Below, in pieces: positions 1 through 64,000 of a DNA stretch of 64,000 bases. The notes under the pieces were generated by a model, which saw only the letters and a program-made list of their open reading frames with translations, searched no databases and was not told the origin of the DNA. This DNA comes from Leucoraja ocellata (lineage: Eukaryota). The translations under genes and the position numbers were made by a program. The stretch spans positions 62,001-126,000 of the forward strand of contig JAWMAR010002538.1 of NCBI GenBank assembly GCA_036785375.1. Reading direction: 5' to 3'. The stretch's first letter is position 1, and each line of letters opens with the position of its first letter.

Positions 1-185
1 AATTAATTTGCCAGCAGCGGTACAATGATAAAGAACACACACAAAAACACAATAAAAATTGAACACAAACATCCACCACAGCATTCATTACTGTGGTGGA
101 AGGCACAAAATTGGCCCGTCCTCCTCCATTTCCCCCGTGGTCAGGACCGCAACCCTCCGCAGCCGTCTCTGCGGGCGTCCAGATG
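1..185 (-). mobile_element. 3' part of a non-autonomous SINE-like/Rex1-associated retroelement, cut by the window edge
   Basis: Shares the hairpin + 'ctgt..tggaaggc' motif and downstream sequence with the elements at 40565-41330 and 62003-62755. Confidence 0.55.
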
Positions 186-605
186 TGCAGATTCCTCTTC
201 AGACCGATTGAGGGTGGGGGGGCTAAGAAAGCTAGAAAAGGGGAGAGGCAGGACAAACAGTGGCAGGTAATGTCAACATAGGCAAGGGGGGTTTGTTTGA
301 CAAGCAGTTGGAACAAAGACCGGTGATAAGGACAGTAAGTGGGAGACAGCTTCGAATGAAGAGATGCAGATTATAAAGTCAGGGGGAGGAAAGCTGTTGT
401 GGTGGGATGGGATGGGATGAGATGGGATGGGATGGGGTGGGGAGGGAGGGGGGGGGGGGCGGTGTTGAGGGGAGAAATTTACAGTCCAGGTGGGACCCAG
501 GGAGGGAAGGGGTTGTTGTATGTTAAAGGTTACCTGAAATTGGAAAATTCAACATTCATAGCATTCGATTGTGAGCTATCCAAGCCATTGCAAAATCTCC
601 TCAAG
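186..605 (-). mobile_element. Penelope-like element 3' fragment (GIY-YIG C-terminus plus pLTR remnant) with a (GGGAT)n microsatellite
   Basis: Minus-strand ORF ends ...NAMNVEFSNFR*, typical of a Penelope ORF end; ribozyme-type 'ctgaagagg' remnant at ~193-202 on the minus strand. Confidence 0.6.
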
Positions 606-1705
606 GTATGTATACTTTGAATAGATTTTCCTCCTCTCTGCGATTCCTGCTGCTGAGCCGATATTTGGAAAGATAAATTTGCAATGCCAGAGAGCTCACT
701 GGATGTGAATGTGACAATATGACTTCTGGTTATTGACATTATGACCTTTGATGGATCAGTCTAAGATGTTTTTGATGTCATGAGTTGGTTTCTTTGCCAT
801 TAACTCACTCAACCTCACACTCCTGCTCCAAATGTTTCCAAACGAAAATCCAATAAAATACAAGGTGGTCATTTAAATAATTACTCCTCTTAAATCTGAG
901 GCTCGTGCATGAATGTGAAATGCTACAGTTCACTAATAACCAAACTATAAATGCAGCATTGAAAGAAACTGGTATAAAATCTCTTCCAATTCCCTGCTAA
1001 CTCTGCATTGGTAGTGCATCTGGTTTCCCTGCAGATTTTTCTAAAATCTGATTTTAAATTCAACCCAGACTTCTGGTGTAAGAGACTTTAATCCAAAGAC
1101 TCAATTCCTACTAGGTGTAAGGCCATGGCAGGGAACTGCCCATAATTCAGCTCTAATTGACACTAAATTTAATGGTCACAAGCCATAAACATGTCTACAG
1201 GCTTTCTTTGCCTGAGGACTGTGATCTCATGTCCTGTTTACTACAGTCCACAAATGCACAGAAAAAGGCCCCAGTTGTATCATGGAAAAACAGTGCGTTT
1301 TTCCAAATCGGGAATTCATTTGCAGTCAAACAAACCCGTGAACAGGCCAACAATCTTAGCCAAAATAAAAGTAGCCAATGAAATTGCAATATGTTTATTT
1401 TGTGGAACAGGAGCGTGGGCAAAAATTATAACAAATACATCGTTTGCTCAGAAATATTTATGTTCTTGTTTCTCAGCACTGATTTTTTACATTGACGGAG
1501 ATTGGTAACTATTCTAAGTGGAAAGCTTTCTTCCATAATTGTAAAAAACAAGAATGTTCATGTGTGAATTTAATCTCCCTGATGATTGTAACCATGCTCA
1601 TCTGCTTTCTGTGTTTTAAGGAAGTCGATAGATATGTTGCATCTTAGTAATATCCATGGACGTCATAGAGTCGTACAGCACTGATAAAGGGCAACAGGCC
1701 ACAAG

Positions 1706-2050
1706 TAAGGATTTGAGTATAGGAACAGGGAGGTTCTACTGCAGTTGTACAGGGTCTTGGTGAGCCCACACCTGGAGTATTGCGTACAGTTTTGGTCTCC
1801 TAATCTGAGAAAATACATTCTTGCCTCAGAGTGAGTACAGAGAAGATTCACCAGACTGATTCCTGGGATGTCAGGACTTTCATATGAAGAAAGACTGGAT
1901 AGACTCGGCTTGTACTCGCTAGAATTTAGAAGATTGAGGGGGGATCTTATAGAAACTTACAAAATTCTTAGGGGGTTGGACAGGCTAGATGCAGGAAGAT
2001 TGTTCCCGATGTTGGGGAAGTCCAGGACAAGGGGGTCACAGTTTAAGGAT
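1706..2050 (+). mobile_element. CR1 (HER1-like) LINE, upstream piece, interrupted by the Gypsy insertion
   Basis: Encodes [13 protein letters not shown] and ERLDRLGLYSLEFRRLRGDLIETYKIL; continues at 6503. Confidence 0.93.
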
Positions 2051-2267
2051 TGTAAAGAAGTTAAGTCTGACACACTTGTAACTTTACTTATTGTTTAATG
2101 ATCACTCAGGTTAAACACATTCCAGCACTGACTACTAGCAGTCTATAACCGTGCTGGAACCAAGAGAGGGAGGGAGAGATAGAGAGAGTTATTATACTTG
2201 ATAACTAAGGCGTGGTTAGTGGTACTGAGGTAGCTATATTATTGGTTGCATGCATGGACCATCTACA
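2051..2267 (-). repeat. 3' LTR of the Gypsy element
   Basis: tgtaaag...ctaca; the adjacent 2268-2278 (tccttcccctt) reads as a polypurine tract on the minus strand. Confidence 0.95.
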
Positions 2268-2283
2268 TCCTTCCCCTTAGAAA

Positions 2284-5200
2284 TCAAAACAGAATTAGAG
2301 CCGTAGCAGTGTAATTGCACAAAGCATGCGAGTTTAAGCAAAGTCGCTGTAGCGAACAGGTGGCTTGACAATGCGACCCGAACGCGTGGGTACAACGCCT
2401 TCCCCCCCCCCCCCCCCAATCGGAAAGAAGAGAAGGCGTAGCGGAGGCTGGCGAGAAAGTTAATGCAGGATCAAGCGCAGTCGAAGCTGGAAAGGCAGGA
2501 GGGGGAGGTGAACGCAGAGGAGGTGAAGAAATCCGGCCAAAACCAGGCGGCCGAGGAGGAGGGAGAACGCAAAGGAGGAGGAGACGGCAGCAGCGGAGGG
2601 GTAAGCGGCATGCGGGGAACAGCAGGGAGATCAGCAGTGACAGGCTGGAACGGCAACGGAGGAGCACAAGGACCCACAGGTGTGGGCTTCGGCTCGTTCA
2701 CGGCCAGCAGGTGTTGACGGCTCCGACGATAGACAGTCCCATCATAGTCCACCAGGTAAGATCTTGGGGAGTCGGCCACACCAACCACGGTCGCGATGCG
2801 GGAGTAGCCGATGGTAGTCTGCATCCGAACAACTTGGCCTGGCAGTAGAGGAGACAGGGGGCGGCAGGACTTATCATGCGAACGTCGTTGGCTTTCATGC
2901 TTCTGGTCAATCCGCTGTTGGACAGTGGCAGGCTCGAGCACTTTGGGTATCAGGGCCTGTTGGGCGATAGGCATGGGTGGTCTTGTCATCCTCGACATCA
3001 GACGCAGGGCAGGGGAACTCATGGTCAGGTCCCGGGAGATGTTACGTAGGTTAAGTAAGCCCAGGTAGAAATCGCAGTTGGACAGGCGCGACTGCTCCAG
3101 CAGAGCCTTAGCACTCCGCACAGCCCGCTCGGCCAGGCCATTACTTTGTGGATACTCAGGGCTGCTGGTGTAGTGATGAAAGTTCCACCTGCTAGTGAAA
3201 GCCTTGAATTCGGCACTAGTGAATTGCTGGCCGTTGTCGGTCTGCAAGCGGACAGGGGCACCGAAGGTGGCGAAGTGCCTGCGCAGTTTGCTGATGTGAC
3301 CATCTCGGAGGTGATGGAGGGAAGTATGTCCACCTCGAACCAGTTGGAGTACGTGTCGACCAGGACGAGGAACTGTTTGCCCCGTCATTCGAATATGTCG
3401 GCAGCCAGCGATGTCCAGGGCATGGTAGGCGCAGGCTGCTGCAAAAGGGGCTGGCGCTGCTGGTGTGGGGTGAGGTTGTTGCAGGAGGGACAGGAGGACA
3501 CTCTGTCCCTGATGTATTTGGCCATACCAGGCCAGTAGAATTGTGCTTGGGCATGAAAAATGGTAGCATTGACCCTGGGATGACCGCTGTGGGCTGCGTT
3601 GTAGTATAGATCGTAGAGGGAGGCCGGGACCACGACCTTGTGGCCTTTGACGATGACACCGTCTTGGATCACCAGTTCATCGTGGACCAGGAAGAAAGGG
3701 TGGGCACCCGACGGCAAAGTGGTGCATCTGTCGGGCCACCCGCGCTTGATAACGGCTGCGAGCTGCTGCAACGCAGGGTCAGCGGCGGTGTGCTCGATCA
3801 GGCTCTGTAGCTACTTGGTTGGGACAAAGTTGACGTTCAGTACCAGCAGGTCTTCCTCGTAGGGGTGGCGGTCACAGGAGGCTAGTGGGGCACGAGACAG
3901 GGTGTCGGCCACATGCATCTCAGTGCCCTTCTTGTAAACGATGTTGAAATCAAAACGCTGGAGTTGCAGCATCATGCGCTGAAGCCTTGCGGGGCCAATA
4001 TGTATCGGTTTGTTGAGGATAGTCACTAATGGCTGGTGGTCCGTTTTGACTGTGAATTTGCTGCCGAAGAGGAAGTCTTTGAACTTGGAGCAAGCGAACA
4101 CCACCGCCAGGAGCTCCTTCTCGATCTGAGCATACCGTTGCTCCATGTCAGTCATGGTCCGTGAGGCATACGAGACCGGTAGCAGCGATCCATCGTCGTA
4201 GAGCTGCAGGCAAGCAGCACCTAGTCCAAAACGAGAGGCATCGCAGGTAACAACAATGGGACGGCGCAGGTCGGAGAATTTTAAGGTCGGGGTGCAGGTC
4301 AACATAGACTTCAGCCATTCAAAAGCCTGCTGGTGTTGTGGAAACCAGGACCAGGCAGTGTCCTTTTTTGTTAGCTGTCTCAAGGACGAGCTCAGTTCAC
4401 TGAGATTTGGAATGAACTTCCCCAGGTAATTGACCATGCCCAGGAATCGCTGCAAACCGAGGACGTCGGTGGGGGCTGACATCTGGGAGATTGCATTTGT
4501 CTTTTGCGGGTCGGGCTTCAGACCATTAGAAGTGAAGATATGCCCGACGTAAGGCACTTCGGAGACGTGGAACCTGCATTTTTTTTCGTTCAGTTTCAAA
4601 TTGATCTGTCATGTTCGGCGGTATTCTTCCGTAGACTAGGATATCATCCACGATGATGGCACACGGCATGCCGGCGAAAAGCTGTTCCATGGACCGCTGA
4701 AACACCTCGCTGGTGGAGCTAATACCAAATGGCATCCGTAAGAACTAGAATCTGCCATATGGAGTGGCAAACGTTGTCAGGTCGGAGGAGCGTTTGTCGA
4801 GAGGTATTTGCCAGAAAGAGCTCTTGGCATCAAGGACAGAGAAGACCGTGGCCTGGCCGACTTGAGCTGCAACATCTTCCACGGTTCTCATGGGGTAGTG
4901 TGGTCGCCTTGTCGCGAGGTTCAGGTCCTTCGGATTGATGCACACCCGTATCTCGTTCTTGTCCTTTTTCAGGGTGGCGACCATGGTGGAGACCCAGTCG
5001 GTGGGCTCGCTAACCGCTTCCAGCACTCCCATCGCGACCATGCTTTTCAGGATAGACTCAACTTTATCCTTCATAGCGAGGGACACTCTGTGTGGTGCAC
5101 GGACCACGGGCACCACTTTCGGGTCGGTGGTGATTTTGTAAACACGAGGTAGCTTGCCCAGCTCATTGTCGAACAGGTCCGGGTACTCAGACATCGGATT

Positions 5201-6264
5201 CAGCAACACCTGCACTTCGTTGACGGTGCGGTCGAAGGACACCAGTCCGAGGTCCTGGCATGCCTGGTTGCCCAACAGAGTCACACAGTCATAGTCGAGA
5301 ACATAGAACAGGAGAGGCGATAACTTCTGCAGCACACAATTGAAAGTGGCCTTCCCCACAGGTTTCAGCACCTCGCCCCCATAAGCATGTAAAGTCGAAT
5401 GGTCTGCAGTCAGCAGCTCATTAAATCTAATCTTCTTGAACAGGCTTGTTGACATAACATTGACCTTTGCCCCAGTATCGAGCTTAGCCGAGAAAGAATG
5501 ATTGTTGACAGTAACGAGGACCGATGGATCAGGGTGTAGAACAGGTGCGTGTAGGAGTGTGAATACACTAGCATCTCCTTGAGAACTAATTGGCTCAGAG
5601 ACGTGGGCAGTGTCGAGAGAGGACTGGGAACCAAACTCGTTATCAACTTGTACCAGGTTGTTTAATACTTGTCTAGAAGCTGGGGGAAGTTTCCCACGGG
5701 ACCGGCAGGCAGCAGAGAAATGGTTAAATTTCTTGCAGAAATTGCAGGATTTTCCGTAAACCGGGCACTGCGACTGCATCGAATGCATATAATTGCAATT
5801 GGGGCACTTTTTAACAACGTGAGCGCTGGGGGGGGGAAGCTCGTCCGCGACACAGGTCTATTGTCCGAACTGCGGGTCAACAACTTCGGCCAACCTGCAT
5901 GCGTGCATGGCCTCGGTCAGAGTAAGATCTGGCTTTCTCAGTAGCTCCGATTGCAACTTCTGATCCATCATCCCCGTTACTAAAATGTCCCTAGTAAGCT
6001 GGTCAGTCATATTCTCAAATCGGCACCTCTGGGCGAGATAGCGCAGATCAGCAATAAAGCACTCAACTGGCTCATCAGGCTGTTGTTTCCGCGTAAAGAA
6101 CTTGGCTCGCTCTAAAATGCGGTTAGAGGGCAAGTCACAAATTTCAGCAAACTTCCGTAGCAAACATACCGGATCGTTGGCAGACTCCGCAGGCACTAGG
6201 ACCAGATTGTTGTCACCCTGGTCGCGGGATTGTAGGCAAAAGCAAGTGCTCTCCTCATGGCATC
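2284..6264 (-). pseudogene. Disrupted gag-pol: zinc knuckles, protease (LDTGAKV), RT (LDAKSSFWQI, IIVDDIL), RNase H (TCDASRFGLGA), integrase (TDNGQQF, PQSNGLAERAV)
   Basis: ORF fragments 5858-6196, 4745-5788, 4526-4735, 3811-4599, 3385-3771 and 2471-3388; in-frame stops at 5858, 4745 and 3811 plus frameshifts/deletions. Confidence 0.93.
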
Positions 6265-6285
6265 AGGGGGTCACAGTTTAAGGAT

Positions 6286-6502
6286 TGTAAAGAAGTTAAG
6301 TCTGACACACTTGTAACTTTACTTATTGTTTAATGATCACTCAGGTTAAACACATTCCAGCACTGACTACTAGCAGTCTATAACCGTGCTGGAACCAAGA
6401 GAGGGAGGGAGAGATAGAGAGAGTTATTATACTTGATAACTAAGGCGTGGTTAGTGGTACTGAGGTAGCTATATTATTGGTTGCATGCATGGACCATCTA
6501 CA
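6286..6502 (-). repeat. 5' LTR of the Gypsy element; no adjacent primer-binding site
   Basis: Identical by eye to 2051-2267; preceded by a 21-bp copy of the outside flank instead of a PBS. Confidence 0.95.
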
Positions 6503-6796
6503 AGGATAAAGGGGAAATCCTTTAGGACTGAGATGAGAAAAACATTTTTCACACAGAGAGTGGTGAGTCTCTGGAACTCTCTGCCACAGAATGTAGTTGA
6601 GGCCCGTTCATTGGCTATATTTAAGAGGGAGTTAGATGTGGCCCTTGTGGCTAAAGGGATCAGAGGGTATGGAGAGAAGGCAGGTACAGGATACTGAGTT
6701 GGATGATCAGCCATGATCATATAGAATGGCGGTGCAGGCTCGAAGGGCCGAATGGCCTACTCCTGCACCTATTTTCTATGTTTCTATGTTTCTATG
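6503..6796 (+). mobile_element. CR1 LINE 3' piece with (TTCTATGT)n tail
   Basis: Continues the CR1 frame broken at 2050 (RIKGKSFRTEMRKTFFTQRVV); 3' UTR ctcgaagggccgaatggcctactcctgcacct. Confidence 0.93.
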
Positions 6797-6984
6797 TAAC
6801 TTAGCGGACCAGGCAACATCTCTGAAGAACAGGTGGACAGGTGAAGTTTTGGTTTCAGACCCTTGATCAGACCAATTGTAGGAGGGGCAGAAGAAAACTG
6901 GAATTAGATCCTTTGGCTCTGAAATCCCACAATTTAATGCTCATAATATTCCTATCAACTGTTTCTAGCCTCTACCATTAACAT

Positions 6985-7165
6985 ACACCCAAAGGTCAAT
7001 TTAGTGTGGTCAATCACATGCCAACCCTTTGGAAGGTGGGAGGGAACCAGACCACCCAGAAGAAATGGATGTGGAACATGAAAACTCCATTGACACACCA
7101 GCGCAGATTAGGATTCAACATGTGTCACCAAACCTGTGAGGCAGCAGCTCTCCAATCACACCAAT
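6985..7165 (-). mobile_element. Degenerate V-SINE (HE1-like)
   Basis: Remnant V-domain (ggaaggtgggagggaaccagaccacccagaagaaa) and tRNA-like head; similar to 25663-25962. Confidence 0.6.
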
Positions 7166-7440
7166 GTTTCATTGCATTATCCTAGACAGGGAGTATAATA
7201 TAGTTGTTTAGTACTTTACTTAGTATATTTGTTTGTCTTGTACTATGGTGGTGGGGTCTGTTTTGCTTCATTGTGTTGGAAATACTAATTTAATATTTGA
7301 ATAAATATTTTTGATTTAAATTAAAAAAAATAAAAAGGTTTCATTGCATAAAGAATTTAATTAATTAAGAACTCTTCTCCTTCTGCTCTACGTTAAATAA
7401 GATTAAAAGTCACACTGTAGAAACAGGGAATTACAAGTTT

Positions 7441-7720
7441 TCAAGGTGGCGCCCAACCAAGGCGATTATTTGCATGCTGGCCACGGAATCAGATCTACAA
7501 TCACATATTAGAATCGCTCCGCACTTTTAAATCTCTACTCCTACAGATTCCCTTATCATGTATCTGTACACTGTGAATGGATTGTTGTAATCATGTATTG
7601 TCTTGCCGCTGGCTGGTTAGCACGCAACAAAAGCTTTTCACTGTACCTCGGTCCACGTGACAATAAACTGAACTGAACTAAACCGAACTATACCGAACTA
7701 TACTGAATTAAACTGAATGG
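7441..7720 (+). mobile_element. Rex1/Babar-type LINE remnant: putative 5' end joined to the 3' UTR with (GAACT)n tail
   Basis: 3' UTR block (...aaagcttttcactgtacctcggt...caataaact) recurs at 15670, 42520, 59730 and 61805. Confidence 0.65.
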
Positions 7721-7794
7721 ACTGCAGATGCTGGTTTAGAAAAAAAGCAAAGAGGGCTTGAGTAACTGAGAGGGTCAGGCAGCATTGCTTGAGA

Positions 7795-8307
7795 ACATAG
7801 AAACATAGAAAATAGGTGCAGGAGTAGGCCATTCGGCCCTTCGAGCCTGCATGACCATTCAATATGATCATGGTTGATCATCCAGCTCAGTATCCTGTAC
7901 CTCCCTGCTCTCCATACCCCCTGATACCTTTAGCCACAAGGGCCACATCTAACTCCCTCTTAAATATAGCCAATGAACTGGCCTCAACTACCTTCTGTGG
8001 CAGAGAATTCCAGAGATTCACCACCCTGTGTGAAAAATGTTTTTCTCATCTCGGTCCTAAAAGATTTCCCTCTTATCCTTAAACTGTGACCCCTTGTTCT
8101 GGACTTCCCCAACATCGGGAACAATCTTCCTGCATCTAGCCTGGCCAACCCCTTAAGTATTTTGTAAGTTTCTATAAGATCCCCCCTCAATCTTCTAAAT
8201 TCTAGCGAGTACAAACCGAGTCTATCCAGTCTTTCTTCATATGAAAGTCCTGACATTCCAGGAATCAGTCTGGTGAACCTTCTCTGCACTCCCTATATGG
8301 CAAGAAC
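7795..8307 (-). mobile_element. 5'-truncated CR1 LINE
   Basis: ORF 7984-8289 encodes the CR1 ORF2 C-terminus; tail repeat at 7795-7812. Confidence 0.93.
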
Positions 8308-8751
8308 ATGCACCTATCCATGTTCTCCAGGGATGCTGTATGACGTATTGAGTTACTGCAGCTCCTTGAGGCTTTTTAAAGTCACATTACCCTGCCCTTG
8401 AAATAAAAAATGCAACAATCAATATAAACAAATACTCCATAGATTGATTATGTAATTACAGTAAGACTGCATACACAATTAATTGTAACAAATTGGCATC
8501 ATTTCTCGTGCTTCAGGATTTCAATAATAATTTACACAAACAATTTTTCGCAAACACCTTTAGACAACAGTTCAGTGAATCAGTACATCAATTATAATTT
8601 AATTTAATTATATTCTATCCTGAAGTCCTTTATGGGATCAGGTAACAGCTGATAAATGGAACATTGGTGAATCATCACTCATGTTAGAGAGTTCAAATTT
8701 CAGATACTGTATAATCTGCTTTCCAGAGTGAACAAATCCCATCTATAGACA

Positions 8752-9442
8752 TTAGATAATAGACAATAGGTGCAGGAGTAGGCCACTCAGCCCTTCCAGC
8801 CAGCATCGCCATTCAACGTGATGGCCCGTTCCTGCCTTCTCCCCGTATCCCCTGACTCCGCTATCTTTCAGAGCTCTATCTAACTCTCTCTTGAAAGTAT
8901 CCAGCGAACCAGCCTCCACCGCCCTCTGAGGCAGATAATTCCACAGACTCACAACACTCTGTGTGAAAAAGTTTTTCCTCATCTCTGTTCTAAATGGCTT
9001 ACCCCTTGTTCTTAAACTTTGGCCCCTGGTTCTGGACTCCCCCAACATCAGGAGCATGTTTCCTGCCTCTAGCGTGTCCACACCCTTAATCTTATATGTT
9101 TCAATAAGATATCCTCTCATCCTTCTAAACTCCAGAGTATTCAAGCCCAGGCATTCCATTCTCTTAGCATATGACAGTCCCGCCATCCCGGGAATTAACC
9201 TGGTGAACCTATGCTGCACTCCCTCAATAGCAAGAATGTCCTTCTGCAAATTTGGAGACCAAAACTGCACACAATACTCCAGGTGTGGTCTCACTAGGGC
9301 CCTGTACAACTGCAGAAGGACCACTTTGCTCCTATACTCAACTCCTCTTGTTATGAAGGCCAACATGCCATTTGCTTTCTGCACCGCCTGCTGTACCTGC
9401 ATGCTTACTTTCAGTGACTGATGAGCAAGGACCCACAGATCT
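8752..9442 (-). mobile_element. 5'-truncated CR1 LINE, (CTATTGT)n-tail subfamily
   Basis: ORF 8752-9519 contains KANGMLAFI...[13 protein letters not shown]. Confidence 0.92.
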
Positions 9443-9812
9443 GGTTGTATGACTTTTTGACACTTATAATCTATACCTTGACCATACTGCATGGCTTCTT
9501 TATCTACTTGTTTTGTCACTTTCAGGAGGTTATGAACTTGGACCCCATGATCACTCTGGATATCAATGCTGTTAATGGTCTTGCCATTAATAGTAAGATT
9601 AAATGAGAACTTACCAGTTTGAAGTTTGATCTTGATTTTATGAGGAGATACGATGAGCGATTATGTGAAGAAGGGCCGTCCATCTGCGTGCGCGTCAATC
9701 TTCAAAGCAGCGGTGTTAAATCACAGATAACAAAGAAGACCTGAGAATAGTAAGATGGTGAAAAACTAGAACTTCCATGTGACCTTGATAATATGAGGGT
9801 GGGAGCGGTGGG

Positions 9813-9925
9813 CACGTAATCACTCATCGTAACTCCTCATAAAATCAAGATCAAACTTCAAACTGGTAAGTTCTCGTTTAATCTTACTATTTTACTTCGG
9901 AGTCACGTGAGTGACTACGTGAAGA
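9813..9925. repeat. DIRS internal complementary region (ICR)
   Basis: 9813-9891 is the reverse complement of the left terminus 9589-9667; 9889-9925 is the reverse complement of the right terminus ~14289-14325. Confidence 0.93.
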
Positions 9926-12900
9926 TTTCAAAGCTCTGTGATTTTACGCTGGTTACGAATCCGGGCGTCACACACTGAATGGATTGACCATGGATGCGTG
10001 TAATCATTAAATAATTCAGACATTACGTAGTTAAGTAAAGACACTTTAAATGGTTTAAATGAAAGAAAAGTTTAATAAAAACTAGTTACCCCTCCCAACC
10101 TTGGAGGTAAACTAAGGGACAGAACTTAAAATGGTACGTGCAAACACCCCCAGTCCGGTTATAGGTTTGTTATAAAACCGGTGGACCGTTATTTCATTCG
10201 TCCATCCTGCAGCCACTAGGATGTCGTCAAGAGGCACGTCCATAGCTCTTACTGCCGACATAGATGCAGCCCTGGTGGAGTGAGATTTAACCATATAAAT
10301 GTTCACTCTGTTACCGCCATTACCCCCTTTGACCACCTGGAGATGGTTTGAGTTGACACCTTCTGGTGTGGTTTTTTTATGGCTGATGAGGACTGATTGT
10401 TCTGAGCCTCTGAGGTTCTCCGTAACTCTTAGATAGTGGTGTTAGTATGTTACCACACACACAACCGTAGGTCCTCTGGGTATGCTAAGAACTGGATCTC
10501 CATTCCTGGCCTGCTATGTTTTATCAGGTTCCTGATTATGAATGTTATGTTGTTCATTTTGGTGGTCATGTAGTCCAACCATAGCTTTGCAGTGTCTGGA
10601 CTCTTTGTCAGCACACCACCTTCAAGGTTAGTTATAGGCGGTCCCCACTGTCAAAGTAGGGTTAGTACCACGCTCACATCCCATGTGTCCGTGTACCTTG
10701 GCCTTAGAGGTATTAAATTGTAAATTCCCTTCACGAATTTTGTTGTAAAGGTGTGCGTTCCTATCGACCCGTGCCCTGCTTCCAGCATCAGATAGGAGGA
10801 GAGTGCGCCTCTGGCACTATAGATTGCACTATAACTTTGTTTATAGTTATGGTACAGAGTTGATAGGAAATCCAAGACATCTGTTATCCGAACTGTGTTG
10901 TATTTGTTCGGACAGTCCCATGCCTTGAAATGGCCTCAGAATCTGCAGACCAACAAGTTAATATGTTCGTGTAGTGGATGATTACTCCCTGTAACTGGGT
11001 TCACTAGGAGGTCCCTGCTCTTGGGCACAGCCATAACTGGCTGGAGTATAGTTCCCAAAAATTTTGGGAACCAGGCTTGAGTAGGCCAATCTGGCACTAC
11101 CAATATGCCTGTGGCTTAGTCTTGCTTGATTTTGGTCAAGCACCGGTTTGTGAGACAAATTTGCGGAAGCATACATAAACAATCCTCCCCAATTGAGGGA
11201 GAAAGCATCCACTGCCTTTGCTCCTGGATCCAGCTCGCAAGCCACATATCTGGGTAACTGATGGTTTAGTCTAGATGCAAACAGATCAATATCTGGTATG
11301 CCAAATCGTGTAGTTATTTCGTTAAATACTGCCTGATTCAACATCCATTCTGTGTTGTTATTAAACATTCATGATCCAGCATCTGTCACCGTGCTATATC
11401 TACCTCGTAGATTTCCCAAATATTCCTCTTGATACACCAGTGCCAAATGAGGTTCGACAATCTGTCGTAAGATACAGATTTTACATCACCCTTGTTAATG
11501 GATATGTGCCACCACAGTGGTGTTATCAATCTGGATTTGAACAAGCACCGGTTGCATATTGCTACAGAAAACCTTGAGTCCATATTGTGCCCCCAACAAT
11601 TCTGGGTAATTGATTCCATGTGTTGGGGAATTACAGACTCCCGCTCATTCCACCAGCCCCCACAGCTCTAGACTGTGTTAGTGGCTCCCCATCCTTAGCC
11701 GCTTGCATAGGTCTGAAGAACCCCCGATGGTTTTCGAGCAAAATTTACCTTGAGCTGTCTCACGTTCGTTATCCACCATAGTTATTCAACAATGGCCTCT
11801 GCTGGCAATCCATAGTTTTGCCAATTTGGCCTGCATGGAATCTGAGTGTTCGTTCCTTTGCTCGCTGTAAATTCTGGTAATGCATAGGCCCGTACGTACT
11901 GCTGGAAATGCAGCTACTATTTGCCAATTACACTCGCTGTTTGCCTGATAGATGGCTAGTATTTGACTATCAGGTCATAGCAGGCTTGATTAATATAGTC
12001 GTTTGCCCCTAGGCAAAGTCACCAACATATTTACTGTTTTTGATAGTAAATTCTAGGTAATCAATTACCCTTGTAGGTGTCAATTTTGATTTAACTGGAT
12101 GGATGAGGTAACCAAGTCTTTCAAACAGGGTTTTGGTTTGCTTTGACTGATGCTTCTGCCAATTCTTGGTGACTCCAAAATGCAATTGTCCAAATATGCC
12201 ATTACTATGTGGTTTTGAGACCTTTGTAGACCCAGAATTGGTTTCCGTAGTTTAGTCAATAGTCTAGGAGCTGATGTCAACCCATTTGGCAGATCCATGC
12301 CATCCAGTTAAACTTCAAATATCTCCTGTTCTTAGTGAATAGACACAGAATAGTATGCATCTTTGAGGTTGATGCATGCCATGTGACCATTTTATAGGAA
12401 GCTCCTGTAAAACAATTGTTAGACCGTAACAAAAATTGCTGTTCTGTAAGTCTATACTGCACATATGAGTTAAACCTGGATGAAGTGACATCCTCCATCT
12501 GTCACATGTCCTGAATGGCAATGCTGCCCAAAATACTGGGCCTGCCTTGAAGACAACTCCGGTCCAAGTTCCAAGTCTGCTTGGAACCTATGTATATTGT
12601 GCAGTAAAATTATCACGTTATTATCTGTTTTTTAAAACCAGTTCTGAAAATTCATGTTATTGTCATTTTGAACAAAAATACAAGAGTAAAATTACCAACT
12701 GGTCCACAATCCCTTGTTTCAGTAAATCCAGACCCACCTACCTCCATGGCTACCGGTGGTCTTGTGGTAAGCCCAAAGGCCCCTGATGTGGGTTCCTTTT
12801 CTCTCCTTGATTGGGAGTAGGACTGGTAGGGAGTGTGGATTCCATGTTTCTCCTGACCTCTGCTTGGGTCTTGGTCTGAAAACCTCATCATACTGAGCCT

Positions 12901-13537
12901 GGCCATAATTCTGAGTCTGCCTTGAAAGACGACTCTGATCATATTTCCGTGCCCAGCTTTCAAGCTACCACCGGATTCAGTGAACCGCTTACCCCCTATG
13001 GAGGTGTGGGGTATGTTGTCGCCTACTGATGAAGTTTTGCTTGTCGTTGGTACCTAGATTGGCCCGACAGCTTTTGCTTCCTTCTTCTGGTCTTACCTGA
13101 AGAGAGGATTCGGCGGCTGGTAGCGCTCCCTTGCCGGCATTGTAGCGTGCGGATATTCTGCCAACTGCTGGCTCTTGAGGCCATATGCATGTGCTTCAGT
13201 ATGTTCATACTTTAAATTCGAGACCAGTTACCTACTGATCACTCACACTCCCCTCCACTGAGAGTGAGATTCGTGGGCAGCCCTGAAAACAGGTGCTGCC
13301 GCAGGCCCCTGAGGATACCTGCGCTGACATGGCCCTTCCAGTGGACCTAAATTAGGTTCTAGCTTTGGGTCAGACTGAAACGGACCGTGAATGCTCCTCT
13401 CCTCAGAGCAGGAGACATTTGTGCAGCCCTGAAACAGGTGCTGCTGCCTGCGGGTTCTCCATAATACCCGGGCTGTCAATTAGCTAGATCTCCATCCAGG
13501 GAAGCACCCAGTGGAACCTGGATGATTGCAGAAGTAC

Positions 13538-13650
13538 TTATTTTCTGTTGTTTGTATGGAAGCTTATTATTCCTTTTATGTAAAGTACTTTGGTGTCAAT
13601 GCGAGTTGACTTGAACAGCGCAATATAAGTAAAACTTACTTACTTACTTC
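13538..13650 (+). mobile_element. L2-type LINE 3' end with (ACTT)n tail, inserted in the DIRS 5' region
   Basis: tgtaaagtactttgg...cagcgcaatataagtaaaacttacttacttactt resembles the L2 3' stem-loop and tail. Confidence 0.6.
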
Positions 13651-14764
13651 CTTTCTTCTGCTTGTCCCTGGGAAGGTTTCCCCCCCTCTTCTTTTGTACT
13701 CTGATTCAGAGTGTTTTCTTCCATATGTAGTTCCCCCTCCAATGGGGAAGACATTGGGCTGCCCTATGTGCGAGGCTGCTGGCGCGGCCTGCTGTAGGCC
13801 CCGGGCTGATACTGCTCCCTCCTTCAGAGCAGATCAGTGTTGGAGCAACTTCTCCATAAGTTGCTCCATGTGGGAGAAGTCGTCCTCAGACGCTCTCCGT
13901 TGAGGGAGGGTATCCCTCTTCCCCGGACTCATCTGAGTCAACGGGTTTGTTAGACATGCGGGTGGTATTATGTCCCGCAGGACAACCATGGAGCTGCTCC
14001 TCCTGCACGAAGTCTCCTGCCGATTCTGCTGTCGGCGCTAATGTAGGGAACAAGACCGTCGCCCGCTACTTGGAATGCTGCGGTCTTCGGCAGCCGACAT
14101 CCCCGCGGGCCGTCTCCTCGACATCTGGGCTCTGAAACTACAAAAAAGCTTCAAGCCCAAAAGAACGCAGGTAAGTAGTTCAACTTTCCTTACCTGCCCA
14201 TCCCGACGGCTGGGAGGACACAGTGCCTGCCAGTCCGTCGTGCGCGTTGCGTTCAGACGTAATGACGCGCACGCAGACGGACGGCCCTTCTTCACGTAGT
14301 CACTCACGTGACTCCGAAGTAAAATTGTGTATTTTTCCCTTACATTCGACCTCCCAAAGTGCTACACCTCACATTTGGTCGGATTAAACTCTATCTGTCA
14401 TTTTCCCGCCCCTTCTGTAGAGGTTCTTTTTCCCACTGTATACTTTGACAGCCATCCTCACAGTCCACAAGCCCAGCAATCTCGGTGTGATCTGCAAACT
14501 TAATTGGTCATAACATTTCTTCCGTCTTACCCCTGGATATGTGCTCTTCATGGTTGTGTGCTCAGTCTACTTCTCTATTCCTTGTACACCAATGGCAATT
14601 TAACCAGTACAATGCCAATGTGATATTAAAACACAAACTGCTGGAGGAACTCAGCAGTGGGACACGGACAGATAATGTTTAGGGTCAGGATTCTTCTTCT
14701 TCATAATATGAGCTACCATGTTTGAAAATAGTGGTTTTAAATGACCTGGGAACATAAGACTCTT

Positions 14765-14978
14765 GATAAAATGCTTGAATAACTCAGCGGGACAGGCAGC
14801 GTCGATACAGAGAAGGAATGGGTAACATTTCGGGTCGAGACCCTTCTTGGTCTAAAGAAGGGTCTCGACCCGAAACATCATCCATTCCTTCTCTCCAGGG
14901 ATCCTGTTTATCCCGCTGAGTTACTCCAGCATTTTGTGGCCATCTTTGGTTCAAACCAGCATCTGCAGTTCCTTCCTA
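14765..14978 (+). mobile_element. Palindromic Penelope-derived element with hammerhead-like motif
   Basis: Inverted arms centred near 14848; near-TSD aacataagactctt / aacattatactctt. Confidence 0.75.
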
Positions 14979-15499
14979 AACATTATACTCTTAGTCCTGC
15001 CTCACAGCTCCATATCCCTTCTTTTCAGCATCTTATTAGATGTTTTGCTTGTGTTTCTGGCTATTTCCTCAGACAACAAATCGCTTTCATCTCTGTCATA
15101 TCCTTAGATAGAGGCCCAGACTGGCCCATTTTGCACCTCCGTGCAGCTAAATCTTTTGACCATAACTGTTTCCTGTATTGCCCTTTCTCAATGAAGACAG
15201 GATTGACACACATAACAAGTACAGACTACCGATGCTCATTAGACTAATTTCAGTCTTATTAAGGAGGAGGAATGTGGATAGCTAACATCTATATTCAGGT
15301 TTTAATTTGCAGTTAATTTGTTGCAGTAGCTCGAGCAGTAATTGTGGCGTGTAGAAGTTGACGAATGAGCCACTGACAGCTGCCCTGGGAACATTTACTC
15401 CCCTCCTCCTAGTAGCCAAGCTGCGGAATTACTGTGTCAACAGTCACGCACCAGTAGAGACTTATAGACTTTGTAAGAAACAGAACATTCTTTAGGTAG

Positions 15500-16410
15500 G
15501 TTTATGTTTAGGCTTATTGTTATTTTCACATGTACTGAGGTACAGTGAGAGGCTTTGTTTTTGCACGCTATCCAATCAAATCAGATAATACTGTACATAA
15601 ATACAATCAAGCGGAATTAAATTACAATAGACACAGAAAAGGAAAAGATTATCTTTAAGTCACATTTAGTTTAGTTTACTGTCACGTGTACCAAGATACA
15701 GTGAAAAGTTTTGTTGCGTGCTAACCAGTCATCAGAAAGACAATGCATGATTACATTCAAGCCATTTACAGTGTATAGATACATGATAGGGGAATAACGT
15801 TTAGTGCAAGGTAAAGCCAGCAAAGTCCGATCAAGGATAGTCCGAGGGTCTCGAGGGTAGAATTCAGAATATAGTTCACAGCATGGTAGTGTACCAGTTC
15901 CATAGACAAAGCCCAATGTTCACAGTGAGGTAGAGGAGAATCGGTCAGGACCCTTAAGGATCGTTCAGAAGTCTGATGTAGAGGTGAAGGGGATTGGGGA
16001 GAAGGAACAATCGGGGTGGGAATGATCTTTGATTATGTTGACTCCTTTCCTGAAGCAGTTTGGCGTGCAGATGGAGTCAATGGTCGGGAGTCTGGCCTCT
16101 GTGATGTATTGAGCTACATTCACTATTCTCTGCATTTTCTTGGGCAGAGCTGTTGCGAAAATCAAATTGTGATGCAACCCGACAGCATGTTTTCTATGGT
16201 GCATCAGTAGAGGTTTGTAACAGTCGTTGGAGGCATGCCACATTTCCTCAGTCTCCCGTGGAAGAAGTATTTGTGTGCCTTATCGGCTATTGTTTCAATG
16301 TTGGTCCACAAGGGATTGTTGGTAAGATTTAAGTCAAGGAACTTGAAGCTCTCAACCATTACATTTCGGCACAGCGAATGCTGATCAAGGCATGCACTCC
16401 TCCACACTTC
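15500..16410 (-). mobile_element. Rex1/Babar LINE fragments (two nested 3' ends plus RT C-terminus)
   Basis: VESFKFLDLNLTNNPLWTNIE and KMQRIVNVAQYIT; shared 3' UTR. Confidence 0.8.
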
Positions 16411-17635
16411 CCGAAATCCTGAAGTAGATCATTTGTTTCTAGTTTTCAAATGTGAAGAATTCTTGAGGTATCCTAGATACCACAGCTGTATGATTGTGTT
16501 TAGGGTGTGTATATTGTGTCTTGGGAGCACATTTAATGTTAGATGCCAAACCTTTGAGAAATTAAGGAGATTTAAGAGATTGTTATCTGGAATGGAAGAC
16601 TTAAGCTATGTTGCATAGTACCTTTCAGAACGTGCCAAAATAGCTCACAGGGAATCATGGCAGCTAATCTGGACACAGCAAGGTCCCAAAAACTGTAATG
16701 GACAAAAAAACAAATTACATTTTTAATTATTTGCTGAAGGCTAATATTTAGTTAGAAAGTACAAGATTTGGCAATCACTGAATGTCGATTTTAAGTATAT
16801 TGAATATAGGAGTCAGTAAGTCCGATGGGGGAGATGGCATGCGTGCAGTTAAGGAAGAAGCTTAGTCTAACTTTGATGTGCCCAAGCAACTCTCTGTCAT
16901 CTGTGGATTCAATTGTAAGCTTCAGAGAGATAGGAACATTAAAAAAAAGTGAGAGAACAGAGAGACACCATTGAGCTCATTATTTTAAAAGAGAATTTAC
17001 AACTTCGTGGACTTACTTTAAATTATTTACTTTTCTGAGAAAGACGAATGGCTCAATTTCAAATGGACAAAAGGAGTAAAGAATAGATGCAAGAATATTA
17101 TTCCAAACCCCTTGATACATCAGCTGGACTATAGCGGTTAATTTTAGTGACCATGTTGAATATTAGATGCCAGGCATTTGAGACAATAAAGACATTTATG
17201 TGGGATGGAAGATGTAACTTATTTACAGCCCAGAAAAATGGTGGGAATGGAGGATGTTTAAGTCAAGAAAACATGATGATAAAAATGGAAAGACCTTTCA
17301 GTGAAAGTAGAGTCAGTAAATAGTAGCACACCGAATTATGACTGAGAAAAGAAGAGGGTCCATATGGAAACATTTTTCATAACAGTAGGTTGTGGTCATC
17401 TGGAACACATTGCCTGAGGAGAATTTGAATAATACTTCAAGTAAAAAAAAACTATTGAGGAAAAAAAGCAAAGAAATGGGATTAATTCCTTAGGTTCTCC
17501 AAAATACTGGCACTTGCATAATGGTCTAAATATTGGCCTTTTGTACTGATTCATTGGATAACAGAACCTTTCTCAGTTGCATGACAGAACTTATTCCCAC
17601 TTCTTCAGGAACCACAATATCTGGAATCCAGTTAG

Positions 17636-18357
17636 CATAGAAATATTGGTGCAGGAGTAGGCCATTCGGCCCTTCGAGCCAGCACTGCCATTCAATATGA
17701 TCATGCTGATCATCTAAAATCAAGTCCCTGTTCCTGCTTTTCCCCCCATATCCCTTGAATCCTTTAGCTCAAAGAGCTAAATCTAACTGTCTTGAAAACA
17801 TCCAGTGAATTGTCCTCCACTGACTGCTAGTGACAGAGAATTCCACAGATTCACAACTCTCTGAGTGAAGATGTCTTTCCTTGTCTCCGTTCTAAATGGC
17901 CTACCCCTTATTCTTAAACTGTGACCCCTGCTTCTGGACTCCCCCAAAATCAGAAACAAGTTTCCTGCATCTAGCCTGTCCAATCATTTCAGAATTTTAC
18001 ATGTTTCCATAAGATCCCCTCTCATCATAAATTCCAGTGAATTCAAGCCCAGTCGACCCATTCTTTCATCATATGTCAGTCCCGCCATCCCGGGAATTAA
18101 CCTGGTGAACCTACGCTGCACTCCCTCAATAGTAATAATGTCCTTCCTCAAATTAGGAGACCAAAATTGCGTACAATACTCCAGGTGCGGTCTCACCAGG
18201 GCCCTCTACAGCTGCAATAGGACCTCCTTGCTCCTAAACTCAAATCCTCTTGCAATGAAGGCCAACATGCCATTAGCTTTCTTCACTGCCTGCCGTACCT
18301 GCACGCTTACTTTTAATGACTGATGTACAAGCACACCCAGGTCTCATTGCACCTTCC
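17636..18357 (-). mobile_element. 5'-truncated CR1 LINE
   Basis: ORFs 17783-17983 and 17984-18196 encode the CR1 ORF2 C-terminus. Confidence 0.92.
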
Positions 18358-18394
18358 CCACTAGTCCCCCATGCAGCAAGAGTTGATGAACTAA

Positions 18395-18880
18395 AAGGTC
18401 TGTCCCACGAGTATGCGACTGCATGCGGCAAACGCTACCAAACCGGAAGCGGGGGCCACGGGGAGGTCGAGTGATCTCCGTACAGGGCCGGTCCCACCAG
18501 CATGCGCCCGCATGTGACGAACGCAACCAAACCGGAAGCGGAGGCCGCGCAGAGGTCGAGTGATCCCGTATGAGTTGACGTGAAGTTCGAGCGAAGGCGT
18601 ACGCTGTCAAGACGCTGCGTACAGCGTCGAGACGCTGCGCACGACCGTCGAGGCGGTGCGTATGGCGTCGAGGCAGCTGCGGGCCGGCAGGCCGTTGCCG
18701 CGCAGAATTTGTGGACAGTGTCAGTTTTTTGGAGCCCCGCGCGATGTCGGGACCAGCGCCGCACAACTCCATACGGCTCCGGCGATCAAAGTGGGACCGG
18801 CCCCGCGAGGCCATACGGCTCAAGCGACCACGTTAGGTCGCGCTTGCAGCATGCAGTCGCATGCTCGTGGGACAGGCCCT
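18395..18880. mobile_element. Non-autonomous PIF/Harbinger MITE; ~40-bp imperfect TIRs; TAA TSD
   Basis: aaggtctgtcccacgagtatgcgactgcatgc vs gcatgcagtcgcatgctcgtgggacaggccct; TAA at 18392-18394 and 18881-18883. Confidence 0.85.
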
Positions 18881-19084
18881 TAAGACTTCGGCTTAACCAG
18901 CCCTGTAGGCCCAGGTCTAGTTACTTGGAGAAGATGCGCCAAATAGTGAAGGCCGGTCATTTCAAATGCAAGCACTTATCAATATTACACTGAACGAACA
19001 ATGTTTTCATTTGAGCAGTGTGCTAAATAAACTCTTGATCCTCATAATCACAGATGGTTCATTGCACAGGATGACACCATTAGG

Positions 19085-19279
19085 ACTATAGTCTCTTCAC
19101 ATTGTGTTTTTTGATATTTTGTCTTTGGAGCGATTTCTGTCTTTAATTTGTGTATTGGTGATGTCCTTATTATTTATTTTACTCCGACTATATGATTTTT
19201 CTCTTTTGTTAATTTCTGTAAGGTGTCCTTGAGACTTTGAAAGGCGCCCGCAAATAAAATTTATTATTATTATTATTAT
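19085..19279 (+). mobile_element. L2-type LINE 3' end with (ATT)n tail
   Basis: ctgtaaggtgtccttgagactttgaaaggcgcccgcaaataaaatttattattatt. Confidence 0.65.
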
Positions 19280-20617
19280 GCAAGTTGAAGAAGTGTTTTC
19301 CAGTCCAATACTACCAGCTAGCAGTCTCTAGCATATCAAATTCTCATCCCAGCACTATCCCACAGTGAGAGATTCTGCTATTATTCGTTGAGGCAGACAG
19401 CTCCAGCACACTCTGCTCAAACTTCTCAGAATACGCTAGTTGTAACCCAGAAGAGACCACTTGGCTTAATTAGTCTATTTTGGTGTTTATGCTTCAGTGA
19501 GGCTGCAATCGGTGAAAGCAGTGCAGAGGCACGGAGCAATGGTGGAGGACATTGACACATGGCCTGGCCAGGCCGACCCCTGCAACACTGATCCAGCGGC
19601 GCCACCAGGACAGTGGGCGTACATCGTCTAATTAAGACTAAAATGTTTGTGAATTTCAGACATGAAGGGTACAGGGTGGTAACACGTGTGTATGAACCCA
19701 GTGTGTACACACTTATACTTCGCATGATTGTGTCTAATGTATAGCGGGATTCTCACTGAACACTGGGCAAAAAAATAATCTCCCTGTATTTAGGCACCAG
19801 TGACCATTAATCCCAATTCTGTCTGCTGCTTTCCATTAATCTTTAAGAATCATGTTTAGTAGACCTTTTGTTTTGTGATGAAGGGAGAAAAATGCATTGA
19901 AAAATAAAACCAAATTAGAGTACTGAGAAAAATAATACAATGTGGTCCCTTGAATAATCAAATTCCTCTGATATCTATCCCATTTTTTTCATGGAACTAC
20001 TTTTAAGTCAGATACGATGAGTATTGCACCATTTAAACAATCTTATAATATTCAGACAATCTAATTTAGTGGCTGAAATAAAAAGAACCATTTTTTAAAA
20101 GATTATATGTCATTGCAGAAGCAGTTGGCTTTCAATCAACATGTCGAAGTACAAAACAAGGAAAGTTCACCGCACTGCACTCGAACTGTCAGCAAATGAA
20201 GCAATACATCAGGCTGTTCACCACATGCTCCCAGCAGGGTCTCACTACAAAGAAACTTACTCACCTCACACAAATCTCTTATCTTACTGCGATTCACAAT
20301 ACATATTTCAAATAAATTATGACAAAGGACCTGTTTATTTGTTTTACAAAGCTGAATGCCAGTAATTTTATACAAACATGTGGTCATTGGTGTGAGATGA
20401 TATCTTCACAACCTTTGGCACTTAGTAACCCAGAGTAACACGCAAGGCGCCCTTTTAAAACTATACAGACAGAAGAACTGACAAGAGAATACTTCCTATC
20501 CTATATGAGGGAAAGAATTGTTATCAATTGACACTGATAAACTTTTCCTTCCTTTTTGGTTTTCTTTCACACTCTATTGCTTAAATTTCAGGCTAATTCT
20601 AAGATTTTTTGTCGGGA

Positions 20618-21858
20618 ATGTTTTTTGAAGAGGTTACTAGGGAAATTGACGAGGGTAAAGCAGTGGATGTTGTCTATATGGACTTTAGTAAGGCCTTTGA
20701 CAAGGTTCCTCATGGAAGGTTGGTTAAGAAGGTTCAACTGTTGGGTATAAATGCAGGAGTAGCAAGATGGATTCAACAGTGGCTGAATGGGAGAAGCCAG
20801 AGGGTAATGGTGGATGGTTGTTTGTCGGGTTGGAGGCAGGTGACTAGTGGGGTGCCTCAGGAATCGGTGTTGGGTCCTTTGTTGTTTGTCATGTACATCA
20901 ATGATCTGGATGAAGGTGTGGTAAATTGGATTAGTAAGTATGCAGATGATACCAAGATAGGGGGTGTTTTGGATAATGAAGAGGATTTCCAAAGTCTACA
21001 GAGTGATTTAAGCCATTTGGAAGAATGGGCTGAAAGATGGCAGATGGAGTTTAATGCTGATAAATGTGAGGTGCTACACCTTGGCAGGACAATTCAAAAT
21101 AGGATGTACATGGTAAATGGTAGGGAATTGAAGAATACAGTTGAACAGAGGGATCTGGGAATAACCGTGCATAGTTCCTTGAAGGTGGAATCTCATATAG
21201 ATAGGGTGGTAAAGAAAGTTTTTGGTATGCTAGCCTTTATAAATCAGAGCATTGAGTATAGAAGCTGGGATGTAATGTTAAAATTGTACAAGGCATTGGT
21301 GAGACCAAATCTGGAGTATGGTGTACAATTTTGGTCGCCCAATTATAGGAAGGATGTCAACAAAATAGAGAGAGTACAGAGGAGATTTACTAGAATGTTG
21401 CCTGGGTTTCAACAACTAAGTTACAGAGAAAGGTTGAATAAGTTAGGTCTTTATTCTCTGGAGCGCAGAAGGTTAAGGGGGGACTTGATAGAGGTCTTTA
21501 AAATGATGAGAGGGATAGACAGAGTTGATGTGGATCATCTTTTCTTTTTGAGAATAGGGAAGATTCAAACAAGAGGACATGACTTCAGAATTAAGGGACA
21601 GAAGTTTAGGGGTAACATGAGGGGGAACTTCTTTACTCAGAGTGGTAGCGGTGTGGAATGAGCTTCCAGTGGAAGTGGTGGAGGCAGGTTCGTTGGTATC
21701 ATTTAAAAATAAATTGGATAGGCATATGGATGAGAAGGAATGGAGGGTTATGGTATGAGTGCAGGCAGGTGGGACTACGGGAAAAAAGTTGTTCGGCACG
21801 GACTTGTAGGGCCGAGATGGCCTGTTTCCGTGCTGTAATTGTTATATGGTTATATGGT
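20618..21858 (+). mobile_element. 5'-truncated CR1 LINE (second subfamily, (TTATATGG)n tail) with near-intact RT
   Basis: 350-aa ORF 20609-21661 with YMDFSKAFDKVPH, GVPQ and YADD; close copy at 47337-49274. Confidence 0.95.
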
Positions 21859-21934
21859 TAATGTGGAAATGAATACATGCTAGTAGAGTTGGACATTTAG
21901 CCACTAATACCCAGTTTCTTCCAATTGAGATTTT

Positions 21935-22155
21935 GACTGCTGTATGACTCAGCTTCTAGCTCCCTATGACTGCACTGATTTTCTCCCATTTCCTCCCACG
22001 TTCCAAAGACGTTTGCAGGTTTGTACGTTAATTGGCTTCTGATTGGCCCTCGCGTGTAGGATAGAACTAGTCTACAGGTGATCACTGATCGGCAATAGAT
22101 CGATGGGCTGCAGGGCCCGTTTTCACACTAACTCTAAAACTAAAATCTAAAACCT
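21935..22155 (+). mobile_element. Degenerate V-SINE
   Basis: tttcctcccacgttccaaagacgt V-domain end, CR1-like tail and (CTAAAA) repeats. Confidence 0.7.
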
Positions 22156-23164
22156 CTAATCTTTTACATTTCTACTCGTCCTAGATTTACAATGAAAAAT
22201 AGTTTTTCTCCATTCATCTAATCTGTCAATTTTTTCTTGAAAACCTCAATAAAATCATCCTTTCCCTTTGTAAATTGAAGGGATCAATCCCCTTGCTTGT
22301 CCGTTATTACTTGGTATGATAAGGTACTTTATTTGTCCCGTGTACCAAGGTACAGTGAAATTCATTTTTGTATGCAGTACAGTACAAGTATTACTATACA
22401 TAAGCACTTGGGGTACATTAGAATTTAATCCTTAGAATTCTAATACTGTTCTGGTAAATCTAGGCTGCACTCTTGCCCAGGACAATTAAAATAAACTAAA
22501 ACAATGGGCAGAACTAAATACTGCAATACTGCATGTTATGAGGGGAAAAAAACCTCACATCTTCTTTCCTGTAATGCACACATTTATACTTTTTCTACTA
22601 GGAGCTGCCTCGATCTACTATTTGTTCTTCACTATAGTTGTTATCACTTCTTCATCCAACTACAACATTAATGTCCATTTAATCTTTCCTGCACTCCACC
22701 CCATTACGGAACTTCCCATTTTCCCCTCTCCTTAAAAGGTTTCTCTTTATCTTCCTTGGTTTTGATGAAGTCATGAAATGTTAACTATTCCTCTCTATAG
22801 ATTCTGTATGGTGGTTTCCGTAATTCCTGTTCAACTAATTTCAACTCCATGCGGATCTTCGGTACAGTTTCAAAATTCTGAATAGTTTTATAGAATCATT
22901 AATGGCCACAAGATTCATTACATTGAAATCAACTCTTCATTTTTTGTCAATAACCCTTTTGGACGTTGCTTAATTTTCTGCACCATAAAAGGAGGATAAT
23001 TTGTAATTATCTGTGTAAAATTCTTGCCTTCTTCACCATGAACATACAGGAGTGGTTTGACTTGACGAGAATAACATAACAAAAACTAGAGAAGCTGCAA
23101 ATTCAAGGTTAGTTGTATTGTATAAAGGGAAAAGGGGTCTAAAGTTAAGTTTAGTTTTCTAGAG

Positions 23165-23330
23165 ATCAATTAACCTGCAAACCTGAATGCCTTTGGGATG
23201 TTTGGAGGAAACCAGTGCATCTGGATGAAACCCACGTGGTCACAGGAAGAACATGCAAGCCCACCTTGACAGCACCCGAGGTCAGGATTGAACCTGGGTC
23301 ACTGGCACTGTGAGGTAGCAGCTCTACCCG
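23165..23330 (-). mobile_element. Degenerate V-SINE
   Basis: B-box remnant (ggattgaacc on plus) and V-domain. Confidence 0.7.
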
Positions 23331-24455
23331 CATGCAGTGTGGAAAGCTTGCAGGACTCTCACCAACTTATCAGTCAATGTGCACGACATGCATGATGGGT
23401 TCTTCTGCACCATCAAGGTAATTGACAGATATTAGATTTAATCTCAGTGGAGCGAAAAAGGAAGCATACTTATCAAGGAGGGACTGGAGTAATCCCAGCA
23501 GGTCAAGCAGCATTCCTGGAGCATATGGATAGGTGCCAAACTATGCTCTCCAGGAATGCTGCCTGACCCGCTGAGTTACTCCAGCAATTTGTGTTTTTCC
23601 TTGGTAAATCAGCATCCGCAATTCCTTGTTTCTACTTATCAATGAGCAAGAGCCAGTGTCCCTCTGTCCTTCTCCACATAACTGCAGGGTCATTCCAGCA
23701 TTTCCTGGTTTATTTCAGTTTCATTACAATAATTTGTACAGTCTCAAAACACTAAATAGTTCTAGGGAATGTTTTATGGCCACAAAATCGTTTTTGCTTT
23801 ATATTCAAACTTATTGGGACCCTTGGGACTACTTTTGAAGGTCTGCTCTAGCATGTCTTTGACCTGGATGTGAATGCCCTTGACTTTATCCCCCATCAAC
23901 ATATGCAGTCCTGACTCACAGCCACTCCTGTCTGAAAACTGACTGAAACAAGAGATCCCAAGAGAAGCAAGACCTCCGAGGCAGACAGTACTTCTGCTCG
24001 TCAAAGATTTAGTGAGAGCTTGTCGCAAACCCACAATCCCATCATGCACAGCACCAAGTGCTGAAGGTACTCAGCAGATCAGGCAGCATCTGTGGAGGGA
24101 ATGAACAGGCAATGTTTTGGGTCGGGGACCCTTCGTCCAGCACTTTGGGATTTGCTCAAGTTTCTAACTTCAGCAGTTCATTGTGCTTCTGTGATCCAAT
24201 ACCCACCCTGGGAAGGAAATGCTCAGAGACCTTGGAAAATGGAAAGGACACAATTATGACAATATTCAATCAGACAAACTAAATTTAGTATGGTATTAGT
24301 TTATTGTCGGGTGTACCGAGGTATAGTGAAAAGCTTTTGTTTGTGTGCTATCCGATTGAATCAGATCATACAATACATGAATACAATTAAGCAATTGTAC
24401 AACAGATAGTGCAAACAGCACAACAGATAATGCAAAGAGAAAAAGACTGTTCCAT

Positions 24456-24584
24456 GTTTAAAAAAAAACTGCAGATGCTGAAAAAATCGAACATAGCCAA
24501 AATTGCTGGAGAAACTCTGAGGAATTCCTTCACTCCATAGATGCTGCCTCACCCACTGAGTTTCTCCGGCAATTTTGTCTACCT
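24456..24584 (-). mobile_element. Penelope-derived short element with 9-bp TSD CTGTTCCAT
   Basis: TSD at 24447-24455 and 24585-24593; internal inversion. Confidence 0.7.
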
Positions 24585-24859
24585 CTGTTCCATTTAATGA
24601 TTACTTCATGACGGCATGCAAGCCATGTTCCAAATTAAGTTGCCGATCTTCAGAACTAACGAGAAACTATTCAACCTAACTCCAGAACTGAAGACTGCCC
24701 AAACCTCCAGAGTCAAGTTGCAGTCAGCAGTTGGCAGGGGTTGAGCTCAAAACAGTCATCAACTGAAGCATTCAAGTAGATGGTTCTTACAATGAACACC
24801 CACAGGGCGATGGCACTGCTACCCTCCAATGCTAAAGGTTCAAGTTGAGACCCCAGCAA

Positions 24860-26095
24860 TTGTAGGCCAATTCTCATATCTCAGCAGTTAATTTTCAGTG
24901 AAGACAAACATTGATGTCAAAATTAACCAATGGGTTCAATGTTCTAGCACAACCTTTGGTCAATTGTGGAAAAATACCTTTATGTACCTTTATTTTAAAC
25001 TTGGTATAAAACTCAGGGTTTACAGGCCAGCAGCGATTCCTGTTCTCTACAGGCTTGAGATTGGGAACATTTACAGCTGGCATTTCATTGCACTGTGAAG
25101 ATACCACCAAGCATGTCCCTGCAAAATCTTCCAGATATACTGAATCAGGAATATTTATTTCCTCTCCCCAACTGACATTTTCCAGATCTGGGCCTAAAGT
25201 GCACATCTTTGGGCAGATCACATAATTCACATTAATGTCATCCACACATTACTTTGAGTTTTGTCATGGGCAGAAATTGCCACGTGGATAGAGGAAACGA
25301 TTTAAGACTGTTCTCAAAGGTTCTATGAAAAGAAATGCAATAACCCCACTTGCTTCTGAAATAGCCACGACAGTTCAAAATGCAGAAAGTTCATTCAAAC
25401 TAGAATAAAGAACATTAAAACACTGCATCAGACCACACAGTTCAGTGTAAATGGAAGAGGGAGCACACTACCCCATAAACTATCATCCCACCCAGTCAGG
25501 TAACTCCTTCCTGCCCCTTGAATCCTTTATTTTGTTCACCTTAACCTCTTACAGTGAAGAGCTCAGATTGAAATGTTTCAGGAGCTTGGTATTAGCCAGA
25601 TGAGTAACCTGACCTCTGGAATGGAGCTAAGCTTGGTCAGTACCTCTGGATTCAATGCTGTTTTAGTTTTGTTTAGCTTTTAGTTTAGAGATACAGGGTG
25701 TAAACAGCCCCTTCGGCTCACCGAGTCCGTGCCGATCAGCGATCCCTGCTCATTAACACTATACTACGCACACTAGGGTCAATTTACAATCATACCTAGC
25801 CAATTAACCTACAAACCAGTACATCTTTGGAGTGTGGGAGGAAACTGGAGAACTCCCATGAGAAAACCCATGCAGGTAACGGGGAGAATGGATAGTCAGG
25901 ATCGAACCTGGAACCCTGGCGCTCGAAGGGAGGAACTCTACCGCTGGGCCACCGAGCTGCCCCTAATTGATGTTGGTCTAGGATAGAATGTTGAGATTTA
26001 TTTGCTTTCTGTTCCAGTGAATTTAGAAGTGGCCTCATCAGTCACATCAGAATCAGAGTAGGAGCAAGTCCTTCTCGATCCTAGAGGGACTGCAC
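24860..26095 (+). mobile_element. Old RTE (BovB-like) LINE remnant interrupted by a V-SINE
   Basis: DVKINQWVQCSSTTFGQLWK...KLRVYRPAAIPVLY resembles the RTE C-terminus; 3' end remnant near 26055-26095. Confidence 0.6.
25663..25962 (-). mobile_element. Full-length V-SINE (HE1-like): tRNA-derived head, V domain, CR1-derived tail
   Basis: Minus strand starts GGGCAGCTCGGTGGCCCAGCGG (A box) and has GGTTCGATCC (B box); CR1-like tail then A-rich repeats. Confidence 0.88.
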
Positions 26096-29000
26096 AAAAT
26101 GAAAGTTTTCTTCTGACAAATATTTGAAAGGAAATATCAGAAAGTCCCAAGTCCTCACTACTGAGATGACCTTCTACTCATGTAACTACATCTTTACTAA
26201 GATATCAAGAACCACAGTGCTGGAAACTCTCAGTGGGCCAGGCAGCATCTGTGGAGGCAGAGGGATGGTCTATGTTTCAGGCTGAAACCCTGCATCTGGT
26301 TGCAATGGGGTTGAGCTTCGACCATGACAACCAACCACCTTTCGGCCTTCACAGATGCTGCCTGACTCGCTGTGCGAGTCCAGTACTTTGATTTTTGCAC
26401 CAGACTACAGCATCCAGTCTTGTGTATTCATTATGAAACCTTTCCTGACTAAAACATTACCTCTGTCTCAGCTCATCTGTTACTTAAACCTTAATTCATG
26501 GCTGTATTTCCTCTACATTTAATTATTTCAACACACTCCTGGTAGATTCCCACATTCTAGCCCCCATAAGCTTGAGATCAAGAAATGCCAGGTTCATGTA
26601 AATATTTATATTAGGAAGTGGTTTTCAATTCTGCATTGACATTGGCTGCCATTTGCTAAGTTATTTAAAATCTTTAAGTAATCTTCGGAATAAACAGTTT
26701 CAATATTTTGTCAGTTATTAATGAAAGGTCAATGAGCTTGTGGATGTCTGAGTTTACTTCTTAATTTTTTTTGGAAGTCAACACTTATGCTACCAGAGAG
26801 ACATCTACTTGACCACTTTATACTTACCATGTCCACGACCTCGTATAATCCTCCATTAGGTATTAACTAACCGAGTCTTTCTAGGATCATGAAGCCACAG
26901 CATCAACATTGTTTACTTCAAATTGCCCTGTGATTTTACCTATTGTATGTTCAGTCAAAAACTTCAATGTAGCACAAATGTTCATTCTCCTGACCAGTTG
27001 TAACCATAGTGAGAGTTTAGGAAATACTAACAAAAACGCAAACCCCATTTAAGTTGTAGAACACTTTGAAGCATGCATTATCATTCTCCACTGAATATTC
27101 TGGGAAGTAGCCATCGGGTACGTTAACTACCCTTTTGTGTCTATATGCTTGCAGCGAGAAGGATTTCACAATGTAATGTGTCATTCGGTTCATTAGTTAC
27201 AGCAGTTCACCTCCAGAGTTCAGTAATTAGTTTCCTTCTCTATCGAATCATGACCATCTTAGTTTTGAGTTCAAACCAACATACTGCAAAAACAATGTAC
27301 AAACTATCACCATGCTATTTTTTTTTAACAATCTGTAGATACATTTACAATCTTTTCTCTCTCAAGGGATAATGAAGAATAAATTAAAGAGAAACTTATT
27401 TAGCAAGTTTCCATGGATGCCATTTCCATGACATATCAACAAAAAAAAAGTAGAATTTAAGATACATTCTCAACAGCACATTTCCTTCATTTTTAAGGAA
27501 TTAAATAGGTCTAGCTGTTTGCATTAAAGCCATATCCATATGTAGTTGTTTGAGAAAACAAATTCTTCAAAATCTTCAACCATCAGGGATAACTTTCACC
27601 TATTAGACAAAGCTTTTTTTCCGGCTGACCACTGTTAACAATTACTGAGTAATCACAGTCAAAACAATGAAATTCTCATGTACGTCCAAATCATTTCCTC
27701 GAGGACTGCTGCAATAATATTGCTATTTATAAATTGCCGCCTAACCTTTCTTGAGCTTTAGGTAAGGCAAGTAATGTTACATAGAAATAAATTTTAGTTT
27801 TACAGAAATAAATTGTGTGCATTTTGAAGACCTGTATTTAATGATGACAAATCTCCAATATAGATTCCTTTTCTTAAATGTAAAATATATATTTTATATC
27901 TATAGTAAATGCACTAAGTTTGGACAACATACTTTGGCTTTCACTATCATTGTAAGGCTTATTTAGTATAACTATTAATTCCCTGTATATCTATTTGTAG
28001 TGTTGATGCTTTTAATGTGCTGTAAGGACACAACATGCAAGAATTTCATTATTTCTGTTCCAGTGCAGATGATAATACTCTTGAAATATAGTTTTCTATA
28101 AAGAACATCCATACTTTGTATGAACTTGGAATAGCAAAATGGCAGCTTAGATTTTCTGTCGACATGAAAATATTGTTTTTCTGTCAGATCATGACATACC
28201 CTGTTAGAAACAATTAAGACACTTTCAGCTGCATGCTAAGCACTTGCAATGAATGGTCTCAATAGACATTTGTACAACAGGTTTCCAAATTCAATAATAT
28301 GGTGCATTAAATTCAGAAACAGTATATTGCCAAGAGCAATAATGACATCTACTATAGTTACAATTGTATCAATATCAAACCTGTGGAAACAATCAGAAAA
28401 GACAAATGGATTGTAAAGGCCGTGTATATTGCAGAAACTGCTTAAGGAACTGACACTGCAATTATCTAATAAATGCCAACCTGGATTGATTCTTTAGTTC
28501 ATTTAGGCAAAATGTTTAACAAAAGGCCTGACATCATACAATGTCTTTTGTAACTTAAGCATCAGAACAATTGTCAGCCTTTTGCAAGGTGATAGTAGCT
28601 GCGTTGACAAGAGTTAGATTATCATAGAGTGTCCTTGTCTGCAAAGGCAGCCGTTTGCCGTCAGTAACCCAGATGCATGACACTGGAAATAATTAAGTCA
28701 CATTATAGGAAATCATTTTAGCTTGTATTGTTAAGCAAACAGATTGTTAAAAGACTTTAAACCTATTTTATTTAAATCTGGGAAATGTTAGTAAGAAAGC
28801 ATCTATCCTCCTATCTGGTTTCCTTAGAAGTTGGTGAGTCTTAAGAGTCAGCCATAAAGTGACTCGGAATATAAGGTTCCAAACCATATACGTCTGCCAG
28901 TTTATGTTCATCAACAGGTCGAACATTAGGTTGTGTCTTAACAACATTCTGTGGCTGCTATAATGACTTTCCATAAATTTTAAAATTCATTAGCTTTTCA

Positions 29001-29479
29001 ATGATCATTCAGCAACATATCCACTTACTTATATTTGGTGATTCTGCCATTGAATATCCTTACCTGGAGGATAAAGTCCAATTAGAACATGAAATAAATG
29101 GTACAGATTTAGCAATATTCCAATAACAGCAACGTGAACAAGTGGCATCAATATCCAGCATATTTGGACCTTTAGCTAAATATCCAGTGTGTGGACTCAA
29201 CTGAAATATGACAAGCTGAGGACAGGTAGCAACAAGGGATTAAATAGGATCACAAGTTTGCCTAGGGTTTCAAACTATAGATTGAAAATAGATTTTTTTT
29301 CACAAGATCAATGTTAGGAAATTGAAATTAAAAATGTATTCAGATGTTAATCACAACATTGTTTCTAAGGCCCATAATATAACACATGTCCTAGAACAAG
29401 AAACGTTGAAACCTGAAAGTATAACCAATAGGGGCAGGACACACACACAGTATATATATGAGGGCTAAGGAACATTGGT

Positions 29480-30095
29480 GAACAGAGGGCCCAAGGGGTT
29501 CAACTGCATAGGTCCCTCAAAGTGGCAATACAGGCTGATAGGGTGGATAAATTGGCATAGGATACGCTTACCCTCATAAGTCAAAGCATGCTATATGAAA
29601 GTTGGGCCATGCTGCAACTAACCTCTGACTGCAATTAGAGTACTGAATGTGCTTCTGGTTGTTCTGTCGGAAATATATGGTTGTCCTGGAGAAAGTGCAA
29701 AGAAGATTCAGTAGAATGCTCCCTGGACTGGAAGTCTTCAGTTATGGGGTGAGATAGGATAGACTGGATATGTTTTCCCCAGAGTGAAGATGGCTCAGGG
29801 GTGACCTGATACAGATATATAAAATTACAAAGGGCAGAGATAGATAGGGTAAATAGAATTTTTTTCCCATGTAGGGATATCAAAAAGAGGGCATAGGTTT
29901 AAGGTGAGAGCAAGGAGTTTCAGACATTTGAGGATAAATGTATGTTTGTGGAATGGTTGATTTCTGCAACTTGCTGCTAGTGGAGGTGGTGCAATGAGAT
30001 ATAAACCCTACAACAGAGGCAATCAAGAAAAACACAGGAAAATATATGGGTTAAAAGGACACAGACCCAATGCAAACAACTGGATTAATGCAGAT
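29480..30095 (+). mobile_element. Old degenerate CR1
   Basis: Degraded ORF2 C-terminus (ttagagtactg...ctggagaaagtgcaaagaagattc). Confidence 0.75.
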
Positions 30096-30240
30096 GGGGT
30101 GGGAGATTGCAACCTTCACATGCTCCGCCCTGTTTCAATGAATGCAATCAACTTGGTGTGCACAATCAAATAAGATCAAATAGAACAAGTTGTCCTACAA
30201 ATTTAGGCTGTGCACGCCATACGCAATAAGAAGAAGAAGT
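30096..30240 (+). mobile_element. Non-LTR element 3' end with (AGA)n tail (RTE-like)
   Basis: ...ctgtgcacgccatacgcaataagaagaagaag. Confidence 0.45.
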
Positions 30241-30242
30241 AG

Positions 30243-30727
30243 ATTAATGATTCCTGGGATGTCAGGACTTTCATATGAAGAAAGACTGGATAGACTCGGC
30301 TGGTACTCGCTAGAATTTAGGAGATTGAGGGGGGAACTTATAGAAACGTACAATATTCTTAAGGGGTTGGACAGGCTAGATGCAGGAAGATTGTTCCTGA
30401 TGTTGGGGAAGTCCAGGACAAGGGATCACAGCTTAAGGATAAGGGGGAAATCCTTTAGGACCGAGATGAGAAAAACATTTTTCACACAGAGTGGTGAATC
30501 TCTGGAATTCTCTGCCACAGAATGTAGTTGAGGCCAGTTCATTGGCTATATTTAAGAGGGAGTTAGATGTGGCCCTTGTGGCTAAAGGTATCAGGGGGTA
30601 TGGAGAGAAGGCAGGTACGGGATACTGAGTTGGATGATCAGCCATGATCATATTGAATGGCGGTGCAGGCTCGAAGGGCCGAATGGCCTACTCCTGCACC
30701 TATTTTCTATGTTTCTATGTTTCTATG
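30243..30727 (+). mobile_element. 5'-truncated CR1 LINE
   Basis: Same subfamily as 1706-6796; (TTCTATGT)n tail. Confidence 0.93.
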
Positions 30728-31779
30728 CAGATGGGCAAAGAGGTCAACAAGAATGTGGTGGGGCTTGTTTCAGTACTGTACATCTCTATTACTCAATTTC
30801 ATTTAAAGGGACCGTCCATCCACATTTTGTTCCCATCCTACACTGAATGAATGAAATGAATGAAATGGAGAAATTCAGATTTTCCTTCAATTGGTCACCG
30901 CATTAGAAGTATTTTTTAAAATAAGATAAACAGCCAACTTTGGTAAAAATACGTTTTAATAAAAAGTTTTAACCAGTGAAGACAGAAGTAACAGGCACAT
31001 TGTAACTGTATACCACACGATTGTCAAACAGGCCCTTGATACAATATTTCTACATTGGCTTTGGGTGTTGGATATTTCATTAATGAAGATCCAAATAAGA
31101 GTCCAATATAAGATATAAAAAAAGGTTCATCATTAATTATCAACAATGTCACTTTGAAGAGCATTAATACTCCACCACATTTCTAATACAATCAAGCTAA
31201 TACTCTGATTCAATACTATTTTAACATACAGATATTTACCACTTTCATTCACACCTGAAAGGGGAAAAGCAGCATCTTGGCAAAGCAAGTTGTTCAGCAG
31301 CAAAGGCATAATTTGTCAAACATAATGGAGAAATCACTCACCCACCCTTCCTGCAACTTAAAACTCGCACATTTTCTTTATTTCCTAGTTCTGGCAGCAA
31401 GTACTTGGCTTAAAACATTCATGAAAACTGAAAAAAATACTGAAATAAAACCAGTAAATTCTTGAAAAACTTAGTAGGTCAGCTGCATTAGTGCAAAGAG
31501 AAATAGTTTATGTTTCAGATCCTGGACCTTTAATTGGAAAAGAAAGAGAGAACCAAAGAGCAAGCAGAACCACACCGAGTACTCTAAGTGTGGTGATGGA
31601 GAAGATGCGGATGGGAGATGGATGCAAACAAGGGAATATATCTCAGTGAGAGGATGACCTATTGCAGCAGTTAAAGTGGTAGGCAGTCAGAAGTTCAAGG
31701 TAAAAAAAAATTGTTCCAGAAATAACAATGATTCACTTGCACTTTTTTCAATCTAGAAAACTTGATTGGAAGAAGTGCA

Positions 31780-32015
31780 AATCAAACGGGCGATTGCCTG
31801 CTTGCGTTATTGAATATTCGCACTGAGTCTGAGGACTCGGGCATCTGCAACTCTAATTCACCACCCCACTCCCACCCTGACCTGTGTCAGTGGCCTTCTA
31901 CACTACAACAACAAGACAAGACACCACAAGCCTGAGGAGCAAGGTTTAATTTTCAGCCTGAGAACATTGCATCCTGCATGACTCAATGCCGAGCTCTCCA
32001 ACTTTGGATAACTCA
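31780..32015 (+). mobile_element. Penelope-like GIY-YIG endonuclease 3' remnant
   Basis: Degraded ...NSPPHSH.DL...KPEEQGLIFSLRTLHPA.LNAELSNF. Confidence 0.65.
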
Positions 32016-33204
32016 TTCAGATGAGAACATCACACTTTTGATGGTTATTTTCTTTCTATTAGTCTGGCCTGCTGAATATGTTGGAGTATACCAGAGAATA
32101 CAAAATTACACAGAAGATACAATATTAGCACCACACTAAACATAATAGTTTATTCTGTTCATAACACAGAACAGGAGTTTCAGCCACAATGTTCATGCCA
32201 CATATGATGCCAAGTTAAACTAATCTCTTGGAACTGCATATGACCATCAGTCTGAAGGGTCTCAACCCGAAACGTCACCTATTGCTTCGCTCCATTGATG
32301 CTGCCTCACCCGCTGTGTTTCTGCAACATTTTTATCTACCTATGATCCATATCTCTTCATTCCCTGCACATTCCAGGCACCCAGCACCCTCTCTGTACAT
32401 CTTATTCAAGCTTTTCGCCTCTGACATAAAAACTATGCTCTTTGGTATTTAAAAAAAGTTCTGTCTAACCTATCCACGACTTTATATATGACTATGAATT
32501 TATATATATTTCTATCAGGTATCTCCTCAAGCTCAGATGTTCCAGAGAACACAATTGGAACTGCTACATTAGGTTATTGGTCTCACCCTAACAGAGAAAT
32601 TGCCTTCCTCCACCATCTCATCCCCCACTTTCTCCGCTACTTGAACACATTTGTTTATCTCTTTACCTGCTCTGAAGATGGGCCAAGACATGAAACGCTA
32701 ACTGCTTTGCTCTCTACAGCTGTAGCAGACCCGCTGATAGTTTTTGAACATTTTCTAATGTTATTTCTGAAATTCAGCATCTGCGATTTTTTGATCTTCA
32801 AACATCTGGTCAGATGCTAACAATAAGCACAACAGAACAGTTTAATTTCCAAATAACATGCATGTGCACTTTAACCACAAGAATTATCTAATATTCTCAT
32901 TACTTTTAAATACATTTCACCATTGTTCTTAATTTATATGCTCTCTGATGAAACACAAAATGTCAAAAATGCAATTCCAATTAACACCTAAAAAAAGTTT
33001 CATATTTTGTTATTGCACTTTGTTGCAAAAATAGGGTTAAGCCAGAAACCGTTGCCAATTCTTTCCTTTCTGTTACCAATTCCATTACCATTACCAATTT
33101 TTTCATGGGATGATTGATGATTTGCACCTTTCTTGTTTTCATTTGAAATTACAGCCTTTAGTGGCTGTATTTATGTCTACAAATGTCTTACAATATATAG
33201 TTAA

Positions 33205-33972
33205 TTGGTGGCAAGAACAGGAAGGCAAATAAGGAAAAGAGAAGGTGTAGCGAGACCTGCGTGTGCTTGTACATCAGTCACTGAAAGTAAGCGTGCAGGT
33301 ACAGCAGGCAGTGAAGAAAGTTAATGGCATGTTGGGCTTCATTGCGAGAGGGTTTGAGTTTAGGAGCAAGCAGGTCCTACTGCAGTTGTACAGGGCCCTG
33401 GTGAGACCGCACCTGGAGTATTGTGTGCAATTTTGGTCTCCTAATTTGAGGAAGGACATTATTGCTATTGAGGGAGTGCAGCGTAGGTTCACCAGGTTAA
33501 TTCCTGGGATGGCGGACTGACATATGATGAAAGAATGGGTCGACTGGCCTTGTATTCACTGGAATTGAATGAGAGAAGGATGAGAGGGCATCTTATAGAA
33601 ACATATGAAATTCTTGAAGAATTGGACAGGCTACATGCAGGAAAAATGTTCCCGATGTTGGGGGGGAGTCCAGAACCAGGGGTCACAGTTTAAGAATAAG
33701 GAGTAGGCCATTTAGGACTGAGATGAGGAAACATGTTTTCACCCAGAGAGTTGTGAATCTGTGGAATTCTCTGCCACAGAAGGCAGTGGAGGCCAATTCA
33801 CTGGATGTTTTCAGAGAGTTAGATTTAGCTCTTAGGGCTAAAGGAATCAAGGGATATGGGGAAAAAGCAGGAATGGGGTACTGATTTTAGATGTTCAGCC
33901 ATGACCATATTGAATGGTGCTGCTGGCTCGAAGGGCCAAATGGCCTAGTTCTGCACTTATTTTTCTATGTTT
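33205..33972 (+). mobile_element. 5'-truncated CR1 LINE
   Basis: ORF 33263-33520 plus CR1 3' UTR. Confidence 0.92.
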
Positions 33973-34032
33973 CCTTCAGTAATGTATTACCCCAAACTTT
34001 CTTTCGGCAAAAACAAACATGTTACATTCTAA

Positions 34033-34281
34033 GATAGACAAAAAATGCTGGAGTAACACAGCGGGACAGGCAGCATCTCTGGAGAGAAGGAATGGGTGAC
34101 ATTTCGGATCAAGATCCTTCTTCAGATTGATCCTCAGATTCCTCAGTCTGAAGAAGGGTCTGGACCCGAAACATCATTTGTTCCTTCTCTCCAGAGATGC
34201 TGCCTGTCCCACTGAGTTACTCCAGCATTTTGTGTCTATCTTCGATTTAAACCAGCATTTGCAGATTCTTCCTACACAGAA
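34033..34281 (+). mobile_element. Palindromic Penelope-derived element with hammerhead-like motifs; 12-bp TSD GTTACATTCTAA
   Basis: Inverted arms ~34033-34126 vs ~34147-34241; TSD at 34021-34032 and 34282-34293. Confidence 0.8.
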
Positions 34282-34490
34282 GTTACATTCTAACTGATAG
34301 GATAGTGGAGTCAAGGAAAGAGTGTTCACTGCAGCCCTGTTTCCACCAATCTTTCCACCACCACGCACAAGAAGCACCAAGATAGACACCATTGTATGCA
34401 AATGCCGAGAAGTGTGTTCAGCTCTGGCTGAACAACTTCTAATCTTGTGTGTGGACTTGATAAGAAGAAGAAGATAGGATAGTTGCCATG

Positions 34491-34628
34491 TAGAAACAAA
34501 GAACTGCTGGTTAATATACAAAAGGAAACAAAGTCGGAAGAAGAGTCCCAACCCAAAATGTCACCTATCCATATTCTCCAGAGTTGCTGCCTGACCTGCT
34601 GAGTTATTTCAGGACATTGTGTCCTTTC
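34491..34628. mobile_element. Penelope-derived short element with a 15-bp near-perfect TSD
   Basis: aggatagttgccatg (34476-34490) and aggatagtttccatg (34629-34643). Confidence 0.65.
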
Positions 34629-35309
34629 AGGATAGTTTCCATGCCCAGCCCATCTAGTGATCATGATGTTTATGTAATTTGGCGGTTTCCTTATTTTCCT
34701 TGCTCCCTTTGCCTCGTTCCCTTTTAAACTGATACAACTGAAATCACAAACACTGAGATCATGCTGTATGCAACTGTTTCAGACCTCTTGGATCTCTGAA
34801 TAACCAAGATGGGAGCCAGTCTAGTTGTTTACATGCCACTGTCAATTTGCACTAAGTAGCTGGTCTGATGTGAACGAATGCAAGATTGGATAAATTTTGA
34901 ATGTTTTGTTTTCAACATATGGTTCTTTAACCACAACCTGGGAAATCAATGTGACAAAATTCAAGGCAAGGATGTAAGCAATGCTGTAAATAGCACATTG
35001 AAACAAGCAGCAAGCTGGTCTCTCTTTATGATGTGTTTTGTCCATTATATATTTTGCACACTGCAAATAATCAATGTTGACAATTTATCGGGGCTCCAAC
35101 AGTTATAGGTTAAATAAAAAATCTATAGACAATGGACGATAAAGAATTACATTATTTCAATATCAAGCAGCTCCTTTCCCACCAACATAACTGTCATCTC
35201 ACGTATAAAGAAAAATTGTAATGTTAGTACTAATGATTCACCTCGCACATTCACTACCGATTTGGCCAGTTAAACACAGAGTCCATTTGTTGGAGATTAA
35301 TTAAAACCA

Positions 35310-36971
35310 GCCAATTCTATTCAGCAGTAACCTTTATTGTTATTGATGAACAGCGGATATTAAGAGAATAACCACCCATTTGTTTGGCTATACTGTTTAG
35401 TTACTGGCTAAATACAGTTGCTGTATTTTTGGTACAAAGATACATTATGTGCTAGTTGAACTAGCAATACATATTGTTAATAGTAAAGGTAAAAAGTTTT
35501 AGTAATATGTATGAATTCACTCATTATAAAAACAGCTGCAGTGTATACTGGTGTATAAAAAAACACCAACGTTTCTATAAATATAATGAATTACAGAAAG
35601 CCTATTACAAAATATGAACATACATACCACAGATTAATGACCAGCTTTACAATATGCTCAGCAAGATACACGTGACAAATAAACACTGGACAAGAAATAT
35701 GAAAATACAAATTCCAGCAGAAAATCTAAGAACACCATCTGAAATTCTTAAACTGCAAGCAAAAAGAGAATGTGAATGGGAATGGTTGGACAGAGGATGG
35801 ACGTAGTAGACAGGGAGGGAATGATGCCGACAGTTGGAAGGCATTAGGCGTCAGACAGAGGCTTGTCAGGAACAGCTGCTGGTGAGTATTGATTGATTGT
35901 GTTTTCATTCAGCTTACTGATGAGTTGCAGACAGTCTCAGGTTTGAGAAGAAGTGCAAGGCTGGTGCACACATACATTAAACACACACACACACAAAGGG
36001 TCATCTGACAGATGGCTCAAGCAACATCTACCACAGTCTCTTCAATATAATTAAATCTTTCAAAACTAAATTCTGGGAATATTATAATACATTAAGTAAT
36101 TTTGAAATTAAGACAACAATTTTACTTTACCTAACATATTGAATTTTATATTACTAATGTCACAGAACAAATATTTTTGATCCCGAGTAAACAAAGACCA
36201 AGGATGCAAGACCAAATTTGTTAATTCAATTGAAACAATTGCATGATAATCTGCCAATGGATTTGTCAAACAGTGCTGTTATCAAAATCTGTTTTTTTTT
36301 AAGAGCAGTGCAGAATGTACACAGCAATGTTAAAAAAATGTTTCTACAAATTACAATTGTTTCTCCCTTTTACACAGATATTCTGAACCTGTCTGACACC
36401 ACTTCAAAAACCTGATAGTAGTAGATAATAAAGTAGTAATCAATAAAGATGACGTATTCTAAAACACCAAGACATTCCATTCTTTCCAAAATAATTACAA
36501 ATGCACATTCACAATTCTTACAGTTCAGCCACTTCATCTTGTGTGTATGCTAACGATATACAGAAATAATTAGATGCAAGATATGATCTTCACCCTTCAA
36601 TGAAGATCAATCCTAAAATAATTTAGTTCTTCAGAACTGTCATCACTGACCATTTTCGAAATTCCAATCACTACTGTACTACAAATGATCACATACCAAA
36701 AGATCATGCAATTACATTAAAATTGAAGTTGTAGAAAATAGGATAAAGTAAAATGTCCAGTACTTTTGGAGATTCCATGTTAAATTCATTTCATATTTCA
36801 GTGATTCAGGATATTTTAGTTTTGTTTAAAAATTGATTTCATAATATGATATGCAGGAAGTGGATCATATAAAACATTGAAAATGAACATACAATAAAGT
36901 TTTTCCATTATTAAAGTTTACAGTACAGTGTGTAAGAAAGGTTTCATTACAATTTTTCAAGGCTGCCTACT
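35310..36971 (-). other. ARL15: Probable ARL15 3' UTR; candidate AATAAA at 35333-35338 (minus strand)
   Basis: TE-free AT-rich sequence directly after the stop codon; the 3' end is a guess. Confidence 0.5.
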
Positions 36972-37130
36972 TCATAATCTTCCTGGAGTGTTCTCGTGAT
37001 CAATCTCTTCAAGCAAGTTAATAAACTGATTGAAACCTTCTTTCACAGCATCCATGTTTTCGACAGAGCAAGGCTGAAGGATCCATCGATGACCTCTCGC
37101 AAGTGGTTCTAGTTCAAAGTATTTCTTAAT
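36972..37130 (-). CDS. ARL15: ADP-ribosylation factor-like GTPase 15, last coding exon (52 aa + TGA)
   Basis: IKKYFELEPLARGHRWILQPCSVENMDAVKEGFNQFINLLEEIDHENTPGRL* matches the recalled human ARL15 C-terminus IKKYFELEPLARGKRWILQPCSLDDMDALKDSFSQLINLLEEKDHE; phase-0 acceptor (T)nCAG at 37131-37143. Confidence 0.97.
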   Translation of the reverse strand: MKKYFELEPLARGHRWILQPCSVENMDAVKEGFNQFINLLEEIDHENTPGRL

Positions 37131-38038
37131 CTGAAAAAAAAAATGCATTTTATGAAATTTGGATAACAATCTAGATGTTATGCTGAAATTTGAAATTTTA
37201 CAATGATAGATGAGATTAAACCTCTTCTTAGCCAGTCTCTTGGGATGGCAGAAGAGGGTCAAAATGATACGTATGCACAGGTTTGGATTTCACTGCAGAT
37301 TCCAGGGTAAATCTTGGTCAATTCTTTCACTATTCTACATTAGTTATTATTTAATGTACAAAGTGCTATACCAGAGAAATATTCAATAATTGAAAAGATT
37401 CAATATTACAACTGGCCATCTAACTCCGACATACAATTGTTATTATTCTCATATCCTTCTCATTTATGTGATAAAATTAGAAACATCAAGGTCTATAGTA
37501 TCTAGCTGTGATTTCGGTGCTCTAAACACTTTGCAAAGTTAGTCCTCAGAGAACACAACCTTGTTGATTAATAGGCAAAACTCATTTGCAACTGATTTGT
37601 AAAGTCCACCAGACTTTAGTTCCGATTAAAACATCCATATGTGATCATTAATGGGGCACACATCCAATTAAGAAAGGTATTTGATGAAATTTGATGTTGT
37701 AAAGCAAATTTAAGAAAGGATGTGCATCTGAAATGTTTGAAGCATTAGAAATGTTAGGTTAAACAGTTAACATGGATTATTGACGTTTTTCTTAGGAGAC
37801 TATGCTAATTTGGCTGGTTTAAATTTATTATACTTTTTCATACATTTGTCTTTGTTTCAACTTGGTCCATTAATAAAACATAAACATTTTCATAATTTAT
37901 CGCAAACATATTTCACCAGACCTTGAAGGTAATTTGACTTCTTCCCATATTCTAAGAATACCTCCCATCAACCATCTCAGGAATAGATAACAGTTTCCCT
38001 TTCCCCATCCAACATGGGTCCAGTTAAGGCATCACATA

Positions 38039-39920
38039 CAGTGCCCTCCATAATGTTTGGGACAAAGACCCATCATTTATTTATTCGCCTCTGTACTCCA
38101 CAATTTGAAATTTGTAATAGAAAAAAACCACATGTTAAAGTGTACAGTCACATTTTATACATTTTGGTTTCACCATGTAGAAATTACAGCAGTGTTTACA
38201 CATAGTCTCCCCATTTCAGGGCAGCATAATGTTTGGGACACATGGCTTCACAGGCATTTGTAATTGTCCAGGTGTGTTTAATTGCCTCCTTAATGCAGGT
38301 ATAAGAAAGCTCTCAGCACCTAGTCTTTCCTCCTGTCTCTCCATCACCCTTGGAAACTTTTATTGCTGTTTATCAACATGAGGACCAAAGTTGTGCCAAT
38401 GAAAGTCAAAGAAGCCATTATAAGACTGAGAAACAAGAATACAGCTGTCAGAGACATCAGCCGAACTTCAGGCTTATGAAAATCAACTGTTTGGAACATC
38501 ATTAAGAAGTAAGTTCCCGATGTTGGGGGAGTCCAGAACCAGGGGCCACAGTTTAAGAATCAGGGTTAAGCCATTTAGAATTGAGACAAGGAAACACTTT
38601 TTCACACAGAGTTGTGAGTCTGTGGAATTTTCTGCCTTAGAGGCCGGTTCTCTGGATACTTTCAAGAGAGAGCTAGATAGAGCTCTTAAAGATAGCGGAG
38701 TCAGGGGATTTGGGGAGAAGGCAGGAATGGGGTACTGATTGGGGATGATCAGCCATAAACACATAGAATGGCGATGCTGGCTCGAAGGGCCGAATGGCCT
38801 ATTCCTGCACCTATTGTCTATTGAAAGAGAGCACTGGTGAGCTTACTAATCGCAAAGGGACTGGCAGGCCAAGGAAGACCTCCACAGCTGGTGACAGAAG
38901 AATTCTCTGAATAATAGAGAAAAATCCCCAAAACACCTGTCCGACAGATCAGACACACTCTTCAGGAGTCAGGTGGTGGATTTGTCAATGACCACTGTCC
39001 GCAGAAGACTTCATGAACAGAAATATAGAGGCTACACTGCAAGATGCAAACCACTGGTTAGCCACAAAAATAGGATGGCCAGGTTACAATTTGCCAAGAA
39101 GTACTTAAAAGAGCAACCACAACTCTGGAAAAAGGTCTTGTGGACAGATGAGATGAAGTTTAACATATCAGAGTAATGCCAAGAGCAAAGTATGGAGGTG
39201 AGAAGGAACTGCCCAAGAACCAAAACATACCACCTCATCTGTGAAACAGTGTTATGGCCTGGGCACGTATGGCTGCTGAAGGTACTGGCTCACTTATCTT
39301 CATTGATGATACAATTGCTGATGGAAGTAGCATAATGAATTCTTAAGTGTATAGATACATCCTATCTGCTCAAGTTCAACCAAATGCCTCAAAACTCATT
39401 GGCTGGTGGTTTATTCTACAGCAAGACAATGATCCCAAACATACTGCTAAAGCAACAAAGGAGTTTTTCAAAGTTAAAACATTCTTTGAGGTCAATCACC
39501 CGATCTGAACACAATTGAGCATGTGTTTATATGCTGAAGAGAAAACTGAAGGGGACTAACCCACAAAACAAGCATAAGCTAAAGATGGCTGCAATTCAGG
39601 CCTGGCAGAGCATCATCAGAGAAGACACCCAGCAACTGGTGATGTCCATGAATCGCAGACTTCAAGCAGTCATTGCAGGCAAAGGATATGCAACAAAATA
39701 CTAAACATGACTGGTTTCATTTACATGACATTGCTGTGTCCCAAACATTATGGTGCCCTGAAATGGGGGGACTATATATAAACACTGCTGTAATTTCTAC
39801 ATGGTGAAACCAAAATGTATAAAAATGGCCTTTAATAAAATCTGACAATGTGCCCTTTAACCACATGTGATGTTTTCTATTACAAATCTCAAATTGTGGA
39901 GTACAGAGGCAAATAAATAA
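38039..39920 (+). mobile_element. Tc1-family DNA transposon (long IR/DR TIRs); decayed transposase 38378-39704; right terminus truncated
   Basis: TA|CAGTGCCC start; DR cataatgtttgggaca at both ends of the left TIR; TTVRRRLHE...WKKVLWTDE, QQDNDPKH, KGYATKY*; right TIR ~39737-39920 lacks the outer ~35 bp. Confidence 0.93.
38512..38823 (+). mobile_element. CR1 3' fragment inserted in the Tc1 transposase
   Basis: MLGESRTRGHSLRIR... plus (CTATTGT) tail; Tc1 sequence resumes at ~38824. Confidence 0.9.
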
Positions 39921-40564
39921 ACAAAGAAGGTAGTTGCACACAATAAATATAAAATAAATATAAAATAAGACCTCTCAAGTTTCCAATTTTAATAATATTC
40001 TTCAACAAAATCTGATCTTTTTTTACAATCTGGACGTGGTGAGCATGATGCCTTTTCCAAGGTAACTAACTACTGGTTGTTACTGGACAGCCACACTAAT
40101 CATTCTCCAATTGATACATATAAATACATAGTATTCATTTTAAGAATATTTTATAAAGCTATTTATAAAGCTATTTATAAAATATAGAGGCACATATAGA
40201 GTGCCTATATTTCCTTTCTTAGTAGAAATATTGCTCATTTTGAAATATAAATGTGTATATTTTTTGGCTAGTATCACAATAATTAGGTTCTACGTGAATT
40301 CTAATCTTAGATCAGAGAATGACAGGAAGAGGCCTCTCAACTTATTTTACCTGTGCCGGCCATTCTTACATCCATCCAAGTGCCCCGTTTCCTTGTACAT
40401 TCCTCATTGCATTATTAACATTTTCCCTTTCAAGTGTCTTTTCATTTTTTCTTTGAACATTATTACCAGAAGAGTCCACACTTTGTTTGCAGACAGTCCA
40501 CCCAAATCGGGACCATTCTGTGTGAAATTGTTTTGTCATATGGCGCTGGTTCTTTTGTCAATCA

Positions 40565-41330
40565 CACAATACAATACTACTTTATTAGCCAAGTATATTT
40601 TGTAACATACAAGGAATTTCATTTGCCAAGTCAGTCATACAAATAAAAAGCAATGGAACACACAAAATACATTTTACCATAAACGTCCATTACAGTGACT
40701 CCTCCACATTCCTCACTGTGATGGAAGGCGAAAAAAAAGTTCAATCTCTTCACTTCTTTGTTCTCCGTTCGTTTGTTCTTTGTTCTTTGTTCGGGGGCCT
40801 CGAACCTTCCGTTGATCGGATGATCTGGACACCCGTGGCCGACAGCATTCGGACTTTCCGTGTCCAGGCGATCAGCTCCTGTATCGGGGGGATGTCAGCT
40901 CTCCCACATCAGGCGATCGAAACCCCGGGTGGGGGGTGGTCGAAACTTTCTGCGTCGTTGGAGCTTCCGACTCTTCCTCTCCGAGACTGCGAGCCCTTGA
41001 TGTAAAGTCCGCAGGCCGCGGTTGGAGTGATCCCAAGCAAGGGATCGGCTCCGATGTTAAGTCCACGCCCTGCGGTAGGGCTCAAAATCAGTTTGAGGAG
41101 GCCTCCAGCTCCACGATGTTAGGCCGCAGAGCGACCGGAGATATGATCCAGAAAACAATCGCATCTCCGGCAAGGTAAGAGATTGAAAAAAAAGTTTCCC
41201 CCTCCCCCCCACATAAAACAAACCGGAGAACATTTACACAAATGTTTTAAATGCACTGAAAATAACAAAAAAAGATGAAAAAACAGACAGAATGTTGGCG
41301 GGGCTGCCAATCGTGCGGCGCCCCTGGTGG
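40565..41330 (-). mobile_element. Non-autonomous ~760-bp GC-rich retroelement (SINE-like/Rex1-associated)
   Basis: (ATACA)-like tail on the left, 3' hairpin at 40686-40725; architecture shared with 62003-62755. Confidence 0.6.
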
Positions 41331-42064
41331 TACTAAGTTTGTATCTTCCGATTCCTAACCGTTCTGTTACTGTGAAATTTTTCTTTATTTACATTCAATC
41401 CATTCCTAATTTTGAACAGACGTATCTCGTTTTATACTACCCTGCCCTAAAGATAACACAATTATCTAATCCAGTTGTTCTATGCAAGTGGTGTCCTTCA
41501 ACCATAATAATATGGCATTTGTATATTAGAGATGATAAACAGCAAAGCATCTCAACTGACAAACAGAAATTAATGTTATGATTGTGGCAACCAACTAGTG
41601 CAACACGTGTTTTGTGTTATCTGCATATTTTGTTTCTAATTGAAAAATCAGAAAGGTCAGTTCACCATCTGGGAAGTATACATGGAAAATAAACAGCTGG
41701 CTGTGGGTTACAAATCTGTAACATACTTGAGGGATTTGGATGACGTCAAGCAGTTTACACAGTAATCCAAACCCAAGAGTGTAATACGGCCTACATATTC
41801 TTCCAGTCATCACTTAAAACATATTCAACCTCGTTTTTATTTGTTCAGACCATTTCCATTGGAGGTTTACCATTGAAATGTGATTTTTTTGTTAGCATTG
41901 ATAACTGCAACATTTTCTCTTAACATTCAGGTGATAGAACAGGGAGTATTTTACAGCCTAACAACCCTATTATATTAGGCAAATAACATGAATAAAGGAT
42001 TTTACCAAATAATTACCAGATGTAGAAGAAGAGATTGATTTTTCCCATATTACTTTGTGCCATC

Positions 42065-42325
42065 ACCCTAGCCCATTACACCCATCCCTAGAACACATGG
42101 ATAAGAGAAATACCTTTGTCAGACTCCTATTCATAGACTACAACTCTGCCTTTAATACCATGATACCATCCAAGCATCACCAAATTAGTGGGACATGGTG
42201 TCAGCACTCATCTCTGTAACTGGATCCTCAGCTTCCCAACCAACAGACCCCCCCAATCAGTGAGGATAGGGAACAAATCATCCTCCACGATAATCAACAC
42301 GGGGGCTCCACAAGAATGCGTTAAT
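42065..42325 (+). mobile_element. Rex1/Babar RT fragment
   Basis: Encodes [17 protein letters not shown]...LCNWILSF...TGAPQEC. Confidence 0.75.
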
Positions 42326-42519
42326 GTAATAAAACCACAAATTAGTTGCCGGTGATTTTTCTCATGGGAGGTAATCACCTAAATTTCAAACATTTTTATT
42401 GAATTGGACAGCAATGAGTTGATATTTATTTTAGGGGGTACTCTCATGAGGAGAATAGACCAACAATTAATTGCAAAATTGCTCTCCAAAATATGGTCCA
42501 ACATAAAATGTTGAATTTA

Positions 42520-43210
42520 ATTTAGTTTATTGTCACGTGTAGCGAGGTACAGTGAAAAGCTTTTCTTGCATGCTAATCAGTCAGCTGAAAGACAATACAT
42601 GATTACAATCAATCCATTTAAAATGTATAGATACATGATAAAGGAATAACATTTAGTTATTCTAGGTAAAGCCAGCAAAGTCCAATCAAGTATACAAGGG
42701 TCATCAAAGAGGTAGATATTGCACTGCTCTCTGGTTGTGGTAGGATGATTCAGTTACCTGTTAACAGCTGGAAAGAAACTATCCCCAAATCTGGTGGTGT
42801 GCATTTTCAGACCTTATACCTTTTGCCTGATGGGAGAAGGGAGAAGAGGGAGTGGCCAGGGTACCACCCATCCTTGATTATGCTGCTGGCCCTGCCAAGG
42901 TGGTGTGAGGTATAAATGGAGTTAATAGAGGGAGGTTGGTTTGTGTGATGGTCTGAGCAGCATCCACAATTATTTGCAATTTCATGCAGTCTTGGATGGA
43001 GTTGTTCCCAAACCAAGCTGGGATGCATCCTGATAAAATGCTTTCTATGGTGCATCTGTAGAAGTTTATGAGTTGTAGGGGACATGCCAAACTTTCTAAG
43101 TTTTCTAAGGAAGTAGAGGCATTGGTGTGCTTTCTTGGTCGTTGCTTCAAAAGAGTGGTCCAGGAGAAATTGTTAGTGATATTGACTCCCGGGAATTTGA
43201 AGTTTTCAAC
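42520..43210 (-). mobile_element. Rex1/Babar LINE 3' part
   Basis: NFYRCTIESILSGCIPAWFGN plus the shared 3' UTR. Confidence 0.88.
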
Positions 43211-43780
43211 TCAACAGTCCAGAGTCGCCTTCCAGAGGGAAGTGATTCAAAGAGTTTGTGGCCAGGGTGAGAGGGGTCAGAGATGATCTTGCCTGCTCGC
43301 TTCCTGGCCCTTGCAGTGTACAGTTCATCAGTGGAGGGAAGGTTGCAGCCAATAACCTTCTCCACTGATCGGACGATTTGCTGCAGCCTCCAGCTGTCGT
43401 GCTTGGTGGCTGAGCCAAACCAGACCATGATGGAGAAGGTGAGAACAGACTCTACGAGGGCTGTGTAGAATTGGACCATCATTGCCTGTGGCAGATTGTG
43501 CTTCCTCAGTTGCCGTAGGAAGTACATCCTCTATTGTGCCTTTTTGACTATGGAGTCGTTAGTAGCCCCCCACTTATGGTCCTTGGAGATGATGGTTCCC
43601 AGGAACTGAAAAGACTCCACAGATGTGACTGTGGTGTTGTTGATGGTGAGTGGGGTGAGGGGAGGGGGAGCTCTCCTAAAGTCTACAATCAATTCCACTG
43701 TCTTAAGAGCATTGAGCTCTAGGTTGTTGCGATGGCACCAGGATGCCAGCTGTGACACTTCCTGTCTGGAGGCAGATTCC
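43211..43780 (-). mobile_element. Second Rex1/Babar family RT C-terminal fragment
   Basis: WCHRNNLELNALKTVELIVDFRR and MYFLRQLRKHNLPQAMMVQFYTALVESVLT. Confidence 0.88.
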
Positions 43781-43785
43781 TTCCC

Positions 43786-43955
43786 ATCCTACCCAAGAGG
43801 ACTTGAGGCTGCAATCGTTGCCATAGGTACCTCAACAAAGTACTGAGTGAAGGGTCTGAATACTTATGTAGATGTGATATTTCAGTTATTTCTTTTTAAT
43901 TACTTTGCAAAATAAATGTAAACACCTGTATCTGCTTTTTAATTATGCGGTATTG
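43786..43955 (+). mobile_element. 3' fragment of a different Tc1 family (transposase end plus inner right TIR)
   Basis: SYPRGLEAAIVAIGTSTKY* followed by aagggtctgaatacttatgta. Confidence 0.8.
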
Positions 43956-44497
43956 ACCTGCCAGTCCCTATGCGATTTGTAAGCTCACCAGTGCTCTCTT
44001 TCTTCATAATTATGTTCCAAACAGTTGATTTGGGTAAGCCTAAGGTTTGGCTAGTGTCTCTAACAGTTTTATTCTTGTTTCTCAGTCTCATAATGGCTTA
44101 TTTGGCTTTCATTGGCACAATTTGGTCCTCATGTTGATAAACAGCAATAAAAGTTTCCAAAGTTGATGGAAAGACTGGAGGAAAGACTAGGTGCGGAGAG
44201 CTCTCTTATACCTGCATTAAGTAGGCGATTAAACACACCTGAGCAATTACAAACACCTGTGAAGCCATCTGTCCCAAACATTATGGTGTCCTGAAATGGG
44301 GGGGGGGGGGACTATGTATAAACACAGCATAATTTCCTCATGGCGAAACCAAAATGTATAAAAATGACCTTTAATAAAATCTGACAATGTGCACTTTAAC
44401 CACATGTGATTTTTGTCTATACAAATCTCAAATTGTGGAGTACAGAGGCAAATAAATAAATGATGGATCTTTATCCCAAACATTATGGAGGGTACTG
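43956..44497 (-). mobile_element. 5' half of a second copy of the 38039 Tc1 family, inverted
   Basis: Reverse complement of 38039-38870 without the CR1 insert; ends ...ggagggtactg|TA. Confidence 0.92.
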
Positions 44498-45350
44498 TAT
44501 ATCATTTTGTGTATTAACCAGCATCTGCAGCAGTTTGTTTCTATGACTTGTGCAGCGATAATCCCTCACTCAGTTATAGCAGACAATTGACAATAATGGA
44601 TACCATTCCCCCCCCACTATGGTCCGTTATTATAAAAGTTCACCATATGTAATCCTACTCTATATTCAAGAGGTCTAAATCTTTTATCCATAGTAAACTT
44701 AATGTACATCTGCAGGACAGATGAAATAATTGCTACTTCAAATGGTCTGTTTGGAGGTCCATGTAAAAGGTAGCTTGTAAGATCCAATAAAACATTTGAG
44801 GCTAGCTACGTACCAAATTCAAATCACATCATAAAATATGCTACACATAATTATACATAGCAAATAATCTATTTATTGAAAAAATGTTGAGTTAGGGACC
44901 TATTCTGAACAAGCTTAAACATGCATTACACATCTTTCTTTGGTTATCTTTACCACACAAAGTTGCATTGAGCACACAAAATACCTTAATGCCTGGAGGC
45001 TGTGGCAAGGGAATGTGCAATTTGGCCAACAAGTAACCATTTACCTCGCTCAAATTGACCAGGACGACACAACTAAAAAGACCCAATGGTTATTAGCCTT
45101 CAGTTTCACTGCGTTTGCAAACAGTTACCAAACAAACCAATGTTGCTCAATGGTTTCAAAATTCACTTTGAATTGTCTATTAACTAGACATAACAATAAT
45201 GCTGCCTATTCTGTACATGAACGTGGCAGAGTTAAAGTGATCAACTTTTATAATACATCCACTGAGTTATTGGGAGAGGTTAAGCAGACGAGGGCTTTAT
45301 TCCTTGGAGCGCATGAGGATGAGGGGAGATCTTATAGAGGTGTACAAAAT

Positions 45351-46888
45351 CATAGAAACATAGAAACATAGAAATTAGGTGCAGGAGTAGGCCATTCGGC
45401 CCTTCGAGCCTGCACCGTCATTCAATATGATCATGGCTGATCATCCAACTCAGTATCCCGTACCTGCCTTCTCTCCATACCCCCTGATCCCCTTAGCCAC
45501 AAGGGCCACATCTAACTCCCTCTTAAATATAGCCAACGAACTGGCCTCAACTACCCTCTGTGGCAGAGAGTTCCAGAGATTCACCACTCTCTGCGTGAAA
45601 AAAGTTCTTCCCATCTCGGTTTTAAAGGATTTCCCCTTTATCCTTAAGCTGTGACCCCTTGTCCTGGACTTCCCTAACATCGGGAACAATCTTCCTGCAT
45701 CTAGCCTGTCCAACCCCTTAAGAATTTTGTAAGTTTCTATAAGATCCCCTCTCAATCTTCTAAATTCTAGAGAGTATAAACCAAGTCTATCCAGTCTTTC
45801 TTCATAAGACAGTCCTGACATCCCAGGAATCAGTCTGGTGAACCGTCTCTGCACTCCCTCTATGGCAATAATGTCCTTCCTCAGATTTGGAGACCAAAAC
45901 TGTACGCAATACTCCAGGTGTGGTCTCACCAAGACCCTGTACAACTGCAGTAGAACCTCTCTGCTCCTATACTCAAATCCTTTTGCAATGAAAGCTAACA
46001 TACCATTCGCTTTCTTTACTGCCTGCTGCACCTGCATGCCTACCTTCAATGACTGGTGTACCAGGACACCCAGGTCTCGCTGCATCTCCCCCTTTCCCAA
46101 TCGGCCACCATTTAGATAAGTCTGCTTTCCTGTTTTTGCCACCAAAATGGATAACCTCACATTTATCCACATTATACTGCATCTGCCAAACATTTGCCCA
46201 CTCACCCAGCCTATCCAAGTCACCCTGCAGTCTCCTAGCATCCTCCTCACAGCTAACACTGCCCCCCAGCTTAGTGTCATCCGCAAACTTGGAGATATTG
46301 CCTTCAATTCCCTCATCCAGATCATTAATATATATTGTAAATAGCTGGGGTCCCAGTACTGAGCCTTGGGGTACCCCACTAGTCACTGCCTGTCATTGTG
46401 AAAAGGACCCGTTTACTCCTACTCTTTGCTTCCTGTTTGCCAGCCAGTTCTCTATCCACATCAATACTGAACCCCCAATGCCTTGTGCTTTAAGTTTGTA
46501 TACTAATTTCTTATGTGGGACCTTGTCGAAAGCCTTCTGGAAGTCCAGATACACCACATCCACTGGTTCTCCCCTATCCACGCTACTAGTTACATCCTCG
46601 AAAAATTCTATAAGATTCGTCAGACATGATTTACCTTTCGTAAATCCATGCTGACTTTGTCCAATGATTTCACCACTTTCCAAATGTGCTGCTATCCCAT
46701 CTTTAATAACTGACTCTAGCAGTTTCCCCACTACCGATGTTAGACTAACTGGTCTGTAATTCCCCATTTTCTCTCTCCCTCCCTTCTTAAAAAGTGGGGT
46801 TACGTTTGCTACCCGCCAATCTTCAGGAACTACTCCAGAATCTAAAGAGTTTTGAAAGATTATTACTAATGCATCCACTATTTCTGGA
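45351..46888 (-). mobile_element. Young 5'-truncated CR1 LINE nested in an older plus-strand CR1 (45280-47270)
   Basis: ORFs 46393-47079, 45973-46386 and 45450-46379; probable TSD aaatcat at 45347-45353 and 46895-46901. Confidence 0.95.
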
Positions 46889-47336
46889 CCTCTGAAATCA
46901 TGAAAGGAATAGATTGAATTGAATTGAATTGAATTGAATTGAATTTCCTTTATTGGGTAAACGCACTGAGTCCTTTGCACAGAGTAGAGGAATCGAGAAC
47001 CAGAGGACAAAGGTTTAAGTTGAGGGGAGCCCAAAGGGTAACTTTTTTTTACACAAAGATTGTTGGGTGTATGGAACAAGCCACTGGAGTAGGTAGTTGC
47101 GGCAGGGACTATTGCAAAGTTTAAGAAACATTTAGACAGGTACGTCGATAGGGTAGGTTTAGAAGGATATTGGCTAAAAGCAGGCAGGTGGGACTAGTGT
47201 AGATGCGGCATGTTTGTCAGCATGGGCAAGTTGGGCAGAAGGGCTTGTTTCCTCGCTGTATGACCATGACCCACTGACAGGCACAGCTGTTTTGAGGCGA
47301 CCCATTGTGTAATCTACAATAATTATAGGCAGCATG

Positions 47337-49274
47337 AAGTAAATGAGGTGCTTGTGGAGTATAAGGAATGTAAAAAGAATCTTAAGAAAGAAATTAGAAA
47401 AGCTAAAAGAAGATATGAGGTTGCTTTGGCAAGTAAGGTGAAAGTAAATCCAAAGGTTTTCTATAGCTATATTAATAGCAAAAGGATAACGAGGGATAAA
47501 ATTGGTCCATTGGAGAGACAGAGTGGGCAGCTATCTGCAGAGCCAAAAGAGATGGGGGAGATATTGAACAATTTATTTTCTTCGGTATTCACCAAGGAGA
47601 AGGATATTGAATTATGTGAGGTAAGGGAAACGAGTAGAGTAGCTATGGATACTATGAGTTTCAAAGTAAAAGAAGTACTGACACTTTTGAAAAATATAAA
47701 AGTGGATAAGTCTCCAGGTCCTGACAGGATATTTCCTAGGACATTGAGGGAAGTTAGTGTAGAAATAGCTGGGGCTATGACAGAAATATTTCAAATGTCA
47801 TTAGAAACGGGGATAGTCCCCGAGGATTGGCGTACTGCGCATGTTGTTTAAAAAGGGTTCTAAGAGTAAACCTAGCAATTATAGACCTGTTAGTTTGGCT
47901 TCAGTGGTGGGCAAAATAATGGAAAAGATACTTAGAGATAATATATATAAGCATCTGGATAAACAGGGTCTGATTAGGAACAGTCAACATGGATTTGTGC
48001 CTGGAAGGTCATGTTTGACTAATCTTCTTGAATTTTTTGAAGAGGTTACTAGGGAAATTGACGAGGGTAAAGCAGTGGATGTTGTCTATATGGACTTTAG
48101 TAAGGCCTTTGACAAGGTTCCTCATGGAAGGTTGGTTAAGAAGGTTCAACTGTTGGGTATAAATGCAGGAATAGGAAGATGGATTCAACAGTGGCTGAAT
48201 GGGAGAAGCCAGAGGGTAATGGTGGATGGCTGTTTGTCGGGTTGGAGGCAGGTGACTAGTGGGGTGCCTCAGGGATCTGTGTTGGGTCCTTTGTTGTTTG
48301 TCATGTACATCAATGATCTGGATGAAGGGGTGGTAAATTGGATTAGTAAGTATGCAGATGATACCAAGATAGGGGGTGTTGTGGAAAATTAAGAGGATTT
48401 CCAAAGTCTACAGAGTGATTTAGGCCATTGGGAAAAATGGGCTGAAAGATGGCAGATGGAGTTTAATGCTGATAAATGTGAGGTGTTACACCTTGGCAGG
48501 ACAAATCAAAATAGGACGTACATGGTAAATGGTAGGGAATTGAAGAATACAGTTGAACAGAGGGATCTGGGAATAACCGTGCATAGTTCCTTGAAGGTGG
48601 AATCTCATATAGATAGGGTGGTAAAGAAAGCTTTTGGTATGCTAGCCTTTATAAATCAGAGCATTGAGTATAGAAACTGGGATGTAATGTTAAAATTGTA
48701 CAAGGCATTGGTGAGGCCAAATCTGGAGTATGGTGTACAATTTTGGTCGCCCAATTATAGGAAGGATGTCAACAAAATAGAGAGAGTACAGAGGAGATTT
48801 ACTAGAACGTTGCCTGGGTTTCAACAACTAAGTTACAGAGATAGGTTGAATAAGTTAGGTCTTTATTCTCTGGAGCGCAGAAGGTTAAGGGGGGACTTGA
48901 TAGAGGTCTTTAAAATGATGAGAGGGATAGACAAGAGTTGATGTGGACAAGCTTTTCCCTTTGAGAATAGGGAAGATTCAAACAAGAGGACATGACTTCA
49001 GAATTAAGGGACAGAAGTTTAGGGGTAACATGAGGGGGAATGTTTTTACTCAGAGAGTGGTAGCGGTGTGGAATGAGCTTCCAGTGGAATTGGTGGCGGC
49101 AGGTTCGTTGGTATCATTTAAAAATAAATTGGATAGGCATATGGATGAGAAGGGAATGGAGGGTTATGGTATGAGTGCAGGCAGGTAGGACTAAGGGAAA
49201 AAAGTTGTTCGTCACGGACTTGTAGGGCCGAGATGGCCTGTTTCCGTGCTGTAATTGTTATATGGTTATATGGT
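47337..49274 (+). mobile_element. 5'-truncated CR1 LINE, (TTATATGG)n subfamily
   Basis: ORF2 fragments 47348-49188 (KSPGPDRIFPR, NYRPVSL, YADD). Confidence 0.95.
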
Positions 49275-50009
49275 AACGTTGGAATGTTCGAGGGTTCTCT
49301 CATTGATGGTGGTGATGGTGGTGATGGTGGTGATGGGGTGATCGTGATTCCTACTAATGTTATAACCGATTCAATACAATTTCTGAAACAATAACCTATA
49401 ATAGAACACTTAAGATATACACAAAATGATGGAGTAACTCAGCGGGTCAGGCAGCTGGAGAAAAGGAATTGGTGACATTTCGGGTCAAGAACTTTCTTCA
49501 GACGGAGAGTCAGGGGAGTTTCAATACTGAGTTAAAAATATTTCATTTTTCTTTATTCACAATACCATCATCATCAAATGACTTTACAACTTTTAGATAA
49601 GAAAACAATCCTGGCTTGACACAAATATTATTCATGGAAACACAATAGTATAAACATTTCCAATCTGCCGTTTATACAAACACAACCAAGTTAATTGTGA
49701 GATATAATTACTGACATTTAGCAATTCTGTAAACAACTGATCAACCCACTGCTTTGACTTTTAAGCATCCACCACAACTCTTTCCGACTTGGGTTTTGCT
49801 TGGTTCCGAGTAAGACATCACCTTCCAGAAGAAGATTCATCTCTGAGGAACATCATCAACGAGACTTATCTTGTTCTCACTTGACAGACAAATGTATTCT
49901 TAAATGAGATACAAAAATAGGGCAAAGAGGCCAAGTATTCCTTTGATACTTGGGTACCTGGATAAAATGCAGCAGCCTTTGCATTAACTCAAAGACCAGA
50001 GACTGAACC

Positions 50010-50460
50010 CACAGAATCTCACAGGCCAGACACGCCACCATTGACTCCATCTGCACTGCACACTGACTCGGAAAAGCAACCAATGTTATTAAAGATTTGT
50101 CCCAGCCTGGTCATTCCTTCTCTCTGCTTCCGTACAGCAGCAGGTACAAAAGCTTGAAAGCGTACACTACCAGACTTCCTCCCTCTGTTCTCAAGCTTCT
50201 GAACTATCCTTCCATAAACTTGAGTGCTGTCCAATTCATCTCCACACTGTAGAGGACCTTGGACTTTTTCTATGGAACTGATGAGCTACAATCCTGAGAA
50301 CTATATTCTCCACTCTGTATCTTCCACTTTGTTCTATCTATTGGACTTCTATTCTATCTATTTGGATCTATGCATGGTAAATCTGATTTATTTGGATAGC
50401 ATGCATAACATAGCTTGTCACTGTACTCAGTACATGTGACAATAATAAACCTAAACCAAA
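50010..50460 (+). mobile_element. Old Rex1/Babar 3' end
   Basis: ccaccattgactccatctgcactgcacactg...caataataaacctaaacc. Confidence 0.7.
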
Positions 50461-51629
50461 CTCCTGATATAACTCTGCCACCTATTATCTTATAGAGCTA
50501 AGCCTTCATGCAGGTACAACTGGTTAAAACTTTCCAACTGAACAAAAGCTTGTCAACTCCCTCTAAAAATAGTTTAAACATGAAGTTCCTGGGCAGTCCA
50601 ACTGACCATCTGGGAACTTTTTAAATTTTTCTTTGCATCTACTGTAGTAATACTAATGATGTCCTTGAATGTTTGACAGAACCTGCTCACGTGATCATTT
50701 TCAAGTTATACTTAACCATCTGGGTTGAGGCAAAGCAGAAACACCTCTGAAATATCTTGCCAAGTTATTTGGCGACAACTTTAGTTTTCACTTTGTTCTG
50801 CTATTTAGTTCCGATTTTTTTGATTTATGACTGATTATAAGAAAATTCACTTACCATTAAGGTCTACCTTAATTTTCCAGCATCTGCAGTTCCTTCTTAA
50901 ATACCATTAAGGTCTAATTGTTAATAGAAGCTGATAATAGGCACCTTTACTGTTTTTTCCGATTTTGAAAATTATTTGCAATTCCAGAGCAGCATCATGC
51001 TGGACACCTTCAGGGAAACAAAACTGCAATGATCCTAGTGATCACTACTTTCAACATGAAACCTGCGTTTCACTTTACAGTCTCAAATGTGTTACGGATG
51101 TCTTGAGGTGCCCTGAGGCTGCAGTATAACATGTTCCATATACCTTTGGTTCTTACAATGGCAAATAAATTACTATTATTTAAAAGATCAATGGACTCCG
51201 GGCACATTTCATTCCCTATTTTGAAGATGGGAGAATAACTATCCCAAAACTTCAAAACTTTATATTTTCCATCCTTACAATTTGCATTTCCAGTTCTTGC
51301 CTTATTCATCACTGGCCTTTCAGAATTTGCTTTTTAACTGTCATGCTTCTAGCATTGCTGAATATTGACAAACTTAAAGCTTCACACCAACTACAAATGT
51401 AAAAATCTATCAGCAATTTGCCTTAAAATTTTTTAATTATGCAGTTTTCCTTCAATTACAAGAATTTACTCAGAAGTTGTTGCATTTATTAAATCGTTGA
51501 GAGAATGGAATGAGTTAACTGTTCATGAATAATAGATGTATGTTTTATCAAGGTGCGCCAAGATGTAATAATCACAAATCATAAACAAATTCAAGTTCGA
51601 GCATAAGGGAAAGAGCAAAGCACTTAGAA

Positions 51630-51900
51630 AAAAATCAAGGTAATCAGGCAAAGTCAATATGATTTTGTAACTGGGAAATCACCTTTGACCAATTCATGAC
51701 TTTTTTGTAGAAATACTGTGCGGTACAAATAAAGGGAACCCAGAAGATAGACTAAGATTTCCAGGAGGCATTTTAAGTGCTGCATCAAAGGGTATTATGG
51801 AAGATAAAACCTTGTGGTGTGAATTGGCATGTGTAGATGACTGGCTAGCTAATGGGAACAATAAATGGGTCTTTTTCACGTTGGCAGGGTATAAAAAGAA
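51630..51900 (+). mobile_element. Very old CR1 RT remnant
   Basis: Degraded SQ.GF..GKS.LTN and DFQ.AF motifs. Confidence 0.55.
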
Positions 51901-54900
51901 ACATGCAATGGGGATTGGTGTCCGCACGCGAATCAGCTGATTTATCCATATCTACCAACTTCTTAGTTAGTCCATCTGTCTGTTTCAGTCTTTTATCTTA
52001 AATGTTCGGTTTCTAAAATGCATCAGCATGTGAAGATCAATGGGACATGCTTGGTGCTCTGAAACAAAGTGCTCTGAATACATAAAACTGAAATACTCAG
52101 CAAACTCTTCCGGTATACACAAAGTATTCCTGTTCTTTCCATATAAAGTGCTATATTTTTACAGTGAAAAAGATTTTTATGCAGGATTGGCCATTTACAT
52201 GAATTGCGAAGCAAATCACTCAGATAATTAATTATATTTAATGTGGATTTTATAAAGTTCAATGGATTTGCTACTGAAATGCTTCAGTGCAACGGTAAAC
52301 ATTTTACGTACAAAATTGCCAACTGACCGTGCAGCTTTACTTTGTGCAGTAAAGGTAAGTGCTGTATGCTGATCCATTTGACAAACAACATAAAATCCAG
52401 CAACTTTGTTAGTAGTTTGTAAAACAAATTGACTAAATGTAACTGCAATAAAGTACAACAGATGTTTTTAAAAGCCGTGTGATATTAAGGGAAAACTCCG
52501 GGATGAAGCTCCACAATAGCTCCACAAGCTATTCTCGAGTTTGCATTTTATTTTTGTTTGCTTTGGTTCTACATATCTGCTCAGATTATACAATGACTGT
52601 GACTGAGAGTAAAGCTTGGAAAAATATTCCTAAGGCCTTCAGCAATGTCAAAAGTTAGATGGCTTACAATTCAAGCAGTCTACATTTCCAAGGCTTGCTG
52701 TGGAAACATTATATGCTTACTTTTGCCCTCAGTTCCAAGCAGTAGTCTTCTCAGCTTCCCAGCTGTTCAAAGTTTTCTGCAATGCTGGAGTGACCTGAGA
52801 GCAATGTGTAGACAAAAACATATCTGTCTTGACATTCAGTCACACAGCAACATCTTTTAACAAAATTGGTTTCCGCAGAATGGAACATGATCATGACGAT
52901 TTCCTAGTTACATTATGTCAAAGCAGAAATAAGATTGGGCTCTTACAGTTGTGACCGACACTTGCCCAATTAATGTTTATAGATGCAGATATAATGATGC
53001 AAGTACCAGCTCAACATAATGAGACCGGTGCTGTAAATCTGAAATTAAAACAGAGAGTGCTGGAAACACTCAGGTCAGGAATATAAAGAGACACAGAGAT
53101 AATGTCTCAGCTCATGGAACTTCCTCACATTTTCTGCTTCCCCCTTTGTATGGAAGAGGCATACAAGTATGTCCCATCCCAGTACCAAGGGACTCAATTC
53201 AAATGACTTGCACAACTAGTTCTTCTAGGCTTGCACACCAAAGCTCAAAACTGTTGCCAAATTGCCAATTACCCTCCCTGGCCCATTTATCTCCCAGAAC
53301 CTCATATCATAATCCAACTCCTAAGGTACCATGCTTACACAGGTCCCTCTGGTCAGCGATTGGAGTACACCCTGGCCCAATAGTCCTTCAAATTATTCAT
53401 CGTTCCGTTTCCGCCCCCTACCTCACCAGACCCATCTGTTTTGCAGTACAATGTGCAAAGGAAAGGCCTTTCCTGGTGGGAGGTCGATTGAGTAGTGGTC
53501 AATGTCTTGAGCTTCAGGCATCACCAAGTTCCATGCGACAGGCCTACAAACAAATTAGCTACTGGCAGTTGCACAGGGATCAATTAAAGCACCTTGGGAG
53601 GATGTGATGACTGTCTAGGCACTCGAATGGCATTTTGTGATCTTAGTTGCAGAAAAGCGGAAAGGAAGGCAGTCCTACTGAGGTTATTTACCCTGTTTTA
53701 AGTAATCCCATTTTTTTTGCATGGGGAAAGCAGCTGCTAACTACAAATCATTGCAGCCAATTATTCTGGAGTGTTACTTTAATTTCAGTGTACATCATAA
53801 CAGTGTTTAGCAAAATAAGATAATGAAATCAAAAACAATGAAACAGAAAAGACTGGATTCCAGTGTAAACCATGTTTTCAAACAGGTTGTGTGTCTGGAC
53901 TCAGAGAACCAACTCTTTGCACTTTTAAATGTCAAGACCGAATTTACAACTTTGAATTTGCACAGAAAGAAAAAGGAAATTGGAACTGTCAGCTTATGTA
54001 AAGACAGACCAGACTTTCATCTATTGTTATTTTTGCCGCAAGGGACAGTCCAATTTAATGCGGCTGTCTGTTAAAAATGTACTTGACCAAAAGAACTATT
54101 GTAAATACTGAATTCTTCCTCAGGGCAAGCATTAGGTTAGTACACATAACGGACCAGACTACAAGGCAATTATTCAATAAATCCATTAGAAATTAGATTT
54201 TATTTTTATTTAATCAAATTGAACTTCAAGGGGAGTGTAAGTTAGAAAATTTGTATTTCCATTTATCAAGAAATTTAGAGGCAGACTTTCATGTTTGCAA
54301 CAGTTGAACGACATCAATTCAAAGTGACTGCAGCCATTATGCTGAATATTGCTCAATCTTTGTGTGAAGGGCTCAAACCTTAAGCCACCAGTTTTTTTCT
54401 TTAATTATTCAAAATCTTATTAACCATCAACCTATATATAGGATGCATATCCATAAAAATGCATACCCATTTTCTGACCTTTTTATGAAGTAACTGAAGA
54501 TGTGCCTGTTATTTGATTAACTTTGCCATTCTCTCCTCCTATTATATTTTGTTGTAAACTCATGGATCATGCCTATGCCCATCAATCTAGCATTTCAATA
54601 CAACAGCAAGGAAATGGTATACAGACTTTTCCCCATTGAAAGCTTCTGTTTAGATAATAATTTTGTGCTTTTAACGCGTCTAATTAAAAATTCTGAATTG
54701 AATTCTGAATGATCCTTCATTTACAATCCTGCAGATATCTTGTACTTTCACAGTAACAGCAATATATATCAAGAACATAGATCGCTGATGATATATTGAT
54801 TACTTAATATCAAGACAGGAGCTTGGTATTTTATGGCCTTTGGATAAGTCTACACCAAGACATTACCTCACCCAATTATTGTTAACTGTCTTCACACAAA

Positions 54901-55723
54901 CATTTAAGGAAAAAGGTATTTCAATGTTGAGCTTGCAATCACAACAGAAAATACAAGTTTTCAATGTGACAGATTAATATTCCCAAGCCATTAAAACAAT
55001 TGCAAATAAAGCTTGCCTTAAGTATGTACTATCTCAGCAAGCGACCTTAAACAAATTGCAGCCTAGAAGTATAATTTATCAAGATAACAGCACAAAATCT
55101 GCAAACTAAAATACCCAAGACAAGCAATTATGATGTCTGAAAATGTTGTTTAAATTCAGCACGTAAAATGGTCTAGCAGACACAATTTTGAAACTTAAAA
55201 TGCTTACAAAGAAAAAATGGTTTATGTAAAATGATTGTATTAATACATTAGGTGCCTATCCAATTACAAATCACATAACTACATATTGAAAACCTGCCAA
55301 TGTACTCATTCGTCATTCAACGAGCTTTCTGATGAAAAAAACATACACTTAAAAACAAAATGCACAACGTAAATCTGAGAATCCAACAATTAAGCTTACT
55401 GATTAAAAATATATAATGTGGTGCATCTCACTGTTGCACATGTTATTATCCCCAGGAATAGGAAATATTCGGAAACATAAGGAGGCCTTTCCATCCATTA
55501 TAGCAGTGCTGTTATATCCATTCATCTTAAGGCATTTAAGTATTCACCTTCTAATTGTTCTTTTGAATTAGTCTATCATAATACATTGTGTTCAGTTAGA
55601 AACTGAAGCAATGCGTCTAGGGTATTTGTACATGTAGAAGAGGAGCAAAAAAATGAAGGAACAGCAAATGGGAATTCGTCATAAGGTGACATCAAGTTTA
55701 TTCCATCCTCCCAGACAGCCGTA

Positions 55724-56993
55724 AGCCCCTGTCCCACTTTCACGACCTAATTTACAACCTCTGCTGAGTTTGTCCTTGACTCGTACTCGCAGCATGGTCG
55801 CCACAAGGTCGTAGGAGGTCTTCCTCATGCTCGTGAGTGGTCTCCGCCTACTCGTGGCATCAAGTAGGTCGCGGCGTTTTTTTCTAGCCTGACAAAAAAT
55901 GTCCATGAGTTAAAAAAAAGGTTGGCATGGAAAAAATCTATACTTTTTACTCGTAAGTAGGTCATAGTAGATCGTGATGCTAGTCGTAGGTAGTCGTAGG
56001 CGGTCGTAGGTATTAGCTCCTGGGTGAGAAAAAGGTCAGTAGAAAAAAAAGGTTATTTAAACAGCAGAACGTCACCTCTCTCACTCCAAGGCATGTTCAT
56101 TCATAGCTGGAGAGTTTTTGGAGAGGAGACTTGTGTTTTAGAGATGGCACCAAAAAGGCAGCAGCGCAGGGGGAAGGGCACAACCCTAAAAAGAACGGCC
56201 ATGCAGGTGTTGCCCACCCAAGAGGAGGAGTGGCAGGAGGTGATTCCGCAGGAGGTGATAGTGCAGGAGGAGGTAGCCCTGCATGAGAGACCCTTGGAGG
56301 AGGAGATCGGGTGGTAGTATATGTCCCCACCACCACCCCATCCTTCACTGCGTCATTTGAGGCAGCGAAGCAGCCCTTTCTCCTGTGTCTGACGCAGCAT
56401 CAGAGGCAGATGCCCCATTGGTAGTGAGGGAGGGCTGGAGGAAGGTTAAGCCCTACACCTTCACCAGGCAGCAGGAGGAGGACCTTGAGGAATGGTTCCA
56501 GCAGAAAGCCATCCTGTACGAAAAGGAAAATGAGGGGTACAGGGACAAGAATGGCATGCTTGCCTTCCACTGCCCCACATGTGTGCTTAAAGTTCCATCT
56601 TTTGTCAAAGCCCAGCGCCACTGTCTTCCAGTCATCTGGTGTACTGGGACAGTCCATCACATCATCTCCATTCACCCATTGAGACCTCTTCTTGTACTTT
56701 CTCTCCACCCTTGCTCTTCCCCTTCTGCCTGTCTTAAAAGGCTGCTGAAGCAAAAGGGCTACTGCAAACAGCAGTAAAACGTACATGGTCGAAGCCAGTC
56801 TTCAACATAGTCGAAGGAGGTCTTCTTCACAGTCGTGGGAGGTTGTAGACATAGTCGTGGCAGGTCGTAAGAGGTTGTACACATAGTCGTGGAAGGTCGT
56901 AGGAGGCCGTAGGTTACCGCGACCGTGATTTTTTTTAGGTCGTTTAAGGTCGTCAGAGGTCGCGATTTAGGTCGTGAAAGTGTGACAGGGGCT
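55724..56993. mobile_element. Internally deleted PIF/Harbinger transposon with remnants of both genes (MADF/Myb-like on plus, DDE transposase on minus)
   Basis: TIRs agcccctgtcccactttcacgacctaa / ttaggtcgtgaaagtgtgacaggggct; GTA/TTA flanks; plus strand FTRQQEEDLEEWFQQKAILYEK..GYRD; minus strand CPSTPDDWKTVALGFDKRWNFKHTCGAVEGKH. Confidence 0.88.
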
Positions 56994-57870
56994 TTAATCC
57001 ACAGCAATTTGCCAAAGGGTAGGCAACTAAATATCTTCTATGATAAGTCTTAACAAGGCTGTGTTCTTAGTCCCTCACTATATCTCCTATCCACTCGACT
57101 TGGCAGCAAAATCTGCCCCAATTCCATTTACAAGTTTGCAGAGGACACCACCGACATGGGCTGAATTTTGAACAATGATGAGATGGCATACAGGAAGGAG
57201 AAAGAAAACTCAGCAACATAGGTGTCAAGGTAACAACCTTTCCCTCAACGTCAGCAAAAATGAAGGAGCTGATTGATGGCTTCAGGATGTGAGACCCAAA
57301 TCAGTATCAATGATGCTTAAGTAGAGACAGTCAAGCTTCAAGTTTATAGGTATAAATATCACCATTAATCTCTCCTGGTCCAACCACAATGATACAATAA
57401 AGTACAACAATGCCTCTACTTCCTTCGAAGGAAATTCAGCATCTATATATTACTAAAAGTAAGATCTTGACCGCTTTTGACTCACTGTGATGTGATTTCC
57501 GAGGGAACGCCGCCACTTATGGCTGTCATTTTTGGCCACCTCGCTCAGAGCCCCACTCCGCCGGACTGGACCGGAGGATGTTTCCCATCGATGAAAAATC
57601 AGAGAGATATTAATGTTTAAAAAAATTTCACCATTCTCTCTGGTGCCCCTGCTGGTGGGAGGGGGAAGGGACTATAAAACCCGGAAGGGCAAGGGGAATT
57701 CCTGCATTCCAACCCGCTCGGCCCAGCTGGGATCCCTCGCCCTCTCCATCTCTACCCTCCTCTCTCTAACCCCCTCCCTCTCTACCCCCATCACCTCCCT
57801 CTCTACTCCCTTCCCCTCCAGCACTCCAACCTGCTCGACCCCGCTGAGACTCGTTCAGCCCCGCATGCTG

Positions 57871-58174
57871 GGCTCCGCGCACACAAGGAGGGCTCCAAGC
57901 ACTGGATTCAGGACTAGGGGCCCATCGTGGAGTGTTACACCCCGGCCTTTTGAGATTCCGCAAGCCCGACTTCACCTCTCTCGACGTACTCGCCTACTCG
58001 CTGACAGTGGCATCCCAGCCAGCATCAATATCACCAACTACGACGATATCCGTCAGACGGTGGGGTTTAAAAACGTCGCGCTCAGTAATGCGCTGGCAGT
58101 GACCTACTACATCCAGAAGGAGAAACACCTTTCTGGAGGATCATGACAAGGACCTGTACATCAAGTGGGAAGGC
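57871..58174 (+). pseudogene. DPP3: Dipeptidyl peptidase 3 (DPP3) fragment, intronless, with an internal deletion
   Basis: With frameshifts: [19 protein letters not shown] // [71 protein letters not shown]; recalled human DPP3 reads AHKRGSRFWIQDKGPIVESY // [73 protein letters not shown]. Confidence 0.92.
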
Positions 58175-58230
58175 TGGGTGCTGGCTCGAAGGGCCGAATG
58201 GTCTACTCCTGCACCTATTGTCTATTGTCT
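58175..58230 (+). mobile_element. CR1 extreme 3' end fused to the DPP3 fragment
   Basis: ggtgctggctcgaagggccgaatggtctactcctgcacctattgtctattgtct matches the tails at 38775-38823 and 8752-8810. Confidence 0.93.
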
Positions 58231-60721
58231 CCAAACAATGGCCAGTAGGCCTCATCCGGCCCGCCACGAGATTTTATCCGAACCGCAGCAAGCTCAGCGC
58301 AGGGCGGAGCGTGTCTGTTAGGTGTCGAGTCGATTCGAGTCAGGGTGCGGGGCGGCCCGGAGCTGCTCTTAGTGTTGTTTCTGGGTAGGTCCCTCGAATT
58401 GTCAGAGATGAGACATAACAGTGCCACCGTGAAGAAGGGTGCAATGGGGGCTTGGGGGGGGGGTTGTTTGGCGGCAGCAGTCAGAATGGGTCGGCAGCGC
58501 GTTATAAAGTGCGATCGTTCCTCTCTGCCTCCACCTCACCCTGCCTCTCTTTCTCCTCTCTTTCTGCCTCTCTCTCCCTGCCTCTCTCTCTCTCTGCCTC
58601 TCCCACTGCCTCTCTATCTCTCTCTGCCATTCTCTCTCTCTCTGCCTCCGCCCTCCCTCCCTATCTACCCCCCCTCCCTCTCTACCCCCCTCCCTCTCTA
58701 ACTCCCTCCCTCTCTAGTGAGTGGTGAGTATTGGGACCTATGGGTGAGTGGTGGAATATTGCGTCCGGGTTCCAGCCCTCCCCTGTGACGCTGCGCGCCT
58801 CCCCTACACCTCACTCTCTACCTCCCTCCCTCTCCCTCTACCCTCCCTCTCACCCTCTCTACCCCTCCCACCCTCTCTATCCCCTTCCTCTCTACCCCCC
58901 TCCCTCTCTAGCCGTGCCTGCGCAGTTGGGGGCTATGTGTGAGTGGATAGGGCGGGAGATGGGGGAAAAGGAGCGAATTAATAATATTGATATAATATCA
59001 AGAGGGGGGGGGGGGGTTAGTGTGTGTGTGTGACGTCGTAGGCCGCCCCCTCCCCCCCACGCAACCGCACGTTGAGGGGACGGGAGTCAACAGGTCCCAC
59101 TTGGTCTTGTCTCCAATAACTCTTACCGATTTCTACAAATGCACCATAAAAAGCATCCTATCCAGATACACCAACAACTCTACTTCCTTAGAAGGTTTAG
59201 GAAGTTTGGCATGTCCCCAACAACTCTCACCAACTTCTACAGAGGCACAATAGAAAACATTTTATCGGGAAACATCACAGCATGATTTTCACCCTGGCCA
59301 CTCCTTCTTCTCCCGACTCCCATCGGCTAGATGGAAACAGATGGGGGAAATGACAATGGACAAATGGAAGCAGATGGAGGAAAGCAAATGGGAGAGGTGA
59401 TCATCACACAAACCAACCTCCCTTCCATTGACCATTTATACCTCACGCTGCCTCGGCAAGGCCAGCAGCATAATCAAGGATGAGTCACCCCTTGGCCACT
59501 CCCACCTTTCCTCCCATCAGGCAAAAGGAAAAGAAGTGTGAAAATGCACATCTCCAGATTCAGGGGCAGTTTCTTCCCAGCTGTTATCAGGCAACTGAAA
59601 CATCCTACCATAACTAGAGAGCAGTCCTGAATTACTGTCTACTGAATTGGAGACCCTCGGACTATCTTTGACCGAACTTTATGGCTTTGTCTTGCACTAA
59701 ACTTCATGCATGTTATTCCCTTGATCATGTATCTGTACACTGTGAATGGCTTGATTGTAATCATGTATTGTCTTTCCGCTGACTGGTTAGCACGTAAGAA
59801 AACCTTTTCACTGTACCTCGGTACACATGACAATAAACTAAACTCAAACTTAAAACATCACAGCTTGGTTATCATCTACTCTGCCCAAGACTGCAAAAAA
59901 TGGCAGACAATTGTGAATACAGGCCAGTCCATCATGCTAGTCATCTAACCATCCATTTATCTTTACTTCACACTGCCTTGGGGAAAAAAGGCAATCAAAT
60001 CAAGGGCCATTCACGCCCTGATCATTCTCTCTTCTCCCCTTCCCCTTGGAAAGATATATAAGCTTAAAAGCATGTACCACCAGATACAAGAACAGCATAT
60101 TCCCTGATCTTATCTGGCTCTTGAATTAACCTCTCGACAAATTCCTGATCTTCCAATCTACTTTGATTTGGTCCTTGCACTTTTTTATCTGCACTTTTTC
60201 TATAGTTGTAACATTATATTTTGCATTCTGGTACCTTTCTCTTTTGCACTACCTGATGTACTCATCTATGGTATGATTTGCCCAGATAGCATGCAAAATA
60301 AAGTTTTATGCTGTATCTCGGTACACATGACAATGATAAACCAATACTAATTCAAAAAGAAAAATGAGCTGGAGAAGAAATTATGTAGGTGGATATTTAA
60401 AAATAATTACGTTATTCAAGCAACAAAGATTTTGGAGGAAATTATATTTCCAGAATGAGAGAAATAAATTAGTTCAGATTGGTAGCTTCTGGTACTAAAT
60501 GGAAGAGAAACTGAAGAAAACATAATTGGCCCAAAACACATTTAACTTCTCTCTTCATGATGCAGTCTGAACTACTAAATATTTCCATCATCTTGGGAAT
60601 ATGGTGGTGCGAGACTGGCAGACTTTCCAGACTACTGAATTTCTCTTATACCACAACACACATTCAATTCAGCTTTTCCTAGCTGTTACATAGCAGTAAA
60701 ATAAATATCCAGCAAACCTGG

Positions 60722-60856
60722 TAAGTTTAAGGGGAGCACAGAACCAGAGCTCCAGTATGTCTAAGTGGAGCACAGAACCAGAGCTCCAGCAAGTTTAAGA
60801 GAGCACAGAGCTGGTACCCAGTTGAATTTAAGGGGAGCAGAGAACCGGTGCCCCAG
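60722..60856. repeat. Minisatellite, about 4 x 32-35 bp
   Basis: Unit ~taagtttaaggggagcacagaaccagagctccag, contiguous with no spacers. Confidence 0.85.
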
Positions 60857-62002
60857 TGGACTGGATGGTGAATCATTGGAATTTCTGAATGATATGACAA
60901 CGGATTATCAGATTTTACAGAATTTTAGGTAGACAAAATTGCTGGAGAAACTCAGCAGGTGAGGCAGCATCTATGGAGCAAAGGAAAGAGGCAACGTTTC
61001 GGGCCAAAACCCTTCTTCAGACTATTTTGTTTTTGTAGGGAAGAAGTTGAATGGTCATAAATGTACCTTTGCTGAGAAACTAACTTGTTTTAATAACAAA
61101 TTTGGAGGCTACATCAGTTACAAACGTGGAATGAGAGTAAGAAATTTAAGACAGAACCTACTGAAATCCCAAAATTGGTTGAGCTAAAGGTTTATGCTCA
61201 ATTCAGTCATGATGATCTATGTCAACCAAAATGGCAAGAACAAATTATGCAAATATGTCTGGTTAATGATAACAGCAGAACAGCTTGGATCAGTTGCTCT
61301 CTAAATTAAATGGTTACAAGGCCAAAGTGACATGCCATGATGAGGTATGGTGTACTATAGAAAACCACCATCATTTCATAGGGTGGTGCACTGGAAGCTT
61401 ATGTGCCTTTTATTCAAATATAAGACATGTTATTGTGGTATTCAACTGAACATCCTTCCAGGCCATGCAAATTATTTTCTTGTTGGGGATGTTGCAATAA
61501 CTATTTGTCTCAACAAGTTACTGCAGTTATTAAGGCATGAAATGGCTTTCATGTTACAAATTTTATATAATTGCTAGTGTTACTTGAAATGGAACTGGAT
61601 GCAGCAATAGAGAAAGGTTCTTTACTACAATTATATTTAGCACACAAAAGGAAATAAAACTTCTGTTCTGCATAATCTGATCGGACAATGAAAAAAACTG
61701 ATAAATTGACATCCTCATGAAAATAAATTGCTTTTGAAAAGAAAGAATTGCATTCTGAACAGACAGGAATGGAACACATAATACCCATTTGAATAAAGGT
61801 GTTTGCTTTATTGTCACGTGTACCGAGGTACAGTGAAAAGCTTTTGTTGTGTGCTATCCAGTCAGCAGAGCATGCTATCCAGTCTGAAGAAGGGTCTTGA
61901 CCCGAAGCGTCTTGGTTCTTGGTTCTTGGGTCCTCCAAAATATTCCAACTGGAATTTAAACTGGAGGTGGTGAAGGGAGGGATTAAGCCAGAAAGGGTAT
62001 AA

Positions 62003-62755
62003 AGAACACACACTATAGAATTTGACATAAAACACCCCCACACAGCAGAATCAAAGTTTCCCACTGTGTGGGAAGGCACCAAAGTCAGTCTCTTCCTCCA
62101 CTGTTCCTCGTGGTCAGGGCCTCCCCAAGCCCTCCGCAGTTGCAGCTACGGGCGGCCCGATGTCCAGGACCGCTCGCCGGGGTGATACAAGTCCGACGTA
62201 TGGGCTGCGGGACGTCCTCAGCGGCGTGGACACCAGAGTTGGCCCCCTCCTACCGGAGTCGGCGGCTTCCAAAGTCTGTAGGCCGCGCCGGGTGGAGACT
62301 GCTGCTGGCGACCCTCTGCAAGGCGCCCCAGGACTCCACGATGTTGTTCAGCGCCGCTCGCATTGGAAGCTCTCCGCACCAGAGCTCCACGATGTTGGAG
62401 CAGTGGCCCAACGCTCCGGAGCTCCAAACGGCGACCCAGGTAGGCATCGCCCGCTCCGCGGTGACTCCAGCGCTGCGCCGCCGCTGTAGCAGCCCTGGTC
62501 CGGTCCCCGGTCCCCGGCAGGAAAGGCCGCTCCGATCCAGCTGGTAGGCCGCGAGGTGGGGGGCGAGGATGTAACTCGGAGAAATAGTCGCGTCCCCGCC
62601 AGGAAGAGACTGGGAAACGGTTTCCCCCTTACCCTGCCCCCCGTCCCCCACATAGAAAGTTAAAGCTTCCCCTAACACAAAACTTTAGACTAACTAAAAA
62701 TAAAAAAAAGATTGAAATACAGACTGGCTGTAGGAAGAGGCTGCTGCAGTGCCCC
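62003..62755 (-). mobile_element. Non-autonomous GC-rich retroelement related to 40565-41330
   Basis: 3' hairpin 62037-62072; shared ctccacgatgtt and tcgc.tc.ccg blocks; A-rich tract near the 5' end. Confidence 0.6.
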
Positions 62756-63276
62756 AGTCCCCCAGCTCCGTTCCCCAGGCAGCATCTCTGGAGAGAAAGA
62801 ATGGGTGACGTTTCGGATTGATACCTTTCTTCAGACTACAGTTTTTTTCTTTGGTTTAACCAGCATCTGCAGTTCCTTCCTGCACAAGGGAGAGGGAATT
62901 TTGTCATGAGGTGATACTTTTACTAATTGAAATATTAATCATATTTTGAAAACACTAAATAAGCTCAATTTTCCTTTTCAGCCTTTCAACACAAACAAAT
63001 TAAAACTGACACTGGAAGAATATTTCCTCCCTTTGAGCTCCATGACAACAAAGATTTGAATTAGGAGACCTAATGCCTTTTTGAGCTTCCTCCATTGATA
63101 ACAGTCTGAGGGAACTTGTCAAGGAAAAAACTTGAGATTTCTAAAATTGTTTTCTTCCAGTGCTAAATAATGCAATGCACACAAACTACCAGATTAATTT
63201 TCATCCATGTTCTTGCATATTTTACAAATAAATATGATTATTTGATCTTCATATCAATCCACTTAAATTAAGAAAC

Positions 63277-63868
63277 TCCAGAAATAGTGGATGCATCAGT
63301 AATAATTTTTCAAAACTCTTTAGATTCTGGAGTAGTTCCTGAGGATTGGAGGGTAGCAAACGTAACCCCACTTTTTAAAAAGGGAGGGAGAGAGAAAACA
63401 GCCAATTACAGACCAGTTAGTCTAACATCGGTAGTGGGGAAACTGCTAGAATCAGTTATTAAAGATGGGATAGCAGCACATATGGAAAGTGGTGAAATCA
63501 TTGGACAAAGTCAGCATGGATTTATGAAAGGTAAATCATGTCTGACGAATCTTATAGAATTTTTTGAGGATGTAACTAGTAGAGTGGATAATATCTGGAC
63601 TATCAAAAGGCTTTCGGCAAGGTCCCACATAAGAGATTAGTATACAAACTTAAAGCACACGGTATTGGGGGTTCAGGATTGATGTGGATAGAGAACAGGC
63701 TGGCAGACAGGAAGCAAAGAGTAGGAGTAAACGGGTCCTTTTCAGAATGGCAGGCAGTGACTAGTGGGGTACCGCAAGGCTCAGTGCTGGGACCCCAGCT
63801 ATTTACAATATATATTAATGATTGGACGAGGGAATTGAATGCAACATCTCCAAGTTTGCGGATGACAC
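63277..63868 (+). mobile_element. CR1 RT fragment with an internal deletion
   Basis: PEIVDA...DWRVANVTPLFKKG...[10 protein letters not shown]. Confidence 0.92.
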
Positions 63869-63985
63869 ATAGAAACATAGAAAATAGGTGCAGGAGAAGG
63901 CCATTTGGCCCTTCGAGCCTGCACCACCATTCAATATGATAATGGCTGATCATCCAACTCGGTATCCTGTACCTGCCTTCTCTCT
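63869..63985 (-). mobile_element. Inverted CR1 3' tail abutting the RT fragment
   Basis: atagaaacatagaaaataggtgcagg... is the reverse complement of the CR1 tail. Confidence 0.9.
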
Positions 63986-64000
63986 ATTCGCTTTCTTCAC

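Follow-up and report, generated by a model that had tools for sequence, protein, structure and literature searches.

The locus and its DPP3 fragment

The window analysed here is a stretch of 64,000 nucleotides from the skate Leucoraja ocellata (GenBank assembly GCA_036785375.1, contig JAWMAR010002538.1, positions 62,001 to 126,000 of the forward strand), and positions without a prefix refer to it. A fragment of DPP3, joined to the 3' tail of a LINE, is carried within a Helitron frame at 57442-59109, as had been proposed in a preliminary description of this DNA. The parts of the element, in order, are the following.

57442..57687, + strand: 5' portion of the adjoining Helitron, of subfamily A, beginning TC after A; compare sister locus L062
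57688..57877, + strand: internal sequence of Helitron B upstream of the cargo, common to the cargo-free Helitrons L163, L171 and L174
57878..57939, + strand: first DPP3 coding segment, for residues 292-311, interrupted by one TAG stop; a loose contig end from run X14 sets its start
57940..58174, + strand: DPP3 coding segment 2, approximately residues 360-440, frameshifted, after a deletion of approximately codons 312-359 that is common to six other loci
58175..58230, + strand: 3' tail of a CR1-type LINE, 56 nt, comprising 2 extra bases, the end of the 3' UTR and a 7-nt repeat; the last 4 nt are also those of the target
58227..58713, + strand: left part of a hAT-type non-autonomous transposon, whose terminal repeat lacks its first 5 nt; 77% identical to positions 6-505 of the free copy L133
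58714..59109, + strand: Helitron 3' part, with a decayed subterminal hairpin and a CTTG end followed by T; CTTG also ends L171 and L172

Three-frame translation assigned 57878-58174 to residues 292-311 and 360-440 of DPP3, and this identity, proposed earlier, was confirmed by a Pfam Peptidase_M49 match above cut-off at 58000-58110 (44.5 bits) and by a PDB match of the same residues to positions 384-417 of human DPP3 (E 5.9e-11). Residue numbering follows the skate DPP3 protein P0002, a near letter-for-letter match to the genome's own first DPP3 exons. An intact relative, P0001 from L032, has its nearest named proteins in skates and rays, the best being that of Rhinoraja at 83%. The two collinear segments, the frameshifts, the single stop (TAG) and the internal deletion (approximately codons 312-359) were all as previously described, as was the end of the fragment at KWEG, which is G440 of P0002 and lies nine codons ahead of the HELLGH motif. 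The limits of the fragment needed correction: DPP3 had been placed from 57871, while 57871-57877 is Helitron sequence and the true start is 57878, and what follows the tail on its 3' side is not Helitron body but the left end of the hAT-type transposon. The window copy is a pseudogene fragment and displays no sign of function.

The composite structure of the element can be read from the sister locus L062 (C1651), whose flanks are 98.4-98.6% identical to those of the window over about 10.8 to more than 14 kb. L062 holds two Helitrons in tandem, A being whole and ending in a hairpin and CTAG, with B directly after it, and the window element is a fusion of these two by a deletion of approximately 1.65 kb between them. 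L062 also carries a deletion of its own that spans the tail site and hence gives no help in dating the tail. Free copies of the hAT-type transposon have terminal inverted repeats, flanked by an exact 8-bp target-site duplication (TSD) in L133 and L145 and by one matching at 7/8 bases in L124; the right end of a further free copy, L131, was looked for and not found.

Elsewhere in the window, a repeat at 55720-57000, just upstream of the Helitron's host LINE, combines short tandem repeats with long, imperfectly inverted ends and looks like a non-autonomous DNA transposon. A fragmented, Gypsy-like LTR retrotransposon pol, in the order protease, RT, RNase H and integrase, occupies 2471-5857 (-), and a weak match to the PARP catalytic domain, possibly a host exon, was seen at 61549-62145 (-; 21 bits against a cut-off of 26.7).

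A family of Helitrons with DPP3 cargo

Genome searches, whose counts are lower bounds, placed DPP3 pieces at 40 places, and the 39 loci fetched reduce to 26 independent sites once 13 flank-sharing pairs (93-98% identity) are merged; automatic clustering gave 24 sites, and one of its five-locus clusters, linked only by shared LINE sequence, was split to give 26. Members of these pairs, e.g. on C107, C44, C279, C14, C66, C5 and C1564, often share a contig, at distances of 0.1-1 Mb and frequently in inverted orientation, and may be alleles or haplotypes scaffolded together or segmental duplications. A Helitron end or internal piece adjoins DPP3 in 34 of the 38 loci checked, the remaining four being two with a hAT piece only and two with neither. 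The occurrence of DPP3 cargo at 26 or more independent sites bears out the earlier suggestion that a rolling-circle element had amplified it.

The ends of the copies are those of Helitrons in varying states of decay. The window element starts with TC after A57441, and most family copies that keep a 5' end also start with TC, a few starting with TT or lacking it at tandem joins. CTAG 3' ends were found in L006, L012, L013, L017-L019, L022, L073 and L115, with a 7-bp hairpin stem in L022, while the window ends in CTTG rather than CTRR, a decayed form also seen in L171 and L172. The hairpin of the window copy folded no better than shuffled sequences (z 0.45); the values for L022 and L163 were z -1.68 and 0.91. 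Two free CR1 copies provide a paralogous empty site for L115, which had inserted between A and T with neither duplication nor change of length; L115 was the only one of six elements tested for which an empty site was found. None was found for the window copy, whose host repeat seems 2 nt short at the right junction.

Cargo-free Helitrons with the same 5' part exist, L163 retaining both ends, and neither DPP3 nor the cargo flank sequence was detected in any of the 13 such loci. The genome holds 120 matches to the Helitron Rep domain (Helitron_like_N), including one long frame with both Rep and PIF1 domains. All three Rep/helicase loci examined have 3' ends like those of the DPP3 family and 5' ends that do not match, and we infer that the DPP3 Helitrons were mobilised in trans by such elements. 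The many near-identical Rep matches suggest that Helitron activity may have been recent. Open frames of 1520-1851 codons with Rep and helicase on C2974, C2153 and C168 (L101-L107) are bordered by short Helitron ends arranged in tandem.

The Helitron/DPP3 and DPP3/hAT junctions were also met in contig loose ends of sequencing runs X1, X2 and X6, which are labelled as three organisms, and joints in X2 and X6 fit the window copy's form of the internal deletion; the family is thus likely to be older than the split of those organisms. Two further loci show DPP3 pieces joined to a different, GC-rich repeat (L055:5152-5367, residues 463-534, and L061:4605-5105, residues 331-487). In L055 the DPP3 piece and the Helitron 3' end face opposite ways, pointing to a rearrangement or to capture for a second time.

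Spliced origin of the cargo

The parent DPP3 gene was located at G000:C313, from C313:1240830, where six coding exons with canonical GT/AG ends run to K266 (residues 1-90, 91-120, 121-166, 167-191, 192-222 and 223-266). A GT donor follows K266, and the gene breaks off after exon 7 at a 200-N gap (C313:1255578-1255777, L065). Exons for residues 267-727 were not found by tblastn over C313:1.23-1.33 Mb, with a 55-aa C-terminal query or with a 531-nt DNA query, a result which bears on the assembly and does not show that they are absent from the animal; residues 673-727 had no match in the genome. Two places that had been considered as parent exons, at 3.87 and 3.93 Mb of C3, were rejected, both being remnants of the cargo. 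A parent without introns across the region of the fragment had been named beforehand as a finding against an RNA origin; up to K266 the gene is not intronless, and its introns are seen.

Three copies with the same Helitron 5' end, L073, L074 and L075, carry residues 232-291 in a piece that runs uninterrupted over the position of the intron after K266 and is 86-89% identical to parent exon 7. Since the parent has introns and these sister copies cross the 266/267 junction, the cargo is spliced, and because L075 joins the 232-291 piece to residues 372-426 of the shared cargo, the whole cargo would be mRNA-derived. Introns probably also underlie the window's own segment (292-440) in the parent. 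No intron starts were seen among the contig loose ends listed, and the indels of 119 DPP3 proteins, grouped at the known 5' boundaries and around 461-486, mark nothing in 279-443 and speak neither for nor against the three exon junctions proposed earlier. Among the usual hallmarks of a retrocopy, poly(A) and TSD are absent, and the cargo breaks off in a fold-back at codon 672, short of the stop codon.

The CR1 tail as a probable late insertion in a single copy

The tail had been given as some 55 nt of a CR1 3' end, in agreement with the 56 nt at 58175-58230, which contain two and a bit copies of the 7-nt repeat. We take it to belong to the CR1 clade on the strength of a C-terminal motif. The same tail follows an ORF2 C-terminus in L050, another (45416-45374, -) lies downstream of an RVT_1 frame (46393-47193, -), and 56 nt does not suffice to distinguish a LINE from a SINE ending in the same tail. 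SINEs of this kind occur in sharks and rays. Eight further copies of the tail are present in the 64-kb window, and the tail sequence drew 24,636-34,688 contigs per sequencing run; free tails thus occur about every 8 kb, to judge from the window, so that one tail among 39 elements is unremarkable. Six closely spaced matches at G000:C2364:104119-104713 form a tandem array of the tail.

The preliminary description had explained the DPP3/tail junction by a CR1 reverse transcriptase that began on CR1 RNA and switched to DPP3 mRNA, the chimera then being received or captured, and perhaps amplified, by a rolling-circle element. The two parts do lie in the same orientation, the tail has kept its natural 3' end, and GGC stands before it in this copy as it does in free CR1 ends. 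The GGC microhomology described earlier is not clean, the match being interrupted by two extra bases (58175-58176) before the tail. The same description had itself named DPP3-bearing Helitron copies without the tail as evidence against such a switch, and such copies exist: all 17 other loci that span the junction, at 11 independent sites, lack the tail and continue into the next DPP3 codons, most of them running through HELLGH to the hAT end. The template switch is rejected on this ground. No further copy with the same DPP3/CR1 junction was found among these 17; the same internal deletion was found at six loci. Older cargo also extends to codon 672, the 3' junction of the tail sits inside the hAT terminal repeat, and the cargo has diverged further from its relatives than the tail has from its own, and we consider a template switch extremely improbable.

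The position and relative age of the tail instead suggest that it came late. Of the 14 loci measured, 12 have 78-80 nt and two have 65 nt between GGC and the following conserved hAT bases; the window copy has 56 nt, its tail replacing 76 nt, namely 71 nt of DPP3, in which the HELLGH codons lay, and 5 nt from the tip of the hAT end. The deletion of codons 312-359 is also present in six tail-free loci, and on a tree of the cargo (18 sequences, 444 of 983 columns, midpoint root) the window copy falls in a branch with 100/99 support together with eight tail-free copies; the deletion group needs two changes rather than one on this tree, though it may have had a single origin. Cargo identity is 83.6-89.8% to 15 of 17 relatives, the 70% of L076/L077 probably being low from their own deletions, and that of the tail to its best free matches is 96-98%. 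As it takes out both DPP3 sequence and the tip of a hAT end which, in sister copies, lies behind the cargo, the tail is best read as the last event, and it is likely to be an ordinary 5'-truncated insertion with target deletion.

Such a junction might also be produced by an assembly that chimerically joined a Helitron copy to a CR1 end, given that the sister locus does not cover it and that the contig is small. A 66-nt contig of run X1 is, however, identical to 58139-58204, and a 30-nt loose end shows the same DPP3/tail junction; both are under the bar of 31 letters a side and X1 is possibly the source sample, and we regard an assembly artefact as highly improbable.

If the tail arrived late, it could owe its place to the repair of a double-strand break, with a genomic CR1 or tail-sharing SINE as donor, rather than to target-primed reverse transcription. 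The site is replaced and not duplicated, and no TSD was found around the chimera, as had been reported; short matches occur at both junctions, the last four bases of the tail also being those of the hAT end and two extra bases following GGC on the 5' side, and donors lie about every 8 kb. Repair is nevertheless unlikely: the insert ends exactly at the natural repeat tail with no donor flank, and 3' matches, 5' microhomology, extra 5' bases and long target-site truncations are all described for LINE inserts in the available text of PMC4245944. The available part of PMC13343379 contains nothing on LINE tails.

Fold-back structure and entry of the cargo

Combining the copies, the oldest cargo consists of sense codons 292-672, then antisense codons 291-232, then approximately 200 nt of non-Helitron DNA. 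This flank, partly a common repeat, adjoins the 5' end of the cDNA in the three copies that keep it. The arms of the fold-back abut exactly at codon 291/292 in a contig of run X14 (RNA by our guess), and a 5-nt inverted match joins codon 672 to codon 292. A further palindromic repeat is nested in the cargo flank of L073. Twin priming predicts a 5'-to-5' inner junction, and it was rejected for the fold-back, the inner junction here being 3'-to-3'; a simple inversion was also rejected, the reciprocal junction being Helitron sequence. The abutting arms would be accounted for by a D-loop whose new strand turned back onto the displaced one, as they would by direct uptake of RNA.

Two routes of entry have to be weighed, namely capture of an existing processed pseudogene by the Helitron and synthesis of the DPP3 cDNA in place within it, by retroposition or RNA-templated break repair. 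The second has several points in its favour, as cargo-free progenitors exist, the arms meet exactly at codon 291/292, and a search for a free source retrocopy found none, the 5' flank returning only the three cargo copies and the common repeat. L1 ORF1-like domains are also present (38 weak matches in the genome), so that a relaxed LINE is available and CR1 is not needed. Against it, poly(A) and TSD are both lacking, the cDNA breaks off at codon 672 without reaching the stop codon, approximately 200 nt of non-Helitron DNA lies at its 5' end in the three copies keeping it, and none of four cargo-bearing copies compared with the progenitor has retained the internal segment that the progenitor carries beyond the junction. 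Given the lack of poly(A) and TSD and the 200 nt of foreign DNA, capture of a processed pseudogene would be somewhat likelier than direct retroposition, and in-place synthesis is a tentative second choice. A special form of the latter, in which the fold-back is the footprint of direct uptake of mRNA by the Helitron, with cDNA made at a break and the second strand switching to the unread 5' part of the RNA, seems doubtful; if true, it would mean that, in a vertebrate rich in CR1, a rolling-circle element had captured sequence at the level of RNA.

Proposed history of the window copy

The window element is very probably a decayed non-autonomous skate Helitron copy with an intron-free DPP3 fragment, the CR1 tail being most likely a late insertion into this one copy. 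Its history begins with a cargo-free Helitron of approximately 1.3 kb, of the kind still present in the genome, which then gained DNA derived from spliced DPP3 mRNA, as the sister copies that cross the splice junction show. A hAT element presumably inserted after codon 464, with loss of the downstream cargo in the main subfamily; the junction itself is observed, and its place in this order is the probable one. Rep and helicase acting in trans may then have spread the element to at least 26 sites, codons 312-359 being deleted in one branch; the copies are on record, and the enzyme is the putative part. Later, a nick in the hAT end is the likely place where CR1 RNA was reverse-transcribed, with priming through the 4-nt match to the repeat tail, and synthesis would have stopped after approximately 55 nt with the loss of 76 nt of target. 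Finally, as the sister locus shows, a deletion fused the window copy to the adjacent Helitron. The two-step route of the preliminary description thus stands as regards an mRNA copy followed by rolling-circle amplification, and falls, on the 17 of 17 tail-free copies, as regards the switch of a CR1 reverse transcriptase onto DPP3 mRNA.

Significance and relation to known systems

These findings extend the amplification of retrocopies by Helitrons from bats to cartilaginous fish and provide a small family whose history can be put in order step by step. They also show that a LINE tail beside an mRNA fragment is no evidence for template switching before paralogues have been checked. For annotation, the approximately 40 DPP3 matches in this assembly are transposon cargo, while the 3' half of the real gene is missing, a combination that could mislead. 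If the source locus were found, the fold-back junction could separate models of Helitron capture. Literature searches found no paper linking a Helitron with DPP3 and nothing usable on skate Helitrons or DPP3 exon maps.

Chimeric retrocopies of U6 and L1, made by template switching, arise in one integration with one shared TSD, and their empty site has no RNA-derived sequence. The skate junction resembles them in having cellular RNA sequence 5' and a LINE 3' end 3' in the same orientation, and differs in that its 'empty' state already contains DPP3 sequence, and more. For the tail alone, the closer likeness is to the LINE inserts in the available text of PMC4245944, which include 5'-truncated inserts of the L2/CR1 type that show, in place of a TSD, a loss of target exceeding 20 bp, and that have extra bases at the 5' junction. 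Those inserts are new ones in cultured cells (ZfL2-1, ZfL2-2 and L1), the majority with short TSDs, whereas the skate tail is one old genomic event read from paralogues.

For the element as a whole, the nearest system is the bat Helibat family, in which Thomas et al. (2014, PMC4224331) found that Helitrons amplify retrocopies. As far as the available text goes, both are non-autonomous vertebrate Helitrons with intron-less mRNA-derived fragments and cargo-free progenitors, and both show sequential acquisitions, nested transposons and compound elements made of two neighbouring Helitrons. The skate case differs in its host, a cartilaginous fish whose commonest tail here is CR1-type, in its small copy number, and in a cargo that is an internal coding fragment with a fold-back and no intact frame in the window copy. 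By the criteria of Thomas et al., as set out in the same text, a cargo without poly(A) or TSD belongs with the 'captured retrogene' class, e.g. TACC3, and not with the four cases of retroposition into the Helitron, which argues for the capture of an existing retrocopy in the skate as well. The process repeats one already described in bats and is not a new way of making gene copies, and the CR1 part of the story is ordinary.
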